Below, in pieces: positions 1-64,000 of a DNA stretch of 64,000 bases. The number at the start of each line of letters is the position of its first letter. Within the stretch, counting starts at the first letter, position 1. This DNA comes from an uncultured Chloroflexia bacterium. GTDB lineage: Bacteria > Chloroflexota > Limnocylindria > Limnocylindrales > CSP1-4. The stretch spans positions 352,001 to 416,000 of the forward strand of contig CAVPPB010000002.1 of the NCBI GenBank assembly GCA_963707215.1, read 5' to 3'. Both the position numbers and the translations under genes were made by a program. Below the pieces are notes generated by a model. The model made no database searches. It was not told the origin of the DNA and saw nothing but the letters and a program-made list of their open reading frames with translations.

Positions 1-397
1 CTTCAACGACGGGGCGTGGCGCGAGTTCACCGAGCGCGACGTCCGCGAGGACCGCATGCTCGTCCTCGAGGACGGCCAGCCGATGGTCTTCGGCAAGGAC
101 CGGGACAAGGGCATCCGCCTCAACGGCCTGCAGCCGGAGGTGGTCACCCTCGGCAACGGGATCAGCGAGGACGACCTGCTGGTCCACGACGAGAAGGCCG
201 AGGACCCCTACCTCGCCCTGATGCTCAGTCGGATGTGGTGGCCGGACTTCCCGGTACCGGTCGGCATCATCCGGTCGGTCGAGCGACCGGCTCACGACCA
301 GCTGATGGCCGATCAGATCGTCGAGGCCAAGGCCCGCGGCGGTGACGGCGACCTGGCTGCCCAGCTGCGGTCGGGCGACACCTGGACCGTCGAGTAG
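1..397 (+). CDS. 2-oxoacid:ferredoxin oxidoreductase beta subunit, C-terminal part (5' truncated by window)
   Basis: Frame open from nt 2: FNDGAW...GQPMVFGKDRDKGIRL...FPVPVGIIRSVERP...GDTWTVE, the typical KorB-family C-terminus. Confidence 0.8.
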   Translation, partial: FNDGAWREFTERDVREDRMLVLEDGQPMVFGKDRDKGIRLNGLQPEVVTLGNGISEDDLLVHDEKAEDPYLALMLSRMWWPDFPVPVGIIRSVERPAHDQLMADQIVEAKARGGDGDLAAQLRSGDTWTVE

Positions 398-410
398 GAG
401 GGAACGATCC

Positions 411-974
411 GTGGACTGCCCATCTTGCGGACACGCCAACCTGCCCGGCGAGGATGAGTGCGCCAACTGCGGCGCCGCCCTGGTCGAGGGCTCGTCGGAC
501 GAGGCGCCCGGCGGCCCGATCGGGTCGGTCATCGAGCGACGGCTCGGGGACCTCGGCCTCGGCCAGCCGGCCATGATCGAGGGCACCGTGCCGGTCGGCG
601 GGGCCCTCAACATCATGCGGGATGCCGGGGTCGACTGCCTCCTGGTGATGGCCCGAGGACGCCTGGTCGGGGTCTTCACGGAGCGCGACGCGGTCCTCAA
701 GCTGACTGACCGACGGCTGACCATCGGGGCGGTCCGCCGCCGGGTCACCCGCGTCCTCCGACACGCCCATCTCGGGACGCGGACGCTCGTCCGCGAGGTG
801 ATGACGGCGGACCCGGTCGTGCTCCACCCGGAAGAGACGCTCGCCGTTGCGATCCACAAGATGGCGGTCGGCGGCTTCCGGCACATCCCGGTCGTGGAGG
901 ACGACGTGCCTGTCGGGGTCATCTCGGCCAAGGACGTCTTCCGTCAGGTCCTCGCGATCGTCCCGGAGGTATGA
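411..974 (+). CDS. Zn-ribbon + CBS-pair domain protein
   Basis: GTG start after AGGAGGG; CPSCG...CANCG zinc ribbon; CBS motifs GVFTERD, EVMTADP, GGFRHIPVV, GVISAKD. Confidence 0.85.
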   Translation: MDCPSCGHANLPGEDECANCGAALVEGSSDEAPGGPIGSVIERRLGDLGLGQPAMIEGTVPVGGALNIMRDAGVDCLLVMARGRLVGVFTERDAVLKLTDRRLTIGAVRRRVTRVLRHAHLGTRTLVREVMTADPVVLHPEETLAVAIHKMAVGGFRHIPVVEDDVPVGVISAKDVFRQVLAIVPEV

Positions 975-1420
975 CCGTTCCGACGGTCGCGGTGGTCGCT
1001 GATGACCTGATCTGGGCCGAGCGGCTGCGCCGCCTGGTGACGGGCGCCGGAGCCCAGGTCTCGCTGTGTCGATCGCTGCCCGAGCTCGAGGCCGCCCTGC
1101 TGCAGGTCGATGCCGTCGTCGTGGACCTGTCGGCTCGGTCGTTCGACCCGCAGGCTGCCATCGGCCGTGCGTCCGAGGCGTCGAGCCCGACGCTCGCCGT
1201 GGGCCCCCACGACGCCGACGCGGTACGCGCGCAGGCTCGCGCCAGCGGAGCCGGCCGCGTCCTCGCCTATCGCGCGCTGGCCGAGGCGGGAGCGGATGCC
1301 ATCGAGCGGTGGCTCGAGTGGGCCGGGGTCTTCGGGGGTCAGACGGGTCGGGACGCCCCCGCCGCGCCGCCGCCCGAGGGCCGTGCTCGTGCCCGTGACG
1401 AGGATCCTGTCGGTGGCTGA
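971..1420 (+). CDS. atypical stand-alone receiver (CheY-like) domain protein
   Basis: ATGA overlap with CBS gene; VVADD...VVVDL receiver-like pattern, no output domain. Confidence 0.55.
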   Translation: MTVPTVAVVADDLIWAERLRRLVTGAGAQVSLCRSLPELEAALLQVDAVVVDLSARSFDPQAAIGRASEASSPTLAVGPHDADAVRAQARASGAGRVLAYRALAEAGADAIERWLEWAGVFGGQTGRDAPAAPPPEGRARARDEDPVGG

Positions 1421-2585
1421 GCCCCCGCCGGCTCCGTCGGCCGAGACGCTCGCCGAACGGATCGCCGCTGCCCGGAGGCTGGCCGAGGCACAGGGGATCT
1501 CGGGCCTGCTCATCGGGGTCGGGGCCGATCTGCGCTACCTGACCGGCTATACCGCCCTGCCCCTGGAGCGACTGACGCTGCTCGTGCTGCCGGTCACCGG
1601 ACCGGTCCGCCTGGTGGTCCCGCGGCTGGAGGCGCTCCCGGCCGGGACCTGCCCGGCCTCCCTGGCAGGACTCGTCCAGGTCGTTCCCTGGGACGAGACC
1701 GACGATCCGTTCGCCGTCGTGGCCGACCTGGTCAGGCCATCGACCGACCACCCGGCCGAGCTGATCGACCGATTCGCGGTGTCCGATCGGCTCCCGGCGG
1801 CGTTCCTGCTCCGCCTCCAGGATGCGCTCCCGTCGGCACGATTCGGCCTGGCCTCGGCCGTGCTGGGCGAGCTGCGGATCCGGAAGGATCCCTCCGAGGT
1901 GGACCTACTTCGGACCGCCGCAGAGGCAGCTGATCGGGTGGTCCTGGCGATCGCCGCAGGCCCGCTCCTCGGGCGCACCGAGGCCGATGTCGCCCGGGAG
2001 GTCCGGGACCGGCTCATCGCCGAGGGCCACGACAGCGCCGAGTTCGCCATCGTCGCCTCGGGCCCGAACTCGGCCTCGCCCCACCATCACGCCGGTGACC
2101 GGGTCATCGGCCCCGGCGACCCGATCGTCCTCGACATCGGTGGTCCGCTCGGTGGCTACGGCTCCGACATCACCCGGACCCTGTGGGTGACCGGGGGCGA
2201 CCCCGCGCATGGGCCGGACGACGAGTTCGTGGCCATCCACGCCCTGGTCCGAGAGGCCCAGGCTGAAGCCACCCGAGCCGTCCGGCCGGGTGTCGCGGCC
2301 GAGGGGATCGACGGTGTCGCCCGGGCGGTCATCGACCGCGGCGGCTACGGCGACCGGTTCATCCACCGCGTCGGCCATGGCATCGGCCTGGAGGGCCACG
2401 AGGAGCCGTACCTGGTCGACGGGAACGGGACGCTCCTCGAGCCAGGCATGGCCTTCTCGATCGAGCCCGGGATCTACCTCGAGGGCCGCTATGGCTGCCG
2501 CCTCGAGGACATCGTCGTCTGCGGTGATACCGGCCCGATCATCCTCAACCGGGCTCCGCTCGACCTGCTCGTCGTCGACGGCTGA
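1395..2585 (+). CDS. Xaa-Pro aminopeptidase/dipeptidase (M24B family)
   Basis: DLRYLTG creatinase-N motif; GYGSDITRT, HRVGHGIGLEGHE, FSIEPGIY, RLEDIV metal-site motifs; start approximate. Confidence 0.92.
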   Translation: MTRILSVAEPPPAPSAETLAERIAAARRLAEAQGISGLLIGVGADLRYLTGYTALPLERLTLLVLPVTGPVRLVVPRLEALPAGTCPASLAGLVQVVPWDETDDPFAVVADLVRPSTDHPAELIDRFAVSDRLPAAFLLRLQDALPSARFGLASAVLGELRIRKDPSEVDLLRTAAEAADRVVLAIAAGPLLGRTEADVAREVRDRLIAEGHDSAEFAIVASGPNSASPHHHAGDRVIGPGDPIVLDIGGPLGGYGSDITRTLWVTGGDPAHGPDDEFVAIHALVREAQAEATRAVRPGVAAEGIDGVARAVIDRGGYGDRFIHRVGHGIGLEGHEEPYLVDGNGTLLEPGMAFSIEPGIYLEGRYGCRLEDIVVCGDTGPIILNRAPLDLLVVDG

Positions 2586-2776
2586 CGTCACCCGGTCGGC
2601 CGCCGGCCCACCGGAACGCCTGGGGCGATGCCGGCAGACCCGGGGTATCATCGGCCGATGGGCAGCCAGGAGGTTCGCCCGCCTGACGGCCGAGAGATGA
2701 CCTTGATCGAACCGCGACGCCCCGGCGTCGCCCCATTCGCCGCCATGCTCGTCGTCGCCCCTCGGGGGAGGGTCCG

Positions 2777-3403
2777 ATGAGTCGACGCGGCCACCGGGGA
2801 CGTCCCGGACGCCGCTCCTCGGGCCCCGCCAGCAGCGCCGTCCGGGGCCCGGCGCCCGCGCCCGGCCCCAGTGCCCGACCCGAGGACGGCGAGGCGACCT
2901 CGGCGTCGGCTGCGCCCGCCCCAGGCCAGCGTGCGCTGCCTCCATCGGCCGCCCGTGCCGACGGTCCGGCCCGGGTTCCTGCGGACGGGCCGACCGGCAA
3001 CGGCAACCTCCCGCACCTGGAGCGACCCGAGCCGGCGGCCGACCGGGCGCTCGGCACGGCCGTGACCCCTCGACGCGAGCCTGACGGCGAACCCGGCGCC
3101 AACGGTGCGGATGGCCAGGGCCGGAGCGGCGCCACACTCGCCCAGCTCCGCAGGTTCATCAAGAGCCGCCCCTACATGCCGATGCACGAGCTTCGACGCC
3201 GCTTCAGCCTGGACTGCGAGGCTGACGAAGTGCACTCGATCGACATCGGCGGCCGGTACCTCTACGTCGGCCTTCCCGAGCGCGAGGCGGGCTTCGTCGG
3301 CGAGCTGATCCGGACCGGCGAGGTGGGCTACGAGCTCCTGTTGGACCCGACCTGCCCGCTCGTCATCGGCGTCTACGCGATGCGCCCCGTGGTGCGGTCC
3401 TGA
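2777..3403 (+). CDS. hypothetical protein (disordered N-terminus, compact C-terminal domain)
   Basis: GGGGAGG RBS before ATG; C-terminal ~95 aa globular-looking (TLAQLRRFIKSRPY...VIGVYAMRP) with high GC3 codons. Confidence 0.7.
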   Translation: MSRRGHRGRPGRRSSGPASSAVRGPAPAPGPSARPEDGEATSASAAPAPGQRALPPSAARADGPARVPADGPTGNGNLPHLERPEPAADRALGTAVTPRREPDGEPGANGADGQGRSGATLAQLRRFIKSRPYMPMHELRRRFSLDCEADEVHSIDIGGRYLYVGLPEREAGFVGELIRTGEVGYELLLDPTCPLVIGVYAMRPVVRS

Positions 3404-3417
3404 CCGCACCCTTCGCT

Positions 3418-3483
3418 GTCGGCTGGACGACAGGAGGGGCGTCGTCAGGGCGGCTGGACGCAGTGGGCGGCTGCCGCCAAGAT
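3418..3483 (+). promoter_or_regulatory. shared upstream element (copy 1) + putative -10
   Basis: GTCGGCTGGACGACAGGAGGGGCGTCG at 3418-3444, then CAAGAT at 3478 (33-nt gap). Confidence 0.55.
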
Positions 3484-3530
3484 GGAGCGGACGCGACGAG
3501 CGACCCGTCGCCGCAGTGGGGTTCGAGACC

Positions 3531-3731
3531 ATGACGAAGCAGCAGAAGCCGATCGAACCGGACGACGCGGCCCCCCGCGTCGCCGAGGACGAGGACGACG
3601 TCGAAGGGCACAACATGATGCCGCTCGACCCGTCGTCTGCTCGCCATCTGGCGGGCGCGCGCGAGCGCGAGATCCGCAGCGACCTCGCCCGGCGCCAGCG
3701 CGAGCATGAGGCTCGACCGCACAAGCGCTGA
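3531..3731 (+). CDS. 66-aa small protein with acidic EDEDDVEGH motif (candidate precursor peptide)
   Basis: ORF followed by terminator; DVEGH motif shared with ORFs at 6938-7423 and 15587-16300. Confidence 0.75.
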   Translation: MTKQQKPIEPDDAAPRVAEDEDDVEGHNMMPLDPSSARHLAGAREREIRSDLARRQREHEARPHKR

Positions 3732-3750
3732 CCGACCGCCGGCCACGACG

Positions 3751-3782
3751 AGCGGCGTCCCCCGGGGCGCCGCTTCTTCGTG
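3751..3782 (+). terminator. intrinsic terminator
   Basis: AGCGGCGTCC...GGGCGCCGCT GC stem followed by TCTTCGTG just after the stop. Confidence 0.65.
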
Positions 3783-3873
3783 TGCGTCACGCCCGACATG
3801 AGCTTGGTCCCGCCGGACCGGTCCGGGTCCCCGGCACGACTCGGGACCCGTTCGGTCGTGGCGCTCCGTCGGA

Positions 3874-3984
3874 GTCGCCTGGGCGACAGGACGGAGGGCG
3901 CCGGCGCGACGGCTCGGCGGCCGGCCCGTCGACAGCCCAGACGTCGTCCAGGGGATCGCCCCGGTGGGACGACCGGGGCACCAT
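3874..3984 (+). promoter_or_regulatory. shared upstream element (two copies) + putative -10
   Basis: GTCGCCTGGGCGACAGGACGGAGGGCG (3874-3900) and GCCGGCCCGTCGACAGCCCAGACGTCG (3920-3946); CACCAT at 3979 (32-nt gap). Confidence 0.45.
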
Positions 3985-4047
3985 GAGGGCATCGATTGAA
4001 CGGACCCGAGCAGCACCAGCCGCGAGGGTCAGGAAGGGGACCGACCG

Positions 4048-4272
4048 ATGCTCGACACGAACAGCCGCTACATCGTCGCCAGCCGGACGATCGACGACCG
4101 CCTCGCCGAGGTCCGTCGAGCTCACGTCCTTCGCGAGGCCCGCGCCGGCGAGGACCAGCTCAAGGTCTCGACGCGGGTCCAGCGGGGGCCATCGCTTCTC
4201 GATCGCCTCGTCGCGGCGGTCGGCGCCCTTGGCGCCGGCGACCGGACCGCTCGCCCGGCAGGCGCTCGCTAG
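4048..4272 (+). CDS. 74-aa small helical hypothetical protein
   Basis: AGGAAGGGG RBS before ATG; high GC3; weak ungapped similarity to the post-DVEGH part of the 3531 peptide. Confidence 0.65.
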   Translation: MLDTNSRYIVASRTIDDRLAEVRRAHVLREARAGEDQLKVSTRVQRGPSLLDRLVAAVGALGAGDRTARPAGAR

Positions 4273-4317
4273 GATCTCGCCGTCCTCGATCGTTCCCCTC
4301 CCGCCCGGAGTGCCGGG

Positions 4318-4347
4318 TTGTCACTCCCGGACCGGCCCGCGTAGCAT
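4318..4347 (+). promoter_or_regulatory. putative sigma70-type promoter of crp-GAF-S8 operon
   Basis: TTGTCA-N18-TAGCAT; imperfect palindrome AGTGCC-N5-GTCACT (4309-4325) overlaps the -35. Confidence 0.4.
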
Positions 4348-4402
4348 GACTCGCGGGCCGGTCCGTTCGTTTGCCTCGGGCCCGGCGGCAGGAGAGGTTG
4401 GC

Positions 4403-5104
4403 ATGTCGGAGGACGACGGCTTCGCGCTGGAGGCGCTCCGCCGGTGCGCGCTCTTCGCCCAGGCCGACGAGGCGACGCTCCGTTCCTGCGCAGCCCAGCT
4501 GCGGACGAGACGCTTCCGCCGCGGCGAGACCATCTTCCACCAGGGCGATCCGGGAGACTCGCTGTTCATCATCCAGGACGGCTCGGTCAAGATCGTCCTC
4601 CCGTCACCCGAGGGCGAGGAGGCAGCCATCATCGCGACCCTGGGTCGCGGCGACTTCTTCGGTGAGCTGGCGCTCCTCGATGGGGCCTACCGCTCGGCCA
4701 CGGCCGTCGCGGTCGAGGCGTCCGAGACGCTGGTGCTGCGGCGAGAGCCGTTCGCCGCCCTCATCGACAGTGACCCCGGCCTGCGCCACGCGCTCCTGGC
4801 TGGTCTCGCAGCCGAACTGCGGCGCCTGACCGGTCACGTCGAGGAGCTCCACTTCCTGGACCTGCCAGGCCGGCTCGCGAGCCGGCTCGTCCGGATGGCC
4901 CAGGAACAGGACCCGGCTGCCAGCGGCGAGGTCGTGCTCGCCTGGCCGTTCACCCAGTCGGAGCTGGCCGCCATGATCGGGGGGACGCGGCAGACCGTGA
5001 ACCGGCTGCTCGCCGACCTGGTCGCCCAGGACCTCATCCGGTTCGAGCCCGACCGGCTGGTCATCACGGACCTCGAGCGCCTCTCCCGGGCGGCCGAGCG
5101 TTGA
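4403..5104 (+). CDS. Crp/Fnr family transcriptional regulator
   Basis: GGAGAGG RBS; cNMP domain (IFHQGDPG, GDFFGELALL, RSATAVA) and HTH TQSELAAMIGGTRQTVNR. Confidence 0.95.
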   Translation: MSEDDGFALEALRRCALFAQADEATLRSCAAQLRTRRFRRGETIFHQGDPGDSLFIIQDGSVKIVLPSPEGEEAAIIATLGRGDFFGELALLDGAYRSATAVAVEASETLVLRREPFAALIDSDPGLRHALLAGLAAELRRLTGHVEELHFLDLPGRLASRLVRMAQEQDPAASGEVVLAWPFTQSELAAMIGGTRQTVNRLLADLVAQDLIRFEPDRLVITDLERLSRAAER

Positions 5105-5132
5105 ACGCCGGTCGCGGGATCCGGCGCGGCCG

Positions 5133-5939
5133 ATGACGAGCCAGGGCCCGCCAGAAGCCTCCGACCTCGAGCGCGCCCTCGAGGCACTCCGGGCGGTGGC
5201 CCTCAGGGCCGAGGCTGCCCGGCGGCTCGAGCTCGGGAGCGGCGAGGCCGTCCTGCGGTCGGTCGTGGAGGCGGCCGTCTCCCTCTTCGACGCCGAGGCC
5301 GCGTCGATCGCGCTCTACGACCCGAGCGCGGATCGGCTGGTGTTCCTGGTCGCCGCCGGCGACCAGGGCCAGGGCGTCGTTGGCCTGTCGATCGGGCCCG
5401 ATCAGGGTCTCGTCGGCTACGTGTTCCAGACCGGTCAGCCGCTGGCCCTGTCGGATGTCCAGCGGGACCCCAGATTCGGGCGCTCCTTCGCCGAGAAGAC
5501 GGCCTACATCCCCCGGTCGATCGTCGCGGTGCCGCTCCTTGACGAGCAGGGCACCGTCGGGGTCCTCGAGGTCCTCGACAAGCGCGACGCGACGGCCTTC
5601 AGCCTGCGCGACATCGAGCTCACCTCGGTCTTCGCCCGCCAGGCGGCCGTCGCCATCCGCTCATCGCGGGTGGAGCGTGAGTCTGCCCTCCTCCTGGAGG
5701 AGGTGCTCCGGGCGACCCTCGGCGACCAGGTCGACGACCGGACCGTCGATGTCCTGGTGGCCGCGGCCGTCGATGATCTCGCCCGCGACGACACGGGAGC
5801 CCTCTGGGCGCTCGTCGAGCAGGTCGCCCGGGTCCGCCGGGCCGATCCGGATCAGCTCGCCCTCGTCACGGACCTGCTCGCCGTGCTGGCCGATCACGCC
5901 GGGCGCGGCCGAGCCGGTCGCCGGGCCCGTCGCGCCTGA
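5133..5939 (+). CDS. stand-alone GAF domain protein
   Basis: GAF pattern (EAASIALYD, GLVGYVFQTGQPL, DPRF, SIVAVPL, GVLEVLDK, FSLRDIEL); helical tail, no kinase or cyclase domain. Confidence 0.9.
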   Translation: MTSQGPPEASDLERALEALRAVALRAEAARRLELGSGEAVLRSVVEAAVSLFDAEAASIALYDPSADRLVFLVAAGDQGQGVVGLSIGPDQGLVGYVFQTGQPLALSDVQRDPRFGRSFAEKTAYIPRSIVAVPLLDEQGTVGVLEVLDKRDATAFSLRDIELTSVFARQAAVAIRSSRVERESALLLEEVLRATLGDQVDDRTVDVLVAAAVDDLARDDTGALWALVEQVARVRRADPDQLALVTDLLAVLADHAGRGRAGRRARRA

Positions 5940-5945
5940 GCCGCG

Positions 5946-6783
5946 ATGACCGACGAGGCGCTCCTGCCCGCCTGGAGCGAGCCGTTCGCCGGCGAGCGAC
6001 GGACCAGGCTGAGCCACCTGCCGCCATTCGGACGGCTCGGGCGCGACTGGGCCTGGGGAGGGTCCGACGGCAGCGGCTGCACGGTCGCGATCATCGACTC
6101 GGGGATCGAGCCCGATCACCCCGACGTCGGCGGTCGGTTGCTCCGGAGCGTCGTCGTCGAGCTCGACGCGGAGGGCGAGCCGGTCGTCCGCGACGACCCC
6201 GAGGCTCGCGACGTCGTGGGACACGGCACGGCCTGCGCCGGGATCGTCCATGCGCTTGCCCCGGGGGCGGACATCCTGTCCATCCGCGTGCTCGGCCCCG
6301 ACAACCGCGGCAAGGGCGCGGTCTTCGCCGCCGGCCTGGACTGGGCGATCGAGGCCGGTGCCAGCGTCGTCAACCTGAGCCTGTCGTCGAAGAGCGAGGC
6401 CCTGTTCGGGGTCTTCCACGACCTCGCCGATCGGGCCTACTTTGCGAACACTCTGCTGGTCTCGGCCGCCAACAACTACCCGGGTGCGTCGTACCCGTCG
6501 CTCTTCGCCGCGGTGGTCTCGGTCGCCGCCCACGATCTCGCCGATCCGGCCGTCTACCTCTACAACCCGGATCCGCCCGTCGAGTTCGGAGCCCACGGCG
6601 TCGACGTCGAGGTCGCCTGGCGGGGCGGTACGCCGGATGGTCGCCACGGGCAACAGCTTCGCGGCCCCGCACATCGCCGGGTACGCGGCGCTGATCCGTT
6701 CCAAGCACCCGGAGGCGTCCCCGTTCGAGGTGAAGGCGATCCTCGCGGCGACCGCCGACAACGCCCGCGCCCCGGTCGGCTGA
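5946..6783 (+). CDS. compact cytoplasmic S8 subtilase; +1 frameshift near 6633
   Basis: Catalytic Asp VAIIDSGI and His GHGTACAG in frame 5946; Ser motif TGNSFAAPHIAG in the next frame ending 6783; no signal peptide or prodomain. Confidence 0.88.
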
Positions 6784-6937
6784 TCAGCACCTGACCGGTC
6801 GGCCGAGGCGGACCCGGGACACGCGTCGCCGCCCGCCGGATCCGACGCTGGGCCGGGGGCGGGCGGCGGTGCTGAGGAACGGGAGCCGGGTCGTGGGAGC
6901 GAGGCCCGGCGGGACCCGTCCGATCAGGTGGTCGGTC

Positions 6938-7423
6938 TCACTCCCCGCTGTTCCGGGCAGTCCGGAAGCCGTGGCCCTCGACGTCGTCGTCCTCGGTGGC
7001 CTTCGGCACTGCGCCCTCGCGCGGGATCCCCGCCTCGCGCGGCACCCCTGCCTCACGGGGCAATCCGGCCTCGCGGGGCTGGCCGAAGCCGTGGCCCTCG
7101 ACGTCGTCTTCGGTCGGGACGGCGCCCTCGCGCGGGATGCCCGCCTCGCGCGGGATGCCCGCCTCGCGCGGGATGCCCGCCTCGCGCGGCACCCCTGCCT
7201 CACGGGGCAATCCGGCCTCGCGGGGCTGGCCGAAGCCGTGGCCCTCGACGTCCTCGTCACCGGTGGCCCGGGGGACGGCGCCTTCGCGCGGGATCCCCGC
7301 CTCGCGCGGCACCCCGGCCTCACGGGGCAATCCGGCCTCGCGGGGCTGGCCGAAGCCGTGGCCCTCGACGTCCTCGTCGTCGGACTCCCGCGTACGCATG
7401 AAGCCCTCGTTCTCGTTGACCAT
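6938..7423 (-). CDS. multi-cassette repeat protein: 4x DVEGHGF separating xPREAG hexapeptide arrays (candidate polyprotein precursor)
   Basis: GGAGG RBS just upstream of ATG (7430-7434); repeats in frame; DVEGH motif shared with two other ORFs. Confidence 0.8.
   Translation of the reverse strand: MVNENEGFMRTRESDDEDVEGHGFGQPREAGLPREAGVPREAGIPREGAVPRATGDEDVEGHGFGQPREAGLPREAGVPREAGIPREAGIPREAGIPREGAVPTEDDVEGHGFGQPREAGLPREAGVPREAGIPREGAVPKATEDDDVEGHGFRTARNSGE
6965..7380. repeat. nested tandem repeat: 18-bp units within three ~120-150-bp cassettes
   Basis: Recurring gaagccgtggccctcgacgtc and gcctcgcgcgggatgccc-like units. Confidence 0.95.
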
Positions 7424-7478
7424 GTCGTTCCTCCGCTGGGAGCCGGTCGGCGGGCCGATCGCCCGCGGCTACCAGGGC

Positions 7479-7544
7479 AGACTACCGTGCGTGTCGAGAC
7501 TCGGCGTAGCGGCGTGGTGACCGCTCCGCTGTCGCCGAGCCGAC
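7479..7544 (-). promoter_or_regulatory. shared upstream element + putative -10
   Basis: Minus strand GTCGGCTCGGCGACAGCGGAGCGGTCA (7544-7518), then TAGTCT at 7484-7479 (33-nt gap). Confidence 0.55.
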
Positions 7545-7565
7545 ACCGCAGGCGACGGCACCGAC

Positions 7566-9242
7566 CTAGGGACGGCGGACGCCCGGTCCCCGATACAACT
7601 CCATGAGGCGGACCGACAGGCCAGGTCCGGCACCCACGAGCGCGAGGAAGTCGGAGCCGTCGAGGACGAGGAGTCGGCCCTCGGACAGGGCGGTCACGGT
7701 CGCGGTCCGGGGCGTCTCGCGGAGCAGGCCGAGCTCGCCGAAGACTCGGTCCGGGCCGAGCTCCCGGAGTCGCACCGGCTGCCCGTCGGCGTCCGCCTGG
7801 TCCACGGCGAACCGGCCATCCTCGATGACGTAGAAGCGGTCGGCCGGCTCGCCCTCCCGCACGACGACCTGGCCGGCCGCGACCGTCAGGGGCTCGAGGC
7901 GGGCGACGGCCGCCTCCATGGCCGCCGGGGGCACGCCTGCGAAGAGCGGAAGGCCGGCGACCCGCCGCAGCGTCGCCGACGGCCCATCCGGGGCCATACT
8001 CAGGTCAGGGCCGACGAGCGCGACGGCGACGACCGCGGCGACCACGACCGCCGCACCGGTCGCAGCGAGGACCGGCAGCGGCCCGAGGCTGTCGGCCAGC
8101 ACCGGGACCACCAGCGAGCCCGCGGCGTACGCCAGCGTGGAGACGGTCAGGATCCCGCCGAGGGCCCGTCCGCGGATGGCATCCGGGACGAGCCGTTGGA
8201 AGACGGTCGTCCCGACGACCTCGACGATCAGGCTGCCGGTCGCCGTCGCGGCCATCGCCACGAGGGCGAGCGCGACGATGTCGGCCGCCCCGAGTACGGC
8301 GAGCCCGATGCCCAGCAGCACCGCCCCACCGAGGAGCGGCCCGGCGAGCGACGGACGGAGCACGAGTGCGCCGCTGCCGACCGCGCCGATGAGCCCGCCC
8401 ACCCCGATCGCCGCATTGAGGTAGCCGGTCACCTCCTCGCCGGCCCCGAGCTGGTCGCTCGCCAGCAGGACCGTCAGGACGCCCAGCCCGCCGAACGCGA
8501 ACCCGCCCACGACGTCGAGCGTGCCCAGCCCGATCAAGGGGCGCAGGACGGGCCGGAGCAGCGAGGCAGCGGTCTCGGACGGGGCATCGTTCTTGGCTGG
8601 GGCGTCGCCACCGGGCGCGGGCGTCCCGGCGTCGTCGCGGCTGACCGTGCCCTTCGATGACGGCAGCGTCCAGAGGACGATCGCGACGATCCCGAACGTG
8701 ATCGCGTTGAGGATGAACGCCAGTCCCAGGTCGGCGACCGCCAGCAGCAGCCCGGCCAGGCCCGGTCCGACGATGAAGGCCAGGTTGTCGAGCCCGGCCC
8801 AGGCGCTGTTGGCCGGCCCGAGCTCGCGCTCGTCGCGGACCAGGGTCGGCAGGTAGGACCCGATGGCCGGCCCGAAGAACGCCGAGAAGCAGGTCGCCAC
8901 GATGGCCACGAGGACGATCCCGACGAGGGGACCGTCTGTGAGGACCAGCCAGGCCAGGACCACCATGCAGAGGCCCCGCGCGAGGTCGGTCGTGAAGAGC
9001 ACGAGCCGGCGGTCGAAGCGGTCGGCGGCCAGCCCGGCCGGTAGCGAGAGGACCACGTAGGGCAGCACCCGGGCGGCCCCGACGAGACCGAGAAGGAAGG
9101 CGTCGTTGCTCTCGCGGTAGACGACGACGAGCAGGGCGACGAGGTAGAGCCAGTCGCCGATCGACGAGACGAACTCGCCGGCCAGGAGCCGTGTCACCGG
9201 TCGGTTCGACAGCAGCGCGCGGTAGGTCGCCATCGCGCCCAT
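7566..9242 (-). CDS. MFS transporter with C-terminal cyclic-nucleotide-binding domain
   Basis: About 12 TM segments, GLAADRFDRR motif A; C-terminal VVVREGEPADRFYVIEDG...FGELGLL...RTATVTA; start approximate. Confidence 0.92.
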   Translation of the reverse strand: MGAMATYRALLSNRPVTRLLAGEFVSSIGDWLYLVALLVVVYRESNDAFLLGLVGAARVLPYVVLSLPAGLAADRFDRRLVLFTTDLARGLCMVVLAWLVLTDGPLVGIVLVAIVATCFSAFFGPAIGSYLPTLVRDERELGPANSAWAGLDNLAFIVGPGLAGLLLAVADLGLAFILNAITFGIVAIVLWTLPSSKGTVSRDDAGTPAPGGDAPAKNDAPSETAASLLRPVLRPLIGLGTLDVVGGFAFGGLGVLTVLLASDQLGAGEEVTGYLNAAIGVGGLIGAVGSGALVLRPSLAGPLLGGAVLLGIGLAVLGAADIVALALVAMAATATGSLIVEVVGTTVFQRLVPDAIRGRALGGILTVSTLAYAAGSLVVPVLADSLGPLPVLAATGAAVVVAAVVAVALVGPDLSMAPDGPSATLRRVAGLPLFAGVPPAAMEAAVARLEPLTVAAGQVVVREGEPADRFYVIEDGRFAVDQADADGQPVRLRELGPDRVFGELGLLRETPRTATVTALSEGRLLVLDGSDFLALVGAGPGLSVRLMELYRGPGVRRP

Positions 9243-9433
9243 CGCTACGGCGCCCACGTCCGCGTGCTCGACCCCTCCGCCATCGGGGGAGTGTACGGCT
9301 CGTCCCGCCGCTCGCGCCGGTCGTCGGGGTGCGGACAGGACCATCGAAGGGTGGTCTGCGCTCCGGGCGGCGGGCAGGCTAGCGAGGTCGTCGGCGCGAC
9401 CGCGTCTGGGTCAAGGAAAGCGGGAGGCTCCCC

Positions 9434-12050
9434 ATCAACGTTCGCCGAGCGCTGCTCGCAGCGCTGCTCCTCGTCGTCGTGTCCACGGGAGGGACCTCGG
9501 CCGCCGAGCCGGTCCCGTCACCCGCAGCATCCAGCCCACCCGTCGAACCGAGCGTGTCCCCGCTCCCGCCCGACCCTGTCGTCGCCGCTCCCGAGGTCGA
9601 GCAAGTCCCGGCAGCCGCCGGACCCGTCGGCGCGCCCGACGTCGCAGCCGAGCCACTCTCGGCCAGGGGCCGGTACATCGTCCTGCTTCGCGACGGCTCG
9701 ACCTCCGCGCTGGCGAGCTCGCTCGGTCGTCGCTGGGGGTTCCAGCCCGATCGCGTGTTCAGCCGGGCGGTCCGGGGCTTCTCGGCGACGCTGCCGGACG
9801 CGGTCCGCGACCGCCTCGCCCGCGACCCGGACGTCGCAGCGGTGATCCCCGACGAGGTCATCGAGCTCGCCTGGGTGCGCCCGACCGGGATCCGCAGGGT
9901 CAACGCCCCGAGCTCGCCGCTCGCCGACATCGACGCCATCGACGACGCCCGGGTCGATGCCGACATCGCGATCGTGGATACCGGGATCGATCGGACCCAC
10001 CCTGACCTCGACGTCGTCGGCGGCATCAACTGCTCGACGAGCGATCCGAACGCCTGGCGTGACGTGCACGGCCACGGGACCCACGTCGCCGGCACGGCCG
10101 CGGCCATCGACAAGTCGAGCGGGGTCGTCGGCGTCGCCCCCGGCGCCCGGCTGTGGGCGGTCAAGATCCTCAACGACCAGGGCGACGGCCTGCTGTCCTG
10201 GTACGTCTGCGGGCTCGACTGGATCGCCGCCCAGCGCGACCCGTCCGACCCTGACCGGCCGCTCTTCGAAGCGGTCAACATGAGCGTCACCAAATCGGGG
10301 AGCGACGACCAGGCCTGCGGGGACCGCAACGGCGACATCCTCCACCAGGCCATCTGCCGGCTCGTCGGCAGCGGGGTCACCGTCGTCGCGGCGGCCGCCA
10401 ACGACAGCAAGGACGCCGCACTGCGCGTGCCGGCCTCGTACGACGAGGTCATCACGGTCTCGGCGCTGGCCGACATGGACGGGCTCCCCGGCGGGAAGGG
10501 GCCCCAGCTCTGCGGCTCGTACGACGCCGACGACACGTTCGCCGACTTCTCGAACTACGGCGCCGACGTCGACATCATCGCGCCCGGCAAGTGCATCTGG
10601 TCGACCCTCCGGGGGAACCGCTACGGCTACTCGTCGGGGACATCGATGGCGGCACCGCACGTCACCGGCGCCGTCGCCCTGTACAAGGCGTCCCGACCGG
10701 AGGCCACTCCGGCCGAGATCAAGGAGGCCCTGCGGTTCCTGGGGACCTCGGATTGGAAGACCTGGACGGATCCGGATCCCTGGCACGAGCCGCTCCTCGA
10801 CGTGTCACGGCTCGGCCCCCTGGGATCGTTCTCGATGGCTGTCCTGCCCGAGTCCTCCGGCACCGGCGGTGATGACAGCGCCGAGACGACGGTCACCGCC
10901 ACGGTCGCCCTCGTCCGATCGACCACCTTCTTCGAGCCGGTGTCCCTGGCGGCCGAGACGCCCGACGGCATCACCGCGACATTCGACAAGCCGCGCCTCA
11001 TGGGCTTCGGGGTCACCGGGACGACCATGACCCTGACCGCCGCTCCCGGCATCGACCCCGCCGAGATCCCGGTGACGATCCGGGCGACCTACAAGGACAT
11101 CGTCCGGACCACGACCCTGACCCTCGACGTCGAGCCAGCCGCGGTCCGCCTCGCCGGGGCCGACCGCTACGCGACCGCCGCGGCGATCAGCGCGGCCTCC
11201 TTCGGCCCGGGGGTCGCCGTCGCCTACGTGGCCACCGGGGCGAACTTCCCCGACGCCCTCGCCGGCAGCGCCGCCGCCGGCAGCGCCGGGGCCCCGGTCC
11301 TGCTCGTCACGAGGGACACCATCCCGACCGCCACCGCGACCGAGCTCGGCCGCCTCAAGCCGGGTCGGATCGTCGTCCTCGGCGGCGCCTCCGTCGTGAC
11401 CGACGCGGTCAAGGCGGCCCTCGCGCGGTACACCGCCGGCTCGGTCAGCCGCCTCGCCGGGGCCGACCGCTACGCGACCGCCGCGGCGATCAGCGCGGCC
11501 TCCTTCGGCCCGGGGGTCGCCGTCGCCTACGTGGCCACCGGGGCGAACTTCCCCGACGCCCTCGCCGGCAGCGCCGCCGCCGGCAGCGCCGGGGCCCCGG
11601 TCCTGCTCGTCACGAGGGACACCATCCCGACCGCCACCGCGACCGAGCTCGGCCGCCTCAAGCCCGCTCGGATCGTCGTCCTCGGCGGCGCCTCCGTCGT
11701 GACCGACGCGGTCAAGGCGGCCCTCGCGCGGTACACCGCCGGCTCGGTCAGCCGCCTCGCCGGGGCCGACCGCTACGCGACCGCCGCGGCGATCAGCGCG
11801 GCCTCCTTCGGCCCGGGGGTCGCCGTCGCCTACGTGGCCACCGGGGCGAACTTCCCCGACGCCCTCGCCGGCAGCGCCGCCGCCGGCAGCGCCGGGGCCC
11901 CGGTCCTGCTCGTCACGAGGGACACCATCCCGACCGCCACCGCGACCGAGCTCGGCCGCCTCAAGCCCGCTCGGATCGTCGTCCTCGGCGGCGACCGGCG
12001 TCGTGACCGACGCGGTCAAGGCGGCCCTCGCGCGGTACACCAGGCCGTAG
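9434..12050 (+). CDS. secreted S8 subtilase with inhibitor-I9-like prodomain and three cell-wall-binding-2 (CWB2)-like repeats; +1 frameshift near 11993
   Basis: IAIVDTGI, GHGTHVAG, SGTSMAAPHV triad; repeats RLAGADRYATA...FPDAL...PVLL...VVLGG; signal peptide if started at ATC 9434; last repeat completes at TAG 12050 in the shifted frame. Confidence 0.85.
11147..12041 (+). repeat. three near-identical 303-bp tandem repeats (CWB2-like domains)
   Basis: Unit start cgcctcgccggggccgaccgctac at 11147, 11450 and 11753. Confidence 0.95.
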
Positions 12051-12065
12051 GCCTGGCTGGACCCC

Positions 12066-12719
12066 TCAGCCGCCCTCCCCGGGCATCGCCAGGGCGGCAG
12101 TCGGCAGGACCGTGCCCTCGAGCGAGAGCAGCTCTCGCTTGAGCTCGAGGAGCTCCTCGCGGGTCCCGAACCAGGACCCGCCGTAGCCACCGAGCGTCCC
12201 ATCGCCGGCGATGACCCGGTGGCAGGGCACGATCAGGCCGATCGGGTTCCGGCCGACGGCCCCGCCGGTCGCCCGGGCGGCCCCGTGTGCACCGATCGCC
12301 GTCGCGACCCGTCCATAGCTGGTCACGCGACCCCACGGGACGCTCCGGACGGCCTCGAGCACCCGGCGGTCCCAGGCGGATAGCCCCCGCAGGTCGATGG
12401 GCAACGACAGCCTCTCGGGCTCCCCTGCCCAGAAGCGGTCCAGGTGTCGCGCGAGCCGGTCGATCAGGGCTCGTCGGGCCGCTCCGGCACGACGGCCTGC
12501 GATCGGATCACGGTGCGTCCGCCGCACCAGGTGAGATGCGAAGGCATCGTCGGTCGATCGGAGCTCGAGCGCCACGACGGCCTGCGTGGTGACGGCCAAC
12601 CGCACGGGGCCCAGGGGACCGTCGAGGACCGCGATCGCGGTCGTCGCCGCCCCGGCGGGCGCTTCCTGCGCACGGTCGACCAGCGCGGCCGTCGGGGGCT
12701 CGGTCTCGTCTCCCGGCAT
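12066..12719 (-). CDS. ogt: methylated-DNA--protein-cysteine S-methyltransferase
   Basis: [24 protein letters not shown], active site PCHRV, GGYGG. Confidence 0.93.
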
Positions 12720-12729
12720 GTCGCAAGTC

Positions 12730-12771
12730 TTGCCGTTCAGGACGGCCGACTGCTATACTCGGGGGGAGTAT
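12730..12771 (+). promoter_or_regulatory. copA promoter with CsoR-type operator
   Basis: TTGCCG-N18-TATACT; palindrome ATACTC-GGGGG-GAGTAT (12755-12771) with G-tract. Confidence 0.7.
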
Positions 12772-12773
12772 CG

Positions 12774-15497
12774 ATGGACATCACCACCGCGTCCCCGACC
12801 CCGCCAGCCGGCAGCGCACCGCTGGAAGTCCAGCTGCCCGTGGCCGGGATGACCTGCGCCTCGTGCGTCAACCGCATCGAGCGGTTCCTCAACAAGACCC
12901 CGGGGGTCGAGGAGGCGACGGTCAACCTCGCCACCGAGATGGCGACCATCCGGTACCTGCCGAACCTCGCGGGCCGCAGCGACCTCGTCGGCGCGATCGA
13001 GGCGGCTGGCTACGAGGTCAAGCCGTCGGCCCTCGTGGAGCCGGCCGCGGACGACGGGGCATCCGCCGCCGACGCGCTCGAGGCGGCCCAGGCGGCCGAG
13101 GAGGTCGAACGGGCGCGCGAGCTGCGCCTGATGCTGACCCAGTCGATCGTCGCCGTCGCCGTCGCCCTGGTCGCCATGGTCCTCATGTTCTGGCCGCAGA
13201 CGGTCGTCCCGATGGAGGAGCTCAACAAGCTCATCCTCTGGCCCGCCACGATCGTCCAGTTCTGGGCCGGCGGCCGTTTCTACCGGGCGGCCTGGCGAGC
13301 GCTCCGTCACGGCGGAGCCACGATGGACACCCTGGTCGTAGCCGGGACCAGCGCCGCCTGGGTCTACTCGGTCTTCGTCACCATGTGGCCCGAGGTCATC
13401 CACGCGGCGGGCCTGCACCCCGAGACCTACTTCGAGTCCTCGGCGATCATCATCGGCCTCGTCCTGCTGGGTCGCTGGCTCGAGCTGCGCGCCCGAGGCC
13501 AGACGACCGGCGCGATCCGACGCCTGATGGGTCTCCAGGCGACGACCGCCCGGCTCGTCCGCGGCGACGAAGAGGTCGACGTCCCACTCGCCCAGGTCGT
13601 GACCGGCGACCTGCTGCGGGTCCGCCCCGGCGACAAGGTCCCGGTGGACGGGGTGCTCGTCGAGGGCGGGTCGGCCGTCGACGAGTCGATGCTCACGGGC
13701 GAGGCCATCCCGGTGTCCAAGGCCATCGGCGACGAGGTCATCGGGGCGACCATCAACACGACCGGGTCGTTCGTCATGCGGGCGACCCGGGTCGGTCGCG
13801 AGACCGCCCTCGCCCGGATCGTCGAGATGGTCCAGCGTGCGCAGGGCTCCAAGGCCCCCATCCAGCGCCTCGCAGATCGGATCTCGGCCTGGTTCGTCCC
13901 GTTCGTCCTCATCGTCGGCGCCATCACCTTCGCCATCTGGTTCCTGGGTGGGCCGGAGCCCCGCCTGACCCTGGCGCTCACCGCCTTCATCGCGGTCGTC
14001 GTCATCGCCTGTCCGTGTGCCATGGGCCTCGCCACGCCCACCGCGATCATGGTCGGGACCGGCAAGGGGGCCGAGGCCGGCGTCCTGGTCCGTGGGGGCG
14101 AGGCGCTCGAGATCGCGCACAAGGTCGACGCCGTCCTGTTCGACAAGACCGGGACCCTGACCCTGGGCCGCCCGGCCGTGGCCGGGGTCGTCCCGGCCGA
14201 TGGCTGGTCGGCGGGCGAGATCCTGGACCTCGCCGCGTCGGCCGAGAAGGGCAGCGAGCACCCGCTGGCGGAAGCGATCGTCGCCAGAGCGCAGCAGGAT
14301 GAGCTCGGCTTCCGGGCCGTCGACGGGTTCGAGGCCGTTGCCGGTCACGGGGTGGTGGCGACGGTCGACGGCCGGCGCGTCCTGGTCGGCAACGCCCGGC
14401 TGCTTGCCGAGCACGCGGTCGCGATCGAGCGGCTGGAGGATGTCGCGGCGGCCGAGGCCGCGAACGGGCGCACCCCGGTCTTCGTCGCCGTCGACGGCCA
14501 GCCGGCCGGGGTCGTCACGATCGCCGATCCGGTCAAGGCCGAGTCCGCGCAGGCGATCCGGCAGCTCGCCGGCATGGCCGTCGACGCCTGGATGATCACC
14601 GGCGACCGGCGGACGACGGCCGAGGCGGTCGCCCGCCAGGTCGGCATCCCCTCGGACCGGGTGCTCGCGGAGGTCCTGCCCGGCGACAAGGCCGCAGCGG
14701 TCGAGCGTCTCCAGGCCGAGGGCCGGACGGTCGCGATGGTCGGTGACGGGATCAACGACGCGCCCGCGCTCGCGCAGGCCGACCTCGGCATCGCCATCGG
14801 CACCGGGGCGGACGTCGCGATCGAGGCGTCGGATATCACGCTCGTCGGCGGCGATCCCCGTGGGGTCGTCTCGGGCCTGGTCCTCTCCCGGCGGACGATG
14901 CGGGTGATCCGCCAGAACCTCTTCTGGGCGTTCGCCTACAACGTCCTGCTCATCCCGGTGGCGATGGGCGCCCTGTACCCGACCTTCGGGATCACCCTCG
15001 CGCCGGCGATGGCGGCCGGAGCGATGGCCCTCTCGTCGGTGTCGGTGGTCACGAACTCGCTCCGGCTGCGCTCGGTCCGCATCCGCCCGGACGAGGTCCG
15101 CGCGGAGGGGCGGGGCCTGGGCGCGCGGATCGCGGACGCATCCTTCCTGGCGGTCATCGCCCTCCTCGCCGGCGGGCTGGTGGCCGGGGTCATCGCTGCC
15201 GACCGGGCCGTCGCGGCCGGGTCGACCCAGGTCGACCTGGTGGCCCGGGACGTCGCCTTCTCGACCGACGAGATCCGGGTCCGGGCCGGCGAGCTGTTCA
15301 CCGTGACGCTGGTCAACGAGGACCCGGTCCTCCATGACTGGATGGTCGAGGGTGTTGCCAACGTCGAGGTCATCGCCAGGCCCGGCGCCACGGCGAGCGA
15401 CCGGTTCGTCATCGACCAGCCCGGGACCTACGAGTTCATCTGCTCGTACGAGGGCCACGCCGAGGCCGGCATGGTCGGGATGCTCATCGTCGAGTAG
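12774..15497 (+). CDS. copA: Cu(I)-translocating P1B-type ATPase with C-terminal cupredoxin domain
   Basis: [33 protein letters not shown] and MALSS motifs; tail with H...[11 protein letters not shown]. Confidence 0.95.
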
Positions 15498-15543
15498 GCC
15501 CGACCGGGACGGCTCGCGGGCCAGCCGCTGCAGCGGACATGAA

Positions 15544-15571
15544 GAAGCGGGCGCCCCCCGGCGCCCGCTTC
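15544..15571. terminator. hairpin/terminator between convergent genes
   Basis: GAAGCGGGCGCC-CCCC-GGCGCCCGCTTC 12-bp stem; followed by TTC on the minus strand. Confidence 0.75.
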
Positions 15572-15586
15572 GTTGGCTGTGTGGCG

Positions 15587-16300
15587 CTACTGGGCCCGAG
15601 GCTCCCCGGGGCGCCCGACCATGTCGTCGGCGGCGTCCTTCGGAGCCAGCGGCCCCGCCGGCCCGCCATCTCGGTCGCGGACGGCGGGGTTGGCCGAGTC
15701 CGGGGCCTGCACGGCCGTCCGGCTGACCGCCTCGTCCGGGGTGGCATCGCGGACCATCGGATCGACCCAGGCCGGAGCCGGCGGTGTCTTCGCCAGGTCG
15801 CCGGCCCGGATCTCCGCGGCCAAGCCCGGCGCCACGGCGGGGGCGGGGATCGCCCGCGACCCCGCGAGGTCTCCGCCCGCGATCTCGGCGGCAAGGCCGG
15901 GTGCCATGTCAGGGACCGGGATGGACGCGGCCTGCGTCTGGCTACCGGCGGTCGGGGCTGTCAGATCAGAGACCAGCATCGAGGTCGTCGCTGCCCCAAC
16001 AACGATGACACCGGCGATCCCCGCCGCCAGGAGCTTGCGCTGCAGGTCGCGGGCCGCCTCGGCGTTCGGCAGCCGCAGCGAGAGGGCGTGGCCCTCGACG
16101 TCGTCCTCATCGAACAGTCGCAGGGTGACGGTCGTGGACAGGCCGTGGCCCTCGACGTCGGCGCTCTCGTCTGCCGCGATCCGCATCTTGTTGCCGGCAT
16201 AACCGGTCGCGAGGAGATCACGGAGCTGCCCGCTGATCGCCCCCTCGATCGCCCCTTCGACCTCTGTCCCGTCCGCGAGCTTCAGTCGCAGCGCGCTCAT
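15587..16300 (-). CDS. single-TM membrane protein with two DVEGH motifs before the TM and duplicated APGLAAEIxxGDLA repeat after it
   Basis: GAGGTG RBS before ATG 16300; SADVEGHG and DEDDVEGHA; TM LLAAGIAGVIVVGAA. Confidence 0.75.
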   Translation of the reverse strand: MSALRLKLADGTEVEGAIEGAISGQLRDLLATGYAGNKMRIAADESADVEGHGLSTTVTLRLFDEDDVEGHALSLRLPNAEAARDLQRKLLAAGIAGVIVVGAATTSMLVSDLTAPTAGSQTQAASIPVPDMAPGLAAEIAGGDLAGSRAIPAPAVAPGLAAEIRAGDLAKTPPAPAWVDPMVRDATPDEAVSRTAVQAPDSANPAVRDRDGGPAGPLAPKDAADDMVGRPGEPRAQ

Positions 16301-16346
16301 CTCCAGCCACCTCATGGTCGGGTCGCCTGTCGTCCCGTGCCCCAGC

Positions 16347-16411
16347 ACTCTAGGCGCGACGCAGGCCTACGACCAGTCCTCCAGCGACATGGCGCCTGTC
16401 GTCTGGCTGAC
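16347..16411 (-). promoter_or_regulatory. shared upstream element + putative -10
   Basis: Minus strand GTCAGCCAGACGACAGGCGCCATGTCG (16411-16385), then TAGAGT at 16352-16347 (32-nt gap). Confidence 0.55.
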
Positions 16412-16497
16412 ACCTCGACCCGCGACGCGCCCGGGTCGGCGGGCGGGCCGGTGCCGATCGCCCATCCCGCGTCCAGCCGGCGCGCTAGTCTCCGCCC

Positions 16498-17439
16498 ATG
16501 ACCTTCTCCCTGGTCGCTCGCGATCCGGCCACCGGCGACCTCGGCGTGGCGGTCGCGTCGCGCTTCCTCGCGGTCGGCTCGGTCGTGCCCCACGCCCGGG
16601 CCGGCACCGGCGCGGTCGCCACCCAGGCCCTGGCCAACGTCGCCTACGGGCCGGACGGTCTGGCGCTGCTGGCCGACGGCATCGGCGCGACCGACGTCGT
16701 CGCCCGCCTCACGACGCTGGACCAGCATCGCGATCACCGCCAGGTGGGCGTGGTCGACCGCGATGGCGGCGCCGCCTCGTTCACCGGGTCCGCCTGCTCG
16801 GGCTGGGCCGGCGGACGGACCGGCCCGGGCGCCGCGGCCCAGGGCAACATCCTGGCCGGGCCGGAGGTCGCGGAGGCCCTCGTCGACGCCTACGTGGGCG
16901 CCTCGGGTGCGTTCGCCGACCGCCTGCTGGCCGGCTTGCTGGCGGCCGATCGGGGCGGCGGCGACCGCCGTGGTCGCCAATCCGCGGCCCTGCTCGTCGT
17001 CCGCGCGGGTGGTGGCTACATGGGGGGCGACGATCGATGGCTCGACCTGCGGGTCGACGATCACCCGGACCCGGTCGTCGAGCTGATCCGCCTGCGCGGT
17101 CTTCATCGCCTGCTCTGGGAGCCGGTCGACGAGGCGGACCTGGTCCCGCTCGACGTCGCGCTGGCGACGGAGCTGCGCGGGCTCCTAGAGGACGTCAGGG
17201 GCGAGGCCCGGACGAGGACGGAAGTCTACGAGGCGCCCCTCCCCGCCGAGTTGGAGGCGCTCTTCCCGTCGGGTGCGGCCATCGCACCGCGGCCGTACCC
17301 GGCTGGCTGGGACGATGCCTGGCAGGCCAGGCTCATCGCGTGGATGGGGATGGAGAACCTCGAGGGCCGGGTTGTGGCGCCGGGCTGGATCGACCGGGCG
17401 ACGCTCGAGCACCTGCGGGGGGCCGTCGGGACCGCCTGA
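16498..17439 (+). CDS. DUF1028 (Ntn-hydrolase-like) protein with C-terminal extension
   Basis: MTFSLVARD...GVAVAS, GAVATQ, QGNILAG, GGDRRGRQSAAL, DLRVDDH. Confidence 0.9.
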   Translation: MTFSLVARDPATGDLGVAVASRFLAVGSVVPHARAGTGAVATQALANVAYGPDGLALLADGIGATDVVARLTTLDQHRDHRQVGVVDRDGGAASFTGSACSGWAGGRTGPGAAAQGNILAGPEVAEALVDAYVGASGAFADRLLAGLLAADRGGGDRRGRQSAALLVVRAGGGYMGGDDRWLDLRVDDHPDPVVELIRLRGLHRLLWEPVDEADLVPLDVALATELRGLLEDVRGEARTRTEVYEAPLPAELEALFPSGAAIAPRPYPAGWDDAWQARLIAWMGMENLEGRVVAPGWIDRATLEHLRGAVGTA

Positions 17440-17446
17440 CGAGCGT

Positions 17447-18718
17447 CTAGTCCTGGTAGCGACGGAGGACGGCGACGGCGTTCTGGCCGCCGAAGCCGAA
17501 CCCATTGACCATGACCGTGTCGACCCTCGCCTCGCGGCCCACGAGCGGGACGTAGTCGAGGTCGCACTCGGGCAGGTCGGGGTTCTCCAGGTTCGCTGTC
17601 GGGCTTATGAACTGGTCGCGGATGCCACCGAGCGCGGCCAGCCCGCTGGCGATCCCGGCCGCGCCGACGAGGTGGCCGACCATCGACTTCGGCGAGCTGA
17701 TGGCGCGCCCGGCGGCGGCCGAACCGAAGGCCGTCTTGATGGCTCGCGTCTCGGTGACGTCGTTGAGCGGCGTCGAGGTGCCGTGGGCGACGATCCAGTC
17801 GATCTCATCGGGCGCCACGCCCGCGTCTCGCAAGGCCGCCTGCATCGAAGCGGCGGCGAAGCGACCGGTCGGTTCGGGCGCGCTGATGTGGAAGGCATCG
17901 GTCGTGAGGCCGCCACCGATGACCTCAGCGATGGGGGTGGCCCCGCGCTCGCGGGCGTGGGCCAGCAATTCGACGACGACCACGCCACCGCCCTCGCCGA
18001 TGACGAAGCCGTCGCGGTCCCGGTCGAACGGCCGAGAGGCGTGCTCCGGGTCGTCGTTCCGCTTCGAGAGGGCGCCCATGTTCGACAGGGCAGCCACGCC
18101 CATCGGCAGCACCGGCGCTTCGGAACCGCCGGTCAGGACGACGTCGGCGGCGCCGGTCTGGATGAGTCGCAGGGCGTCCTGGAAGGCGAGCACGGACGTA
18201 GCGCAGGCCGCGGTCTGGGCCATGACCGGTCCGTGGAGGTCGTACTTCATGGCCAGCATGCAACCGGCCATCGAGCCGGACAGGGCCGGGATGGCGAACG
18301 CCGACACGAAGCGCGCGCCCTTCTGGTCGAAGGCGTGGGTCCCGTCGATGACCTGCTCGAGGCCACCGCCGCCGGTGTTGATGACCACGCCGACGCGGTT
18401 GCGCTGCTCGGGCGTCATCGCCTCGAAGTCGAGTCCCGCAGACGCCAGGGCTTCGGCGCCGGCGGCCATCGCGAAGTGGATGAAGCGGCTCATCCGACGG
18501 GCCATCTTGGGGTCCATGCCGGTGGCCGGGTCGAAGTCCCTGACCTCGGCGGCGATGCGAACCTCCATCCCGTCGGTCGGGAAGCTCTCGATGAGGCGGG
18601 TGCCCGTGACGCCGGCCCGCAGGTTCGACCAGTAGGTCTCGAAGTCGTTGCCGATCGGCATGACCGCACCCATGCCGGTGATCACGGCACGGCGGTCGGG
18701 GTCCTGGCTTGGCGGCAC
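17447..18718 (-). CDS. fabF: beta-ketoacyl-ACP synthase II
   Basis: TACAT catalytic Cys, SRPFD, AHGTST, KSMVGH, NGFGFGGQN. Confidence 0.92.
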   Translation of the reverse strand: MPPSQDPDRRAVITGMGAVMPIGNDFETYWSNLRAGVTGTRLIESFPTDGMEVRIAAEVRDFDPATGMDPKMARRMSRFIHFAMAAGAEALASAGLDFEAMTPEQRNRVGVVINTGGGGLEQVIDGTHAFDQKGARFVSAFAIPALSGSMAGCMLAMKYDLHGPVMAQTAACATSVLAFQDALRLIQTGAADVVLTGGSEAPVLPMGVAALSNMGALSKRNDDPEHASRPFDRDRDGFVIGEGGGVVVVELLAHARERGATPIAEVIGGGLTTDAFHISAPEPTGRFAAASMQAALRDAGVAPDEIDWIVAHGTSTPLNDVTETRAIKTAFGSAAAGRAISSPKSMVGHLVGAAGIASGLAALGGIRDQFISPTANLENPDLPECDLDYVPLVGREARVDTVMVNGFGFGGQNAVAVLRRYQD

Positions 18719-18780
18719 CTGGCTACCTCGCTGACGTGGCGCTGGCTGGGCGCCATTCTAGGGGACGGGTCGCGCGGCCC

Positions 18781-20043
18781 TCAGTCGCCGTCGTAGCGTT
18801 TGAAGATGACCGCGGCGTTGTGCCCGCCGAGGCCGACGTTGCACGACACCGCGTGGCGGACCGGCATCTCGCGCGTCTCTGGCAGCACGAACAGGTCGCA
18901 GTCCGGATCGGGCTCGAGGTAGTTGAGCGTTCCTGGGACCGTCTGCTCGGCGACCGACATCGCGGTCGCGAAGGCCTCGAAGGCGCCGGCCGCGCCCATC
19001 ATGTGGCCGGTCATCGACTTGGTCGCGCTGACGGCGACGGACTTCGTGTGGTCGCCCCAGACCGACCAGAATGCGTCGGCCTCGCGCTTGTCGCCGACCG
19101 GTGTCGAGGTCCCGTGCGGGTTGATCATGTCGATCTCGTCGGCGGCGACCCCTCGTCGCTCGAGCGCCATCCGGATGGCCCGGGCCACGCCGACCCCACC
19201 CTCGATGGGCTGGATCATGTCCCAGCCGTCGGCCGCCGAGCCGTAGCCGACGACCTCCGCGTAGATCCGGGCACCGCGGGCCTTGGCAAGCTCCAGGTCC
19301 TCGAGGATCAGGGCGGCCGCGCCCTCGCCGAGGATGAAGCCGTTGCGGGTCCGGTCGTACGGCCGTGACACATCGGTGATCGGGAAGCCCGGTCGGGGCG
19401 CACCGACGCCGCGCATGTTGGAGAAGCCGGCATGGCCGATCTCCAGCAGCGCGTTCTCCGTGGAGCCGGCGATGATCGTCGTGCAGTCACCGCGGCGGAT
19501 CGTCTCGGCCGCCTCGCCCACGCAGGACGTCCCGGTCGAGCACGCGGTCACGACGCACATGTTGTGGCCGATGGCGCCGGTCTCGATGGCGATCATCCCC
19601 GAGGTCGAGTCCACCAGCGAGTTGGCGATGAAGGTCGGCGAGACCCGGTCGGGCCCGCGCTCCTTGAGCACCAGCAACTGCTCGTTCATCATCTCCTGGC
19701 CGCCGCTGCCGGAGCCGTAGATGACGCCGACATCGGTCCGGTTCTGGTCGCTGATCTCGAGGCCGGAGTCGGCCAGGGCGAGCTTGGCCGAGGCCACGCC
19801 CATCTGGAGCTCGCGGCCGGTCCGGCGGACCGTCTTGGCGTCGAGCCAGTCGGTCGGCACGAAGCCGTCGACCTCGCCGCCGGCTTTGCCCGCGTACGGG
19901 TCCGTGTCGAAGCGGGTGATCTGGCGGATCCCGCTTCGGCCGTTGACGAGGTTGTCCCAGGCCGTCGCCTTGTCGTTGCCGACCGGGCTGATGAGGCCGA
20001 GGCCGGTGATGACGACGCGGCGGTCGTAGTCGGGTCTGCGCAC
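18781..20043 (-). CDS. fabF: beta-ketoacyl-ACP synthase II (second paralog)
   Basis: TACST, SRPYD, PHGTST, KSMTGH, GLGGHN. Confidence 0.9.
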   Translation of the reverse strand: MRRPDYDRRVVITGLGLISPVGNDKATAWDNLVNGRSGIRQITRFDTDPYAGKAGGEVDGFVPTDWLDAKTVRRTGRELQMGVASAKLALADSGLEISDQNRTDVGVIYGSGSGGQEMMNEQLLVLKERGPDRVSPTFIANSLVDSTSGMIAIETGAIGHNMCVVTACSTGTSCVGEAAETIRRGDCTTIIAGSTENALLEIGHAGFSNMRGVGAPRPGFPITDVSRPYDRTRNGFILGEGAAALILEDLELAKARGARIYAEVVGYGSAADGWDMIQPIEGGVGVARAIRMALERRGVAADEIDMINPHGTSTPVGDKREADAFWSVWGDHTKSVAVSATKSMTGHMMGAAGAFEAFATAMSVAEQTVPGTLNYLEPDPDCDLFVLPETREMPVRHAVSCNVGLGGHNAAVIFKRYDGD

Positions 20044-20067
20044 GGTCAGGTCTCCTCGGGTCGTGGG

Positions 20068-21033
20068 TCAGCTGGCGGGGGCGGCGAAGGGAACGGCCAG
20101 GCGGTCGGGAGCGGCGGGGTCGTCGGTCGCGAGCGTCTCGGTCCCGGGGGCGATCCGCTTGATGAGTCCGGTCAGGACACGGCCAGGCCCGACCTCGACG
20201 AAGGTCGTGACCCCATCGGCGGTCATCCGCTCGACGGCGGCGACCCAATCGACGCCGGTCGTCAGGTGGTCGACGAGCTCGGCCCGGGCGGCGTCCGCGG
20301 TCTCGATGAGCCGGGCGTCGGCGTTGGCCAGGAGCGGCGGGTGCGGATCGGCGAACTCGATCCCCGCGAGCACGGCGCGCATCCCCTCGGCCGCCTCGGC
20401 CATCAGCGGTGAGTGGGCGGCGACCGAGACCGGCAGCTCGAGCGCCCGCTTGGCCCCGAACCCCCTTGCCAGCCCGATCGCCGCCTCGATCGCCGCGGCC
20501 TCCCCGGAGAGGACGACCTGGCCGGGCGAGTTCCGGTTGGCGACGCCGACGATCCCGTGGACGCGGGCCTCGGCGAGCAGCTCCGGGACGCGCGCGTCGT
20601 CGAGACCGATGACGGCGGCCATCCGCCCGTCGCGACCCGCCCCTGACGCCTGCATCTGGAGCCCCCGCTCGCGGACGAGCCGGACCCCGTCGTCGAGGTC
20701 GAGCGAGCCGGCCGCGATCAGGGCGGTGTACTGGCCCATCGAATGACCGGCCGAGAAGGCCGGCGTCGGAGGATCGATGCCGAGGGCGACCCAGCGCTCG
20801 CGCAGCGCGGCCAGATAGGCGATGGACGTTGCCAGAAGGGCCGGTTGGGCGTTCTCCGTCCGGTTGAGCTCCTCCTCCGGGCCCTCCCAGGCGAGCCGGC
20901 TGATCGGCTCGCCGAGGGCGGCATCGGCGGCGACGAACACGGCGGCGGCCGCCGGCGACGCCTCGGCCAGCGCGCGGCCCATGCCGACGGACTGTGAGCC
21001 CTGGCCGGGGAATACGAAGGCGACGGTGGGCAC
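20068..21033 (-). CDS. fabD: malonyl-CoA:ACP transacylase
   Basis: GGAGGT RBS before GTG; FPGQGSQ, GHSMG, VSVAAHS, EVGPG. Confidence 0.93.
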   Translation of the reverse strand: MPTVAFVFPGQGSQSVGMGRALAEASPAAAAVFVAADAALGEPISRLAWEGPEEELNRTENAQPALLATSIAYLAALRERWVALGIDPPTPAFSAGHSMGQYTALIAAGSLDLDDGVRLVRERGLQMQASGAGRDGRMAAVIGLDDARVPELLAEARVHGIVGVANRNSPGQVVLSGEAAAIEAAIGLARGFGAKRALELPVSVAAHSPLMAEAAEGMRAVLAGIEFADPHPPLLANADARLIETADAARAELVDHLTTGVDWVAAVERMTADGVTTFVEVGPGRVLTGLIKRIAPGTETLATDDPAAPDRLAVPFAAPAS

Positions 21034-21146
21034 GGTACCTCCGTGGAGGGGAGACGGGACCGTCGCAGCGTACGCTACGTCCCCCTCCGGGAGGCACAGG
21101 TCGTTGCACGATTGCATGGATCGGTCGCGCCAGATACGCTGCCGGC

Positions 21147-21746
21147 ATGGACGCGACGTCGAAGACCGAGCCCGTGGCACCGCGACCGCCCCGTCGGCCT
21201 GCCCGCCGGCCGGCCCGGACCCGGACCATCGCCCGTGTCTTCGAGGCGGACCTCTCGGCTCCGGTCCTGGCGGCCAGCGGACGCGTCTCCAACCCCCGCC
21301 AGATCTCCGAGCGGATCGCCATGGGCCGGGCCCTGTGGCGCGAGCTCGTCACAGGGTTCGCGACCCAGCTCGCCGAGCTCCGCCTGGGCTTCACCCAGCT
21401 GGCGGCCCTCTACGTCCTGGCCGAGGGAAGGACGACGACCGTCACCGACCTGGCGGACGCCATCGGACGCTCGCCGTCGGCCACGAGCCGGCTCGTCGAG
21501 GGACTGGTCCAGCGCCGGCTCGTCGAGCGGCGCGGCGAGGCCGAGGACCGGCGCCTGCGAACGCTCCGCCTGACTCCCCGAGGTCAGGCGATCCTGCGGG
21601 TCGTCGACCGAGGGCGGGCCGAGCAGTTCCTGGGCGCGGTCCGGGCGCTCCCGTCGGACGAGCGACGGCTCATCGCGATGGGTGTCGCGGCGCTGGCGAC
21701 GAGCGCCATCTCGGATCGCGGCCGACTCGTCCGAGGTCGGCGCTAG
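21147..21746 (+). CDS. MarR family transcriptional regulator
   Basis: wHTH TVTDLADAIGRSPSATSRLVEGL...EDRR...LTPRG; divergent from fabD. Confidence 0.88.
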   Translation: MDATSKTEPVAPRPPRRPARRPARTRTIARVFEADLSAPVLAASGRVSNPRQISERIAMGRALWRELVTGFATQLAELRLGFTQLAALYVLAEGRTTTVTDLADAIGRSPSATSRLVEGLVQRRLVERRGEAEDRRLRTLRLTPRGQAILRVVDRGRAEQFLGAVRALPSDERRLIAMGVAALATSAISDRGRLVRGRR

Positions 21747-23374
21747 CGGGGCGTCAGGGATCCCCGGATCGCCAGGCCGAAGAGCCCGACGGCGGCCATG
21801 ACGGCGACCAGGCCGACCACGATGGCCGGGAGTGTGGCCGCGCTGATCGTGAAGCCGCCGGCCGCCGCCTCAGCCGGGCTGGCCACGAGACCGGAGCCGC
21901 TACCTCCTCCGCCCCCGCCGCCTCCTTCGGCCTCGCCTGCGCCACCGGCCGGATCCCCGGATCCGGCTCCCGGCTCGGCGGTCGGGGACGCCCCGGGCGT
22001 GCCGGGATCATCCGTCGCTCCGGTCGCGGGCGATCCCGATGCGAACGGAGCGTCCGGCGGCGCCGGCGGCGCTGCTCCGCTTGCGTCCGGCACGACGACG
22101 ACCCCGGTCATCTGGGGATGCAGGGTGCAGAAGTAGCGATAGGTACCGGGCGCGTCGAAGCGGCGCGACCAGCGCCCGCCGGCGGCCACGAAGCCGCTGT
22201 CGAAGCGCCCCGCCTGGTCGGTGACGGTGTGCGGCGCCCGGCCGGCGTTGACCCAGGTGACCGTGGCGCCCGGTCGGACGGTGATCGAGCCCGGCCGGTA
22301 GCCGAAATCGATCATCGTGACACCGCCGGGGCCCGGCGCCGGCGCGCCCGGCGGGGATGGCCGCGGCGATGCCGGCGCAGGGGCCGAGCCGTCGGAGCCG
22401 GTGACCACGAGCGTGGCGGTCATCTCCGGGTGGATCGTGCAGAGGTACGGGAACGTGCCCGGCACCGGGAACGTCCGGCTCCACGAACCGCCGCCGGCCA
22501 GGGTGCCGCTGTCGAACGAGCCATCGGCCGCGGTGGCCGTGTGGGGCGCCCGTCCCGCGTTGACCCAGGTCACCCGGGCGCCGGCCGGGACGGTCAGGGA
22601 CGCGGGCGCGTAGCGGAAGTCAAGGATCGTCACGCCGCCCAGTGGCGGCGTCGGCGCCGGTGGCGGCGTCGGCGCCGGGGTCGGGCTCGGGGCGGGCGGC
22701 GGGGTGGTCCCCGGCGCCGTGACGATGACGGTCCCGGTCATGTCCGGGTGGAGGACGCAGAGATAGCGGAAGGTGCCGGCGGACGGGAAGGAGCGCCGGT
22801 AGGTCGCCCCCGGCGCCATCGTCCCGCTGTCCCAGGCGTCGTCGGCGGCGGTCACCGTGTGGTCGCGCGAGTCGTCGTTGCGCCAGGTCACGGAGCCGCC
22901 GGGCGCGATCGTGACGCTCGTCGGGCGGAACACCCGGCCGGCCATCCCGACCGTCGCCACCGACGGGGGCGGGGTCGGCGTCGCGCCGGGCCCGGGGGCC
23001 GAGCTGGGGGGCGGCGTCGGGTTCGCTGACACGACGACCGAACCCTGGAACGCTGGATCGTCCTTGTTGCGCTCATCCCGGTAGGCGGTCGTGCCGAGCG
23101 CGTCGAAGACCAAGGTGAAGGTCTGGCCGGGCTCGAGGTCACCGGAGTCGAACTCCGTCGGCCCGCTCGTCGACCGGACGCGGTGGCGATTGCCGGACTC
23201 GTTGACCCAGGTCACGGTCGTTCCCGGCGTGATGGCGAGCTCGGCAGGCTCGAGGCGGTCGGTGATCCGGATGGTCGCCGTGGCCGCGTCGGCGACCGGG
23301 ACATCGAGGCCCGACGCGAGGAGGAAACCGACGATGGCGAGGGTGCCTCCGACGCGGAGGGCCCGGGCGATCAA
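21743..23374 (-). CDS. exported, membrane-anchored protein with four plastocyanin-like cupredoxin domains
   Basis: Signal peptide after TTG start; 4x VTWxN...H; CxxHPxM in domains 2-4; Pro-rich linkers; C-terminal TM. Confidence 0.88.
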   Translation of the reverse strand: MIARALRVGGTLAIVGFLLASGLDVPVADAATATIRITDRLEPAELAITPGTTVTWVNESGNRHRVRSTSGPTEFDSGDLEPGQTFTLVFDALGTTAYRDERNKDDPAFQGSVVVSANPTPPPSSAPGPGATPTPPPSVATVGMAGRVFRPTSVTIAPGGSVTWRNDDSRDHTVTAADDAWDSGTMAPGATYRRSFPSAGTFRYLCVLHPDMTGTVIVTAPGTTPPPAPSPTPAPTPPPAPTPPLGGVTILDFRYAPASLTVPAGARVTWVNAGRAPHTATAADGSFDSGTLAGGGSWSRTFPVPGTFPYLCTIHPEMTATLVVTGSDGSAPAPASPRPSPPGAPAPGPGGVTMIDFGYRPGSITVRPGATVTWVNAGRAPHTVTDQAGRFDSGFVAAGGRWSRRFDAPGTYRYFCTLHPQMTGVVVVPDASGAAPPAPPDAPFASGSPATGATDDPGTPGASPTAEPGAGSGDPAGGAGEAEGGGGGGGGSGSGLVASPAEAAAGGFTISAATLPAIVVGLVAVMAAVGLFGLAIRGSLTPR

Positions 23375-23523
23375 GTCGCACCGTCCAGGGTGGTCGAGGG
23401 CATCCGAGGTCCTCCCCTGCCGATCAGCGCCCCGTCGGGGCAGGCGCCGAAGCGGGCCGCATGGCCCGTCGATGGTCATGAGGCGGCCGGAGCCCGAAAG
23501 GTTTCGTGCTTCGCGGCGACGGG

Positions 23524-24954
23524 TCAGCCGCAGTAGCGGCGGACGACGTCGTAGAGGACCGGCAAGCCGAAGCGCAGGGCCTCGAGCGAGACCCGCTCGT
23601 CGGTCCCGTGGAACCGTTCCAGGAAGCGCTCGTCGGGGTCCAGGCGGAGCGGGCTGAAGCCGTAGGTGGGGACGCCCAGCTTGATCGTGTGCTTGGCGTC
23701 GGTCGCGAACGGGGCCATCGCCGGCGCCGGGACCGCCTCGGGGTCGTGGTCGACCAGGGTGTCCGCCATGATCCGGTAGAGCTCGCCCTCGGCCGGGGCC
23801 TCGACCGCCGGTGCCACCAGGTACGGCTCGATCTCGCAGACGGCTGCCAGCTCGTCACCGAGCCTGGCCCGGATCCGCTCGCGCAGCGCCGCCTCGGTGG
23901 TGCCCGGCAGGGTCCTGCAATCGACATGGATCTCGGCGCTGCCCGGGATCACGTTGTACTTCACGCCGGCCGCGACGATGTCGGGGCTGATCGTGTCGCG
24001 CAGGAGAGCGCGCGCCGCGCGGGTCAGGCTCGGATCGCAGGCTCGGTCGAGTGCCGCGTCGGCAGCCGGGTCGCCGTCGGCCAGACCCCGCAGGAGCTCC
24101 GCCGTAGACCCGCCCGTCGCGTCGGCGGCCGTGTGCAGGAACCGGGCCATCACCGGGGTCACCCGGGCCGGCTCCGGGTCGGCGAGCCGGGTCACGATGG
24201 CAGCCGCCCGGACGGCCGCGTTGTCCGGCCGGGGCATCGAGGCGTGCCCCCAGGTTCCCTGGACCGTGATCCGGTAGACGGCGTAGCCCTTCTCGGCCAC
24301 GCCGATCGGGTAGAGGCGTCGCCCGGCGACCGTGACCGAGACACCACCGCACTCGTTGAGGGCGCCGTCCGCGCGCAGCCAGTCCGGCCGGTGCTCCACG
24401 ATCCAGCCGGCCCCGGCGTGACCGCCGGCCTCCTCGTCGGCGGTCGCCGCGAAGAGCACGTCCCGCCGCAGGCCGGGGATGGGATCGCTGGCCGGATCGA
24501 GCCCGGCGGTCCGCGCCTCCCTGGCAAGAGCCAGCATGACGGCGAGCTCCATCGCCACCATGCCCTTCATGTCGACGGCACCGCGGCCCCACACGTAACC
24601 GTCGTCGATGTCCGCGCCGAAGGGGTCGTGGGTCCAGCCGTCGGGGGGCGCGGGGACGACGTCGACGTGGGACAGCAGCAGCAGGGGCCCGCCGCCGGAT
24701 CCGTCGCCGCGGAGCCGGGCGGCGACCGATCCCCGGCCCGGGAACGGCTCGACGACCTCGGGGCGCAGCCCTTCCGCCGCCAGTCGATCGGCGACGAGCC
24801 GGGCGGCCCGGAGCTCACCGTCGCCCGGCGGCTCGGGCGGGTTGACGGAGGGGATCCGGATCAGCTCCCGCAGGAGCTCGACCAGCTCATCGTGGGCCCG
24901 CGCCCAGGCCCCCGGCTCGAGGGCATCGGACGGCCGGCCGGGGCCCGAGCCCAT
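23524..24954 (-). CDS. M20/M25/M40 family metallopeptidase/deacylase
   Basis: SHVDVVP, WGRGAVDMKG, ADEEAGG, GHAS, TDAK, HGTDER. Confidence 0.92.
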   Translation of the reverse strand: MGSGPGRPSDALEPGAWARAHDELVELLRELIRIPSVNPPEPPGDGELRAARLVADRLAAEGLRPEVVEPFPGRGSVAARLRGDGSGGGPLLLLSHVDVVPAPPDGWTHDPFGADIDDGYVWGRGAVDMKGMVAMELAVMLALAREARTAGLDPASDPIPGLRRDVLFAATADEEAGGHAGAGWIVEHRPDWLRADGALNECGGVSVTVAGRRLYPIGVAEKGYAVYRITVQGTWGHASMPRPDNAAVRAAAIVTRLADPEPARVTPVMARFLHTAADATGGSTAELLRGLADGDPAADAALDRACDPSLTRAARALLRDTISPDIVAAGVKYNVIPGSAEIHVDCRTLPGTTEAALRERIRARLGDELAAVCEIEPYLVAPAVEAPAEGELYRIMADTLVDHDPEAVPAPAMAPFATDAKHTIKLGVPTYGFSPLRLDPDERFLERFHGTDERVSLEALRFGLPVLYDVVRRYCG

Positions 24955-24956
24955 CC

Positions 24957-25303
24957 TCAGACGCCCAGCAGCTCGCCGACGATGACGCCGATGATCCCCA
25001 GGACGAACCCGCCGAGGACGATGCCGACGACCATCGCCACGAGCAGGCGGACGTAGCGTCGCTCGCCCTCGACCGTTCGCTGGAGGTCTGGGTCCTCGCC
25101 ACCGGCGATGTACAGGCCGGGCAGGCCCTTGTCGCGAGCGATCGCGGCGCGGGCCGTGTAGGCCTGTGGCGGGGGCGCCGGCCTGGGCGTTGCGAGCTGC
25201 CCGGGTCCGTCGGTCGGCGGGACCGCGCCCGTCGCGTCGTCGCCCGTGCGCCGTCGGTGCTCGCGTCCTCGTCGGTGGGCGCTGGGGTCCGCTCGTCGCT
25301 CAC
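24957..25303 (-). CDS. small C-terminally anchored membrane protein; apparent frameshift
   Basis: VSDERTP start frame differs from the high-GC3 frame ...KGLPGLYIAGGEDPD...YVRLLVAMVVGIVLGGFVLGIIGVIVGELLGV*. Confidence 0.5.
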
Positions 25304-25353
25304 CGGGTCATCATGCCCCACCATCGGATCGGCCGCCGGCCGCGCCCCCGACG

Positions 25354-26238
25354 TCACCCGAGCGTCTCACGCAGCGGCTCGGCCACCTCGCGGGCGAGGA
25401 CCCGGAGGCCGTCGGGGCCCAGGCTCGAACGCAGCGCCAGGACCAGCTCGGTCGCGCCGGCTCGAGCGAGGGCGGCGCCGATCTCGACCGAGCGCCGGTG
25501 GGCGGCGGCGTCGGTCCCGGTCGCGACCTGGCCGACGAAGGCGAACCGGGACGGATCGCGACCCTCGTCCTCCAGCGCCCCGAGCAGCGCGTCGCGGCGG
25601 TCGACGAAGTACTCGACGTCGTCCGCCCGGTCGCCTGGCAGGATCCAGCCGTCGGCGGAACGTGCCGCAAGGGCGATGCCTCGCCGCTTCTGGCCGCCGA
25701 GGTAGATCGGCGGGCCGCCGGGCCGGGTCGGACCGGGCTCGTTGGTCGCCTCCACCAGCGGGTAGAAGGGGTCGGGTCGGGTGACACCCGGCGGCGCGGC
25801 CGCCTCTGCCGAGAAGAGCGCCCGGAGCACGCCGACGGCGCTCTCGAGCCGGTCGATCCGCTCGCCGATCGGGGGCAGCTCGAGGCCGAACGCCCGGTGC
25901 TCGCCTTCGTGCCAGCCGGCCCCCAGACCGACGACGAAGCGGCCGCCGCTGGCCAGGTCGAGGACGGTGGCGGCCTTGGCCAGGACGGCCGGGTGGCGGA
26001 AGGTGTTCGACAGGACGCCGTGGCCGAGCCACTTGCCCGGGACGTGGTGGGCCAGCGCGGCCATCGCGGTGAGCGCCTCCAGGCTCGGGCCGCTCCGGTC
26101 GGGGGCCATGTCCGTCAGGTGGTCGTTCATCCAGCCGCCGTCGAGGACCGGCAGCTCTCCGGCCGCGACCCAGGTCGCCTCGAGGGTCGCCCAGTCGACC
26201 TGCTGCGGCGAGGTCTTGAACCAGAGCCGGACGCTCAC
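25354..26238 (-). CDS. LLM-class (luciferase-like, possibly F420-dependent) oxidoreductase
   Basis: WMNDH, FRHPAVLAK, GRFVVGLGAGW, PPIYLGG, ADGW. Confidence 0.92.
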   Translation of the reverse strand: MSVRLWFKTSPQQVDWATLEATWVAAGELPVLDGGWMNDHLTDMAPDRSGPSLEALTAMAALAHHVPGKWLGHGVLSNTFRHPAVLAKAATVLDLASGGRFVVGLGAGWHEGEHRAFGLELPPIGERIDRLESAVGVLRALFSAEAAAPPGVTRPDPFYPLVEATNEPGPTRPGGPPIYLGGQKRRGIALAARSADGWILPGDRADDVEYFVDRRDALLGALEDEGRDPSRFAFVGQVATGTDAAAHRRSVEIGAALARAGATELVLALRSSLGPDGLRVLAREVAEPLRETLG

Positions 26239-27230
26239 CCCGCCGCCTCCGTGGTCGGATGCGTCAGCGGGCCGCGCATGAGATGGCGGTCGGGGAGCGG
26301 CCGGTAGCCGAGCCGGCCGTTGATCGAGCGCATCGGGGCATTCTCGGTGTCGTTGGTCGTCTCGAGGGCGACGAGGCCCGCCCCGATGGCCCAGGCGACG
26401 GTCGCTCGCTTCAGGGCCGAGGCGATCCCCCGGCCTCGTGCCGAGCGGGCGACCGCGGTCATGTCGTGGATGCCCACGTCGGGCCGTTCGTCGGACACGG
26501 TGACGTTGGCGTAGCCCACCACCCGGTCGGCCGCGTCGAGGGCGACGAAGAACGCGTCCGGCCGGTTGCCGGGCGAGTCGACGTCGCGGGCCCGGAACTC
26601 GTCGAGATCGCCCGCGGCCATCGGCTCGGAGCCGGGGATGTCGGGGAACGCCTCGATCGCGACGGCGTGGATCCCGGACAGCAGGTCGGGACGGTCCGCG
26701 AGCGTGACCATCCGGATGCCGGTAGGCAGCGTCACGGCCGGCGCCGTCCGTCCGGCCAGGTCGAGGCGGACCGCCTTCGAGGTCTCGATGACCTCGAAGT
26801 CCCGGTGCCGGAGGAACTCCATGCTCTCCGGCCGATCCGCCCGGACCTGGGTCTCGAGGGCGAGCTTGCCGGCGACCCGGGCCACGGCGGACACGGCCGC
26901 GAGGAGCCGGGAGCCGATGCCCTGCCGCCGCGCGTCCGGGAGGACGGCCACGGACATCCAGTACGCGTCGTACTCGGCCGGCAGGACGAAGATCCGGCCC
27001 ACGTCGGCCATGCCGACGGCACTCCCGGCCCCGTCCTCGGCGAGGAAGAAGGCGCCGCCCGGATAGAGGGCGTAGGCCCAGCGCAGCCAGGCGGCGCCCC
27101 GGGCGTCGTCGGGGTCGACCGCGGCGAGGACCCGGGCGGCCGACTCGAAGTCCGCGTCGGTGCCGTCCGCCCGGCGGATCCGGATGGCGGGCGCCTCACC
27201 GCGCTCGGCCACCCGGGCCGGTCCGGTCAC
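26235..27230 (-). CDS. tandem GNAT N-acetyltransferase
   Basis: Two acetyl-CoA motifs RRQGIG and RGRGIA; [13 protein letters not shown]. Confidence 0.88.
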
Positions 27231-28966
27231 GATCGGACGAGCTCGGCGGCCAGTCGGGACCCCGTCGTCACCGCCCCCTCCGACGCCGAGCTGACCAGGG
27301 CCGCGTACTTGGCCAGGACGCCCGTCCGGTAGCGAGGCTCGGGTGCCGACCACGCGGCCCGGCGCCGCTCGAGCTCCTCGTCCTCCACGTCGAGGTCGAG
27401 TCGCTTCGCATCGACGTCGATGACGATCCGGTCGCCCTCCGCGACGAGCGCGATCGGCCCTCCGAGCGCCGCTTCCGGCGCGACATGGCCGATCATCAGC
27501 CCATGGGTGCCGCCGGAGAAGCGGCCGTCGGTGAGCAGTGCGACCGAGTTGCCGAGCCCCTCCCCGACGAGCGCCGCGGTGACGCTCAGCATCTCCTGCA
27601 TGCCCGGGCCGCCGACCGGGCCCTCGTTGCGGATGACGACGACGTCGCCCGGGACGATCCGCTGGGCCTTGACCGCCTCGAAGCAGGCCGCCTCCGATTC
27701 GAAGACCCGCGCCGCGCCCTCGTGCCGGCGGCGCTCGTGGCCGGCCAGCTTGACGACGCAGCCGTCCGGCGCCAGCGAGCCACGCAGGATCGTCAGCCCG
27801 CCGACGGGCTTGATGGGGGTCTCGATCGAGACGACGACCTGCTGGCCGGACGCCTCGACGGCCTCGACGGCGATCCGGTCGATCGTCCTGCCGTCGACGG
27901 TCCGGGACCTGCCGTGGAGCAGTCCGCGCTTCAGCAGCTCGCGCACGACGAGGGCGACACCGCCGGCCTCGTACATGTCGGCGGCGGTGTAACGGCCGCC
28001 CGGCTGCATGTCGGCGACGATCGGCGTCCGGTCGGCGATCGCCCCGAACTCGTCGAGCTCGAAGGGGATCCCGAACTCGTGGGCGATGGCCAGCAGATGC
28101 AGGACGCCGTTCGTGCTGCCGCCCGTCGCCGCGACCGACGCGACGGCGTTCTCGAGGGCCTCACGGGTCACGATCGACGACGGCCGGATGTCGTGGCGGA
28201 CGAGCGTCATGGCGAGCTCGCCGGACCGCCGGGCGGCCGTCTCCTTCTCAGGATGCTCGGCCGGGATGCCGTTGAGCCCGGCCGGGCTGAGGCCCAGGAA
28301 CTCGAGCGCGGTCGACATCGTGTTGGCGGTGAACTGGCCGCCGCAGGCGCCCGCACCCGGGCAGGCGGCGTTCTCGACCTCGTAGAGCTCCTCGAGTGAG
28401 ATCTTCCCGGCCCGGTAGGCGCCGACCGCCTCGAAGACGGTGACGATGGTCGCGTCGCGCTTGCCCTTGTAGACCCCCGGGTAGATGGTGCCGTTGTAGA
28501 GGACGAGCCCCGGGATGTCGAGCCGGCCGAGAGCCATGGCGGCGGCCGGGATGGTCTTGTCGCAGCCGACGAGGCAGACCAGCCCGTCGAAGAGGTGGCC
28601 ACGGGCGACGAGCTCGATCGAGTCGGCGATGACCTCGCGGCTGACCAGCGAGGCCTTCATCCCCTCGGTCCCCATCGAGACCCCGTCCGAGACGGCGACG
28701 GTGTTGAACTCCATCGGTGTCCCGCCGGCGGCCCGGATGCCCTCCTTGACCAGCTCGGCGAGCCGGCGCTGGTTGTAGTTGCAGGGCATCGTCTCGATCC
28801 AGGTCGTGGCCACGCCGAGAATGGGCTTGGCCAGGTCGTCGTCGGTGAAGCCGATCGCCTTGAGCATGGCCCGCGCCGGGGCGCGGTCGGGGCCGTCGGT
28901 CAGGGCATGGCTCTTGCGCTTGCCGACGTCGGTGGGGCGGTCGTAGGGCAGCCAGTGGTCGGACAT
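27227..28966 (-). CDS. ilvD: dihydroxy-acid dehydratase
   Basis: [49 protein letters not shown]. Confidence 0.96.
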
Positions 28967-29110
28967 CGGGATCCTCGCGGCAGCGGGGTCGATCGACAGG
29001 CGACGCCTCGCGTGATCGGTCGACCAGAGTCTAGGCCGACACGGGATGCGGCGGCGGGCCTCGGCCGGCTGGCGGTACCCACGGACCGGCGGGCGGTCGG
29101 CGGTCAGCGA

Positions 29111-29128
29111 TGCGTACACTAGTATGCA
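29111..29128. promoter_or_regulatory. palindromic operator TGCGTAC-N4-GTATGCA (GntR-type candidate)
   Basis: Near-perfect inverted repeat; GTATGCA/TGCATAC half-site recurs in intergenic regions from 29 to 59 kb. Confidence 0.6.
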
Positions 29129-29230
29129 AGCGTCCCGCGGCTGGGCTGCCGGGACATCGAGCCAGGAGGCCATGACGTGACGGTGGGTTGGGCGCACCGG
29201 GGAACCGCCGATCCCGGTCGATGGAGCGGC

Positions 29231-31579
29231 ATGATCGACGCCCGCGACCGGGTGACGGGTCGGATCCCGTACACCATCGATGTCCGCCTGCCGGGGATGC
29301 TCGAGGCGGCCGTCCTGCGCAGTCACCTGCCGCACGCCCGCGTCGTGAGCGTCGACGCGAGCCGGGCCCGTGCGCTCCCGGGAGTCGCCGCGGTCCTGAC
29401 CGGGGCCGACATCCTGGCCCGCGGCGATCTGCGGCCCCGCTTCGGCCCGGTCTTCCGCGATCGCCCGATCCTGGCCTTCGACAAGGTCCGCTACATCGGC
29501 GACCCGGTCGCCGCGGTCGCGGCGGTCGACCGGGACACGGCCCTCGAGGCGATCTCGCTGATCGACGTCGAGTACGAGGAGCTGCCGGCGGTCCTCGACA
29601 TCGACGCTGCCATCGCCGATGGTGCGCCGCTGGTCCATGAGGAGCCGCCCTCCGCCGGCGCGACCTTCGCCGACGTCATCGTCAATGCCTCCGGCGGCAC
29701 CAACATCTGCAATACGTTCCGCCTCCGGCACGGGGACGTCGAGGCCGGCTTCGCCGAGGCCGACGAGGTCTTCGAGGATGTGGTGAGCAGCCCGGCGGTC
29801 CAGCATGTCCCGCTCGAGACACATGCCTGCGTCGCGCGGATCGACGGCGATGGCGTCACGGTCTGGGCCACCAGCCAGATCCCCTTCATGCTGCGGTCGC
29901 AGCTGGCCGAGATCCTGGACCTGCCGGCCTCGAAGGTCCGGGTGATCGTGAACACGCTGGGTGGCGGCTATGGCGCCAAGTGCTACCCCAGCATCGAGCC
30001 GATCGCGGTCGCGTTGGCTCTCGCTTCCCGGCGGCCCGTCCGCCTTCACATCAGCCGCGAGGAGGAGTTCATCACCATCACCAAGCACGGCGTGCAGATC
30101 CGGATGGCGACCGGGGTCATGCGCGACGGGCGGATCGTGGCTCGCAGGGCGACGGGCTGGTTCAACACCGGCGCCTACGCCGACATCGGCCCGCGGCTGA
30201 TCAAGAACGGCGGCTACGGGACCGGCGGCCCGCACCACGTGCCGCATGTCTGGGTCGACTCTCACGCTGTCTACACGAACCTACCCCCGGCCGGAGCCTA
30301 CCGCGGCTACGGGATCAGCCAGGCCGCCTGGGCCTACGAGACCCAGATGGACCTCATCGCCGAGCGGATGGGTTGGGACCCCTACGAGTTCCGGATGCAG
30401 AACCTCCTGCGCAACGGCGAGGCCTTCGCGACCGGTGACGTCATGACCGACGCCCACTTCACCGAGATGCTCGAGGAGGTCGCCGGACGGGTCGGCTGGT
30501 CCTGGCCGGCCGAGGTCGAGCGCGAGGGCAGCAAGGTCCGGGCCAAGGGGCTCTCCTGCATCATCAAGGGCTCGATCACGCCGTCGACCTCGACCGCCGT
30601 GGCGAAGATGAACGACGACGCCACGGTCCAGGTCCTGACCAGCTCGGTCGAGATGGGCCAGGGGCTTCGCTCGGCGATGGCCGTGGTCGCCGCCGAGGCC
30701 CTCGGGATCCGGGTCGAGACCGTGTCGGTCACCACGCCCGACACCGAGTTCACGCCCTACGACCAGCAGACGAGCTCGTCTCGCTCGGCCTTCGCCATGG
30801 GCGGGGCCGTCGAGGCCGCCGCCGGCGAGATCCGCAAGAAGCTGTTGAGACTCGCGGCCGATGAGCTGGAGATCGGTGTCGACGACCTCGAGCTGGCCGA
30901 CGGAGCCGTGGTGGTGAAGGGGTCCCCGGACCGACGGATCGAGTTCGGCGAGCTGATCCGCAGGACGCGCTCCGCCAACCTCGTCGGCGAGGGCCGCCAC
31001 CAGACGTACGGCGGCCTGGACCCGGAGACCGGCCAGGGGATCGCCAGCCCGCATTGGCACCAGGCGGCCGGAGCGGCCGAGGTCGAGGTGGACCTCGAGA
31101 CCGGCAAGGTGGATGTGCTCCGGTACCACGCGGCGGTCTACGCCGGGCGCATCCTCAATCCGGTCCAGTGCGAGCTCCAGACCGAGGGCAACGTCGCCTT
31201 CGGCATCGGCCACGCGCTCCTGGAGGAGATGGTCTTCGACGGCGGGCAGCTGCAGAACGGCAATCTCGGCGACTACATGATCGCGAGTGCCGAGGACATG
31301 CCGCGCGAGCTCACGGTCAGTGTCATGGAGAACCACGAGACGCGCGAGATCCATGGTGTCGGCGAGACGTCGCTCCCGGCCGTGATGCCCGCCATCGCCA
31401 GTGCCGTCGCGAGGGCGACCGGCGTCCGGATCCTGGACCTGCCGATCACCGCGGAGAAGATCCTCCGGGGCATCCGCGAACGGGAGGGGTCGTCCGGCTC
31501 GGGGTCGTCGCAGGGTGGCGAGGTCCGGCCCGGGGACGATCGTCGGCCCGGCGGTGGAATCGGCTCCGAGGCCAGCTGA
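29231..31579 (+). CDS. xanthine dehydrogenase family molybdopterin-binding (large) subunit
   Basis: [25 protein letters not shown]-terminal GVGE. Confidence 0.93.
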
Positions 31580-31581
31580 CG

Positions 31582-32556
31582 ATGCCGACGCGTCTGCCCC
31601 TCACGCTCGCCTGCGGGGACTACGACGTCAATCGCGGCCTCATCGACGGCGACGTCATCCCGCAGGGCGTCGACCTGACCGTCCTGACCTATCCGTCACC
31701 CCAGCGCCACTGGCGCATGGCCCGTGACCTGGAGTTCGATGTCTGCGAGTTCTCGCTCGCCTCGTACCTGGTGATCCACGGGCGAGGCGAACCGGCACTG
31801 ACCGCCATCCCGGCCTTCCCGCATCGCCGGTTCCGCCACGGCTACGTCCTGGTCAACGCCGACGCCGGGATCGACCGGCCGAAGGACCTCGAGGGTCGCC
31901 GGATCGGCATCAGGACCTGGCAGACGACGGCGGGCCTCTGGATGCGGGGGATCCTCCAGGACGACCACGACGTCGACCTCCGGTCGATCGAGTGGGTGGC
32001 CCAGGACGAGGAGGACATCGCCCTCGAGCATGCCGGTGGCTTCCGGATCGTCCGGGCCCCGGCCGGCCGGACCGTCACCGAGCTGGTCGTCGCCGGGGAG
32101 CTGGACGCGCTCATCTACCCGGACATGCCGGACCCGCGCGCGCTCGGGGACCGGGTGGTCCCACTCTTCCCGGACGCCAAGCAGGTCGAGATGGAATACG
32201 CCCGTCGGACCGGGTTCTTCCCGCTCATGCACACCGTCGTCCTGCGCCGGGAGCTGGACGAGGCCCACCCGTGGGTAGCCCGCGAGCTCCTGGCCGCTTT
32301 CGTCACCTCCAAGGACCGGGCGTTCGAAAGGATGGGGGATCCGCGTCGGGTCAGCCTGGCATGGCTGCGGGAGGCGCTCGAGGAGCAGCGGCGGGTCCTG
32401 GGTCCGGACCCATGGGCCTATGGACTGCGTCCGAACCGACGGGCGCTCGAGACGATGATCCGCTGGGCGGCCGAGCAGGGCCTGATCGCCGCAAGGTTCG
32501 AGCCCGAGTCGCTCTTCACCCCAACGACCCGCGAGGATCTCCCGGCATACGTCTGA
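31582..32556 (+). CDS. 4,5-dihydroxyphthalate decarboxylase-like (PBP2-fold) protein
   Basis: LTLACGDYD, FDVCEFS, FPHRRFRH, GLWMRGIL, FPLMH, DPWAYG.PNR. Confidence 0.8.
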   Translation: MPTRLPLTLACGDYDVNRGLIDGDVIPQGVDLTVLTYPSPQRHWRMARDLEFDVCEFSLASYLVIHGRGEPALTAIPAFPHRRFRHGYVLVNADAGIDRPKDLEGRRIGIRTWQTTAGLWMRGILQDDHDVDLRSIEWVAQDEEDIALEHAGGFRIVRAPAGRTVTELVVAGELDALIYPDMPDPRALGDRVVPLFPDAKQVEMEYARRTGFFPLMHTVVLRRELDEAHPWVARELLAAFVTSKDRAFERMGDPRRVSLAWLREALEEQRRVLGPDPWAYGLRPNRRALETMIRWAAEQGLIAARFEPESLFTPTTREDLPAYV

Positions 32557-32600
32557 GCCCGGGCCGCCCCGGCTCCCGGTGGCCGGCCCCGGGCCTCTCG

Positions 32601-34346
32601 TCAGCGGTGAGCGCAGACGACATCGACCAGCGCTGGTCGCTGCTCCTCCAGGACCACCCGGGCGGCTCGTCGGATGGCATCGCCGATGGCATCGGGCCCC
32701 TCGATCGGTCCCTCGGCATACCAATCGAAGCCACGGGCGATCGTGGCGAAGTCGGGGGCCGGATCGTCGATGGCGACCCCGACGTGGGCCCTGGCGAGGT
32801 CGGTGCCGCGGGCCCGGGCCATCCGGATCTGGTGCTCCCAGTCGTTGAAGTAGGCGCGGTTGTCGTACATCACGACGAGCATCGGGATCCGGTGGGCCGA
32901 GGCCACCCAAAGAGCCCCGACGTCGAACATCAGGTCGCCGTCGGGCTGGAGGTCGACGACCAGTCGACCGCTGCCCTTGTGGGCGAGCGCGACGCCGAGC
33001 GAGATCCCGATCTGGGTCGCCGTCCCCTGGCTCCGCCCGGCGTGGCGGTAGCTCCGATCGACGTCCCAGAGTCGAAGCGCCCACTCGCTGGCGGTGCCGG
33101 CCGTGAGGACCCAGTCATGCTCCCGGATCGCCTCCCAGGTCTCGGCTGCCAGGCGCGGTGGGGAGACCGGTCGCTCGTCCCAGCGGCGCCGGGCCGTGGC
33201 CGCCCATCCCGCCCGCGCAGTCGCATGGAGGTCGGCCAGGGCCACCCGACGGGCTTCGCGTTCGGCGGCCCGGCGTTCGCCCTCGGCGGCGATCCGTGCT
33301 GCGACCGACTCGGCCAGTGCAGGCAGCGCGATCGAGCTGTCGGCGATCAGCCTCAGGTCCATCGGGACGGCGGGACCCACGTCGTGGACCCACGAGGAGA
33401 CCTGGAGGTCGTCGAAGCCGAGGCTCACGACCCTGGCGTCGGGGTGGAGCCTCGACCTCGACTCACGGGCGGGCGGGTCGGTGGTCAGCAGGACGCGTGA
33501 CACGTCGCGCATGTCGAGCAGCAGGACCAGATCGGCCTCGCCGATGGCGTCCGTCCCGGTCACGTTCAGGCGATGGGTGCTCGGGACGCTCAGGCGGTCG
33601 TTCGTGTCGATCAGGCCCGCGCCGAGCGTCTCCGCCAGGCGGGGGAGCAGCTCGAAGACGGCCGGATCGCGGCCGGCGAACCCGGACACGATGATCGGTC
33701 GGCTGGCGCCGACGAGCAGGGTCGCCAGCTCCTCGAGGGCGGCCGGGTCGACCCCGATGGGCCTCGCGGGGCCCTGTCGACCCCAGTCGACCGCCGGGAC
33801 CGGGCCATCGAGGGGGCGCTCCTGGAGGTCCGCGTCGAGGGCCAGGTAGACGGGCCCCGTCGGCTCGGCCAGGGCGAGCGAGCGGGCCCGAGCGAAGGCG
33901 GCCGGCATCGCCTCGATCGAGGCCGGCTGGTCATCCCACTTGGTGTACTCCCGGACCGCCGACCCCTGGATGTTGGTGGTGTGGATCCAGTCGATCCACG
34001 GTCGACGTCGGGCCGTGTCCATGGGGCCCGCGCCGCCCAGGACGAGCACCGGGGCGCGGTCCAGGTAGGCCGTGAAGATGCCCAGCGTCCCGTGGAGCAG
34101 CCCGACCGTGTCGTGGAGGATCGCCGCCATCGGCTCATGCGCCGCCTTGGCGTAGCCGTGGGCGATGTTGACGGCCAGCTTCTCGTGGGGGACCAGGATC
34201 ATCTCGGGGGCACCGGCGCGGTTGACGAGGGAGTCGTGAAGCCCCCGGAAGCTGGCTCCCGGGTTCAGGGCCACGTAGCGGATCCCCTGGCCGGCGAGAA
34301 GGTCGACCATCACGTCGGATCCGTATCGCGGGGCGTCGGGTTCCAT
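32601..34346 (-). CDS. thiamine-diphosphate-dependent enzyme (ALS/benzoylformate decarboxylase superfamily)
   Basis: NPGASFRGLHDS, HE..A..IAHGYAK, ThDP motif DGDLMF...DNR. Confidence 0.9.
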   Translation of the reverse strand: MEPDAPRYGSDVMVDLLAGQGIRYVALNPGASFRGLHDSLVNRAGAPEMILVPHEKLAVNIAHGYAKAAHEPMAAILHDTVGLLHGTLGIFTAYLDRAPVLVLGGAGPMDTARRRPWIDWIHTTNIQGSAVREYTKWDDQPASIEAMPAAFARARSLALAEPTGPVYLALDADLQERPLDGPVPAVDWGRQGPARPIGVDPAALEELATLLVGASRPIIVSGFAGRDPAVFELLPRLAETLGAGLIDTNDRLSVPSTHRLNVTGTDAIGEADLVLLLDMRDVSRVLLTTDPPARESRSRLHPDARVVSLGFDDLQVSSWVHDVGPAVPMDLRLIADSSIALPALAESVAARIAAEGERRAAEREARRVALADLHATARAGWAATARRRWDERPVSPPRLAAETWEAIREHDWVLTAGTASEWALRLWDVDRSYRHAGRSQGTATQIGISLGVALAHKGSGRLVVDLQPDGDLMFDVGALWVASAHRIPMLVVMYDNRAYFNDWEHQIRMARARGTDLARAHVGVAIDDPAPDFATIARGFDWYAEGPIEGPDAIGDAIRRAARVVLEEQRPALVDVVCAHR

Positions 34347-34408
34347 GGCGGTCGAGGCCCTCGTTCGGACGGTTGGTGTACCGCTGCATACGCTACCATG
34401 GCGCGGTC

Positions 34409-34966
34409 ATGCGACCGACGCCGCAGCGGCACATCCAGATAGCGATCGAGGTCAACGGACAGGCGGTCGAGCGGACCGTGCCGACCGACCTGCGCCTCAT
34501 CGACCTCCTGCGCGACGATCTAGAGCTGACCGGGACCAAGGAGGGTTGCGCGGTCGGTGTCTGCGGCGCCTGCACCGTCCTCCTCGATGGCCAGCCGGTC
34601 TCGGCATGTCTGCTCCTGGCCGTCCAGGTGGATGGGCGTCGGCTTGCCACGATCGAGGGACTCCGCGCGGAGGACGGGACGCTGACCCCGGTCCAGGCCG
34701 CCTTCATCCGCCACGGCGGCTTCCAGTGCGGGATCTGCACGCCGGGCCAGGTGATGGCCGCCTCGGCCCTCCTCGCCGAGGACCCGACCCCGGATGACGA
34801 TCGGATCCGCGAGTGGATGACCGGCAACCTCTGCCGCTGCACCGGCTACTACGGCATCGTCGCCTCGATCCGTGCCGCCGCCGGGCTGCCACCCCAGCCG
34901 TCGCTCCGGCCGCCAGGACCTGTCGCGCCCCGGGATCCGTCGACGGATGAGAGGGCGGCTGGGTGA
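34409..34966 (+). CDS. Mo-hydroxylase 2Fe-2S (small) subunit
   Basis: GCAVGVCGACT, QCGICTPG, NLCRCTGY. Confidence 0.95.
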   Translation: MRPTPQRHIQIAIEVNGQAVERTVPTDLRLIDLLRDDLELTGTKEGCAVGVCGACTVLLDGQPVSACLLLAVQVDGRRLATIEGLRAEDGTLTPVQAAFIRHGGFQCGICTPGQVMAASALLAEDPTPDDDRIREWMTGNLCRCTGYYGIVASIRAAAGLPPQPSLRPPGPVAPRDPSTDERAAG

Positions 34967-35832
34967 GCGGCTTCCGCTACGAGCGCCCCGGAGACCTGGA
35001 GGCAGCACTCGGGCTCCTGGAACGTCACGGTGACGAAGCGCACCTGCTGGCGGGTGGGACGTCGTTCATGCTCCTGTACCGCCAGGGCCTGATCGACCCG
35101 GAGGTGGTCGTCGACCTGGCCGGCGTCGAGTCCCTTCGTGGCATCCGGCGACTCGATGACGGGTCGGTCGAGGTCGGAGCGCTCTGCAGCCTCCGCGAGA
35201 TCGAGACCGACGAGCTCCTCGGCTCGGCCCTGCCGGTCCTCGCCCGGACGGTGGCCCGGGTCGCCACGATCCGCATCCGCAACCAGGCCACCATCGGCGG
35301 GAACCTCGTCCACGCCGATCCGGCCCAGGACCCGCCACCGGTACTGCTGACCCTCGATGCTTCCGTGGTCGTCCGGGGCCCGACCGGTGAGCGGATCCTG
35401 CCGCTCCATGGGTTCTTCGTCGACGTCTTCGAGACGGTCGTCGAGCCCGGTGAGATCGTCACCGCGATCCGGGTTCCCCTCCCGCCGCCCGGGAGCCGGC
35501 TCGGCTACCGCAAGTTCCTGCCGCGGACCGTGGACGACTACGCCACGGTCAGCGTGGCCGGTCGGCTGGACGTCGATCCCGACGGCACGATCAGCGACGC
35601 CCGCCTGTTCCTCGGGGCGGTCGGACCGACGCCGATCCGGGCGACCGCCGCAGAGGATGCCGTGCGCGGCGCTCGGGTCGCCGACCTCGATCCGGCGATC
35701 GTCGGCCCGCTCGTCATCGGATCCGTCGATCCGGTCGACGACGTTCGCGGTTCGGCTGACTACAAGCGCGAGATGGCGGCGGTCTGGGCGGTCCGGCTGG
35801 TGGGTTCACTGTGCTCGGAGAACCCGGCGTGA
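34963..35832 (+). CDS. Mo-hydroxylase FAD-binding (medium) subunit
   Basis: LAGGT, IRNQATIGGNL, DDVRGSADYK. Confidence 0.93.
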   Translation: MSGFRYERPGDLEAALGLLERHGDEAHLLAGGTSFMLLYRQGLIDPEVVVDLAGVESLRGIRRLDDGSVEVGALCSLREIETDELLGSALPVLARTVARVATIRIRNQATIGGNLVHADPAQDPPPVLLTLDASVVVRGPTGERILPLHGFFVDVFETVVEPGEIVTAIRVPLPPPGSRLGYRKFLPRTVDDYATVSVAGRLDVDPDGTISDARLFLGAVGPTPIRATAAEDAVRGARVADLDPAIVGPLVIGSVDPVDDVRGSADYKREMAAVWAVRLVGSLCSENPA

Positions 35833-38126
35833 GCACGTCCCGACCGGCGCCGGATGCCGGGACCCTGGAGGCCCTCCGTCGCCCCGAGGAACGGATCGAG
35901 GGCCGGGCGAAGGTGACCGGCGCGGCGCGCTACGCTGCCGATCGCCTCCCGGCGGGCGCCCTGTGGGCCCGGTTCATGGGCAGCCCGCTGCCCCATGCCC
36001 GCATCCGGTCGATCGACGCGAGCCGCGCCCGGGCCATGCCGGGCGTCCACGCCGTCCTGACCGGCGAGGATCTCCGGGGCATCCGGTTCGGACGCCGACT
36101 GCAGGACCGCCCGCTGCTCGCCTGGGACCGTGTCCTGTTCGTCGGGGACCGGCTGGCCGCGGTCGCGGCGGAAACGCCGGAGCAGGCCGAGGCCGCCCTT
36201 GCCGAGATCGAGGTCGATCTCGAGGAGCTGCCGCCTATCCTCGACCTCCGTGACGCACAGGACGACGACGCCCCGGTACTCCACCCGGAGGCTGCCGAGT
36301 ACCGCTACCTCGACGGTGAGCGGCCCGCGGTGCCGCATCCCAACGTCCAGGGACGCCTGACCGTCGACCGCGGAGCCGAGGACCTCGACGCCGTCTTCGC
36401 CGGCGCGGCGGAGATCCACGAGCATCGCTTCTCAACGCCGCGCCAGCACGCCGCCTACATCGAGCCGCACGCAACGGCGGTCTGGATCGATGGGGACGGG
36501 GTCGTCCACGTCATCACCACGAACAAGGCGCCGTACACCCTCCGCAAGCAGATGGCCGCGGCGCTCGACCTGCCGGCTGACCGGATCATCGTCGACGCCG
36601 AGTACATCGGGGGCGACTTCGGCGGCAAGGGCTACTCGATCGACGAGTACGGTTGCTGGGCCCTGGCCAGGGCGACCGGGCGGCCGGTCCGATCGATCAC
36701 CCGCTACGCCGATGAGCTCGGCGCCCTCAACGTGCGGCACGCCTCGGAGATCCGCCTGCGGACGGCGCTCGATGCCGACGGTCGCCTCCTGGCTCACGAG
36801 GCCGTTGTGATCCTCGACGGCGGAGCGTACGCCTCCGCCAAGCCGCTGCCCCACCTGGCCCTGGCCGGCGCCATCGCCAGCCTGGCCGCGTATCGGGTCC
36901 CGAATGCCCGGATCGACGTCCGGACCGTCTACACGAACACCGTCCCCGGCGGCCACATGCGGACCCCCGGCGAGGTGCAGGCGCTCTTCGCAGGGGAGTC
37001 TCATCTCGACGGGATCGCCCGGGCCCGGGGCGAGGACCCGCTGGCCTTCCGCCTGCGCAATGCGGTCACGACCGGCGACGAGGGTGCCGGCGGCCAGCGC
37101 TTCCGGGAGGCGCGCGCGGTCGAGGTCCTGGAGGCCGTGCGGGATGCGCTGCCCTGGGATCGGCCGCTGCCGCCGGACCACGGCCGAGGCGTCGCCCTGA
37201 GTGCCCGTCACGTCGGTGGCGGGAAGATGCCCCTGGCCCTCGTCCTCTCGGCCGACGGCCGCATCGAGGTCCTGACCGGGCTGGCTGACCAGGGTGGCGG
37301 TGCCTGGACGGTCATCGAGCGCGTGCTGGCCGCCTCGCTATCGCTTGACGAGGCTCGGATCACCGTCCGTCACGTTCCGACCAGCGAGTCACCCTTCGAT
37401 CCCGGGATCGGCGGGAGCCGGGTCACGCACATCGCGAGCCGCTCGGCGGAGCTCCTCGCCGACCAGCTCCGCGAGTGGTTGGACGAGCGTCTTCCGGCGG
37501 CGCTCCCGGGCGCGCGGGATGGGGTCGTCCTGCGCGGTGAGCGCTTCGTCGACCGGACGACGGGCACCACCCTCGCGACCTTCGACGAGGTCGTGGCCCT
37601 GGTCGTCCGTCCCGACGAGCCGGTCCGGCTCTCGGCGACCTACGTGACCGAAGCCCACGGCGAGGACGAGGGCGGCGACTATGACTTCGGGGCGTGCGCG
37701 GTCGTCGTCCACGTGGACCGCGCGACGGGCGAGGTCCGTGTCATCGATGCGCTCCTGGTCGCCGACGTCGGGACGATCATCAACCCGGTCGCGCACCGAG
37801 GGCAGCTGGAGGGTGGGTTCATCTTCGGTCTCGGCGGCGCGCTCATGGAGGAGCTCGTCATGGATGGTGGAGCCGTGACGACCCTCAGCCTCGCCGACAT
37901 GAAGATCCCGTCGATCGGGGACGTGCCGCCCCTCCGCGTGGTGGAGTTGCCGACGACCATCGGGCCAGGGGCGTTCGGCGCCAAGATGGCCGGCGAGCTG
38001 ACCAATGCGCCGGTGGCGCCGGCGATCGCCAATGCCGTTGCCGACGCCATCGGGGTCCGCATCGTCGACCTGCCGATCAGCGCCGAGCGGGTCCACCGGG
38101 CGCTTCGGGAGTCCGGGCGCCACTGA
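35829..38126 (+). CDS. xanthine dehydrogenase family molybdopterin-binding (large) subunit
   Basis: KVTGAARY, IGGDFGGK, DQGGG, GQLEGG, GAKMAGE. Confidence 0.92.
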   Translation: MSTSRPAPDAGTLEALRRPEERIEGRAKVTGAARYAADRLPAGALWARFMGSPLPHARIRSIDASRARAMPGVHAVLTGEDLRGIRFGRRLQDRPLLAWDRVLFVGDRLAAVAAETPEQAEAALAEIEVDLEELPPILDLRDAQDDDAPVLHPEAAEYRYLDGERPAVPHPNVQGRLTVDRGAEDLDAVFAGAAEIHEHRFSTPRQHAAYIEPHATAVWIDGDGVVHVITTNKAPYTLRKQMAAALDLPADRIIVDAEYIGGDFGGKGYSIDEYGCWALARATGRPVRSITRYADELGALNVRHASEIRLRTALDADGRLLAHEAVVILDGGAYASAKPLPHLALAGAIASLAAYRVPNARIDVRTVYTNTVPGGHMRTPGEVQALFAGESHLDGIARARGEDPLAFRLRNAVTTGDEGAGGQRFREARAVEVLEAVRDALPWDRPLPPDHGRGVALSARHVGGGKMPLALVLSADGRIEVLTGLADQGGGAWTVIERVLAASLSLDEARITVRHVPTSESPFDPGIGGSRVTHIASRSAELLADQLREWLDERLPAALPGARDGVVLRGERFVDRTTGTTLATFDEVVALVVRPDEPVRLSATYVTEAHGEDEGGDYDFGACAVVVHVDRATGEVRVIDALLVADVGTIINPVAHRGQLEGGFIFGLGGALMEELVMDGGAVTTLSLADMKIPSIGDVPPLRVVELPTTIGPGAFGAKMAGELTNAPVAPAIANAVADAIGVRIVDLPISAERVHRALRESGRH

Positions 38127-38174
38127 CGCGGCCGGCGCCGGCCGGCGGCAGGCGTCCCGTGCCGGTCCCGACGA

Positions 38175-38852
38175 TCAGCCCTCGCTGTCCTTCGTTCGCC
38201 GGGAGCGCCGCCGCTGCTCCGGACCCTCCCAGCGTGGTGCCATCCGATGGTCGGTCCGGATCCCAAGGGTGTCGATCAACCGAGCGACCGTGTGGTCGAT
38301 CAGCTGGTCGATCGAGGTCGGGCGATTGTAGAAGGCCGGCGCAGGCGGGAAGATCGTCGCCCCGATCTCGCACGCCTGGACCATCAGCCGAAGATGTCCG
38401 AGGTGGAGCGGGGCTTCCCGGGGCACGAGCACCAGCGGGCGCCGTTCCTTGAGGGTGACGTCGGCGGCGCGTTCGATCAGGTTGTCGCTCGTCGACAGGG
38501 CGATCCCGGACAACGTGCCCATGGAGCAGGGGACCACGATCATCGCGTCGATCGGGAACGAGCCGCTGGAGATCGACGCGGCGATGTCCCCGAAGCGGTA
38601 GCTGACCGAGGCCAGGGCTTCCACGTCACCTGGATCGCGGTCGGTCTCGAGCTGGATCGTCTGGCGGGCGGCTGCGCTCAGGACGAGGTGCGTCTCGACG
38701 TCCTCGAGCTCGGCGAGCGTCTCCAGGAGGCGGATGCCGTAGACGACGCCGCTGGCGCCGGACATCCCGACGACGAGGCGGAACGGCTCGAGCGGACCAC
38801 GGGTGTGTCGAGCCATCGGGCGGCTCGCTGGTCGGGGCTTCTCCTCGGGCAT
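38175..38852 (-). CDS. ubiX: flavin prenyltransferase
   Basis: GMSGASG, ISSGSF, PCSMGTL, RAADVTLKERRPLVLVPRE, PAFY. Confidence 0.94.
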   Translation of the reverse strand: MPEEKPRPASRPMARHTRGPLEPFRLVVGMSGASGVVYGIRLLETLAELEDVETHLVLSAAARQTIQLETDRDPGDVEALASVSYRFGDIAASISSGSFPIDAMIVVPCSMGTLSGIALSTSDNLIERAADVTLKERRPLVLVPREAPLHLGHLRLMVQACEIGATIFPPAPAFYNRPTSIDQLIDHTVARLIDTLGIRTDHRMAPRWEGPEQRRRSRRTKDSEG

Positions 38853-39117
38853 GTCTCGATCCTATCCGTCCACACACGAACCTGCGCGGCCGCTGGTGGC
38901 CGATCCACCGGTAGGGACCCGCATTTGCCGGTTGCCAGCCGGCAAGGCTCCATGGTACACATGGTGCGCTGACGAGTGCGACGGTATGCAGCGCTGCGAT
39001 TCGACTGCGTCCGCCGTGCCCGCGAGGAACTCCGGCCGTCGGCCGATCCTCGGGCGGCGGGGAAGGGACCCATCGCTCGATCGCGTCGACCTTCGTCCGG
39101 ACGAGGAGGAGCGTCTC

Positions 39118-40212
39118 ATGCTCGATCGGTTCGGCCGGTCCAGGTGGCTGGCCATCGTCGCGGTCGCGGGACTTGCGGTCGCCGCCTGCACCGGGGGCGC
39201 CACCCCGGAGCCGTCCCCTGAGCCTTCGACCGCTCCGGCGTCGTCCGAGCCGAGCGCGGAGCCGAGCGCCGACCCGAAGGCCGCCCGCGACCAGATCTGC
39301 GCGGAGGCGGCGGCCGAGGAGGGCGAGCTCGTCTACTGGAGCAACTTCGCCAACCCCGACCCCATCCTCGATGCGTTCAGCGAGCAGTACCCGGGGATCG
39401 AGGTCCAGGACCTGGCCAACCACCCGGATGACTTCGTCCAGGCGATGCTGACCGAGCTGTCGGCTGGACGCTCTCCGAGCGCCGACATCATGTACGGCGA
39501 GCTGAACGTCCTGAAGCCGCTCATCGATCTGGGTGCCATCGACGACTCCATCGACTGGGTGTCCTATGGGGTCCCTGAGGAGCTCATCCCGCCCCCGGCC
39601 AATGTCGTCCGCCTCTACCGGATCGCCGGCGGGATCGTCTACAACACCAACAATCACAGCCCCGAGGATCTCCCCGATACCTGGGAAGAGCTCATCGACC
39701 CGCAGTGGGAGAACCAGATCGTCGTCGACCCGCGCGGCCGGCCGTTCGACCAGCTGTCCCTGATCTGGGGCCATGACGAGACCATCGACTACGTCACCCG
39801 GCTGAACGATCTGAAGCCCATCGTCATCAGGGGCGGCACCGCCGGCATGCTGGCCGTCGCCTCGGAGCAGGCGGCCATCACGACCGGTGGCCGCTCGGCC
39901 GAGACGCTCGAGCAGCAGGACGCCGGTGCCCCGCTCGACATCAAGTACCTCGACGTCATCACGACCCTCGACACGTTCAACATGGTGCCGAAGGACGTCG
40001 CCCATCCCAAGGCGGCGATCTGCATGGTCTCGTGGCTAGCCACCGACGGCCAGGCCATCCACGACGAGGCCGAGTTCAAGGCCAACGTCACCGTCCCGCC
40101 GGGCACGCCGGAAGGCGCCGAGTTCTCCGACGTGGTGACGACCGAGGACGCCGAGGCGGTCGGTGCCATCGGCGAGGAGATCGGCGCGATCTTCGCCGGC
40201 ACCGGCGGCTGA
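39118..40212 (+). CDS. ABC transporter substrate-binding lipoprotein (Fe3+/thiamine-like cluster)
   Basis: GAGGAGG RBS; lipobox VAAC; EGELVYW, YPGIEV, YNT...PDTWEEL. Confidence 0.88.
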   Translation: MLDRFGRSRWLAIVAVAGLAVAACTGGATPEPSPEPSTAPASSEPSAEPSADPKAARDQICAEAAAEEGELVYWSNFANPDPILDAFSEQYPGIEVQDLANHPDDFVQAMLTELSAGRSPSADIMYGELNVLKPLIDLGAIDDSIDWVSYGVPEELIPPPANVVRLYRIAGGIVYNTNNHSPEDLPDTWEELIDPQWENQIVVDPRGRPFDQLSLIWGHDETIDYVTRLNDLKPIVIRGGTAGMLAVASEQAAITTGGRSAETLEQQDAGAPLDIKYLDVITTLDTFNMVPKDVAHPKAAICMVSWLATDGQAIHDEAEFKANVTVPPGTPEGAEFSDVVTTEDAEAVGAIGEEIGAIFAGTGG

Positions 40213-40312
40213 TCCTCCGACCGACGCCTGCCGGGACGTCGGTGCTCGACCATCGCGATGGGGTGGGCCGCCAGGCCCGCCCCATCGTGTCTAGGGAGCG
40301 AGACCCAGGGCC

Positions 40313-41446
40313 GTGATCCAAGTCGACGATCTCTCGAAGACATACCCGAACCAGAAGGTTCCCGCCGTGGACGGGGTGAGCTTCACGGTCCCGCAGGGTG
40401 GCTTCTACACCCTGCTCGGCCCCAGTGGCTGCGGCAAGACGACGACCCTCCGCTGCATCGCCGGGCTCGAGCGGCCCGAGGCCGGGCGGATCCAGCTGGG
40501 CGAGACGGTGGTCGTCTCCGATTCCGTCTACATCCCGACGAACCGCCGGGACATCGGGATGGTCTTCCAGAGCTACGCGGTCTGGCCCCACATGACCGTC
40601 TTCGACAACGTCGCCTTCCCGCTGAAGGTCGGCGGCCGGAAGGTGCCCAGGTCCGACGTCGAGGAGAAGGTCCTCGACGCTCTGGCACTCGTTGGCCTGG
40701 CCGGATTCGAGCGGCGCATGGCGACCCAGCTCTCGGGCGGGCAGCAGCAGCGCCTCTCGGTCGCCCGGGCACTGGTCCGCGAGCCCGACGTCCTGCTGCT
40801 CGACGAGCCGCTGTCGAATCTCGACGCCAAGCTCCGTGAGCGGATGCGGAGCGAGCTCCTGCTCATCCAGCGCCGCGTCGGCATCACGACGCTGTTCGTG
40901 ACCCACGATCAGGTCGAGGCGCTCTCCATGTCCGAGACGATCGCGGTGATGGACCGCGGCAGGATCATCCAGGAGGGTCCCCCACGGGACATCTACCACT
41001 CGCCGGCCAGCGAGTTCGTGGCCGGCTTCATCGGCTCCACGAACCTCCTCCAAGGCACGGTCGGGGCCCGCGATGCCGCCACCGGCCTGGCGTCGCTCCA
41101 GACGCAGGTCGGGCTGCTCCGGGCCGAGGCCGCCGGGCTCTCCGCCGGGGAGCCGGCGGTCGTGGCGATCCGCCCCGAGGACATCGTCCTCCACCGTGGC
41201 GAGCGGCATGGCGGCGACGTTGCCGGCCGAGCTGACGTCCTCACGGGTGAGATCGAGATCGGCCTCTTCATCGGCACCTCGGTCGAGTACCACGTGAAGG
41301 TCGAGGGCGTCCTGATGCAGGCGCGAGTCAACTCGCGGATCGACCTGCGGCCCGGGGACCGGGTCGGGGTCGAGTTCCCGCCGGACGCGGTCCACGCCTT
41401 CCGGATCGAGGGCGAGGCCCAGGGCGCGAACGCCGCCGCCCGATGA
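40313..41446 (+). CDS. ABC transporter ATP-binding protein (PotA/FbpC-like)
   Basis: GPSGCGKT, LSGGQQQR, LLLDEP, TOBE-like tail. Confidence 0.95.
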   Translation: MIQVDDLSKTYPNQKVPAVDGVSFTVPQGGFYTLLGPSGCGKTTTLRCIAGLERPEAGRIQLGETVVVSDSVYIPTNRRDIGMVFQSYAVWPHMTVFDNVAFPLKVGGRKVPRSDVEEKVLDALALVGLAGFERRMATQLSGGQQQRLSVARALVREPDVLLLDEPLSNLDAKLRERMRSELLLIQRRVGITTLFVTHDQVEALSMSETIAVMDRGRIIQEGPPRDIYHSPASEFVAGFIGSTNLLQGTVGARDAATGLASLQTQVGLLRAEAAGLSAGEPAVVAIRPEDIVLHRGERHGGDVAGRADVLTGEIEIGLFIGTSVEYHVKVEGVLMQARVNSRIDLRPGDRVGVEFPPDAVHAFRIEGEAQGANAAAR

Positions 41447-43203
41447 CGGCGCCAGCCGAGACCGCCCCCGCCCGCCCTCGGCGGGTCGCCCGCCGCTCCC
41501 CGATCACCGGTCGGACGATCGCAGTCGTCATCACCGTCCTCATCGTCGTCTACCTCGTGCTCGGCCCCCTGGCGATGCTCCTCTTCTCGAGCTTCCGCCT
41601 GACCGAGGGGAACCTGCCGTTCAGCCCCGACGCGACCTGGACGCTCCAGAACTACGCTGAGGTCTTCCTCTCGGAATCCACCTGGCGCCTGCTCCTGACG
41701 ACGCTGTTCTTCTCCTTCGGCTCGCTGGCGATGAGCTTCACCCTGGCCATCTCGCTGGCCTGGCTGACCGAGCGCACGAACATGCCGTTCCGGAACGTGC
41801 TGTTCGTCCTGGTCGTCGCCTCGATCGGCATCCCCAACGTCGTTCTGGGCATCGCCTGGGAGCTCATCCTCAACCCGGTCAACGGGCTGGTGAACCTGGG
41901 CATCCGCGAGCTGATCGGGTGGGAGGGCCAGGGGCCACTCAACGTCTTCACCCTGCCGGGCCTGATCTTCGTCCAGGGGATCAGCCTCGTGCCCATCACC
42001 TACCTGCTGGTGGCCGCGGCCTTCCGAGCCATCGACATCTCGCTGGAGGACGCCGGCGCGACGTCGGGCGCTGACTTCCGGACGATCGCCCGGCGGATCA
42101 CCCTGCCGCTCCTGCTGCCGGCGCTCCTGTCGGCATTCGTCTACCAGTTCGTGACGGTCATCGAGTCGTTCGACATCCCGTTGATCATCGGGCTGCGCGG
42201 CGGGATCCCGGTCCTGAGCACCCAGATCTACATCACCGCGAGACCGCCGGGTGGCCTGCCCGACTACGGCCTGGCGAGCACCTACAGCATCCTGTTGCTG
42301 GTCGTCGTGCTGCTGCCGCTGCTCTTCTACAACCGCGTCATCGGCCAGAGCGAGCGCTACGCCACGATCACCGGGCGTGGCTATCAGCCGCGCCGGATCG
42401 ACCTTCGTCGCTGGAAGATCCCGGCCATCCTCTTCGGCCTGGCCTTCGCCCTGGTCAGCTTCATCATGCCGGCCCTCACCTTGCTGTGGGCCAGCATCCA
42501 GCCGTACTACGCGGTGCCCAGCTGGGATGCCTTCGGGCGGATCACCTTCGAGGCGTACGCGGAGCTGCTTTCCAGCGACACCTTCCAGCAGGCCGCCCTC
42601 AACACGGTCATCCTCGGCCTGGCCGTCGGCTTCCTGACGCTGGTCCTGGGGACCGTCGTCTCGTGGATCCTGGTCCGGACCCGGAGCCGGGCCCGGGTCG
42701 GCCTCGACTTCCTGGCGTTCCTGCCGCACGCGATGCCCGGCGTCATCATCGGGATCAGCATCCTGCTCATCTACCTCTACGTCCCGATCCCGATCTACGG
42801 CACGCTCTGGATCATCGTGGTGGCCCTGACCACCCAGTACCTGAGCCTCTCGACCAGGCTGATGACCGCCGGTATCGCCCAGGTCAAGCTCGAGCTCGAG
42901 GAGGCTGGCGAGGCCAGCGGGGCCTCCTGGCTGGCGACGATCCGACTCATCGTCCGGCCGCTCGTCTGGCCGGCCGTGCTGAACGGCTTCCTGCTCGTCT
43001 TCCTCCAGGCGATCAAGAACCTCACCCTCGCGCTCATCCTCATCTCGCCGGACGGGGTGGTGCTCTCGACGCTCATCTACCAGTTCTGGGACCGGGCCAA
43101 CACGGCCGGGGCCGGAGCGGTCGGCGTCATCGTCCTGACGATCACCGTGCTCCTGTCGATCGGCCTTCGTCGGGTGAGCATGCGGGCCGACCAGATGGCC
43201 TGA
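41443..43203 (+). CDS. ABC transporter fused double permease (FbpB-like)
   Basis: About 12 TM, two EAA loops (LEDAGATSGA, LEEAGEASGA). Confidence 0.92.
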   Translation: MTAPAETAPARPRRVARRSPITGRTIAVVITVLIVVYLVLGPLAMLLFSSFRLTEGNLPFSPDATWTLQNYAEVFLSESTWRLLLTTLFFSFGSLAMSFTLAISLAWLTERTNMPFRNVLFVLVVASIGIPNVVLGIAWELILNPVNGLVNLGIRELIGWEGQGPLNVFTLPGLIFVQGISLVPITYLLVAAAFRAIDISLEDAGATSGADFRTIARRITLPLLLPALLSAFVYQFVTVIESFDIPLIIGLRGGIPVLSTQIYITARPPGGLPDYGLASTYSILLLVVVLLPLLFYNRVIGQSERYATITGRGYQPRRIDLRRWKIPAILFGLAFALVSFIMPALTLLWASIQPYYAVPSWDAFGRITFEAYAELLSSDTFQQAALNTVILGLAVGFLTLVLGTVVSWILVRTRSRARVGLDFLAFLPHAMPGVIIGISILLIYLYVPIPIYGTLWIIVVALTTQYLSLSTRLMTAGIAQVKLELEEAGEASGASWLATIRLIVRPLVWPAVLNGFLLVFLQAIKNLTLALILISPDGVVLSTLIYQFWDRANTAGAGAVGVIVLTITVLLSIGLRRVSMRADQMA

Positions 43204-43217
43204 CCATCCCGGTCGCG

Positions 43218-43262
43218 TTGCACGGCCGGACCATGGTTCGTAGAATGCCGTTGTATACCGTC
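43218..43262 (+). promoter_or_regulatory. sigma70-type promoter with downstream GTATAC operator
   Basis: TTGCAC-N17-TAGAAT then GCCGTTGTATACCGTC, resembling 59370-59391. Confidence 0.6.
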
Positions 43263-43307
43263 ATCTCCGGCAGACGGCCGGTCCCCCTCGGCGAGTGAGG
43301 TCGCTCG

Positions 43308-44204
43308 ATGCCCGAACCCCTCGCGCTGTACCAGCCCACCTCGCTCGACGAGGCGGTCGACCTGCTTGCCGATCTGGGTGACGAGGCCAAGGTCATCGCC
43401 GGCGGCACGGCGCTGACGATCATGCTCCGGCAGCGGCTCATCGCGCCGACAGCCCTGATCAGCATCGGTCGCCTGCCCGACCTCGATGCGATCGAGGCAG
43501 AGGAGGGCGGGCTCCGGATCGGGGCGCTTGCCCGCCACCGTGACGTCGAGCACAGCGGGATCGTCGGCGAGCGATGGCCGGTCCTGGCACGGGCGTTCGG
43601 GCTTGTCGGCAACGTCCGGGTCCGCAATGCCGCGACCGTCGGCGGCGTCCTCGCCGAGTCCGACTACGCGTCGGACCCGCCGGCCGTCTTCGTCCTCCTG
43701 GATGCCGAGGTCGAGGTCCGTGGTCCCGGCGGGACCCGGACCATCCCGGCGAGCGAGTTCTTCGTCGCCTTCTACGAGACGGCCATCGAGCCCGACGAGC
43801 TGGTGACCGGCGTCCGGGTGCCGGCCCTGGCGACCGAAGCTGCCGCCGTGTACGAGAAGTTCGTCACCCGCTCCTCGGAGGATCGACCCTGCGTCGGCGT
43901 GGCGGCCCTCGTGGGGCTCGATGCCGACGGTGGCTGCCGCGAGCTTCGGGTCGCCGTGGGAGCCGCCGCCGAGACGCCCCAGCGCTACCCCGACCTGGAG
44001 GCCGAGGCCGCGGGCAAGCCCTTGAGCGACGACCTGATCGCGGGGATCGCCGACGGCTACGCCGAGCGGATCGATCCGCTCGACGACATGCGCGGGTCGG
44101 CTTGGTACCGTCGAGAGGTCACCCGCGTCTGGGTCCGCCGAGCCATCGAGCACGCCGCCGCCGACGCCGGCCGGTCGGCCGGGCCCGAGGCGGCTTCGCG
44201 ATGA
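43308..44204 (+). CDS. Mo-hydroxylase FAD-binding (medium) subunit
   Basis: IAGGT, VRNAATVGG, DDMRGSAWYR. Confidence 0.93.
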   Translation: MPEPLALYQPTSLDEAVDLLADLGDEAKVIAGGTALTIMLRQRLIAPTALISIGRLPDLDAIEAEEGGLRIGALARHRDVEHSGIVGERWPVLARAFGLVGNVRVRNAATVGGVLAESDYASDPPAVFVLLDAEVEVRGPGGTRTIPASEFFVAFYETAIEPDELVTGVRVPALATEAAAVYEKFVTRSSEDRPCVGVAALVGLDADGGCRELRVAVGAAAETPQRYPDLEAEAAGKPLSDDLIAGIADGYAERIDPLDDMRGSAWYRREVTRVWVRRAIEHAAADAGRSAGPEAASR

Positions 44205-46528
44205 CCCTCACCTCACATCGGGCCTCCATCGACCCCGGCCGCGGGGGGATGGTCGACGCCGTCGAGCGAGTGACCGGCCGTGTCGCCTATGCGATGGACG
44301 TCCGCCTGCCCGGGATGCTCCAGGCGCGGCTCCTCCGCAGCACGATGCCCCATGCTCGCATCCGCTCGATCGACGTCGCGGCGGCCCGTCGGGTCCCCGG
44401 CGTGGCAGCTGTCGTCACCGGAGCCGACCTCCAGGCGCGCGGCGACCTCCAGGTCTGGTACGGCCCGGTCTTCCGTGACCAGCCGATCCTGGCCATCGAC
44501 AAGGTCCGCTATGTCGGCGAGCCGGTGGTCGCCGTGGCGGCGGTCGACCTCGATGCGGCCCAGGAAGCACTCGACCTGATCGAGGTCGAGTACGAGGAGC
44601 TCCCGGCGGTGTTCACGGTGGAGGACGCCCTGGCGGACGGCGCAGCGCTCGTCCACGAGGAGCCACCGCGGACCGGCCAGACCTTCGCCGATCTCATCAT
44701 CGACGCGCAGGGCGGCACGAACGTCTGCAACCATTTCAAGCTCCGCAAGGGCGACGTCGAGGCCGGCTTCGCCGAGGCCGACGAGATCTTCGAGGACGTC
44801 TACACGAGCCCGCCCGTCCAGCACGTCCCGATGGAGACGCACGTCTGCGTCGCCGACGTCCGGGACGGCCAGGTCACCCTCTGGGACAGTGCCCAGATCC
44901 CGTTCGTGCTCCGCTCGCAGATGGCCGAGATCTTCGGCATCCCCCAGACGAGGGTCAGGGTCATCGTCCCGACCCTGGGCGGCGGCTACGGGGCCAAGTG
45001 CTACCCGAAGCTCGAGCCGGTGACCGCCGCCTTGTCGCTGGTGACCCGCAAGCCGGTCCGCCTCCACCTCAGCCGCGAGGAGGAGTTCGTCACCATCACC
45101 AAGCACGGCGTGCGGATCCGGCTCAGGACCGGGGTGACGCGCGACGGCCGCATCGTGGCCCGGCAGAGCGAGTGCCACTTCAACACCGGTGCCTACGGAG
45201 ACATCGGCCCGCGGTTGATCAAGAACGGTGGCTTCGCGACCGGCGGGCCGCACGCGATCCCGAACGTCTGGGTCGACTCGTACGCCGTCTACACGAACAT
45301 CGTCCCCGCGGGCGCCTTCCGCGGCTACGGGGTCAACCAGGCGGCCTGGGCCTACGAGACCCAGATGGACGTGATCGCCGAGCGCCTGGGCATCGATCCG
45401 CTCGAGCTACGGATGCGGAACCTCCTCGAGGACGGCGACACCGTCATGACCGGCGAGGCGATGTTCGACGCCCACTTCCGCGAGCTCCTCGGCAACGCCG
45501 CACGTTGGATCGGCTGGGCCCCCGCCGAGACCCGTCACGTCGAGGGATCGAAGGCCCGCGCCAAGGGCCTCTCCTGCATCATCAAGGGCACGGTCACCCC
45601 GTCCACCTCGACCGCCTCGGCCAAGCTCAACGAGGACGGCAGCCTCGACGTCCTGACCAGCTCGGTCGAGATGGGCCAGGGGATGCAGGCGTCGATGGCC
45701 ATCCTGGCTGCGGAGCGGCTCGACATCCCGGTCGACGCGGTCAACGTGACCACCCCGGACACCGACGTCACGCCGTACGACCAGCAGACGAGCTCGAGCC
45801 GGACCACCCACGCCATGGGAACGGCCGTGCGCGGGGCGGTCGACGAGATCCGACGCCAGCTCCTGGAGCTTGCGGCCGAAGAGTTGGAGATCGCTCCGGC
45901 TGACCTCGAGATCGCCGCGGGGACGGTCCGGCCGGTCGGCTCGCCGGCCCGGGCGATCGCAGTGGGCGAGCTGGTCCGGCGGAGCCGCTCGGGCAACCTG
46001 CTCGGCAGCTCGACCTTCCGCTCGGAGGGCGGGCTCGACCCCGAGACGGGCCAGGGCATCGGCTCGGTCCACTGGCACCAGGCCGCCGGGGCCGCCGAGG
46101 TCGAGGTCGACCTCGAGACGGGCAAGGTCGACGTCCTCCGCTATCACGCCGGCGTCTATGCCGGCCGGATCATCAACCCGATCCAGGCGGAGCTCCAGAC
46201 CGAGGGCAACGTCGCCTTCGGGATCGGCCAGGCTCTGTTCGAGGAGATGGTCTTCGACGGCGGCCAGCTCCAGAACGGCAATCTTGGCGACTACATGATC
46301 TGCAGCATCGAGGATCTGCCGGAGGTTGCCTCTGGCGTCCTCGAGCACCTCGAGGCGAACGACATCCACGGCATCGGCGAGACGTCGCTGCCGCCGGTCG
46401 CCCCGGCCATCGGCAACGCCGTCTACCGGGCGACCGGCGTCCGGATCGTCGACCTGCCGATCACTCCCGAGAAGATCCTGCGCGGCCTCCGCGACCGTGC
46501 CGCCAGGCAGGAGGGCGAGACCCCATGA
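44201..46528 (+). CDS. xanthine dehydrogenase family molybdopterin-binding (large) subunit, close paralog of 29231-31579
   Basis: [24 protein letters not shown]; long identical blocks with the 29-kb copy. Confidence 0.93.
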   Translation: MTLTSHRASIDPGRGGMVDAVERVTGRVAYAMDVRLPGMLQARLLRSTMPHARIRSIDVAAARRVPGVAAVVTGADLQARGDLQVWYGPVFRDQPILAIDKVRYVGEPVVAVAAVDLDAAQEALDLIEVEYEELPAVFTVEDALADGAALVHEEPPRTGQTFADLIIDAQGGTNVCNHFKLRKGDVEAGFAEADEIFEDVYTSPPVQHVPMETHVCVADVRDGQVTLWDSAQIPFVLRSQMAEIFGIPQTRVRVIVPTLGGGYGAKCYPKLEPVTAALSLVTRKPVRLHLSREEEFVTITKHGVRIRLRTGVTRDGRIVARQSECHFNTGAYGDIGPRLIKNGGFATGGPHAIPNVWVDSYAVYTNIVPAGAFRGYGVNQAAWAYETQMDVIAERLGIDPLELRMRNLLEDGDTVMTGEAMFDAHFRELLGNAARWIGWAPAETRHVEGSKARAKGLSCIIKGTVTPSTSTASAKLNEDGSLDVLTSSVEMGQGMQASMAILAAERLDIPVDAVNVTTPDTDVTPYDQQTSSSRTTHAMGTAVRGAVDEIRRQLLELAAEELEIAPADLEIAAGTVRPVGSPARAIAVGELVRRSRSGNLLGSSTFRSEGGLDPETGQGIGSVHWHQAAGAAEVEVDLETGKVDVLRYHAGVYAGRIINPIQAELQTEGNVAFGIGQALFEEMVFDGGQLQNGNLGDYMICSIEDLPEVASGVLEHLEANDIHGIGETSLPPVAPAIGNAVYRATGVRIVDLPITPEKILRGLRDRAARQEGETP

Positions 46529-47058
46529 CCATGACCGGAGATGTCGGCGGGCCCGCCCCGAGCCCCGTGGACGCCGAGGGCAAGCTCTCTCTGACCCTTC
46601 GGGTCAACGGCCGTGAGCACGTCGTCCGGGCGCGGCCCCACCACACGCTCCTCGAGGTCCTCCGCAACGAGCTCGGGCTGACCGGCCCGAGGGAGGGCTG
46701 CGGGATCGGCATGTGTGGAGCCTGCACGGTCCTGGTCGACGGCCGACCGGTCAGCGGCTGCCTGCTCCTCGCCGGGTTGGCCGAGGGGGTCGACATCGTC
46801 ACCGTCGAGGGCCTGGAGCAACCGGACGGCTCGCTCCACCCGATCCAGCAGGCCTACGTGGACCACACGGCCTTCCAGTGCTCCTACTGCACCCCCGGGT
46901 TCATCCTGGCCACCAAGGCCCTGCTGGACGAGCAGCCGGACGTGTCCCGTGACGAGGCGAAGCGGTACCTCGCCGGCAACCTCTGCCGCTGCGGAAGCTA
47001 CGTCAAGATCCTCGACGCCACCATGGACGCCAGGGAGCGCCTCTCCGCCACCGACTGA
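46525..47058 (+). CDS. Mo-hydroxylase 2Fe-2S (small) subunit
   Basis: GCGIGMCGACT, QCSYCTPG, NLCRCGSY. Confidence 0.95.
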   Translation: MTMTGDVGGPAPSPVDAEGKLSLTLRVNGREHVVRARPHHTLLEVLRNELGLTGPREGCGIGMCGACTVLVDGRPVSGCLLLAGLAEGVDIVTVEGLEQPDGSLHPIQQAYVDHTAFQCSYCTPGFILATKALLDEQPDVSRDEAKRYLAGNLCRCGSYVKILDATMDARERLSATD

Positions 47059-47100
47059 CGGCGTCCCGGCGCCGGCCCCCGACGACCGGAGCCCGTCGCC

Positions 47101-48471
47101 TCAGGTCGTGCCGCCGGACCCCTCGCCGCGCGGTCGACGGACGAGCGCGTCGAACGGCGTCCGTGCAGCGACGACAGCCCCGGCGCCCAGCACGATCGCC
47201 ATGACGCCCCAGATCGCCATGACCCCGGTCACGCCGGCGATGGCGCCCATGAGCGAGGGGACGATCAGCAGGGCGCCCCGATTGCCGGTGAGGCGGACAC
47301 CCAGGGCGAGCGCGCGCTCCTGCCGCGGCGAGCGGTTGGCCACCCAGGCGATCGTCATCGGCTGGCCGAGTCCGAGACCGAGCCCGATGAGGATCATGAC
47401 GCCGAAGAGGACGGGGACGGAGCCGATGAACGGCAGCGACAGGATCCCGGCGCCCGCCATCAGCATGCTCGCGGCCAGGAGCCGGTTCCGGCCGAGCAGG
47501 GCGATCAGCTGGGCCATGAAGAGGCGCGAGACCATCGACGAAGCCGCGCGGACCGACAGCAGCAGCCCGACGGTCTCCACCGGCAACCCGGTCGCTTCGC
47601 CGTAGACGGGCAGGTACGCGATCAGGACGTCGACCGAGGAGATCACCGTGATGCTGACCAGCATGGCGGCGGCCATGCCCGGTCGACGGAGCACCGTGGC
47701 CGCCGCCGAGAGGATGCTGGGTGTTCGGCCGGTCGTCGTGCCCGGGTCGGGCGGGCGCGGGCGGCGCCGCGGCAGGAAGAGGGCCAGGACGAAGGCGATG
47801 CCGGTGACCGTGGCCGAGAAGAGGAAGACGGGCGCCTCCGGGTTGTCGGCGAAGATCCCCGACAGCGGTCCATCCGGATCCGTCGCCACTGCCCCTGCGG
47901 CGATGGTCCCGCCAACGAGGAAGGCAGCGATCGCCGGTCCTGCCAGCTGGCCCAGCGACGCGACCGTGGAGTACCAGCCGTAGCGCTGCTCGCGGCCCTC
48001 CCTCGGGCCCCGGTTGGCGATCATCGTCTGGCCGGCCACCAGGTTGGTGATCTGGCCGAAGCCCATGATCGACTGGCTGATGGCGAGGACCACGAGGGTG
48101 CCCGCCGTGGTCGCCACCAGGCTCCCGACGCTGATGATCGCCATCCCGGCGATCAGGAACCGAGCCTCGCCGATGCGGTCGACCCAGCGACCGAGCGCGA
48201 CGGCGGTGAAGACCGGGAGGATCGAGAAGGCCGACTGCACCAGGCCGATCTCGAGCGGACCCGCTCCGAGGCCGATGGCTCGGTAGGTGACCATCGGGCG
48301 GGTCGCCTGGATCGCCGTGACCGACAGGGCCGCGATCGCCAGTTGGAGGGCGAACCAGCGCGCCCAATGCGGATCGACCCGGGAGCTCATCCCGCTCCGC
48401 GCCGGGGTCTCTCCCTCGCCAGCCTCGGCCTCGCCGGTCGGCCCGGGGGCTGGCGAGCCGACCTCAGCCAT
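47101..48471 (-). CDS. MFS transporter
   Basis: About 12 hydrophobic segments, GRWVDRIG motif A; start uncertain. Confidence 0.88.
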   Translation of the reverse strand: MAEVGSPAPGPTGEAEAGEGETPARSGMSSRVDPHWARWFALQLAIAALSVTAIQATRPMVTYRAIGLGAGPLEIGLVQSAFSILPVFTAVALGRWVDRIGEARFLIAGMAIISVGSLVATTAGTLVVLAISQSIMGFGQITNLVAGQTMIANRGPREGREQRYGWYSTVASLGQLAGPAIAAFLVGGTIAAGAVATDPDGPLSGIFADNPEAPVFLFSATVTGIAFVLALFLPRRRPRPPDPGTTTGRTPSILSAAATVLRRPGMAAAMLVSITVISSVDVLIAYLPVYGEATGLPVETVGLLLSVRAASSMVSRLFMAQLIALLGRNRLLAASMLMAGAGILSLPFIGSVPVLFGVMILIGLGLGLGQPMTIAWVANRSPRQERALALGVRLTGNRGALLIVPSLMGAIAGVTGVMAIWGVMAIVLGAGAVVAARTPFDALVRRPRGEGSGGTT

Positions 48472-48617
48472 CGACCATCGTCCGCCGCCCGGGATCGTGA
48501 CGGGCGCTCGGGTGCCCGGTGCCACGAACGACGCTCGCTGGGTCCGCACGCTGCGGTCCGGCGCCACGGGAGGCTTGGTACACTTCGGTATGCAACACGT
48601 GCAGGGAGCCTGACCGG

Positions 48618-49070
48618 ATGATCCTTGACCAGCAGGTGACGATCCCCGCGCCCGTCGACCGGGTGTGGGACTTCATCATGGACATTCCCGCCGTCAGTCG
48701 TTGCGTTCCCGGTGTCGAATCGTTCGACGCCGTCGATGCGGACACGTTCCAGGGAGCGATGAAGGTCCGCGTCGGGCCGATCGGCGTCCGGCTCCAGGGC
48801 CGCGTCGTCGTCGTGGAGCGCGACCGCGAGCAGCTCCGCTCGGTGTTCGACGTCACGGCTGCAGAGAAGCGGATCGCCAGCACGGTCAATGCCAAGACGA
48901 CGCTCACGCTCGTGCCGAGCGGCGACGACGCGACCGATCTGACGATCCACACCGAGGCGTCGATCCTGGGCAAGCTCGGCGAGTTCGGCCAGGCCGTCAT
49001 GCGGCGCAAGGCCGACCAGGTCGTGGGCGACTTCGCCAAGAACATGTCGAAGGCGATCGAGGCCGGCTGA
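48618..49070 (+). CDS. CoxG/SRPBCC family protein
   Basis: APVDRVWDFI...CVPG...KVRVGPI...GKLGEFG. Confidence 0.88.
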   Translation: MILDQQVTIPAPVDRVWDFIMDIPAVSRCVPGVESFDAVDADTFQGAMKVRVGPIGVRLQGRVVVVERDREQLRSVFDVTAAEKRIASTVNAKTTLTLVPSGDDATDLTIHTEASILGKLGEFGQAVMRRKADQVVGDFAKNMSKAIEAG

Positions 49071-49151
49071 GGCTCGGTCGTCGCAGGGTCCCGCGGATCA
49101 CCGACCGGGGATCCGGCCGGGCGATCGCGGATCCCTCCGCCGCCAGATGCA

Positions 49152-49187
49152 CGAACGACCCGCCGCGCTGACGCGGCGGGTCGTTCG
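49152..49187. terminator. perfect 16-bp hairpin between convergent genes
   Basis: CGAACGACCCGCCGCG-CTGA-CGCGGCGGGTCGTTCG. Confidence 0.8.
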
Positions 49188-49222
49188 CAGTGGAGGAGGA
49201 GCTGCGAGATCGGGCTCCGGAC

Positions 49223-50611
49223 TCAGGCGCCGGATCCGGCCGCCGGCCCGACGCTGGGTCGGACCATGCGGCCCCCGGGCTCGCCGACCAGCGAGCCATC
49301 ACGCATGATCATGCGGCCCCGGATGATGGTGGCGACGGGTGCGCCCTTGGTCTTGTCGCCGTCGAAGGGGGTGACGTGGTTCTTGCTGTGGAGCTCGTCG
49401 TCCCGGATGACCCCCTCCTTCTGCAGGTCGACGATGGTCAGGTCGCCGTCGGAGCCGAGCCGGATGGCGCCCTTCTGGGGGTACATGTCCCAGGTCTTGG
49501 CCGGCCCCTCGGACGAGGCGCGAACGAACTCCTGCAGCGTCATCCGGCCAGCGTTGACGCCATGGGTCAGGAAGTAGCTGACGCTCGTCTCGACGCCAGG
49601 GAAGCCGGAGATCGCCTTCCAGATGTCGTCGTTGAGCTTCTCCTCGGCCGTGTGTGGCGAGTGGTCGGTCGCGATCTGGCTCACCCGGCCGTCACGGAGA
49701 CCCTCGAGCAGGTAGTCGCCATGGCCCTCGCTGCCGTAGCGGATCGGCGGGTTCATCCGCAGTCGAGGACCGAGCGTGGCCATGTCCTCGGCCTTCTTGA
49801 AGACGTAGTGAGCGCCGGTCTCGCAGGTGATGTCGACGCCCTTGCCCCGCCACTCGTCGATCATGTCGAGGCCGTCGCGGCTCGAGAGGTGGAAGATGTG
49901 GATCTTCGTCCCGGTGTGCCGAGCGTAGAGGCCCATCCGCTGGATCGACTCGACCTCCGCCAGGGGCGGACGCGAGTCGACATGAGCGAGCGGATCGTTG
50001 CGCCCCGCCGCCTTGAACTGGCGGATGAGGTGCTGCATGATCTCGTTGTTCTCGGCGTGGAAGCCGATCCGAAGGCCGGTGGCCTGGATCTCGCGCAGGC
50101 CGTCGAGCATCATCCCGTCGTCCGGGGCGGGGATGTTCCCGATCGTCTCGCCCAGGAAGCACTTGTAGCCCACGACCCCGGCCTCGGCCAGTGACCGGAG
50201 GGCCGGGACGCTGTCCTGGACCAGCAGGCCGATGATCCCGAAGTCGACGTATGACTTCTCCTCGGCCAGCTTCCGCTTGAGCTCGACGCCCGCGACGGTG
50301 TCGGTCTTGGGGTTCGTGTTGGGCATCTCGACGACGGTCGTGACGCCACCGAACGCGGCCGCGGTGGAACCGGTCCGCCAGTCCTCCTTGTACTCGAGGC
50401 CCGGCTCACGGAAGTGGACGTGACCGTCGATGACGCCCGGCAGCACGTGCAAGCCGGTCGCATCGAATTCCTCGGCCGCGGTCAGGCCGAGCTGGCCGGG
50501 GGCCGCGATGGCGACGAACTTGCCATCCTTCATGGCCAGGTCGGCCGGGAAGGTGGCGTTCGACGTGACGACGGTTCCACCCTTGACGATCAGATCGACG
50601 GCTTGCGACAT
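49223..50611 (-). CDS. cyclic amidohydrolase (allantoinase/dihydroorotase/hydantoinase family)
   Basis: DGHVHFREPG, GGVTT..EMPN, HAEN, HLS, MNPPIR, TDHSPH. Confidence 0.9.
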   Translation of the reverse strand: MSQAVDLIVKGGTVVTSNATFPADLAMKDGKFVAIAAPGQLGLTAAEEFDATGLHVLPGVIDGHVHFREPGLEYKEDWRTGSTAAAFGGVTTVVEMPNTNPKTDTVAGVELKRKLAEEKSYVDFGIIGLLVQDSVPALRSLAEAGVVGYKCFLGETIGNIPAPDDGMMLDGLREIQATGLRIGFHAENNEIMQHLIRQFKAAGRNDPLAHVDSRPPLAEVESIQRMGLYARHTGTKIHIFHLSSRDGLDMIDEWRGKGVDITCETGAHYVFKKAEDMATLGPRLRMNPPIRYGSEGHGDYLLEGLRDGRVSQIATDHSPHTAEEKLNDDIWKAISGFPGVETSVSYFLTHGVNAGRMTLQEFVRASSEGPAKTWDMYPQKGAIRLGSDGDLTIVDLQKEGVIRDDELHSKNHVTPFDGDKTKGAPVATIIRGRMIMRDGSLVGEPGGRMVRPSVGPAAGSGA

Positions 50612-50737
50612 CTCGTGCTCGTTGCTCCTCTTGGGCCCGGGATGGTGGTCGGCCTTCTCCATCGTCGGGCTCGACGGGGAAGGCTCGGGTCGGCAGTCGC
50701 CGGCCCGGTCATCGGAGGCGCGGTCGTTGGTCCCCCC

Positions 50738-52279
50738 TCACCCCCTTGGATCAGCGGCAGCCGGGTCGAGGATCCAGCCCCACCGCTCACGGCTGGCGCG
50801 CATGTCATCGGCTGTGACGACCGGCGGCGCGAAGCGATCCCGCCATTCCCAGGGGATGGTGGCATCGATGAGCAGGCGGGAGTTGAAGCCCCGCTCGTCG
50901 GGATGGATGGCCGGGTCGAGGGGCCCGCTCCAGGCCCGCCGGACGATGGAGACGTCGCGGGCCGGGTCGGCCCGGGTCATCACCGCCCACATGACGTCGG
51001 TGAGGCTGGTGATGTCGATGTCGGGATCGACCACGACGACGATCCGGCCCGCATAGGCCGAGGTCCCGGTCTGACCGCCCACCATCAGGGCCTGTGTCGC
51101 GTGACCGGGGTAGGCCTGGTCGATCGCGATGACGGTCATCATCCGGTTGCCCGACTCGGGCGGGCACCAGACGCCCGTCACCCGGGGCACCCCGGCCTTC
51201 CGAAGCTGATCCTCGATGAGCGCTGACTTCAGGTAGGCCAGGAAGCGGTTGTCCTCGTGAGGTGGCTTGCCCTGCGGGCAGCCCAGCAGGATGGGGTCGT
51301 CCCGGTGGTAGATCGCCTCGACGTGGATGATCGGCGTGCGATGCTCGCCACTGGCGTAGTAGCCCATCCACTCGCCGTAGGGCCCCTCGTCGTGGACCTC
51401 GTCCGGGTACATCCAGCCCTCGATGGCGATCTCGGCATTGGCCGGGATCGGCAGCCCGGTCTTGCGACCGCGCACGACCTGGATCGGCTCACCGCGGACG
51501 CCACCGGCCCAGGCCAGCTCGCTGACACCGTAGGGGATGCCCTCGGCGCAGGAGGCCATGAACAACAGCGGGTCGGCACCGGCGACCACGACGACCGGGC
51601 AGCGCTCCCCGCGATCGAACCACTGCTCGCGGATCAGCTTCCCGTGCTTCCCGGGGCTGATGTAGATGCCCAGCTCGTCGCGGCTGAAGATCTGATTGCG
51701 GTAGGTCCCCACGTTCACCCAGTCCGAGCCGGGATCCTTGAGGATGTTCATGCTCGCGGTCCCGATGTAGCGGCCACCATCGAGCGGATGCCAGAGTGGA
51801 GTGGGGAAGGCCTCGAGGTCGATCGCGTCGCCCTCGAGGACGTTCTCGAAGATCGGCCCACGCTCCACCTCGACGGGCTCGATCGGGTCAAGGTCGCCGA
51901 GGATGCCCCGCCAGAAACGGGACAGCCCTTCGTGGGTCCCTTCGCTGGCGGGCAGCCCGAGGGTCACCGCCTGGCGGCCCGGGGTGCCGTCGCAGTTGAC
52001 GATGACTCGGTGCCCGGACGGGTAGCCCGGGATGTCATCGAAGATGACGCAGGGCGAGCCCTCGGCATGATCGAGGACCTCGGTGACCTCGCCGATGCCC
52101 GCCTGCCAGTCCACGCCCCTGACGACTCGCAGTTCGCCGAGCGCCTGGACCCGCTCGATCCACTCGCGGGTATCCCGCCACGGGGGTAGGCGCTCGCCGG
52201 ACGCCGCGTCGGGTAGGTCGGTGATGGCCACGGCAGCCTCTCGGGTAGGGTGGTCCCGGCGTCCGCTCGGGAGCGCCAT
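50738..52279 (-). CDS. UbiD family prFMN-dependent (de)carboxylase
   Basis: DGGRYIGT, NVGTYR, PANAEIAIEG, EGPYGEWMGYY, VVVDPDID, IDAT. Confidence 0.93.
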   Translation of the reverse strand: MALPSGRRDHPTREAAVAITDLPDAASGERLPPWRDTREWIERVQALGELRVVRGVDWQAGIGEVTEVLDHAEGSPCVIFDDIPGYPSGHRVIVNCDGTPGRQAVTLGLPASEGTHEGLSRFWRGILGDLDPIEPVEVERGPIFENVLEGDAIDLEAFPTPLWHPLDGGRYIGTASMNILKDPGSDWVNVGTYRNQIFSRDELGIYISPGKHGKLIREQWFDRGERCPVVVVAGADPLLFMASCAEGIPYGVSELAWAGGVRGEPIQVVRGRKTGLPIPANAEIAIEGWMYPDEVHDEGPYGEWMGYYASGEHRTPIIHVEAIYHRDDPILLGCPQGKPPHEDNRFLAYLKSALIEDQLRKAGVPRVTGVWCPPESGNRMMTVIAIDQAYPGHATQALMVGGQTGTSAYAGRIVVVVDPDIDITSLTDVMWAVMTRADPARDVSIVRRAWSGPLDPAIHPDERGFNSRLLIDATIPWEWRDRFAPPVVTADDMRASRERWGWILDPAAADPRG

Positions 52280-52399
52280 GGGGTGCGCTTGTATGCAGCG
52301 GTATCTTACGGTTCTCCGTACGCTGGGTCAACGGCGCACGGCCGTCATGTCAGCGGCGGGAGTCAGCCCGGCCGCCTCGCCGTACGCATCGAGGACCAC

Positions 52400-53167
52400 G
52401 TGGACCTGGCCGCCCCGATCATCGCGCTGCTCGTGCTCGCGGTCTTCGGTGCGGCCTTCGTCAACGGGATCTTCGGCTTCGGGTTCGCCCTCCTCGCGGT
52501 GGTCGCCCTGGGCATCGCCCTGGGCGCCAAGGAGGGCGTGATCGTCATGAGCCTGCTCACCCCGGTGATGAGCGGGATGCAGCTCTGGCGGTTCCGCGAT
52601 CGGGTCGGGATCTGGTCACGGCTTCGCTGGCTGCTGGCCGGGGCGCTGGTGGGCTCGGTCATCGGCACCCAGCTGCTCGTCGTCCTGCCCGGCTGGGCGA
52701 TCTCGCTGGCCCTCGGCGGCTTCACCGTCTGGTACGTGATCGGCGCCCTGCGACGCGAACGCCCACCCATCCGGGCTGCCGTGGAGCGACGGCTGGCGCC
52801 CGCCGTCGGGCTGGTCGCCGGCATCTCCAACGGGACGATCGGCGCCTCCGGCCCGGTGCTCGGCAGCTACCTCACCGCGATCGGGCTTCGCCGCCAGGAT
52901 TTCGTGGCTGGCATCTCGATCATCTTCTTCGCCATGAGCCTGGCCCGCGTCAGCCTGCTCGGCGCGCTCGGGCAATACACCGTCCCGATCGTCGTCGCGG
53001 CCCTCGTGCTGGTGGTCCCATCATGGGTCGGCCAGCGGACCGGCTTCTGGATGCAGGGCCGGCTCCGGGCGGAGCTCTTCCAGCGGGCCATCCTCGTCGT
53101 CCTCCTGGTGGCCAGCGCGCTGCTGCTGGGCCGTGGGCTGGAGGGACTGCTCCAGGCGCTCTCCTGA
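52400..53167 (+). CDS. TauE/SafE family membrane protein
   Basis: GIFGFGFA and GTIGASGP repeats, about 8 TM. Confidence 0.88.
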   Translation: MDLAAPIIALLVLAVFGAAFVNGIFGFGFALLAVVALGIALGAKEGVIVMSLLTPVMSGMQLWRFRDRVGIWSRLRWLLAGALVGSVIGTQLLVVLPGWAISLALGGFTVWYVIGALRRERPPIRAAVERRLAPAVGLVAGISNGTIGASGPVLGSYLTAIGLRRQDFVAGISIIFFAMSLARVSLLGALGQYTVPIVVAALVLVVPSWVGQRTGFWMQGRLRAELFQRAILVVLLVASALLLGRGLEGLLQALS

Positions 53168-53230
53168 CCGGCTGGCGTCGGGTGATCCGTGACGGTCCAG
53201 GCTGACGTCCAGGCTCCGGCCAGGTCTGGT

Positions 53231-53929
53231 CTATCGAGACGAGCCGGCGGCCGACCGCAGGTAGTCGAGGACCTCCTCGAGGGGCACGACGTCGGCGTAC
53301 TTCTGGTCGATGTCGAAGAGGTTGATCGCGTGCGAGGCCTCGTCTCGGTCGAACACGCAGGGCTCGGGCACGACGACCTTGTACCGATAGGCCTTGGCGT
53401 CGACGACCGTCGCCCGGACGCAGCCGCTGGTCGATTCGCCGGCCACGACCACCGTGTCGACGCCCAGCCCGGTGAGCAGCCCGGCCAGCGGCGTGCCCCA
53501 GAACGCGCTCGGCGCGGTCTTGCGGAGGACCACCTCGCCGTCGATCGGAGCGACCTCGTCGACGATCTCGTAGCGGCGTCGCCGGCGGTCGCGGGCCTCG
53601 GGCGAGTCGTCGCCGGGGCCACGCGGATCGCGCCAGCCAGGCATCCCCTCGAGGCCGGTCACGTGGATCACCGGGAGCGCCAGCTCGCGGGTCGTCTCGA
53701 GCAGCCGGGCGATGTGGGGGAGTGCCTCCCAGCCGGCCAGGCCGCACGACCCGGGCCAGGTCGCCAGCGTCTCCAGGAGTGGCTCGGGACGGTCTCCGAA
53801 GACCCACCGGTACAGGTCGACCAGCAGCAGGGCCGGTCGTTGGCCGGTGCCCTTCCTGACCGCCGGCTGGGCCGCCAGCCTGGCGCGGTCCTGGTCCGTC
53901 AGGAAGCGGTCCCAGGGTCGCTCGGTCAT
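53231..53929 (-). CDS. isochorismatase-family cysteine hydrolase (amidase-like)
   Basis: ALLLVD, KTAPSAFWGT, GESTSGCVRATVVDA. Confidence 0.9.
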   Translation of the reverse strand: MTERPWDRFLTDQDRARLAAQPAVRKGTGQRPALLLVDLYRWVFGDRPEPLLETLATWPGSCGLAGWEALPHIARLLETTRELALPVIHVTGLEGMPGWRDPRGPGDDSPEARDRRRRRYEIVDEVAPIDGEVVLRKTAPSAFWGTPLAGLLTGLGVDTVVVAGESTSGCVRATVVDAKAYRYKVVVPEPCVFDRDEASHAINLFDIDQKYADVVPLEEVLDYLRSAAGSSR

Positions 53930-54114
53930 CGTCGGGATCCTCCGTCTGCTGGGTCACGGTCCCGGCGCAGCGCCGCTCCGGGCCTCGCACACGCTTGCAT
54001 ACCGTGGTCGCCATCGTAGCATCGCGATGCCCTTGGTCGGCCCCGTCGACCGTGCTACCTTGCCTCCTGCATGCATGCGTGGACAGGAGTCCGCCGGATC
54101 GCCGGGGTGGTCTG

Positions 54115-54993
54115 GTGACGACGACCCAGAGCCCCGGGGCCCGGCTCCGGGCGCTGCTCGAGCGGCCCGGGATCCTGCTGCTGCCCGGCACGGCCGACGC
54201 CCTCATGGCCCGGGTCGCGGTGGCGGCCGGATTCGAGGCCGTGTATGCGACCGGTGCCGGCATCGCCAACACCCTGCTTGGTCGGCCCGACGTCGGGCTG
54301 GTGACGTTGACCGAGCTGGCCGATCAGGTCGCCCGCATCTGCGATGTCGTCGAGGTCCCCGTCCTGGTCGACATCGACACCGGCTTCGGGAATGCCCTCA
54401 ACGCCCGACGGGCCGTCCGGGCGGTGGAGCGGGCCGGCGCCGCAGGCATCCAGATCGAGGACCAGACGTTCCCCAAGCGCTGCGGGCACTTCGCCGGCAA
54501 GGAGGTGGTCCCGCCGGCGGCGATGCTGGCAAAGCTGCGGGCCGTCCTGGACGCCAGGGCCGACCCGGCCCTGGTCGTCGTGGCCCGGACGGATGCCCTC
54601 GCGGTCGAGGGCTTCGAGGCGTCGATCGATCGGGCGCTCGCGTTCGTCGAGGCCGGCGCCGACGTCGTCTTCGTCGAGGCGCCGACGACGCGCGAGCAGC
54701 TGGCCGAGCTCCCTCGGCGCATCCCGGCGCCGCTCCTGGTCAACGTCGTCGAGGGCGGGCGCACGCCGGTCCTGCCGGCCTCGGAGCTCGAGGCCCTCGG
54801 CTACCGGATCGCCCTCTTCGCCAACACCGCCCTTCGGCTGGCGACCCGGGCCGCCCTCGACGGGCTGCGCGAGCTCCGGGCGACCGGCGACCCCGATCGC
54901 CTGGCCGACCGGGTCCTCGGCTGGGATGACCGTCAGGCGCTCGTCGGGCTGCCGGAGATCGAGGCCCTGGAGGCGCGCTACCCCGATGGCTGA
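54115..54993 (+). CDS. isocitrate lyase/PEP mutase family C-C lyase (2-methylisocitrate or 2,3-dimethylmalate lyase-like)
   Basis: DIDTGFG, IEDQTFPKRCGH, ARTDA, GADVVFVEA. Confidence 0.9.
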   Translation: MTTTQSPGARLRALLERPGILLLPGTADALMARVAVAAGFEAVYATGAGIANTLLGRPDVGLVTLTELADQVARICDVVEVPVLVDIDTGFGNALNARRAVRAVERAGAAGIQIEDQTFPKRCGHFAGKEVVPPAAMLAKLRAVLDARADPALVVVARTDALAVEGFEASIDRALAFVEAGADVVFVEAPTTREQLAELPRRIPAPLLVNVVEGGRTPVLPASELEALGYRIALFANTALRLATRAALDGLRELRATGDPDRLADRVLGWDDRQALVGLPEIEALEARYPDG

Positions 54994-55020
54994 GTCAACA
55001 CGCCGCTTGGAGGGTCCCCG

Positions 55021-56193
55021 ATGACCGACGTCGTTCCTGTCCCCTGCTCCATCCTCCGGGGCGGCACCAGCAAGGGCGTCTTCTTCCGCCACGATGCGCT
55101 GCCGACCGACCGAGCTGCCATCGAGCGGATCCTGCTCGACGTCTTCGGCAGCCCGGACGTCCGCCAGATCGACGGTCTCGGCGGGGCGACGTCGCAGACG
55201 AGCAAGGCGGCGATCGTCGGGCCACCCAGCCGGCCCGACGCCGACATCGATTACACCTTCGCCCAGGTCTCGGTCGTCGACGCGCTGGTCGACTGGGGTG
55301 GCAACTGCGGCAACATCTCGTCGGCCGTCGGGCCGTTCGCCATCGACGAGGGCTTCGTCGCGGCGACCGGGGACAGCACCGTGGTCCGGATCCACAACAC
55401 CAACACGGACAAGATCATCGTGGCCCACGTGCCGACCGACGACGGCCGGGCTCGGGTGGTCGGCGACCTGGCCATCCCCGGCGTTCCGGGGACCGCTCCC
55501 CGGATCCTGCTCGAGTTCACCGATCCGGCCGGCTCGGTGACCGGCCGCCTGCTGCCGACCGGCCGGCCCCGCGACGAGGTGGAGCTGGCCGACGGACGCC
55601 TGCTCGAGGTCTCCGTCGTGGACGCCGCCAACCCGGTCGTCTTCCTGCGGGCGAGCGACCTGGGCTTCGCCGGCACGGAGCTGCCGGCCGAGATCGAGGC
55701 CCGGACGGATGCGACGGCACGGCTCGAGGAGGTCCGTGGGATCGTGGCCGAGTGGCTCGGCATCGTCGACGACCGGAGCGAGGCGACGCGCCGCTCGCCA
55801 GGCCTGCCCAAGGTCGGCTTCGTGGCCCCGCCGGCCGACTACCGGACCACCGAGGGCTCGGACCTGTCTGCCGGGGCGCTGGACGTCGTCGGTCGACTCA
55901 TGTCCATGCAGACGGCCCACCGCTCGTACATGGCGACCGGGGCCATCGCCACGGCGGCAGCCGCCGTCGTTTCGGGGACGCTGGTCCACGAGGCGGCCCG
56001 CCCGGTCGCCCAGCGGCCCGAGCACGATGGCCTGCGGATCGGGCACCCCTATGGGGTCATGGGCACCGTGATCCGCGCCGACGTGACGACCGACCCGCCG
56101 ACGATCCACGGGGTGGCGGTGGCGCGGACGGCCCGTCACATCCTCGACGGGACGGTCTGGGTCCGCCGTCGAGCCGTCGAGGGCGGGGCCTAG
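55021..56193 (+). CDS. PrpF family isomerase
   Basis: RGGTSKG, QIDGLGG, GNCGNISS, GRLLPTG, RTAR. Confidence 0.92.
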   Translation: MTDVVPVPCSILRGGTSKGVFFRHDALPTDRAAIERILLDVFGSPDVRQIDGLGGATSQTSKAAIVGPPSRPDADIDYTFAQVSVVDALVDWGGNCGNISSAVGPFAIDEGFVAATGDSTVVRIHNTNTDKIIVAHVPTDDGRARVVGDLAIPGVPGTAPRILLEFTDPAGSVTGRLLPTGRPRDEVELADGRLLEVSVVDAANPVVFLRASDLGFAGTELPAEIEARTDATARLEEVRGIVAEWLGIVDDRSEATRRSPGLPKVGFVAPPADYRTTEGSDLSAGALDVVGRLMSMQTAHRSYMATGAIATAAAAVVSGTLVHEAARPVAQRPEHDGLRIGHPYGVMGTVIRADVTTDPPTIHGVAVARTARHILDGTVWVRRRAVEGGA

Positions 56194-57191
56194 TAGCGGT
56201 CGAACATCCCCTGGATCCGGTCGGGGTCGCTGGTCGCCGCGAGGCCCAGCCTCAGCAGGATCCGTGCCTTCCACGGCTGGAGGTTGTCGGAGGCGACCCA
56301 GCCCTTGCGGATCAGCCCAGGGCTGCGCACCGCCCGGCCGGACCCGACCCGGGTGCCCTGGCAGACGAGCACCCCGGCCGCGGCGGCGCGGTCCAGCGCG
56401 GCGATCTCATCGGGCGTCGGCCGGCCAGCCCCTGTCCCGGCGCTGACGATGCCCCGTGCTCCCGCCGCGACCGCCGCGTCGATCATCGTCCCGTCGGCCC
56501 CGAGGTACGAGACGACGATGTCCACCCGGGGCAGCTCGCCCAGGGTCTCGAGGTCGAACTCCGTGGCGGTCGTGTGGGGTCGCGCCGGGGCGTGGTAGAA
56601 GACCACCCGGCCATCGTTGTCGGCGTAGCCGAGCGGCCCGAGGTCTCGGGCCTGGAACGTCTCGACCCGGTAGGTGGCGGTCTTGGTCACGTCGCGGGCG
56701 CCGAGGATCGTGTCATTCAGGACGACGAGCACGCCCATGCCCCGAGAGGCCGGGTCGGCCGCGACCCGGACGCCGTTCAGGAGGTTCAGGTACCCGTCGG
56801 CGCTGACCGCGGACGAGGGTCGCATCGCCCCGACGAGGACGACCGGCCGGTCCGTCTTGAGGGCCAGGTGGAGGAAGTAGGCGGTCTCTTCGAGGGTGTT
56901 GGTGCCGTGGGTGATGACGACGCCGTCGGCGCGATCCTCCTCGAAGAGCCCGTGGATGGTGCGGACGAGCTCGACGAGGTCGCCGTCCTTGATCGCCTGG
57001 CTCGGCAGCCGCCGGAACGGGATCTCCTCGACCGTCGCGATGTCGGCGAGCTCCGGGACCCGGGCCACCAGTTCGCCGTCGGCCAGCCGCTGGTTCGCCT
57101 CCAGGTACCAGGCCAGGTCCAGCCGGTCCGTCCCGACCGAATCGATCGTGCCTCCCGTGAGGATCAGCGCCACCCGCGCCCTTCCGTCCAT
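56190..57191 (-). CDS. asparaginase/glutaminase family amidohydrolase
   Basis: GGAGGTGA RBS; TGGTI, HGTNTLEETAY, GAMRP, KARILL. Confidence 0.9.
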   Translation of the reverse strand: MDGRARVALILTGGTIDSVGTDRLDLAWYLEANQRLADGELVARVPELADIATVEEIPFRRLPSQAIKDGDLVELVRTIHGLFEEDRADGVVITHGTNTLEETAYFLHLALKTDRPVVLVGAMRPSSAVSADGYLNLLNGVRVAADPASRGMGVLVVLNDTILGARDVTKTATYRVETFQARDLGPLGYADNDGRVVFYHAPARPHTTATEFDLETLGELPRVDIVVSYLGADGTMIDAAVAAGARGIVSAGTGAGRPTPDEIAALDRAAAAGVLVCQGTRVGSGRAVRSPGLIRKGWVASDNLQPWKARILLRLGLAATSDPDRIQGMFDRY

Positions 57192-57195
57192 CCGC

Positions 57196-58515
57196 TCACC
57201 TCCGCTCGTCGGTCCGTGTCCGGGACGCGAGCTCCCGGTCACTGTCGACAATGGTATCCCGTCGCGCTCCGTTGCCCGGCGGATCATCCGCTGATCGGCT
57301 GGTGGCCCACTGGATCCCGACGATCGCGACCGCCGCCAGCACGACGACGGCGATCGCCGGGAACGCGACAGCGAAGCCGGCTCGCTCGATCAGGAGACCG
57401 GCCGCGAGCGGGCCGATGACCAGGGCCAGGTCGGCCACGAAGCGATTCCGACCGACTGCCCGACCCAGCCCGGCGACGCCGAGGTGGTCTCCCAGCAGCG
57501 CCAGCGGCACCCCGTTGCCGACGCGCCCCATGGCGAGCAGCGAGGTCACCAGGACGAACCCGGCCAGGGCATCGACGGCCGGGAAGGCCACAAGGGCCAC
57601 CGCGCAGGACAGCAGCCCCGGGACCAGGATCCGGCGTCGGCCGTAGCGGTCGGACAGCTCGGATCCGACCAGGCTGATGGCGAAGCGGAGGAGCGTCGCG
57701 AACCCCAGGACCATGCCGATGACCGCCGGGCCGAGCCCGATGGCGGTGCCGGCGAACAGGGGTACGGCCGTCTGGACGGCGGCACCGGTGACGAAGAAGA
57801 GGGCGAAGGTCGACCCGTCCACCGCCGCGACGAGCGATCGGCTCGGGCGTACCGGGTCCCCGGACGACTCGGCGCGGTCGCCGACGGGTGACGATCGGCC
57901 GGCGGCGGATGCCGCCGCGGCAGGCGGTCGCCCGGACGCGGCCCGGCCCTCCGACACGACGAAGAACAGCGCCCCGGACAGCGACAGGCCCGCCGCCACC
58001 ATGAAGGCCGCCTGCCAGCCCCACACCGCACTGGCGATCCCGGCGACGGCAGGACTCAGGGTCGACCCTGCCTGGAGCGAGGCGTTGTACAGGCCGAGGG
58101 TGCGTCCCCGGTGGCGGGGATCCGTCGCGGCCATCAGGCTGATGACCGCGGCAACGGCCATCAGCGCGGAACCGACCCCGGCTACCGCCTGGCCGACCAG
58201 CAGCACGATGAACGTCGGGGCCAGGGCGGACCCGAGCGAGCCGACCGCCGCCAGGAGCGCCCCGCTCACCAGCATCCGCGCAGGTCGGATGCGCTCCGTC
58301 AGGACCCCACCGGGGAGGTCGGTGAGCAGCCGGGCGAGGCCCCAGGTCGTCGTCGTGAGGGCCACCATCACGGCGGAGATGCCGAACGCCGACTGGAGCT
58401 CGGGGAGGATCGGCAGGGCGGCGGCCGAGCTGGCCTGGGCCAGGAGGACGGCCCCATAGATGGGGATGGACCGTCCGTCGAGCCGCGGCCGGGTGGTCGG
58501 TTCGTCGGACCCCAT
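57196..58515 (-). CDS. MFS transporter
   Basis: About 12 TM, LSDRYGRR motif A. Confidence 0.88.
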   Translation of the reverse strand: MGSDEPTTRPRLDGRSIPIYGAVLLAQASSAAALPILPELQSAFGISAVMVALTTTTWGLARLLTDLPGGVLTERIRPARMLVSGALLAAVGSLGSALAPTFIVLLVGQAVAGVGSALMAVAAVISLMAATDPRHRGRTLGLYNASLQAGSTLSPAVAGIASAVWGWQAAFMVAAGLSLSGALFFVVSEGRAASGRPPAAAASAAGRSSPVGDRAESSGDPVRPSRSLVAAVDGSTFALFFVTGAAVQTAVPLFAGTAIGLGPAVIGMVLGFATLLRFAISLVGSELSDRYGRRRILVPGLLSCAVALVAFPAVDALAGFVLVTSLLAMGRVGNGVPLALLGDHLGVAGLGRAVGRNRFVADLALVIGPLAAGLLIERAGFAVAFPAIAVVVLAAVAIVGIQWATSRSADDPPGNGARRDTIVDSDRELASRTRTDERR

Positions 58516-58532
58516 CGGCCGCAGCGGCCGGT

Positions 58533-59249
58533 CTAGCGGAGCGCCGTCTCGGCGTACTCCTGGAGTTGCATCCGGACCACGTACTCGCGCGCCGCCATCA
58601 GGTGCCCCTTCGAAGCCCGCTCAGCCGCCTCGGGATCGTGGTTCTCGAGCGCCTCGAGGATCGCCAGGTGCTCGTCGAGGACATGGTGGACCCGGTCCGG
58701 GCTGGCGAACGGCAGGGTGCTGAAGCGACGCACGAAGTCGCGCAGATCACGGGCGACCCTGGCCAGCATCCGGTTCCCCGCGGCGCCGTAGATGACGTCG
58801 TGGAACCGCGCGTTGGCGAGGATGATCTGCTCGCGTCGGTCGGTCTCGGTCGCCTCGCGCATCGATTCGACGATGAGGTGCAGCCGAGCGAGCTCGGATG
58901 GGGTGATGCGGTGGGCCGCCAACCGGGCCGCCAGGGAGTCCAGGGCCTCGCGGAGGATGAAGACGTCCTCGATCTCGCTGGGCTCCGGGGCGTGGACGAC
59001 GATCCCGCGGGCCGGGTCGGCAAGGACGAGGTTCTCCGCCGCCAGCCGCTTCAGCGCCTCGCGGACCGGAGTCCGGCTGACCCCGAACTCGGCGGCGATC
59101 GACAGCTCGATGAGCCGGGTGTCCGGCGCGAGCTCGCCGGAGATGATCCGCTCCTTCAGCTTCCGGTAGACCAGCTCGCTGCTGGGCAGGCCGTCGCTGC
59201 CGGAACGGGGGGCGCGGGTCGATCTGGCGGTGCTTGTCGTCTTCGGCAT
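58533..59249 (-). CDS. GntR family regulator (FadR subfamily, FCD domain)
   Basis: GVSRTPVREAL HTH; FCD motifs NARFH, GN, EH, H. Confidence 0.95.
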   Translation of the reverse strand: MPKTTSTARSTRAPRSGSDGLPSSELVYRKLKERIISGELAPDTRLIELSIAAEFGVSRTPVREALKRLAAENLVLADPARGIVVHAPEPSEIEDVFILREALDSLAARLAAHRITPSELARLHLIVESMREATETDRREQIILANARFHDVIYGAAGNRMLARVARDLRDFVRRFSTLPFASPDRVHHVLDEHLAILEALENHDPEAAERASKGHLMAAREYVVRMQLQEYAETALR

Positions 59250-59346
59250 CTCATCGCATACAACTGCGTTCGCGCGAGTATAGGGAACGTGGGGTCGGAG
59301 TGCCAGCCCGATTTGGCCATGGCATCGCGCGGTCGTCGTTCCTGCA

Positions 59347-59391
59347 TTGACCGGGCATCGGTGCACCTTTAGAATGCCGCGGCATACAGTC
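59347..59391 (+). promoter_or_regulatory. sigma70-type promoter with GCATAC operator
   Basis: TTGACC-N17-TAGAAT then GCCGCGGCATACAGTC. Confidence 0.7.
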
Positions 59392-59480
59392 GCGCTCCAT
59401 CGTTGCGACCGCGCCACCGGAGATCGACCTAGATGCTCCGGCACAGGCGGGCGATGGAGAGCAGCTTGGAGGAGGCATTC

Positions 59481-60557
59481 ATGCGGCGAATCCTGACCCA
59501 CCGATGGCTCGCCATCGCCGCCGCCGGGGCGATCGCCCTCGCGGCGTGCTCATCGGGGGCGACCCCATCGCCGGAGCCCTCCGAGGCCCCGGCCTCGGGG
59601 GCGCCTTCCGAGGCTCCGTCGCCGACACCGACGGAGATGCCCGGTACGAAGGAATTCAAGGTCGGCTTCACGTCGATCGGCTTCTCCAGCACGCCGTTCC
59701 TGGCCGCCCTGGACAGCCTGCGTGACCAGGGCTACACGATCGACACACCGGAGCTGGCCGAGTCCGAGCTCGTCACCGCCGGCACCGCCGCGGGCGACTT
59801 CGCCTTCGGATCGGGCGCCAACAACAGCGTCATGAACGCGATCTCGCAGGGGGCCAATCTCAAGGTCAACGTCGCCCGGGTCGCCAACGAATGGACCCTG
59901 TACGCGCGCAACGACATCACCGAGTGCGCGGGGCTTGCCGGCCGCAAGCTGGCCATCCACAGCGAGGGCGCCGTCAGCACGGCGATGGTCAAGAACTACA
60001 TCGAGGAGAACTGCCCGGGCACCGAGCCCGAGTACGTCGTCATCCCCGGCTCCGAGAACCGGTTGGCGGCACTCCTGGCCGATCAGATCGACGCCAGCCC
60101 GCTCGAGCTGGGTGACTCCCTCGTCGTCGACAACGAGGCCTCGGATCGGTTCAGCCTGCTGGCCAGCTTCGCCGAGGACCTGCCGAGCCTCCAGACCACG
60201 TCCGTGTACGTCAGCGGCGACTTCGCCGAGGAGAACCCGGGCACCGTCTACGCGGTGGTCAAGGCCGTCATCGAGCAGTTCCGCCTGGTCGCCGACGATC
60301 CAGCGTACCTGGCCGAGATCGCCGTCAAGTACGCGCCCGATTCCGTCGATGCCGCCACCGTCGACGAGATCGCCCAGAAGTACGTGGACCTCAAGATGTT
60401 CCCGGTCAACGGTGGCCTGAACGACGACAACCTCACCTACACGGCCGAGTTCTTCGGGCCGGACGGGACCGGCAGCGTCGATCGCGTCCTCGAGCTCGAC
60501 GAGTTCTCGGACCTGTCGTTCCTCAAGGAAGTCCTGAATGAGCTCGGCGTCCAGTAG
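59481..60557 (+). CDS. ABC transporter substrate-binding lipoprotein (NitT/TauT/SsuA-THI5 type)
   Basis: GGAGGAGG RBS; lipobox LAAC; LAGRKLA, RLAALLADQIDA. Confidence 0.9.
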   Translation: MRRILTHRWLAIAAAGAIALAACSSGATPSPEPSEAPASGAPSEAPSPTPTEMPGTKEFKVGFTSIGFSSTPFLAALDSLRDQGYTIDTPELAESELVTAGTAAGDFAFGSGANNSVMNAISQGANLKVNVARVANEWTLYARNDITECAGLAGRKLAIHSEGAVSTAMVKNYIEENCPGTEPEYVVIPGSENRLAALLADQIDASPLELGDSLVVDNEASDRFSLLASFAEDLPSLQTTSVYVSGDFAEENPGTVYAVVKAVIEQFRLVADDPAYLAEIAVKYAPDSVDAATVDEIAQKYVDLKMFPVNGGLNDDNLTYTAEFFGPDGTGSVDRVLELDEFSDLSFLKEVLNELGVQ

Positions 60558-61377
60558 CAGGACGCTGAGCACCGGGGGCGGCTCGGCGAGCCGCCCCCGG
60601 TCTTTCACTGACCGGATCGGAGACTCTGCCTGGACGTGGCGGCTGCTGGTCCTGGCGGTCGTCGCCGTGATCTGGCAGGCCTATGCCGTCGCCGTCGACA
60701 ACCTGCTGATCCCGACGTTCACCGAGACGATCGAGGGCATCGTCACGCTGGTGACGAACCCGGAGACCTACGAGGCCTTCCTCAAGAGCAACCAGGCGCT
60801 GTTCTTCGGGTTCGCCATCTCGCTCGTCCTCGGGATCCTGATGGGGCTCGCCGCGGCCCGCTACCGCAACGTCGAGGGGTTCATCGACCCCTACCTGAAC
60901 ATCCTGCTGGTCACGCCGATGGCCGCCCTGATCCCGATCCTGTTCATGTCCCTGGGGCTGGGGCTCGAGTCCCGCGTGCTGCTGGTGGTCGTCTTCAGCA
61001 TCCCGGTCATCATCGTGAATGCCCGAGCCGGCATCCGCCAGGTCGATCCCGCCCTGATCGAGATGGCGACCAGCTACGGTGCCAACGAGCGCCAGATCTG
61101 GCGCCGGATCCTCCTCCCCGGAGCCCTGCCGGCGATCATGACCGGCGTTCGCCTGGGCGTCGGCCGTGCTGTCACCGGCATGGTCATCGTGGAGCTGCTG
61201 ATGGTCTCCATCGGCATCGGCAACATCATCCTCGAGGCCCGCGGCTTCTTCCGGGCCGGCGAGCTCTACGGCACCGTCGTCCTCGTCGTCATCGAGGCGC
61301 TGATCCTGGTCTCGATCGTCCGCTGGATCGAGCGCCGCCTGGCTCCGTGGGCTCGAGATTCTGCGCTGAGCGAATAG
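60538..61377 (+). CDS. ABC transporter permease (TauC/SsuC-like)
   Basis: About 6 TM, EAA loop LIEMATSYGA, LPGALP. Confidence 0.9.
   Translation: MSSASSSRTLSTGGGSASRPRSFTDRIGDSAWTWRLLVLAVVAVIWQAYAVAVDNLLIPTFTETIEGIVTLVTNPETYEAFLKSNQALFFGFAISLVLGILMGLAAARYRNVEGFIDPYLNILLVTPMAALIPILFMSLGLGLESRVLLVVVFSIPVIIVNARAGIRQVDPALIEMATSYGANERQIWRRILLPGALPAIMTGVRLGVGRAVTGMVIVELLMVSIGIGNIILEARGFFRAGELYGTVVLVVIEALILVSIVRWIERRLAPWARDSALSE
60571..60606 (+). terminator. hairpin after SBP gene (terminator or mRNA stabiliser)
   Basis: ACCGGGGGCGGCTC-GGC-GAGCCGCCCCCGGT followed by CTTTC. Confidence 0.7.
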
Positions 61378-61386
61378 GGGACTGCG

Positions 61387-62196
61387 ATGATCGAGATCAA
61401 GGGCCTGACGAAGGTCTTCCCCGCGAAGGGGAAGGACGCACCGGTCGAGGCCCTCCGCGACGTGGACCTGACGGTCGAGGACAGCGAGTTCCTGACGATC
61501 CTGGGGCCGTCCGGCTGCGGCAAGACGACGCTCCTGCGGATCATCGCCGGGCTGATCCCCTATGACGACGGCCAGGTCCTCGTGGACGGCAACCGGATCA
61601 CCGGGCCGGGACCCGAGCGGGCCATGGTCTTCCAGAGTTTCGCTCTGATGCCCTGGGCGGACATCCTGACCAACGTCGCCTTCGGCCTCGAGCTTCGCGG
61701 CTCGTCCAAGTCGGTCCGCGAGGCCAAGGCAGAGGAGCTGGTCCAGATGGTCGGCCTCAGGGGCTTCGAGCGACGGCTCCCGGGCGAGCTCTCTGGCGGC
61801 ATGCAGCAGCGCGTCGGACTCGCTCGAGCGCTGGCCGTGGACCCCGACATCCTGCTGATGGACGAGCCGTTCGGGGCGCTGGACGAGCAGACTCGCCGGC
61901 TCCTCCAGGAAGAGCTGCTGGCGATCTGGGAGGCGACGAACAAGACGGTCATCTTCATCACCCACTCGATGGAGGAGGCGGTCCTGCTGGGCGATCGGGT
62001 CATCCTGATGAGCCCGCGGCCGGGCCGGATCGTCGATACCGTCCACGTTCCCCTGGACCGCCCGCGGGCGTCCGCGGTCGACAGCATCGAGGGCTCGGCC
62101 GAGTTCGCCTCGATCACGGCCGACCTCTGGGCTCGGCTCCGTGAGATGCAGACCTTCCGGCGCAAGACCGACGAGACCGAGGGCACGGCCGCGTGA
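61387..62196 (+). CDS. ABC transporter ATP-binding protein (TauB/SsuB-like)
   Basis: GPSGCGKT, LSGGMQQR, LMDEPFGALD. Confidence 0.95.
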   Translation: MIEIKGLTKVFPAKGKDAPVEALRDVDLTVEDSEFLTILGPSGCGKTTLLRIIAGLIPYDDGQVLVDGNRITGPGPERAMVFQSFALMPWADILTNVAFGLELRGSSKSVREAKAEELVQMVGLRGFERRLPGELSGGMQQRVGLARALAVDPDILLMDEPFGALDEQTRRLLQEELLAIWEATNKTVIFITHSMEEAVLLGDRVILMSPRPGRIVDTVHVPLDRPRASAVDSIEGSAEFASITADLWARLREMQTFRRKTDETEGTAA

Positions 62197-63047
62197 GCAG
62201 CGTCGCGACGGCCGGCGTCCGCCGGGCCCATCCCCCCTCACCGCGCCCCGGCCAGGGCCTCCGCGACGCCATCGAGAACGCACTGCCGGCGATCGTCTCC
62301 CTGGGCGTCGGTGCGATCCTGTGGGAGGTCGCGGCCCGGGTCTGGGACGTCGCCTTCTTCCCGCCGCTCTCGGTCGTTCTTGGCCGCCTCGTGGAGATGA
62401 TCGGGGACGGGCTGATCATCGAGAGCCTTGCCAACAGCCTCCTGAACCTTGCCCTCGGCTTCGGCTTCTCGGTCGTCGTCGGCGTCGGGATCGGGATGCT
62501 GATGGGCGCCTACCGCCGGGTCGACATGGCCCTCGACGTCTACGTCTACGCGTTGCTGACGGCCCCGTCCCTCGTCTTCGCGCCGATCCTGCTGGCCGTG
62601 TTCGGGATCGATGGGATCCGCTTCGCGGTCATCGGGGTCATCGTCCTGTACTCGATCTTCATCATCATCGTGAACACGACGGCAGCGATCAAGGGAACGT
62701 CGCCGGCGCTCATCGAGATGGGGCGCGCCTACTGTGCCACCGACCGCCAGCTCTTCCGCCGGATCATCCTGCCGGCTGCGCTGCCGCTCATCTTCGCGGG
62801 GTTGCGGCTCGGGATGGCCCGGGCGGTGAAGGGGATGATCAACGGCGAGATGTTCATCGCGGTCGTCGGCCTGGGGGCCGTCGTCCAGAACTCCGGCAAG
62901 CGCTTCGACGCCGCGTCCGTGCTCGCCGTCCTCATCGTGATCATCGTCGTGGCGATGGTCCTCGTGAAGCTCGTCCAGCTCCTTGACGCGCGGGCCACCA
63001 GCTGGCTCCCGTCCACCGCCCGGACGCGGCGCAGGCGCGGCACGTGA
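62193..63047 (+). CDS. ABC transporter permease (TauC/SsuC-like)
   Basis: FPPLS, LIEMGRAYCA, LPAALP. Confidence 0.9.
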   Translation: MSSVATAGVRRAHPPSPRPGQGLRDAIENALPAIVSLGVGAILWEVAARVWDVAFFPPLSVVLGRLVEMIGDGLIIESLANSLLNLALGFGFSVVVGVGIGMLMGAYRRVDMALDVYVYALLTAPSLVFAPILLAVFGIDGIRFAVIGVIVLYSIFIIIVNTTAAIKGTSPALIEMGRAYCATDRQLFRRIILPAALPLIFAGLRLGMARAVKGMINGEMFIAVVGLGAVVQNSGKRFDAASVLAVLIVIIVVAMVLVKLVQLLDARATSWLPSTARTRRRRGT

Positions 63048-63817
63048 GCGAGCGGCTCGCCGGCAAGGTCGCCATCGTCACCGGCGCCGGGCAGAACATC
63101 GGCCGGGCGACGGCCCTGCGCTTCGCCGCGGAGGGCGCGGCCGTCGCGGTCGTGGATCTCGACGAGGGACGCGCGTCCCGCGTCGCCGCTGAGATCGCCG
63201 ACGAGGGCGGCCGGGCGATCCCGGTCGTCGCAGACGTCACCGACGAACCCTCGGTCGAGGCGATGGTCGCCCGGGTCCTCCAGGAGTGGGGTCGCATCGA
63301 CGTCCTCGTCAACAATGTCGCCGCCACCACGAACAAGGGTCTCCTGGACACGACCCTCGAAGAGTGGGACCGGGTCCAGGCGATCACCCTTCGCTCCGCC
63401 TTCCTTTGCGGCAAGCACGTGGCCCGAGCGATGGTCGATGGCGCGGTGAAGGGCGCGATCGTCAACGTCGGATCGACGAGCGGCCACCGGGGCATCCGCA
63501 ACAAGGTCGCCTACGCAGCCGCGAAGGGCGGCGTCAACAACCTCACCCGGGCGATGGCCATGGAGCTGGCACCCCACGGCATCCGGGTCAACACGTTGAC
63601 CCCGACGCAGACCGGCAGTCCGGTCGGCATGGCCGACGAGGACTTCTCCGCCGAACGTGCCGGCGAGGCCAAGGGCATCCCGATCGGCCGGTTCGGGCAG
63701 CCGGGGGACCAGGCCGCGGCCGCGCTCTTCCTCGCCTCGGACGAGGCCGGGTTCGTGACCGGCGCCGACCTGGTCTGCGACGGTGGCCTGCTGGCGATCT
63801 TCCCGAAGTCGAACTAG
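63044..63817 (+). CDS. short-chain dehydrogenase/reductase
   Basis: TGAGQNIG, DVLVNN, YAAAK, GIRVN, DGG. Confidence 0.95.
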   Translation: MSERLAGKVAIVTGAGQNIGRATALRFAAEGAAVAVVDLDEGRASRVAAEIADEGGRAIPVVADVTDEPSVEAMVARVLQEWGRIDVLVNNVAATTNKGLLDTTLEEWDRVQAITLRSAFLCGKHVARAMVDGAVKGAIVNVGSTSGHRGIRNKVAYAAAKGGVNNLTRAMAMELAPHGIRVNTLTPTQTGSPVGMADEDFSAERAGEAKGIPIGRFGQPGDQAAAALFLASDEAGFVTGADLVCDGGLLAIFPKSN

Positions 63818-64000
63818 CCGGCGGCGCTCGGTCCTCCGGCCACGGCGCGGCACGCGCGACCGGTCGGGACCTGCCCCGGCCCGCCTCGGAGACGCGTCAT
63901 CCCCCCGAAGCGACTCCCATGTCGCGGAGGAGCCGCCCGTACCCGTCGATCGGGCGGTCGTAGCCGGCCCGGGCCAGGCAGGCCCGGACCTGGGCCTGCA

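Follow-up and report, generated by a model that had tools for sequence, protein, structure and literature searches.

Why does one pentapeptide, DVEGH, recur in three unrelated open reading frames (ORFs) around genes for a Crp/Fnr-type regulator, a stand-alone GAF protein and a compact S8 subtilase? The window analyzed here, a 64-kb stretch of DNA, comes from an uncultured soil/sediment Chloroflexota of the class Limnocylindria. We found no published description of a DVEGH/GAF–S8 system in the literature.

Three motif genes surround a Crp–GAF–S8 gene set

A sequence-only reading of the locus had reported seven DVEGH copies in three ORFs (one, four and two copies, respectively). Checking of the coordinates located all of them, each with one to three acidic residues before the motif. 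Six-frame translation of the 3,257,968-base genome yielded 13 DVEGH pentapeptides; because seven of these fall in a 13 kb stretch, chance is excluded as the source of the clustering. The remaining six lie outside this stretch in long frames rich in Arg, Gly and Asp. Codon-position GC was about 0.8/0.5/0.9 in the three motif ORFs, and the same profile was seen in the Crp, GAF, MFS and ATPase genes. The Crp/Fnr–GAF–S8 set sits between the first two motif ORFs (3531–3731 and 6938–7423), and the repeat ORF is directly preceded, on its own strand, by a gene for an MFS–cNMP fusion protein (7566–9344, minus strand), both as had been described.

The three ORFs encode proteins of different classes. The class A protein (plus strand; 3531–3731 from an ATG, 66 aa, or 3516–3731 from a GTG, 71 aa) is small and has one EDEDDVEGH sequence (motif at 3597–3611); the roughly 40 aa beyond it form a conserved tail, basic and helical, that ends with RPHKR in the window. 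In an alignment of 29 members (A3), the D, E, G and H residues and one R were invariant. This family comprises 351 cluster representatives (E ≤ 1e-3) among 1.84 billion proteins; of the ten that were looked up, six were annotated as "hypothetical protein" and four were nameless, and class A had no match in Pfam or NCBIfam. The class B protein (minus strand, 6938–7423, 161 aa) carries four units ending with D[ED]DVEGH (motif starts at 7372, 7252, 7105 and 6985). Its [DE]nDVEGHGF units are separated by PREAG-rich spacers, which in the window are not cationic (net charge of -3 to -4), and it ends with the tail GFRTARNSGE. The gene has a gene-like GC3 in the window and a Shine–Dalgarno sequence, GGAGGA, 6 nt ahead of the ATG. 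Neither the class A nor the class B protein of the window contains Cys. The class C protein (minus strand, 15587–16348, 253 aa; also delimited as 15587–16315) is a membrane protein whose N-terminal domain carries the motif twice, as ADVEGH (motif start at 16159) and DDVEGHALSLRLP (motif start at 16102), with a transmembrane-like helix beyond them and then a tail rich in Pro and Ala. This architecture was common to 14 instances, and both sites were invariant in their alignment (A4).

Motif genes accompany the GAF–S8 pair across genomes

The GAF gene adjoins the S8 gene in 133 of 135 loci. Among the 55 loci that were fetched, D[VTAI]EGH was found within 3 kb of the pair in 49, and in 53 when close variants were included. 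The density was 198 occurrences in 403 kb near the pair versus nine in 570 kb farther off, with a background of 16 in 3.26 Mb elsewhere in the window's genome. In family f4, where the operon order is Crp, repeat, GAF, S8, the repeat ORF lies between the Crp and GAF genes on the same strand in 14 of 20 loci and directly upstream of the GAF gene in four more; the class C gene is adjacent and convergent to the S8 gene in four loci of this family (L067, L071, L079 and L083). The order is S8–GAF in family f18, and DVEGH repeat ORFs are still close by. A sister clade whose S8 proteins are 52–58% identical also retains a repeat ORF between the Crp and GAF genes, with DEVEAHS, EVSGHS, EVIAHK or EVKLQS as the repeat motif. 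Class B counterparts beside the GAF–S8 pair in other genera have the same motif and unrelated spacers, so that the motif is kept in orthologues while the spacers diverge.

Genome-wide counts, tallied by hand from tables, gave at least three strict DNA-pattern matches in 43 of 84 S8-positive f1 genomes, in none of the 54 S8-negative f1 genomes and in 2 of 92 f3 genomes. Motif proteins occurring independently of the pair were looked for in S8-negative genomes; the matches inspected (8 + 12 loci) were arginine-rich frames without repeats, which look like chance occurrences and not genuine motif proteins. Conversely, a recognizable motif ORF was absent at two of the 55 loci (L087 and L089) and at 14 of 20 more distant GAF–S8 loci from other Chloroflexota families, and GAF–S8 can therefore occur with no repeat gene close by. 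Together, these results show that the original observation is real, with stronger support than the window alone could give, and that the motif proteins and Crp–GAF–S8 form one conserved system, as had been proposed. The actinobacterial setting suggested in that proposal gained no support from the analysis, in which the system was found in Chloroflexota.

Neighboring genes in the fetched loci were identified by tblastn with the window proteins only, and by this measure the genes recurring beside the pair were Crp, the motif genes and often MFS. The MFS–cNMP gene, suggested earlier as a partner of the cassette, was indeed a frequent neighbor (25 of 55 loci). No RiPP-modifying enzyme was among the recurring neighbors.

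These features bear on the possibility that the motif is a degron or regulated-turnover tag, through which GAF–S8 destroys or switch-clips tagged proteins and the repeat proteins act as buffers or decoys for the protease. The biology would then be the removal of disordered repeat proteins and of a membrane protein, not peptide making. Such a tag would account for its presence in three unrelated classes, one of them a membrane protein in which both sites are fixed, and for the free evolution of the spacers, which is expected if their sequence is functionless; the lack of a modifying enzyme among the recurring cassette genes and of the MFS gene at more than half of the loci also fits. It fits less well with the location of class B genes inside the operon, as for precursors, and with the sister clade, in which a conserved leader-like N-terminal helix and an FDPxKEEY tail are kept around the repeats. 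In addition, the C-terminal tails are conserved in class A (RPHKK) and in many class B proteins (...[KR]GE), suggesting that the released pieces matter. We consider turnover tagging rather unlikely.

The S8 subtilase is compact and its frameshift is probably an assembly error

The subtilase gene (plus strand, 5946–6783; Pfam PF00082) is split over two frames in the window, with profile positions 1–180 in one (N part, 8.6e-20) and 222–275 in the other (C part, 4.7e-9); the frame changes near 6632, and no single continuous frame is present in the window. Because the orthologous gene is open in all 55 fetched loci (269–335 aa) and contigs of related strains have one base fewer at 6632 (three of three covering runs), the break is probably a one-base indel peculiar to this assembly. 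Biological repair of the enzyme, implied by the "repaired" S8 of the sequence-only reading, is thus most likely unneeded.

In an alignment of 25 orthologues, D51, H93, N177 and S237 were invariant and aligned with D32, H64, N155 and S221 of subtilisin BPN′, that is, an Asp–His–Ser triad in the subtilisin order plus the oxyanion-hole Asn. Judged from this alignment, the catalytic apparatus is intact in the orthologues. No Inhibitor_I9 pro-domain was matched in Pfam, and neither an N-terminal hydrophobic stretch or signal peptide nor a C-terminal anchor was visible by eye.

PDB sequence matches included chains of intracellular-type subtilases (ISPs; 7xr8, 3.7e-27, and 7y6m, 8.9e-26). Like the Bacillus ISPs, the enzyme is compact, apparently cytoplasmic and devoid of a classical pro-domain, with a short conserved N-terminal extension; the extension carries a LIPY/F motif in ISPs and reads LPAWSEPF in the orthologue alignment. 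However, ISPs are general proteases without known dedicated, motif-tagged and co-encoded substrates or a GAF partner. The best NCBIfam match of the N-terminal part was QhpE (4.7e-23), a compact internal S8 enzyme that trims a peptide-like subunit. The likeness to QhpE, which acts in quinohemoprotein amine dehydrogenase maturation, lies in being a small subtilisin-like protease, but the score (NF049966; 81.7 bits for the N-terminal part) was far below the curated cut-off of 165, and no qhp-like genes were among the recurring neighbors of GAF–S8. Assignment as a type VII secretion mycosin (TIGR03921) was likewise rejected (77.4 + 41.8 bits for the two parts, cut-off of 278.75), and the PatA/PatG model (TIGR03895) did not match the compact S8 protein at E ≤ 0.01. 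Separately, a large secreted S8 protein encoded at 9479–12142 gave a weak TIGR03895 match (3.3e-8), far under the cut-off.

The motif resembles recognition sites of S8 peptide proteases

According to a review, ElxP, a cytoplasmic S8 enzyme, recognizes (D/E -5)(L/V -4)-X2-(Q -1), and in substrates of PatA-like S8 enzymes the cut follows G(L/V)E(A/P)S. D-V-E-G-H/Q matches the ElxP motif in register and chemistry, with the same P5 acid, an aliphatic P4 and His or Gln at P1. The changes tolerated in the motif are an aliphatic residue at -4, a small one at -2, His or Gln at -1 and a small one at +1, where Gly, Ala or Ser occurs in 94 of 177 instances. By analogy with these sites, the shape of DVEGH fits the recognition sites of S8 peptide proteases. 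The resemblance to known S8 sites put forward earlier is borne out to this extent, and the parallel drawn with cyanobactin PatA was apt. G(L/V)E(A/P)S resembles V-E-G/A-H.

Gln replaces the motif His in every repeat of two independent lineages (L090/L091 and L203). We compared S8 sequences at 86 highly conserved columns, 18 of which are in substrate-cleft segments mapped onto subtilisin BPN′ by sequence alignment. All three deviations in L090/L091 (G122A, N176S and A240T) and two of the three in L203 (L144M and S147C) were in the cleft. Most S8 sequences paired with the usual motif had no cleft deviations. Cleft changes also occur in L089, L033 and L029. In this comparison of two lineages, set up only once the data had already been inspected, S8 of the Gln lineages thus appears to deviate mainly in the substrate cleft.

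Instead of being cut, D-V-E-G-H might dock on the GAF protein or, as a pseudo-substrate, on the protease, with the repeat proteins scaffolding or inhibiting GAF–S8. The linkage evidence fits binding equally with cutting, and the GAF protein carries an additional helical region at its C terminus. The catalytic-His loop of S8, D-V-V-G-H-G, also resembles DVEGH, but weakly, because the residue after the motif His is variable. Pure docking is harder to reconcile with the invariance of the S8 catalytic residues, with tolerated changes that match the pattern of published S8 cleavage sites, and with the mapping of the rare S8 changes in Gln lineages to the substrate cleft. We regard it as quite improbable. 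Of the earlier interpretation, then, the conserved linked system and the S8-like shape of the site stand; the actinobacterial setting gained no support, and S8 repair is most likely unneeded.

Candidate signaling partners and a neighboring metal ATPase

A promoter-like site on the plus strand (4318–4347; TTGTCA, 18 nt, TAGCAT), a consensus match only, lies upstream of the Crp gene; one such site was found compared with a mean of 0.1 in shuffles. The Crp/Fnr-type regulator, encoded by the first cassette gene (plus strand, 4403–5104), has a cNMP-binding domain (PF00027, 1.3e-27) followed by a Crp-type HTH (PF13545 HTH_Crp_2, 8.1e-17), and its gene is collinear with GAF–S8 in related loci. It did not qualify as a CRP equivalog (94.9 bits, cut-off of 266). 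The stand-alone GAF protein (plus strand, 5133–5939; PF01590, 2.7e-21) was modeled with a pLDDT of 87 as an N-terminal helix, the GAF domain and a C-terminal four-helix region. Foldseek matched the model to GAF domains with a probability of 1.00 (5w10 at 1e-10), and the best fold matches included the cAMP/cGMP-bound 5w10, 2zmf, 1mc0 and 1ykd, along with haem-binding DosS and others. The MFS transporter gives matches to MFS_1 (4.2e-28) and MFS_3 (1.1e-17) and has a C-terminal cNMP-binding domain (1.5e-22). The usual cargo of MFS transporters is small molecules rather than peptides of 40 residues.

A heavy-metal P-type ATPase with CxxC and CPC motifs is encoded at 12444–15497, in the interval that separates the class C gene from the cassette, and is syntenic in several f1 loci. 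This raises the possibility of metal handling, with the acidic run and His binding metal, the repeat proteins serving as buffers or delivery agents for copper, nickel or zinc, the ATPase being the link and the protease incidental. Under one variant of this idea, cleavage ahead of E-G-H would leave an X-X-His copper/nickel site at the new N terminus. Every unit does hold Asp, Glu and His. Yet His is replaced by Gln throughout the repeats of L090/L091 and L203, the ATPase was matched in none of the 20 f4 loci, which have the most compact cassettes, and the linkage seen in all clades is with S8, GAF and Crp rather than with a metal gene. Metal handling is therefore highly improbable.

Comparison with known systems and a model

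Several known systems cut precursors at short sites. ElxP, a subtilisin-family intracellular enzyme like the present one, removes a single leader from a lanthionine-bearing LanB/LanC peptide, whereas the Chloroflexota system has many sites per substrate and a GAF partner; P1 is Gln in ElxP and His here in most lineages. No lanthipeptide enzyme was among the recurring neighbors of GAF–S8 detected with the window proteins, and a class I lanthipeptide (LanP-type) system was rejected, the class A and B precursors of the window having no Cys for lanthionine rings. In the cyanobactin system, the S8 enzymes PatA/PatG cut the multi-cassette precursor PatE at short recognition sequences, which are conserved while the segments between them vary, as in class B. 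In contrast, no heterocyclase was detected among the recurring neighbors by the same tblastn searches, a macrocyclase domain and an AYDG-type second site are absent, the host is not a cyanobacterium and the protease is accompanied by GAF, Crp and cNMP–MFS proteins. Kex2, also of the S8 family, cuts tandem multi-copy fungal precursors (ustiloxin-type and alpha-factor) at a short repeated site. Kex2 systems belong to the eukaryotic secretory pathway, use dibasic sites and repeat the core as the conserved product; here, by contrast, the presumed site is conserved and the intervening parts vary.

We propose, with modest confidence, that the gene set gives uncultured Chloroflexota a proteolytic maturation system directed by the motif: a cytoplasmic subtilase with a GAF partner would cleave multi-copy, small and membrane proteins on the C-terminal side of the motif His, probably under cyclic-nucleotide control. 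The compact subtilase would act jointly with the GAF protein encoded just upstream, reading the acidic-run D-[V/T]-E-G-[H/Q] as P5–P1; the position of the cut, after His, is placed by analogy. Its dedicated substrates, encoded beside it, would be class B, where the motif divides fast-evolving spacers, class A, where it precedes the conserved basic helix, and class C, with two sites in a presumably cytoplasmic N-terminal domain. Such cleavage would release sets of short peptides with ...VEGH at their C termini, set the basic tail free as a peptide and leave the membrane protein clipped. Expression and activity would probably be tied to a cyclic nucleotide via the Crp-type regulator, the GAF protein and the cNMP domain of the MFS transporter, which may export a small product. 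The gene set thus looks like an undescribed form of signal-controlled cutting of proteins into peptides.

The GAF–S8 cassette in the window and its motif ORFs

All the ORFs named in the sequence-only reading were present in the translation of the window, and Pfam upheld the domain calls made there for a Crp/Fnr protein (4403-5104, + strand), a stand-alone GAF protein (5133-5939, +), a compact subtilase S8 (5946-6783, +) and an MFS transporter with a C-terminal cNMP-binding domain (MFS-cNMP; 7566-9344, − strand). The three motif ORFs seen in translation are a small one with EDEDDVEGH (3516/3531-3731, +; class A), a 161-aa ORF of four units that each end in DVEGH (6938-7423, −; class B) and a 253-aa ORF with two DVEGH sites and a hydrophobic helix (15587-16348, −; class C). 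None of the three matched a Pfam or NCBIfam model. Their codon-position GC has the pattern of real genes, and GGAGGA lies six bases upstream of the ATG of the repeat ORF. As had been claimed, an acidic run precedes the motif: the cassette stretch holds seven copies, each with one to three acidic residues in front. The six-frame translation of the window's genome contained 13 copies of DVEGH.

The window has a G+C content of 73%, and its genome consists of 3.26 Mb in five contigs. Record titles of close relatives read uncultured Chloroflexota, class Candidatus Limnocylindria, and every one of these relatives is a metagenome-assembled genome. Soils and sediments are rich in Limnocylindria and in related Chloroflexota.

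A heavy-metal ATPase, a methyltransferase, a ketoacyl synthase and an M24 peptidase are syntenic near the cassette in f1, the family that includes the window's genome. In tblastn searches of the loci of a second family, f4, with the window proteins, the ATPase and the M24 peptidase had no match, and the methyltransferase and ketoacyl synthase gave weaker matches in a few loci. We did not count these four as parts of the system. The P-type ATPase (12444-15497, +) sits between the cassette and the class C gene; its translation carries GMTCASC, CPC and DKTGT and has a cupredoxin-like C-terminal tail with a C..H..M pattern. A further ORF (2777-3403, +) has a conserved C-terminal region of ~100 aa and no Pfam or NCBIfam match; both in the window and in many f1 loci it is flanked by the M24 peptidase and the class A gene, and it may or may not be part of the system.

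Frame breaks in this assembly

The compact S8 (5946-6783) is spread over two frames, with the switch near 6632. Both parts lie in a single frame at L021, a locus from the same genus with an intact S8 at 4175-5005, and at L022; S8 orthologues were open in 55/55 fetched loci (269-335 aa), and all three runs of related-strain contigs covering the site (about 90-99% alike) have one base fewer at 6632. A second break was found near 11990 in a large secreted S8 (9479-12142, +), which comprises an I9 pro-peptide, an S8 domain and three nearly identical cell-wall-binding (CWB2) repeats. The break falls in the last of these repeats; past it the other frame carries on as ...GVVTDAVKAALARYTRP and then stops, and the ORF as assembled overruns into an MGMT gene on the opposite strand. 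Both breaks are probably one-base indel errors of this assembly, although they may be strain-specific mutations.

A constant motif in three classes of protein

The motif was kept in orthologues as predicted, D-V-E-G-H remaining constant while the spacers are unrelated between genera (for example, PREAG, GGHKIPSAT, IAKIARDQ and KHTHHGAP). A logo of 177 distinct instances shows mainly acidic residues (D or E) at positions -3 to -1, ahead of a D and a next position filled by V (127), T (36), A (13) or I (1); E-G-H completes the motif. The residue at +1 after the motif is G, A or S in 94 instances, and a basic residue is common at +4.

In class A proteins, a conserved basic tail, about 40 residues long and with RPHKK or RPNK at its end, comes after the motif. 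The fetched loci contained 31 members, some with additional repeats in front, and a search among 1.84 billion proteins returned 351 cluster representatives at E<=1e-3, or 131 when the threshold was tightened to 1e-10. Ten were looked up; six were named "hypothetical protein" and four had no name. Many class B proteins end in a short conserved tail, ...[KRST]GE. A comparison of this ...GE ending with a Pup-like C-terminal tail was dropped, since it is present in several class B proteins, yet many end otherwise. Fourteen class C instances share two invariantly placed sites, a GHA[ILV][ST]L[RH][FL]P stretch and a transmembrane-like helix; in f4, the class C and S8 genes are neighbors in convergent orientation. 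Extra class A-like and class C genes occur elsewhere on the chromosome in S8-positive genomes (L116, L117, L119, L122 and L123). Cys is absent from the class A and class B proteins of the window. We also considered cationic antimicrobial peptides split by acidic spacers; basic spacers occur in some genera, but the units in the window are net negative, and the idea is not general.

The conserved pieces of the motif proteins are the motif and the C-terminal tails, and the spacers vary freely. Cleavage at the motif is a prediction, and we therefore keep three other explanations beside it: that the motif is a degron-like tag for turnover, that it is a docking motif rather than a cleavage site, or that it is a metal site.

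The motif accompanies the GAF–S8 pair within the class

GAF orthologues (E below 1e-60) were found in 15 of the 24 other genera of the family. We fetched up to 20 kb around 15 GAF loci and later around 40 S8 orthologues from two families, giving 55 loci. Pattern searches of these neighborhoods bore out the proposed association of the motif with the pair in related genomes: 49 of the 55 loci were positive when a single fixed rule was applied, which asked for D[VTAI]EGH, whatever the frame, no more than 3 kb from the GAF–S8 pair. Near the pair the motif occurred 198 times in 403 kb, versus 9 times in 570 kb of more distant sequence; the remainder of the window's genome had 16 matches in 3.26 Mb. 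Four of the six negative loci carry close variants beside the pair, namely DDV[ST]GH repeats at L078, GEDTEGQ at L090 and L091, and GDVVGH at L096. No motif ORF was recognizable beside the pair at the other two, L087 and L089.

GAF adjoins S8 in 133 of 135 loci, and a median of 55 nt separates the aligned parts. In f4, the operon order (MFS-cNMP)-Crp-repeat-GAF-S8 with the strict motif was seen in 14/20 loci, and a repeat gene lies directly upstream of GAF in four more (L066 and L079, and variants in L083 and L078). MFS-cNMP adjoins the cassette in 25/55 loci and is therefore a frequent but not obligate member. Fusion of GAF and S8, a "Rosetta stone" arrangement hinted at by long open frames, was rejected as a general feature: one continuous frame occurs in just 1/133 loci. 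This sole case, a 557-aa frame at L101 (L101:9575-11245, −), is either a natural fusion or an assembly artifact.

By genome, in a sample of 401 from the class, an S8 orthologue (E<=1e-40) was present in 83/137 f1 and 116/153 f4 genomes and in none of the genomes of three other families (f2, 0/16; f3, 0/92; f5, 0/2). Across the genomes sampled from two families, the five-part gene set is found in about 60-75%. The strict DNA pattern DD[VATI]EGH was matched in 100/137 f1, 129/153 f4, 4/16 f2, 38/92 f3 and 1/2 f5 genomes, and a reversed-pattern control matched almost no genome. By hand tally, three or more matches were found in 43 of 84 S8-positive f1 genomes (the window's genome included), in none of the 54 S8-negative f1 genomes and in 2 of the 92 f3 genomes. 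A few unpublished genomes contribute to all these tallies, and genomes that are related do not count as independent samples.

Matches in S8-negative genomes were inspected at 8 loci in 6 genomes of f1 and at 12 loci in 5 genomes of f3, and none of these 20 loci held a genuine-looking motif protein. Every match stood alone in a long frame rich in arginine and aspartate that lacked repeats and the features of classes A and C, and the matches were taken for chance.

A sister clade and further families

A pattern scan with one genome per species found 601 stretches, 588 of them encoding S8 relatives; the strict motif was present in 59 of the best 80 loci, some of the 80 being previously fetched places. 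There is also a sister clade with S8 proteins 52-58% identical, 49-60% G+C and record titles such as Anaerolineales. Its loci keep the order Crp, gap, GAF, S8, and in all eight inspected (L189, L195, L203, L209, L210, L212, L215 and L217) the gap between Crp and GAF holds a repeat protein with a variant motif. The variants are ADEVEAHS[ML], DEVSGHSM, TEVAAHSM, DEVIAHKI and ESLAHGL; at L203, every unit has DEVKLQSM. These proteins share a conserved N-terminal helix (KRLLKKLSALRATL..ER..LD, with a longer form KQDQA.KRLLKKLSALRATL.NDER..LDELV) and a conserved tail, FDPxKEEY. Helix and tail look like a leader and a follower that frame between 3 and about 17 repeat units. When these putative precursors were scanned with Pfam and NCBIfam, no significant match was returned, only sub-threshold noise from the repeats.

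In a phylum sample, the S8 (E<=1e-60) was found in 45/401 genomes, including f18 (10/12), f10, f9, f25 and six more families, so that the S8 of the gene set occurs in at least ten further Chloroflexota families. ORFs with D[VT]EGH lie beside the genes in 6 of 20 distant loci fetched (f18 and f9); at the other 14 GAF–S8 loci, no repeat or motif ORF was found with the patterns used. Three of four f18 loci (L238, L243 and L248) have the order S8-GAF, and the fourth, L241, has GAF then S8 on their strand.

Three S8-bearing records (L188, L209 and L166) are titled as other phyla or families, namely Gaiellaceae, Acidobacteriota and Methylomirabilota. Motif ORFs are present in L188 and L166 and the sister-clade variant in L209; the odd titles may reflect mis-binning or transfer.

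The compact S8 and the predicted cleavage site

The catalytic triad and the oxyanion Asn are invariant in the S8 orthologues aligned, and the compact S8 is under selection as an enzyme. It is nearest by sequence to subtilisin BPN', thermitase and intracellular serine proteases. Pfam found no Inhibitor_I9 pro-domain in it, and on visual inspection a hydrophobic N-terminal stretch was absent from the compact S8 and from the class A and class B proteins.

D-V-E-G-H is best read, by analogy, as a site that the S8 would cleave. According to a review of RiPP proteases (PMC10885120), ElxP, a cytoplasmic S8, has the recognition motif (D/E -5)(L/V -4)-X2-(Q -1), and cyanobactin precursors with several cassettes are cleaved by PatA-like S8 enzymes behind G(L/V)E(A/P)S. 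Set against these ElxP and PatA sites, D-[V/T]-E-G-[H/Q] has the same register: P5 is acidic, P4 aliphatic and P2 small, and P1 is His or Gln. His is replaced by Gln in every repeat of two independent lineages (L090/L091 and L203), a change more in keeping with a P1 pocket than with a metal site.

We also compared 62 S8 sequences, in which 86 columns are highly conserved, 18 of them in four cleft segments. These segments align to BPN' 99-104, 123-130, 152-160 and 219-226, the substrate-binding segments of subtilisin. All three deviations of the L090/L091 S8 (G122A, N176S and A240T) fall in the cleft segments, as do two of three in L203 (L144M and S147C), and most S8 sequences with the usual motif have no cleft-segment deviation. 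Covariation of the Q motif with S8 cleft changes is suggestive in this alignment, because the comparison was designed once the data had been looked at and draws on two lineages. In the S8 of L089, three cleft positions that are otherwise conserved have changed (L144M, A174S and N176S), which hints at a different or lost substrate.

The catalytic-His loop of the S8 reads D-V-V-G-H-G-T in f1 (alignment A1, L021 positions 89-95) and resembles D-V-E-G-H-G. This likeness probably arises by chance from the general subtilase signature D-x-x-G-H-G-T, given that the motif His is followed by a variable residue. Ahead of the catalytic core, a conserved LPAWSEPF stretch was seen in the 25 S8 orthologues of alignment A1. 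In Bacillus intracellular subtilisins, an N-terminal LIPY/F segment is a regulatory extension, and LPAWSEPF might be its counterpart.

Putative sensing domains

The GAF protein was modeled with good confidence (pLDDT 87) as a GAF domain flanked by an N-terminal helix on one side and a four-helix C-terminal region on the other. Its best fold matches are GAF domains, some solved with cAMP or cGMP and others haem-binding. An RRE-like leader-binding domain was considered but not supported, as the C-terminal region is all-helical in the model and has no RRE beta strands. Crp and MFS each match the canonical cNMP-binding domain in Pfam. A search of the window for the E. coli-type Crp box TGTGA-N6-TCACA (<=2 mismatches) gave one match, far from the cassette, versus about 9 expected by chance.

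Place among known systems and implications

The likeness to ElxP and PatA lies in recognition-sequence-guided processing by S8 proteases; the system described here belongs to neither family. The compact S8 scored below the NCBIfam family cut-offs for QhpE and mycosin and did not match the PatA/PatG model. No modifying enzyme was found among the genes recurring beside the GAF–S8 pair, with neighbors matched by tblastn with the window proteins. Literature searches on the motif, the host group, subtilisin-processed precursor peptides and ElxP recognition turned up no description of a GAF–S8/DVEGH system. We regard the system as an internal subtilase partnered by a GAF protein, with predicted multi-copy substrates that are motif-tagged and encoded alongside it and with three sensor domains of cyclic-nucleotide type; it is widespread in uncultured Chloroflexota.

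A bolder proposal, which we advance tentatively and consider rather unlikely as a whole, is that these genes specify ribosomal peptides of a new class in Chloroflexota, unmodified and multi-copy. A "peptide factory" of GAF and S8, gated by a cyclic nucleotide, would cut polyproteins at D-V-E-G-H into many short exported signals or effectors and would also clip a membrane protein, thereby coupling second-messenger state to peptide output and membrane signaling. If this is true, prohormone processing would have a counterpart in bacteria.

The family of motif proteins is sizeable and has no name. If the cleavage reading holds, the S8 would be a protease with a compact, portable recognition site, its substrates would be a new precursor family not expected to be flagged by present genome-mining tools, as no Pfam or NCBIfam model matches them, and cyclic-nucleotide sensing would be linked to peptide production in these bacteria.

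Follow-up and report, generated by a model that had tools for sequence, protein, structure and literature searches.

The window examined here, a stretch of 64 kb of DNA, raises the question of what acts through a sequence shared upstream of genes whose products carry the motif DVEGH. The first-pass annotation had described a 27-bp element ahead of all of these genes and had proposed that one activator, with a Crp-family protein as the candidate, co-regulates them. Strings of DVEGH codons are found in three genes, each of which does carry the element. A fourth string, at 62526-62540 (minus strand), lies antisense to an ABC permease gene and is spurious, and the count of real DVEGH genes with the element is therefore three of three. 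The genes and related features of the region are as follows.

3531-3731, plus strand: DVEGH gene 1, 66 aa, with one DVEGH motif and a basic C-terminal tail
3750-3784, plus strand: terminator-like hairpin with a U-rich tail past gene 1, core stem of 11 pairs
4048-4272, plus strand: 74-aa ORF
4403-5104, plus strand: Crp-family regulator, candidate binder of the element (Pfam cNMP_binding and HTH_Crp_2)
5133-5939, plus strand: GAF protein (Pfam), a companion of crp in 69 of 80 related loci
5946-6794, plus strand: S8 peptidase (Pfam) over two frames, a companion of crp in 67 of 80 loci
6938-7423, minus strand: DVEGH gene 2, 161 aa, with four DVEGHGF motifs between PREAG repeats
7566-9344, minus strand: MFS transporter fused to a cNMP-binding domain (Pfam), immediately upstream of operator 2 and present in 52 of 80 loci
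15587-16315, minus strand: DVEGH gene 3, with two DVEGH motifs, a hydrophobic segment and a Pro/Ala-rich tail

Gene 1 has no family match in Pfam or NCBIfam. It has 11 homologues at E ≤ 0.001, headed by the window's own protein; the four that have a source name are all labelled 'hypothetical protein'. Gene 2 likewise matched no family, and no homologue at E ≤ 0.001 was found among 8000 scored candidates. The hydrophobic segment of gene 3 appears membrane-like, and the gene may instead start at the ATG at 16300; in the alignment of its family (8 sequences) the D, G and H positions are invariant. Folding places a terminator-like hairpin at 15571-15544, beyond gene 3, while the hairpin past gene 1 has a z-score of only -1.45 and falls outside the terminator criteria of the scan. 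The 74-aa ORF, which has no family match, has homologues in the same position in two related loci, L005 (E 1e-15) and L001 (weak, E 0.015), and is a possible weak member of the regulon.

The 27-bp element is present as first described, but the annotation had overlooked a 16-bp palindrome within it, TGTCG-N6-CGACA. Judged from its sequence, this dyad is a 5-6-5 palindrome of the CRP/FNR type, and the shared sequence is a real and conserved candidate site of the Crp-family type, with constant spacing to a weak predicted promoter. With the dyad's first T as position 1, the palindrome occupies positions 1-16 and is followed, after seven nucleotides, by a third half-site, tGTCg, at 24-28, which is the "N6-GTCR" of the earlier consensus. 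After a further nine nucleotides there is a -35-like TT at 38-39, and a TAnnnT -10, 17-18 nt beyond, begins at 61 or 62. When re-read in the window, the four 27-mers and the extra copy matched the annotation in place and sequence, as did the spacings of 33, 33, 32 and 32 nt to the hexamers CAAGAT, TAGTCT, TAGAGT and CACCAT. The sites and promoters are these.

3417-3444, plus strand: composite operator 1, exact dyad TGTCGGCTGGACGACA at 3417-3432, third half-site cGTCG at 3440-3444
3454-3483, plus strand: predicted weak sigma-70-type promoter of DVEGH gene 1, -35-like CTGGAC at 3454-3459, -10 CAAGAT at 3478-3483
3873-3888, no strand assigned: extra dyad AGTCGCCTGGGCGACA, one mismatch, without a third half-site
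3919-3946, plus strand: partial operator of the 74-aa ORF, left half GGCCG degenerate, right half CGACA and third half-site cGTCG intact, -10 CACCAT in register at 3979-3984
4318-4347, plus strand: consensus-like promoter of crp, TTGTCA-18-TAGCAT, the sole match to the strict sigma-70 scan in 3300-7700
7518-7545, minus strand: composite operator 2, exact dyad TGTCGGCTCGGCGACA at 7545-7530, third half-site gGTCA at 7522-7518, -10 TAGTCT at 7484-7479
16385-16412, minus strand: composite operator 3, dyad TGTCAGCCAGACGACA at 16412-16397 with one mismatch, third half-site tGTCG at 16389-16385, -10 TAGAGT at 16352-16347

The fourth site of the annotation thus keeps its right half-site, third half-site and -10, but with its left half-site degenerate it is a weaker, partial site. 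The extra copy (3874-3900), which has two mismatches to the earlier consensus, does contain a good dyad, with a two-mismatch counterpart in L005, but not the third half-site.

The same layout is carried by 80 related loci from Chloroflexota / Ca. Limnocylindria (1.18 Mb), which were retrieved by querying with Crp. They contain the exact dyad 50 times, with 45 distinct spacer sequences, whereas 29 other permutations of the half-sites occur 0-7 times and the same half-site pair with other spacers from 0 to 12 occurs 0-4 times. D[VT]EGH codons lie 100-350 nt downstream of 37 of the 50 dyads, against a base rate of 3.3% (binomial P = 3e-44, a value that overstates independence because the 80 loci are orthologous), and 6 of the other 13 dyads lie in crp promoters. 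In a pile-up of 82 sites, columns that played no part in choosing the sites are also conserved. The third half-site is present as G25 in 79, T26 in 77 and C27 in 79 of the 82, and GTC at 25-27 is found in 76 sites, compared with a mean of 1.3 at other positions. Similarly, 77 sites have T at 38 or 39, and YANNNT starts at 61 or 62 in 67, compared with a mean of 0.57 elsewhere. The flanking columns and the 6-nt spacer vary freely, and there is no conserved fourth half-site to make up a second dyad, only a mild enrichment of C35 (44/82) and G36 (45/82). A search of all loci with nhmmer gave 73 matches, 8 of them outside the training set; five of these precede DVEGH-like codons, two abut contig ends and one is the palindrome read in reverse. 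That dozens of related genomes have the same element before D[VT]EGH genes, in the same register to a -35/-10 pair, strongly supports the proposal, as far as sequence comparison can, that these genes are co-regulated by one factor. The element would thereby mark a small regulon, not described before, in a group of uncultured bacteria from soil and freshwater.

The case for the Crp-family protein as that factor is strengthened by the 5-6-5 geometry and by a Gln at the position of E. coli Glu181, which fits the way the site differs from TGTGA in its positions 7 and 8 (PMC2677863, in excerpt). By alignment, the recognition triad R196/Q197/R201 of the window Crp corresponds to R180/E181/R185 of E. 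coli CRP; the Gln is found in the window protein and in 76 of 77 orthologues, and the helix motif R-Q-[ST]-V-N-[RK] in 76 of the 77 aligned. According to the excerpted text of Desai et al. 2009, substitutions at position 181 retarget CRP to TGTCG, and the E. coli variants Gln181/Thr185 and Ala181/Arg185 activate an operator whose positions 7 and 8 read CG instead of GA, giving TGTCG (PMC2677863). These variants provide an experimental precedent for the residue-to-base pairing that we infer for the window Crp, although they were engineered, and in E. coli, whereas the protein here is natural and its triad is Arg/Gln/Arg or Arg/Gln/Lys. The window Crp also retains E72/R82/S83 of E. coli CRP, while the phosphate-binding Arg is replaced by His in 36 of 80 orthologues, which makes the ligand assignment uncertain.

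The same 16-bp palindrome half-sites are known from CooA, the CO-sensing CRP/FNR activator of Rhodospirillum rubrum and Desulfovibrio, whose box has the consensus TGTCGGCnnGCCGACA and the half-site TGTCG (PMC545781, in excerpt), and whose specificity was modelled on the CRP variant with Gln at position 181 (PMC2677863, in excerpt). Unlike CooA, the window regulator keeps the cyclic-nucleotide contacts E72/R82/S83, its putative targets are D[VT]EGH proteins, and its operator adds a third half-site at fixed spacing; no CO-dehydrogenase genes were found among the ORFs scanned at 1-21 kb of the window. The class I/III systems of E. coli CRP share the domain architecture (32% identity to the window Crp) and likewise place a 5-6-5 dyad upstream of a weak -35 with strict core-promoter spacing, but differ in the half-site (TGTGA rather than TGTCG) and in Glu181 rather than Gln, and the window Crp scores 94.9 against a cut-off of 266 in the NCBIfam CRP equivalog. 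M. tuberculosis CRP, whose site is reportedly of the TGTGA type, has the helix SRETVNK where the window Crp has TRQTVNR. That protein (Rv3676; PDB 3d0s, 3mzh) is the closest solved relative, matching over its full length with an E-value of 8.7e-38.

The pattern as a whole is probably explained by a Crp-family regulator that acts at the composite operator to activate the D[VT]EGH genes jointly. Each gene would be driven by a weak sigma-70-type promoter with a fixed upstream operator; a dimer of the Crp would read the palindrome through its recognition helix, where Gln stands at the position of E. coli Glu181, and, when bound to cyclic nucleotide, would recruit RNA polymerase to all of these promoters together. 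We are fairly confident that the neighbouring Crp binds the element, and the evidence leans toward activation as the outcome; the cyclic-nucleotide ligand, the transcription starts and what the third half-site does are likewise our inference. If transcription starts 7 nt past the -10, the dyad would be centred near -64.5/-65.5, with the third half-site near -47/-48, and the element would extend from -72/-73 to -46/-47, in agreement with the earlier estimate of -72 to -45. Activation is favoured by a site upstream of the -35 at rigid spacing, and by the weakness of the DVEGH promoters, which fail the strict sigma-70 scan that crp's own promoter passes; in the promoter of gene 1, which is among those that fail, the -35 and -10 coincide with the columns T38/T39 and A62/T67 conserved in the pile-up. 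Against it stands the predicted dyad centre, which lies between the class I positions of E. coli CRP, -61.5 and -71.5.

The Crp might instead bind and repress or anti-activate the DVEGH promoters, possibly by way of the third half-site, next to the -35 and about 9 nt upstream of its TT. In 16 of 76 loci a dyad lies in the promoter region of crp itself, 4-5 nt ahead of a strong -35, CTTGAC, a position compatible with either sign, and both directions of action are known for CRP/FNR proteins (PMC545781, in excerpt). Repression is nonetheless unlikely, as the -10 and the predicted start are free of half-site overlap, the core promoters are weak, and the spacing to the -10 is rigid within 1 nt. Such rigidity is typical of activators that touch RNA polymerase.

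It is quite unlikely that the operator, though real, serves another binder, such as a CRP/FNR paralogue or an unrelated dimeric regulator, with the neighbouring Crp a bystander or co-target. Since the loci were fetched with the Crp query, crp is present in every one by design, and this co-occurrence is not evidence of Crp binding. Furthermore, R or K at the last helix position shows no significant covariation with TGTCA-type half-sites (p = 0.13), a single Crp dimer leaves the third half-site unexplained, and the crp promoter of the window has no dyad. Yet TGTCG in a 5-6-5 arrangement is the expected reading of Gln181 (PMC2677863, in excerpt), and crp promoter regions do carry the dyad in the 16 loci noted above. 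In 63 of 80 loci, crp has D[VT]EGH genes no more than 1.5 kb away (29 upstream, 32 downstream, 2 both), so that their adjacency persists in two different gene orders. The conserved neighbour at 2777-3403 matched neither a Pfam or NCBIfam family nor a solved structure, and it occurs in just 26 of 80 loci.

Binding by the neighbouring Crp also has to be set against readings in which there is no operator. Several short blocks at fixed spacing could be promoter elements of an alternative sigma factor, and ECF sigma factors with GTC in their -10 boxes are known. This is very unlikely, as blocks 1-5 and 12-16 are reverse complements of one another, a property of dimer sites rather than of sigma elements, and the separate TT...A...T pattern with its spacing of 17-18 nt fits sigma-70. 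An element acting as RNA, whether by forming a small hairpin or leader structure or by terminating the upstream gene, is extremely unlikely. The palindrome can pair as a stem of 5-6 bp (site 1 folds at -17.5 kcal/mol), and in many loci the dyad immediately follows the crp stop codon; however, the fold of site 1 is no better than that of shuffles (z = -1.38), the window has no Rfam match, conservation of the half-sites is at the sequence level, and a stem of 5 bp that lacks a U-tract does not make a terminator. Moreover, the element lies upstream of the conserved -35 and -10 columns, and thus outside the transcript under its control.

Chance similarity, on the grounds that GTCG/CGAC words are frequent in 72% G+C DNA, as the annotation itself cautioned, is refuted by the scrambled controls, the unselected conserved columns and the profile from other genomes, despite the 4 dyads with at most one mismatch in the window against 4.53 expected from shuffles, by which the raw dyad count alone is not significant, and the 20 occurrences of GNCGACAGS against 14.8 expected. 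The earlier consensus has 6 matches in the window against 0.22 expected, a test that is circular because the consensus was derived from those same sequences; the exact dyad has 2 against 0.08, and the palindrome with GTC eight bases downstream, at most one mismatch being allowed, has 4 against 0.27. A PWM trained on 79 sites from other genomes and run on both strands placed operators 1, 3 and 2 at the top of the window (28.1, 26.3 and 24.9 bits), the next independent match being the extra dyad at 15.8 bits; the partial operator scored 9.3 bits over positions 1-28 and 14.2 bits over 1-67. A sequence profile calibrated and trained on 75 sites outside the window, whose E-values are rough by the tool's own statement, ranked the four annotated sites first: operators 1, 2 and 3 at 1.6e-9, 2e-8 and 2.6e-6, and the partial operator at 3.8e-5, with a match limited to model positions 15-71 and hence without the left half-site. 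The extra dyad followed at E 0.0086, ahead of the first unrelated match at 0.023.

The first-pass annotation had claimed that all DVEGH genes, whose products are united by a five-residue motif (D[VT]EGH in its wider form), share a 27-bp upstream element. Re-reading of the window sequence bore out the coordinates of its four 27-mers and one extra copy, as well as the hexamers CAAGAT, TAGTCT, TAGAGT and CACCAT placed 33, 33, 32 and 32 nt downstream of the 27-mers. The genes were located by a DVEGH codon scan.

DVEGH genes of the window
3531-3731, plus strand: gene 1, 66 aa, one motif
6938-7423, minus strand: gene 2, 161 aa, four motifs between PREAG repeats
15587-16315, minus strand: gene 3, about 240 aa, two motifs

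A further DVEGH codon string (62526-62540, minus strand) runs antisense to a gene for an ABC permease and is spurious; therefore, three of three real DVEGH genes carry the element. Overlooked at the first pass was a 16-bp palindrome, TGTCG-N6-CGACA, whose first base immediately precedes the 27-mer. Its two 5-bp half-sites, inverted and 6 bp apart, have the form of a CRP/FNR-type operator, and what had been written as "N6-GTCR" is a third half-site, tGTCg, 7 nt past the palindrome. In the whole 64 kb, dyads with at most one mismatch begin only at 3417, 7530, 16397 and 3873.

Dyads found by motif scan of the window
3417-3432, plus strand: site 1, exact dyad
7530-7545, minus strand: site 2, exact dyad
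16397-16412, minus strand: site 3, one mismatch (TGTCA, on the gene side)
3873-3888: extra copy, one mismatch (AGTCG)

The layout of the complete element emerges from 80 related loci (L001-L080), each of at most 20.7 kb, which were retrieved with the Crp-family protein encoded at 4403-5104 (Crp) as query, at 60-81% protein identity, and nearly all of which are labelled as Chloroflexota, Chloroflexia or Ca. Limnocylindria/Limnocylindrales MAGs. An ungapped pile-up was made of 82 sites, each having a dyad of at most one mismatch and followed at 100-350 nt by D[VT]EGH codons.

Conserved columns of the 82-site pile-up, counted from the first T of the dyad
Column 25, G: 79 of 82
Column 26, T: 77 of 82
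Column 27, C: 79 of 82
Columns 25-27, GTC: 76 of 82, against a mean of 1.3 at other positions
Column 38 or 39, T: 77 of 82
From column 61 or 62, YANNNT: 67 of 82, against a mean of 0.57 at other positions

None of these columns was used in choosing the sites, and their conservation therefore establishes the layout TGTCG-N6-CGACA-N7-tGTCg-N9-TT(-35)-N17/18-TAnnnT. With the 1-nt slip absorbed by a MAFFT alignment, conservation of the -10 A and T was at least 90%; all remaining columns had about 0 bits. The hexamers of the three window genes coincide exactly with the -10 columns. Assuming a start 7 nt past the inferred -10, the dyad centre is predicted at -64.5/-65.5 and the third half-site near -47/-48; the 27-mer then spans about -72/-73 to -46/-47, in agreement with the earlier estimate of -72 to -45. 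A second full dyad, formed by the third half-site and positions 35-39, was considered and is not conserved in the pile-up.

The window has a G+C content of 72%. Counts made in it are weak evidence alone, and the decisive evidence is comparative. Two exact dyads were observed where 0.08 were expected, and four dyads followed by GTC eight bases downstream (at most one mismatch) where 0.27 were expected, whereas dyads with at most one mismatch stood at chance level (4 observed, 4.53 expected). The original consensus occurs six times against 0.22 expected, a circular test because the consensus was derived from the same sequences. Significance against background, which had been proposed as the check, was thus lacking for one-mismatch dyads in the window but strong across the related loci. 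Those loci total 1.18 Mb and contain 50 exact dyads, against 0-7 occurrences for the 29 further permutations of the half-site, and a spacer of 6 gives these 50 matches against 0-4 for each spacer of 0-5 and 7-12. The 50 dyads contain 45 different spacers. D[VT]EGH codons lie 100-350 nt downstream, in one orientation, of 37 of the 50, against 3.3% of positions by chance (binomial P = 3e-44, an overstatement given the orthology of the loci). The other 13 dyads include six in crp promoters, one at a contig end and one with DVEGH codons 407 nt on, beyond an intervening run of N.

Models built from the related loci recover the same sites. A position weight matrix trained on the 79 sites from outside the window, and run over both of its strands, placed 3417 (28.1 bits), 16412 (26.3) and 7545 (24.9) at the top, with 3873 next (15.8), followed by 3919, which scored 9.3 with positions 1-28 and 14.2 with positions 1-67. 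The matrix also picked out 75 of 93 D[VT]EGH frames against 33 of 1498 random segments, a comparison given no weight since it is partly circular, the matrix having been trained on those sites. Of the 79 sites, 75 went into a calibrated sequence profile and four were dropped; the profile's E-values are rough by the tool's own account.

Profile matches in the window
3415-3485, plus strand: site 1, E 1.6e-9
7548-7477, minus strand: site 2, E 2e-8
16415-16347, minus strand: site 3, E 2.6e-6
3929-3985, plus strand: fourth site of the first-pass annotation, model positions 15-71 only, E 3.8e-5
3874-3927, plus strand: extra dyad, E 0.0086
26421-26467, minus strand: first unrelated match, E 0.023

Searching all loci with the same alignment (nhmmer) gave 73 matches, eight of them outside the training set: five precede DVEGH-like codons, two lie at contig ends and one is a palindrome read in reverse. 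The full layout is therefore specific to D[VT]EGH genes within these loci.

The fourth site, at 3919-3946, retains the right half-site, the third half-site and an in-register -10 (CACCAT), but its left half-site is degenerate (GGCCG); it is plausibly a weak regulon member. The 74-aa ORF behind it (4048-4272, plus strand) has homologues in the same position in L005 (E 1e-15) and, weakly, in L001 (E 0.015). The extra copy at 3873-3888 stands as a one-mismatch dyad, with a two-mismatch counterpart in L005, but has no third half-site. Exact or one-mismatch dyads lacking the third half-site also occur at L010:7900, L015:7795, L022:8014 and L077:7885, ahead of small ORFs of the type MWNNYTV...GR..DR.AEARA.RLA. 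A kinship of the 74-aa ORF with these was set aside, being a visual resemblance for which tblastn finds no match.

Operator 3 sits in a 182-nt divergent region (16316-16497) common to gene 3 and a DUF1028 gene (16498-17439, plus strand). Its palindrome could in principle serve both directions, but the third half-site is oriented towards gene 3. A second GACGACAGG lies at 16326-16334 (minus strand), 10 nt ahead of the gene 3 ATG at 16315.

As to activation or repression, scanning 3300-7700 for the strict sigma-70 consensus gave a single match, the crp promoter TTGTCA-18-TAGCAT at 4318-4347, and none at the DVEGH genes; the same scan of 15400-16600 found none. Judged by sequence, the DVEGH promoters are thus predicted to be weak. 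Furthermore, the distance from the dyad to the inferred -10 is rigid, being constant within 1 nt at 67 of 82 sites. A putative Crp-type site upstream of a weak -35, at a spacing fixed within 1 nt, argues for activation. The centres of CRP sites that contact the polymerase fall at -41.5, -61.5, -71.5 and so on, and the predicted centre of -64.5/-65.5 is no classical E. coli class I position. The third half-site adjoins the -35, and the protein may instead repress these promoters. An RNA-level reading of the element was rejected, as the whole window has no Rfam match at gathering score and site 1 folds no better than its shuffles.

The candidate binder has the architecture of the CRP/FNR family (cNMP_binding, PF00027, 1.3e-27; HTH_Crp_2, PF13545, 8.1e-17), and among solved structures it is most closely related to M. 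tuberculosis CRP (E 8.7e-38). In alignment with E. coli CRP (32% identity), Arg196, Gln197 and Arg201 fall on Arg180, Glu181 and Arg185, and the Glu, Arg and Ser of the cAMP contacts Glu72, Arg82 and Ser83 are retained. The helix motif R-Q-[ST]-V-N-[RK] is found in 76 of 77 aligned orthologues. Crp thus departs from cAMP-responsive CRP proper in its recognition triad (R/Q/R) and its site (TGTCG), and it scores 94.9 against the NCBIfam equivalog NF008732, under the cut-off of 266. In one study, E. coli CRP variants with Gln181/Thr185 or Ala181/Arg185 activate an operator in which positions 7 and 8 are changed from GA to CG, giving TGTCG (PMC2677863). Given Gln at the position of Glu181, the departure of the operator from the canonical box is the one expected of the Crp recognition helix. 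The earlier remark that the site is not the canonical TGTGA-N6-TCACA is upheld, the half-site being TGTCG. The protein would be a natural example of a Glu181-to-Gln specificity switch in a cNMP-type CRP. Covariation of the helix (R or K) with TGTCA-type half-sites was not significant (p = 0.13). His replaces the phosphate-binding Arg (Arg82 of E. coli CRP) in 36 of 80 orthologues, so the ligand may differ within the family; the window protein keeps Arg.

The presence of crp in every locus is not evidence in itself, because Crp was the query. In 63 of 80 loci, crp has D[VT]EGH genes no more than 1.5 kb away, in two gene orders (29 upstream, 32 downstream, 2 both), and a dyad occurs in crp's own promoter region in 16 of 76, typically 4-5 nt ahead of a CTTGAC -35. 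As an alternative regulator, the gene at 2777-3403 was rejected, since searches of Pfam, NCBIfam and solved structures gave no match for it. It encodes a 208-aa protein directly upstream of operator 1, whose C-terminal 90 or so residues are conserved there in 26 of 80 loci. Just ahead of crp in the window (4318-4375), an inverted repeat with perfect 14-bp arms at 4328-4341 and 4352-4365 flanks the -10 (TAGCAT) of the crp promoter and is followed by TTCGTTTG. It folds well (z = -3.1) and could terminate transcription of the 74-aa ORF or act on crp as an operator or attenuator.

A close known box is that of CooA. Its consensus, TGTCGGCnnGCCGACA (PMC545781), has half-sites identical to those of the window, where GC follows TGTCG in sites 1 and 2. 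Unlike CooA, whose targets are the coo (CO dehydrogenase, hydrogenase) operons, the window operators precede D[VT]EGH genes, and no CO dehydrogenase or hydrogenase Pfam family was found among the ORFs scanned in window positions 1-21 kb. CooA has a heme-binding sensor domain with axial ligands; Crp keeps the cNMP contacts in its alignment with E. coli CRP. The data support a new regulon of the CRP/FNR family, marked by a CooA-type box with an additional half-site, by unannotated targets and by putative Crp binding. The comparative data likewise support the earlier interpretation that one activator, with Crp as candidate, would co-regulate the DVEGH genes. The site, its geometry, the candidate regulator and the predicted residue-to-base pairing provide a testable regulatory code for an uncultured Chloroflexota class. 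No such regulon in Limnocylindria appeared among the titles and abstracts of the matches listed, and a search combining TGTCG, CGACA and Crp gave nothing of this kind among the matches listed, which is not conclusive.

The targets themselves have no match in Pfam or NCBIfam. A homologue search with gene 1 returned 11 proteins, the window's own among them, and with gene 2 none of 8000 scored candidates at E 0.001; the ESM Atlas yielded only 'hypothetical protein' clusters, mostly Chloroflexota (scores 0.81-0.90), and none of the papers listed for DVEGH or DTEGH deals with such bacterial proteins. For gene 3, an AlphaFold2 model based on eight aligned sequences was set aside (mean pLDDT 40.1). 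Form A has one to eleven repeats, often with a conserved basic tail, ...ARARE.DIQR...EARRPHKK, for which a regular expression proved too strict (7 of 103) and was discarded; form B has two motifs in an N-terminal part of about 95 aa, then a hydrophobic segment. Genes 1 and 3, followed by terminator-like hairpins, look monocistronic. The element unites three unannotated protein types whose sole common feature is the five-residue motif, which is thereby supported as functional.

After crp come genes for a GAF protein (present in 69 of 80 loci) and an S8 peptidase (67 of 80); an MFS transporter-cNMP domain fusion, present in 52 of 80, precedes operator 2. That all this amounts to a lineage-wide, undescribed cyclic-nucleotide module with a new CRP-family promoter architecture and functional D[VT]EGH repeats is, taken jointly, rather improbable. 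Were it so, the Ca. Limnocylindria module would comprise Crp, the GAF protein, the S8 peptidase, the MFS-cNMP fusion and acidic, repeat-bearing D[VT]EGH proteins. The rigid three-half-site layout would be a full dimer site plus a half-site by the -35 that might nucleate a second dimer near -42, and the repeats would be excised by the linked peptidase or bind metal through Asp, Glu and His. The site, its geometry, the candidate regulator and the predicted residue-to-base pairing provide a testable regulatory code for an uncultured Chloroflexota class.

Gene 3 converges on a P-type ATPase gene (12444-15497) with HMA and cupredoxin domains. This linkage was dropped as evidence for a metal role, being seen in the window and L003 (L003:16652-19405) but not in the other ATPase-bearing loci. 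The S8 peptidase of the window is split over two frames, 5946-6794 (Peptidase_S8 profile 1-180) and 6442-6783 (profile 222-275, the C-terminal part), reflecting a frameshift, decay to a pseudogene or an error of assembly somewhere in the 6442-6783 overlap. At L052:682-800, where crp and a D[VT]EGH gene diverge, three TGTCAA-type dyads overlap at 20-21 bp intervals in the region separating the two genes, an operator array not seen in the window. Finally, in 11 loci (L045, L046, L047, L049, L052, L053, L055, L057, L059, L060 and L067), the gene after crp has an extra VEGH before its first ATG, in an upstream open frame ...GGEA.DDD.VEGH[IMT]M..., which reflects either a non-canonical start further upstream or a conserved leader.

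Follow-up and report, generated by a model that had tools for sequence, protein, structure and literature searches.

The window, i.e. the whole stretch of 64,000 nucleotides that was analysed, carries a 161-aa open reading frame built of repeated cassettes that are delimited by the pentapeptide DVEGH. This gene, here called type B, lies among two further types of DVEGH protein (A and C) and a group of regulator, protease and transporter genes. The features relevant to the analysis are as follows:

3516–3731, forward strand: type A DVEGH protein of 71 aa, with one DVEGH followed by a conserved basic tail of about 40 aa (open reading frame and motif pattern)
4400–5104, forward strand: Crp/Fnr-type regulator with cNMP-binding and HTH domains, start approximate (Pfam)
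5133–5939, forward strand: GAF-domain protein, directly 5' of the S8 gene (Pfam GAF, E=2.7e-21)
5946–6783, forward strand: S8 subtilase without propeptide or signal peptide (Pfam PF00082 on both pieces, frames 5946–6794 and 6442–6783)
6938–7423, reverse strand: type B DVEGH-cassette gene (161-aa open reading frame)
6971–6985, reverse strand: type B DVEGH motif 4, ahead of the GFRTARNSGE tail (degenerate DNA pattern)
7091–7105, reverse strand: type B DVEGH motif 3 (degenerate DNA pattern)
7126–7226, reverse strand: cassette 2 array of 18-bp (PREAG-x) units (Tandem Repeats Finder)
7238–7252, reverse strand: type B DVEGH motif 2 (degenerate DNA pattern)
7358–7372, reverse strand: type B DVEGH motif 1 (degenerate DNA pattern)
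7430–7434, reverse strand: Shine-Dalgarno sequence GGAGG of the type B gene, 6 nt 5' of the ATG (read from the sequence)
7566–9344, reverse strand: MFS_3 transporter with a fused cNMP-binding domain, on the strand of the type B gene and 142 nt upstream of it (Pfam)
12444–15497: heavy-metal P-type ATPase with HMA and cupredoxin domains, adjoining the type C gene
15587–16348, reverse strand: type C DVEGH protein, with an N-terminal domain holding two DVEGH loops and then a TM helix (open reading frame and motif; AlphaFold2 model, pLDDT 64)

The type B protein opens with a leader of 17 residues (MVNENEGFMRTRESDDE), which is followed by three cassettes of the form DVEGH-GFGQ-(PREAG-L/V/I)n-PREGA-VP, where n equals 3, 5 and 3 and each cassette holds one PREGA, and the protein ends with a fourth DVEGH and the tail GFRTARNSGE. 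At the DNA level the cassettes have a period of 120 bp (97% identity), and the 18-bp unit occurs in 3.6 copies of 100% identity at 7126–7189, representing an expansion within cassette 2 (both according to Tandem Repeats Finder). This layout, together with a good ribosome-binding site and the convergent orientation of the gene relative to the S8 gene, had been proposed in a first-pass annotation of the same DNA, and translation, repeat detection and the coordinates given above agree with it throughout. Short-read contigs, which leave parts of the window uncovered in some runs, fail to bridge 7100–7230 and could not confirm the repeat copy number. A degenerate DNA pattern for DVEGH matched the window eight times as opposed to 0.01 matches expected, and none of 100 shuffled sequences reached eight. 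Four of these matches fall in the type B gene, one in the open reading frame at 3516–3731 and two in that at 15587–16348, and the one elsewhere (at 62526) was dismissed as a chance match, lying off-frame within a permease gene.

The type B frame displays codon-position GC values of 0.83, 0.54 and 0.91 (GC1/2/3), as do the adjacent GAF, S8 and MFS genes. Across loci the codons of the motif vary synonymously (GAG 274 and GAA 117; GGC 311, GGT 45, GGG 26 and GGA 9; CAC 327 and CAT 64), and since the motif itself is kept, selection acts on the peptide. Based on the neighbour-like codon-position GC and on the retention of the motif through synonymous changes in relatives, the open reading frame at 6938–7423 is a genuine gene. 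The alternative, that it is merely an open frame born of a GC-rich tandem repeat, is hardly credible: while four further overlapping frames across the same interval are also open and the Pfam, NCBIfam and word-indexed protein searches were silent on the type B frame, only this frame has the proper codon-position GC profile, its ATG is preceded by a ribosome-binding site, its synteny is conserved, and in-frame DVEGH is kept across genera while the DNA repeats differ. A hint of transcription comes from a metatranscriptome library, in which one 204-nt contig covers 6887–7090 with nine differences, although DNA carry-over is possible. A promoter and terminator scan of 6700–7700 returned no sites. 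With 35% charged residues, a net charge of –16 and 16% hydrophobic residues, and with an AlphaFold2 model devoid of secondary structure (pLDDT 55, pTM 0.10), the protein is consistent with being intrinsically disordered, the model having been predicted from a single sequence and being weak evidence by itself.

In the source genome (3.26 Mb, 72% GC, 85% complete) open reading frames with the acidic DVEGH motif are confined to the window. A genome search with the type B frame gave matches in 13 of 41 genomes. Eight of the loci were inspected, and four of them (the window's own and those in G001, G022 and G023) are true arrays, the remaining four being rejected as low-complexity chance matches; an additional array, in G006, was confirmed by the DVEGH pattern. 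The syntenic type B genes of G001, G022 and G023 keep both DVEGH and the ...GE terminus, and the cores in between are unrelated from one genome to the next (PREAG, HKAGPEGATRKASPEGNLPRATGG and SKPRATEGI), with KPRATEGIS, PEGATRKAS, GGPKRSAIP and many others in further related genomes. The first-pass annotation had predicted a conserved DVEGH and variable cores among relatives, and this is indeed what was found, the cores differing completely. Beyond that annotation, the analysis revealed that the window holds three types of DVEGH protein and that the C-terminal tail of type B is likewise conserved.

Database searches assigned no name to these proteins. The type A and type B proteins of the window match no Pfam-A and no NCBIfam family, and scans of six relatives and 12 distant DVEGH members with Pfam and NCBIfam gave sub-threshold noise only; 'hypothetical protein' was the sole source name found for DVEGH proteins. 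A word-indexed protein search with the whole type B frame retrieved no match, having probably been swamped by low-complexity words, and with a type B member that is less repetitive it retrieved only five proteins. The ESM Atlas returned only unnamed clusters at 0.85–0.88, under the lead threshold of 0.9; look-alikes from Actinomycetota also turned up in this search.

The motif was characterised from 407 DVEGH instances, of which 307 contexts, unique per locus, were used for the logo. In these, position –2 is E or D in 92% and position –1 is D or E in 91%, followed by D, by V (84%) or T (15%), and by E, G and H, so that the sequence kept between genomes is [ED][DE]D[VT]EGH while the cassette sequences differ. 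Directly past the His the logo drops to roughly 1 bit of information, small residues prevailing at +1 (G 31%, S 20%, A 7%). Motifs are spaced 14–49 residues apart, the cores being 9–44 residues long, hydrophilic and of low complexity, and the copy number of DVEGH ranges from 1 to 14 (among the best 80 S8-anchored loci, described below). Type B tails end in ..S[RK]GE in 22 of 24 cases and in GD in the other two. In the AlphaFold2 model of the type C N-terminal domain, the first motif is placed in a low-confidence loop and the second at a loop leading into a predicted beta-strand.

For type A, a profile built from 63 tails was searched in 1.84 billion proteins and retrieved 313 cluster representatives, 104 of them at E<=1e-10; the best 150 matches are all 37–235 aa long and are without fusion to a larger domain. 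The same profile found at least two of 301 genomes sampled across the phylum (about 22 first-look candidates being scored per genome), a low number that is partly explained by the differing tails of families f3 and f16 and by the many genomes without the gene module described below. With the motif masked, the type A and type B proteins of one genome share cassette 5-mers in nine of 20 genomes, as opposed to 21 of 380 pairs drawn from different genomes, so that cassettes undergo exchange or homogenisation inside genomes.

To define the genomic context, three intact S8 orthologues were aligned and used as the query for related loci, and the best 80 of 541 relatives were kept; all but one of these 80 are labelled as Chloroflexota or as Candidatus Limnocylindrales/-ia MAGs, the exception being labelled Saccharimonadales. 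An open reading frame with at least two motifs is present in 67 of the 80, and regular expressions identified type A tails in 62 and type B tails in 24 of the loci, 20 of them having the two together. By HMM, a DVEGH frame was detected in 74 of the 80. Four of the six HMM-negative loci carry a small convergent frame with one DVEGH and an internal ...GGE, and another (L088) has a DTEGH frame upstream; in the sixth (L082), no DVEGH-type frame was found. Among the 57 full-length loci, the Crp-type regulator, the GAF protein and the S8 subtilase are each present in all 57, the MFS_3 transporter gene in 46, an M24 peptidase gene in 41–44, and the heavy-metal P-type ATPase in the flank of 29, these being loci of the window's own class.

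The linkage was approached from the motif side with a strict DDVEGH DNA pattern, which matched 50 of the 301 phylum-sample genomes (13 for the reversed control). Forty-five places were inspected with flanks of roughly 6 kb, leaving out six places with the same 18-mer as G156, two genomes of the own family (G280 and G319), and G225:C625, G121:C124, G134 and G125. Multi-motif frames (at least two motifs) are carried by 13 of the 45, and in 12 of these 13 the S8, GAF and Crp genes all lie within the inspected stretch; the thirteenth (L128) starts at a contig end, with only Crp visible. A further place (L123) has all three genes along with single-motif frames, and the remaining 31 places, with one motif each in unrelated contexts and no array, lack every one of the three. 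The positive loci fall into family f3, where S8 shares 62–67% identity with that of L043, and the more distant f16 (48–50%). Their organisation varies: in f16 the gene order differs, with the array directly after Crp, and in f3 type C genes abut S8, while across the 13 f3 and f16 loci neither the ATPase nor the M24 peptidase was seen (0/13 each) and the MFS gene was present in eight. Furthermore, in genomes sampled for both, the DDVEGH pattern is present in 11 of 15 S8-positive and in none of 15 S8-negative genomes, related genomes not being independent of one another. Crp-GAF-S8(-MFS/cNMP) is a conserved, accessory module of Chloroflexota. PADLOC returned nothing for the DVEGH proteins and the GAF protein, and otherwise only generic 'subtilase' and cNMP-binding-domain matches; a known anti-phage defence system was rejected, there being no system-specific match.

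The S8 subtilase of this module is about 270 aa long and has neither a hydrophobic N-terminus nor an I9 propeptide. Its catalytic triad (D51, H93 and S237) is invariant in 48 orthologues. In the window, PF00082 matches the gene in two pieces (E = 8.6e-20 and 4.7e-09), and alignment to intact orthologues locates one additional base near 6632, before the part that encodes the catalytic Ser. At 6632, contigs (approximately 95% identical) of two estuary-metagenome runs, X1 and X2, lack this base, and the contigs of a near-identical run, X4, leave the site uncovered. The frameshift is either a lesion peculiar to this strain, in which the proposed protease may be dead, or an artefact of the assembly. 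The best NCBIfam model is that of QhpE (NF049966), which gave 81.7 bits, below its cut-off of 165, with mycosin also near, and the PatA/PatG model TIGR03895 gave 12 bits (E=0.065), far below its cut-off of 421. The nearest relatives of solved structure are subtilisin BPN' (E ~2e-30) and the intracellular serine proteases 7y6m and 7xr8 (~1e-24).

Two nearly invariant basic residues of S8, R121 and K123, align with Ser101 and Gln103 of subtilisin BPN' (BPN' numbering), which belong to the cleft strand that pairs with substrate positions P3–P4; on this alignment, R121 and K123 could plausibly complement the Glu and the Asp run of a substrate. According to the alignment to solved structures, the S1 pocket has no acidic residue. 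The N-terminal LPAWSEPF is invariant and is reminiscent of the LIPY/F autoinhibitory motif of intracellular subtilisins (ISPs). Complex prediction with S8 (48-row alignment) and the C-terminal 37 residues of type B (24-row alignment) scored 0.36, as opposed to 0.00 for the best of three controls; the runs share at least 80% of contacts, and the pLDDT of the partner is 47. This score passes a mark that 58 of 80 solved complexes and two of 110 mismatches pass, although at or below 0.60 the mark was passed by only seven of the 80 solved complexes and by both mismatches. The prediction therewith weakly supports a contact between S8 and type B; the score may reflect likeness or memory rather than binding, because subtilisin-peptide complexes are abundant among solved structures.

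In the reading that best fits these data, type B is a dedicated partner to the small cytoplasmic S8 subtilase encoded next to it, most probably serving as the substrate of that enzyme. Starting from what is established, i.e. the gene, its family, a conserved motif between hypervariable cores and the genomic linkage to S8, GAF and Crp, we infer cleavage, its register, its regulation and the export of its products. In the reading that we tentatively prefer, with a probability of roughly 45%, DVEGH arrays are polyprotein-like substrates that S8 would cut after the His. The enzyme would recognise the acidic run and D-[V/T]-E-G-H, with V/T as P4, E as P3, G as P2 and H as P1, and would set free, besides the conserved C-terminal tail (GFRTARNSGE in type B), one peptide per variable cassette with ...DVEGH at its end. 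Control over expression, proteolysis or export would lie with the three cyclic-nucleotide/GAF sensor modules, and the products may leave the cell through the MFS transporter. This reading is suggested by the exclusive genomic linkage of the arrays to S8, by the one-sided conservation that ends at the His, as would be expected of non-prime-side recognition by a subtilase, by the small residue at +1 and by the basic residues R121 and K123 in the cleft. His at P1 is unusual in subtilisin-like enzymes, which together with an S1 pocket lacking an acidic residue counts against cleavage after His. The frameshift in the S8 gene of the window also counts against cleavage, as does the second motif of type C, which enters a beta-strand in the model and fits a binding or structural motif at least equally well. 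MFS transporters are not known to export peptides of 16–49 residues, which weighs against the export step. Furthermore, the motif could be read by the equally linked GAF protein or Crp instead of S8. Two precedents are among the grounds for the cleavage reading, namely a co-encoded cytoplasmic subtilase, QhpE (PMC7876137), and S8 cleavage in multi-core cyanobactin precursors (PMC10885120).

Much of this evidence is shared with a different reading, close to the alternative offered in the first-pass annotation (a multivalent decoy or scaffold titrating a DVEGH reader), in which the DVEGH proteins remain uncleaved and act as multivalent scaffolds, decoys or regulators, DVEGH being a linear binding motif, the cassettes disordered spacers, and copy number a means of tuning valency; the reader of the motif would be S8 (to which it would be a pseudo-substrate or inhibitor), the GAF protein or some other partner. 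The linkage evidence is identical for both, and the complex score fits binding without cleavage equally well. Low-complexity, hydrophilic cassettes that drift freely behave as spacers would, a copy number of 1 to 14 suits a tunable valency, and in type C the motif occupies loops of a domain that is folded and anchored in the membrane. Conversely, the near-identity of the cassettes within a protein and the sharing between types A and B exceed what a spacer needs, although slippage or gene conversion could suffice to produce them, and the abrupt end of conservation at the His is typical for protease sites. We regard an uncleaved scaffold as rather unlikely, while taking it seriously.

The invariant His among three to five acidic residues might also indicate metal-binding disordered proteins (a buffer, chaperone or sensor), in which the Asp/Glu run and the His would chelate Cu, Zn or Ni. 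Some f16 arrays are rich in His (KHTHHGAPKHVHHGAP... and DVEGHHHHGMGKR), and in the window the type C gene adjoins the heavy-metal P-type ATPase, which recurs in the flank of about half of the own-class loci (29/57). The absence of the ATPase near the 13 f3 and f16 modules, however, renders this synteny lineage-specific, and a copper link as a general feature was rejected on the same grounds. Additionally, most cassettes hold one His per 14–49 residues, and neither the strict Val/Thr and Gly of the motif nor the S8-GAF-Crp linkage is explained by metal alone. Metal binding as the function of the family is improbable.

The first-pass annotation had compared the gene to multi-core RiPP precursors or prohormones. 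The arrangement of recognition site, variable core and recognition site upholds this comparison as far as the layout is concerned, whereas a RiPP in the strict sense finds no support, no modifying enzyme having been found in the conserved neighbourhood. A true multi-core RiPP precursor, whose core-modifying enzyme would be encoded elsewhere or among unannotated neighbours, would account for conserved flanks, hypervariable cores and an adjacent S8 protease, which is the layout of a cyanobactin precursor such as PatE with its co-encoded subtilases PatA and PatG. Cleavage by PatA-like S8 enzymes follows G(L/V)E(A/P)S (PMC10885120), a site resembling D-V-E-G-H in its L/V-E-small pattern (aliphatic-Glu-small in V-E-G-H). 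The differences are substantial. The conserved neighbours of the DVEGH loci are Crp, GAF, S8, MFS and M24 peptidase genes, without YcaO, radical SAM, LanM, ATP-grasp or other modifying enzymes among them; no YcaO heterocyclase/macrocyclase was present among the scanned open reading frames (a set that includes part of the small ones), and neither a heterocyclase, a macrocyclase nor a prenyltransferase was found at the DVEGH loci. The linked S8 is a bare catalytic domain of about 270 aa that fails the PatA/PatG model by a wide margin. Cyanobactin cores comprise 6–8 residues and are rich in Cys, Ser and Thr, whereas DVEGH cores comprise 9–44 hydrophilic, low-complexity residues, those of the window being devoid of Cys and poor in Ser/Thr. 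A true RiPP precursor is very improbable.

Cleavage by S8 also invites comparison with Kex2-processed repeat precursors (yeast alpha-factor, fungal dikaritins and epichloecyclins), in which tandem peptides alternate with a short conserved site for an S8 convertase and copy number varies between strains. The epichloecyclin gigA/kexB pair is an example of such a Kex2-type system (PMC10540207). Tandem peptide copies parted by a short conserved site are common to both systems. Kex2 precursors, however, have a signal peptide, dibasic KR sites and kexins with a P-domain, whereas the DVEGH system has an acidic site ending in His and a cytoplasmic bacterial subtilase; the type B sequence has no signal peptide (no hydrophobic N-terminus) and no dibasic KR sites between its repeats. 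QhpE, the cytoplasmic subtilisin-like leader peptidase of quinohemoprotein amine dehydrogenase, is co-encoded with a single dedicated peptide as its substrate (PMC7876137). It resembles the DVEGH-linked enzyme as a small propeptide-less cytoplasmic subtilase, in keeping with the best NCBIfam match, but the DVEGH loci have no qhp genes, radical SAM enzyme or ABC exporter nearby, and the QhpE substrate is not repetitive.

Bacillus ISPs are among the PDB matches of S8 and share with it a subtilase core without a secretion signal or a classical I9 propeptide, although S8 matches subtilisin BPN' better. ISPs are, as far as we are aware, general proteases without a link to a repeat substrate or to GAF and Crp genes. 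A further likeness is that to Pup/UBact, disordered ubiquitin-like tags of prokaryotes that end in G-[EQ], type B likewise being a small disordered protein with a conserved C-terminal Gly-Glu (..SGE in the window). Unlike these tags, the DVEGH proteins have a protease as their linked partner, and neither a ligase nor a proteasome. No matches to Pup ligase/Dop (PF03136) or Pup (PF05639) were found in the 85%-complete source genome (G000), while PF03136 did detect a control genome, and a Pup-like tag was rejected because this search found no ligase.

If cleavage after DVEGH by S8 is taken as the starting point, a more elaborate, prohormone-like system can be envisaged. Here an intracellular, cyclic-nucleotide-gated GAF-S8 convertase would cut DVEGH precursors into lineage-specific peptides in many copies, the MFS-cNMP protein would export them, and repeat turnover together with gene conversion among paralogues would quickly diversify them into a lineage 'dialect' for signalling or kin recognition. 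As a whole, this scheme is speculative and improbable.

Repeat precursors processed by S8 proteases are already known from cyanobactins and from kexin-processed fungal and yeast repeats, whereas novelty lies in the motif, in the bare cytoplasmic S8, in its GAF/Crp/cNMP context and in the existence of three substrate architectures. The motif and the module are absent from Pfam, NCBIfam and PADLOC. A full-text literature search for DVEGH gave unrelated papers only, and in the literature on multicore precursors with subtilisin, on QhpE and on tandem-repeat precursors of Limnocylindria/Chloroflexota, as far as searched in main texts, no description of the module was found. Should S8 cut at DVEGH, a peptide-producing system would extend across many uncultivated Chloroflexota of soil, sediment and freshwater, in which a precursor of recognition sites and variable cores is joined by cyclic-nucleotide sensors and a minimal cytoplasmic subtilase, and in which known RiPP tailoring enzymes have no part. 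Such a system would offer a protease with an unusual and clean recognition sequence (acidic run-V-E-G-H), a potential tool, and a natural case of fast-evolving peptide libraries between fixed sites. Even if the proteins are uncut, DVEGH is a well-defined short linear motif that occurs in three unrelated protein contexts linked to the same three genes, and its reader can now be searched for.

Within the class, the S8 orthologue is patchily distributed, being present in 49 of 121 genomes, namely in 14 of 35 genomes of family f1, 34 of 40 of f3, none of five of f2 and none of 39 of f69. One of the f3 matches lies in an unpublished genome (G386).

The DVEGH family is most commonly represented by type A proteins, in which the number of cassettes reaches up to 14 in other genomes. 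The window also carries a membrane-anchored member, type C, which is encoded convergently with a heavy-metal ATPase gene:

3516–3731, plus strand: type A protein, 71 aa, with a variable N-terminus, a single DDVEGH and then a conserved tail
12444–15497, plus strand: heavy-metal P-type ATPase that carries an HMA domain and, at its C-terminus, a cupredoxin-like one
15587–16348, minus strand: type C protein, whose small beta/alpha domain (..DDVEGHALSLRLPNAEAARDLQRKLLA + TM, a transmembrane segment) carries two DVEGH motifs in its loops

The type A tail that follows DDVEGH is conserved, basic and helical (..MMPLDPSSARHLAGAREREIR..PHKR), and the type C segment after the motif resembles the beginning of this tail. 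Of 25 relatives, seven conserve type C. In family f3, another Chloroflexota family carrying the module (Crp regulator, GAF protein and S8 subtilase), type C directly adjoins S8. Among 57 loci of the window's own class, 29 have a related heavy-metal ATPase close to the module, whereas none of the 13 loci of f3 and the distant Chloroflexota family f16 does.

Variant DVEGH proteins were identified at other loci (coordinates of the respective locus):

L103 6357–6920, L135 4617–4877 and L139 5809–6039: f16 DVEGH arrays with histidine-rich cassettes
About 6860–7350, minus strand, in L080, L081, L084, L086 and L077: a further DVEGH subtype downstream of S8

The histidine-rich cassettes (KHTHHGAPKHVHHGAP; DVEGHHHHGMGKR; DVEGHRLHHGHH) are unlike those of the window's class. 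The subtype downstream of S8 reads M..KK[IF][RQ]LPKE...ID..DVEGHG....P..GGE and continues into an acidic tail; its G-G-E is internal to the protein and not C-terminal. Several long arrays upstream of Crp are broken across two or three reading frames inside the repeats (L018, L023, L032, L033, L049, L057, L069 and L083), probably through indel errors of repeat assembly; thus, the copy numbers that they give are lower bounds.

The partner S8 gene (5946–6783, plus strand) is frameshifted immediately ahead of the catalytic Ser by one surplus base near 6632 (window 6620–6640), which is absent from the orthologues in L009 and L010 and from contigs of the metagenome runs X1 and X2. Either the gene is a pseudogene specific to this strain or the base is an error of assembly. 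In the alignment of S8 orthologues (A5; window about 6200–6225), the catalytic His motif is D-V-V-G-H-G-T with an acidic stretch ahead of it (DDPEA.DVVGHG), and by sequence it looks closely similar to the proposed substrate motif DD-D-V-E-G-H-G, a likeness which may be coincidental, as subtilases in general share D..GHGT.

The window also encodes a second S8 subtilase, which is apparently secreted:

9479–12142, plus strand: S8 subtilase that bears an I9 inhibitor domain as well as three CWB2 cell-wall-binding repeats, which are nearly identical to one another

An Arg/Gly/Pro-rich, out-of-register tail seems to continue from its last CWB2 repeat, and may constitute another frameshift.

Finally, ESM Atlas feature look-alikes of type B, the 161-aa DVEGH-cassette protein, include two unnamed clusters (80 and 427 members) of 87-aa proteins, mostly from Actinomycetota. 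These scored 0.87–0.88, under the lead threshold, and may be DTEGH-type repeat proteins beyond Chloroflexota.
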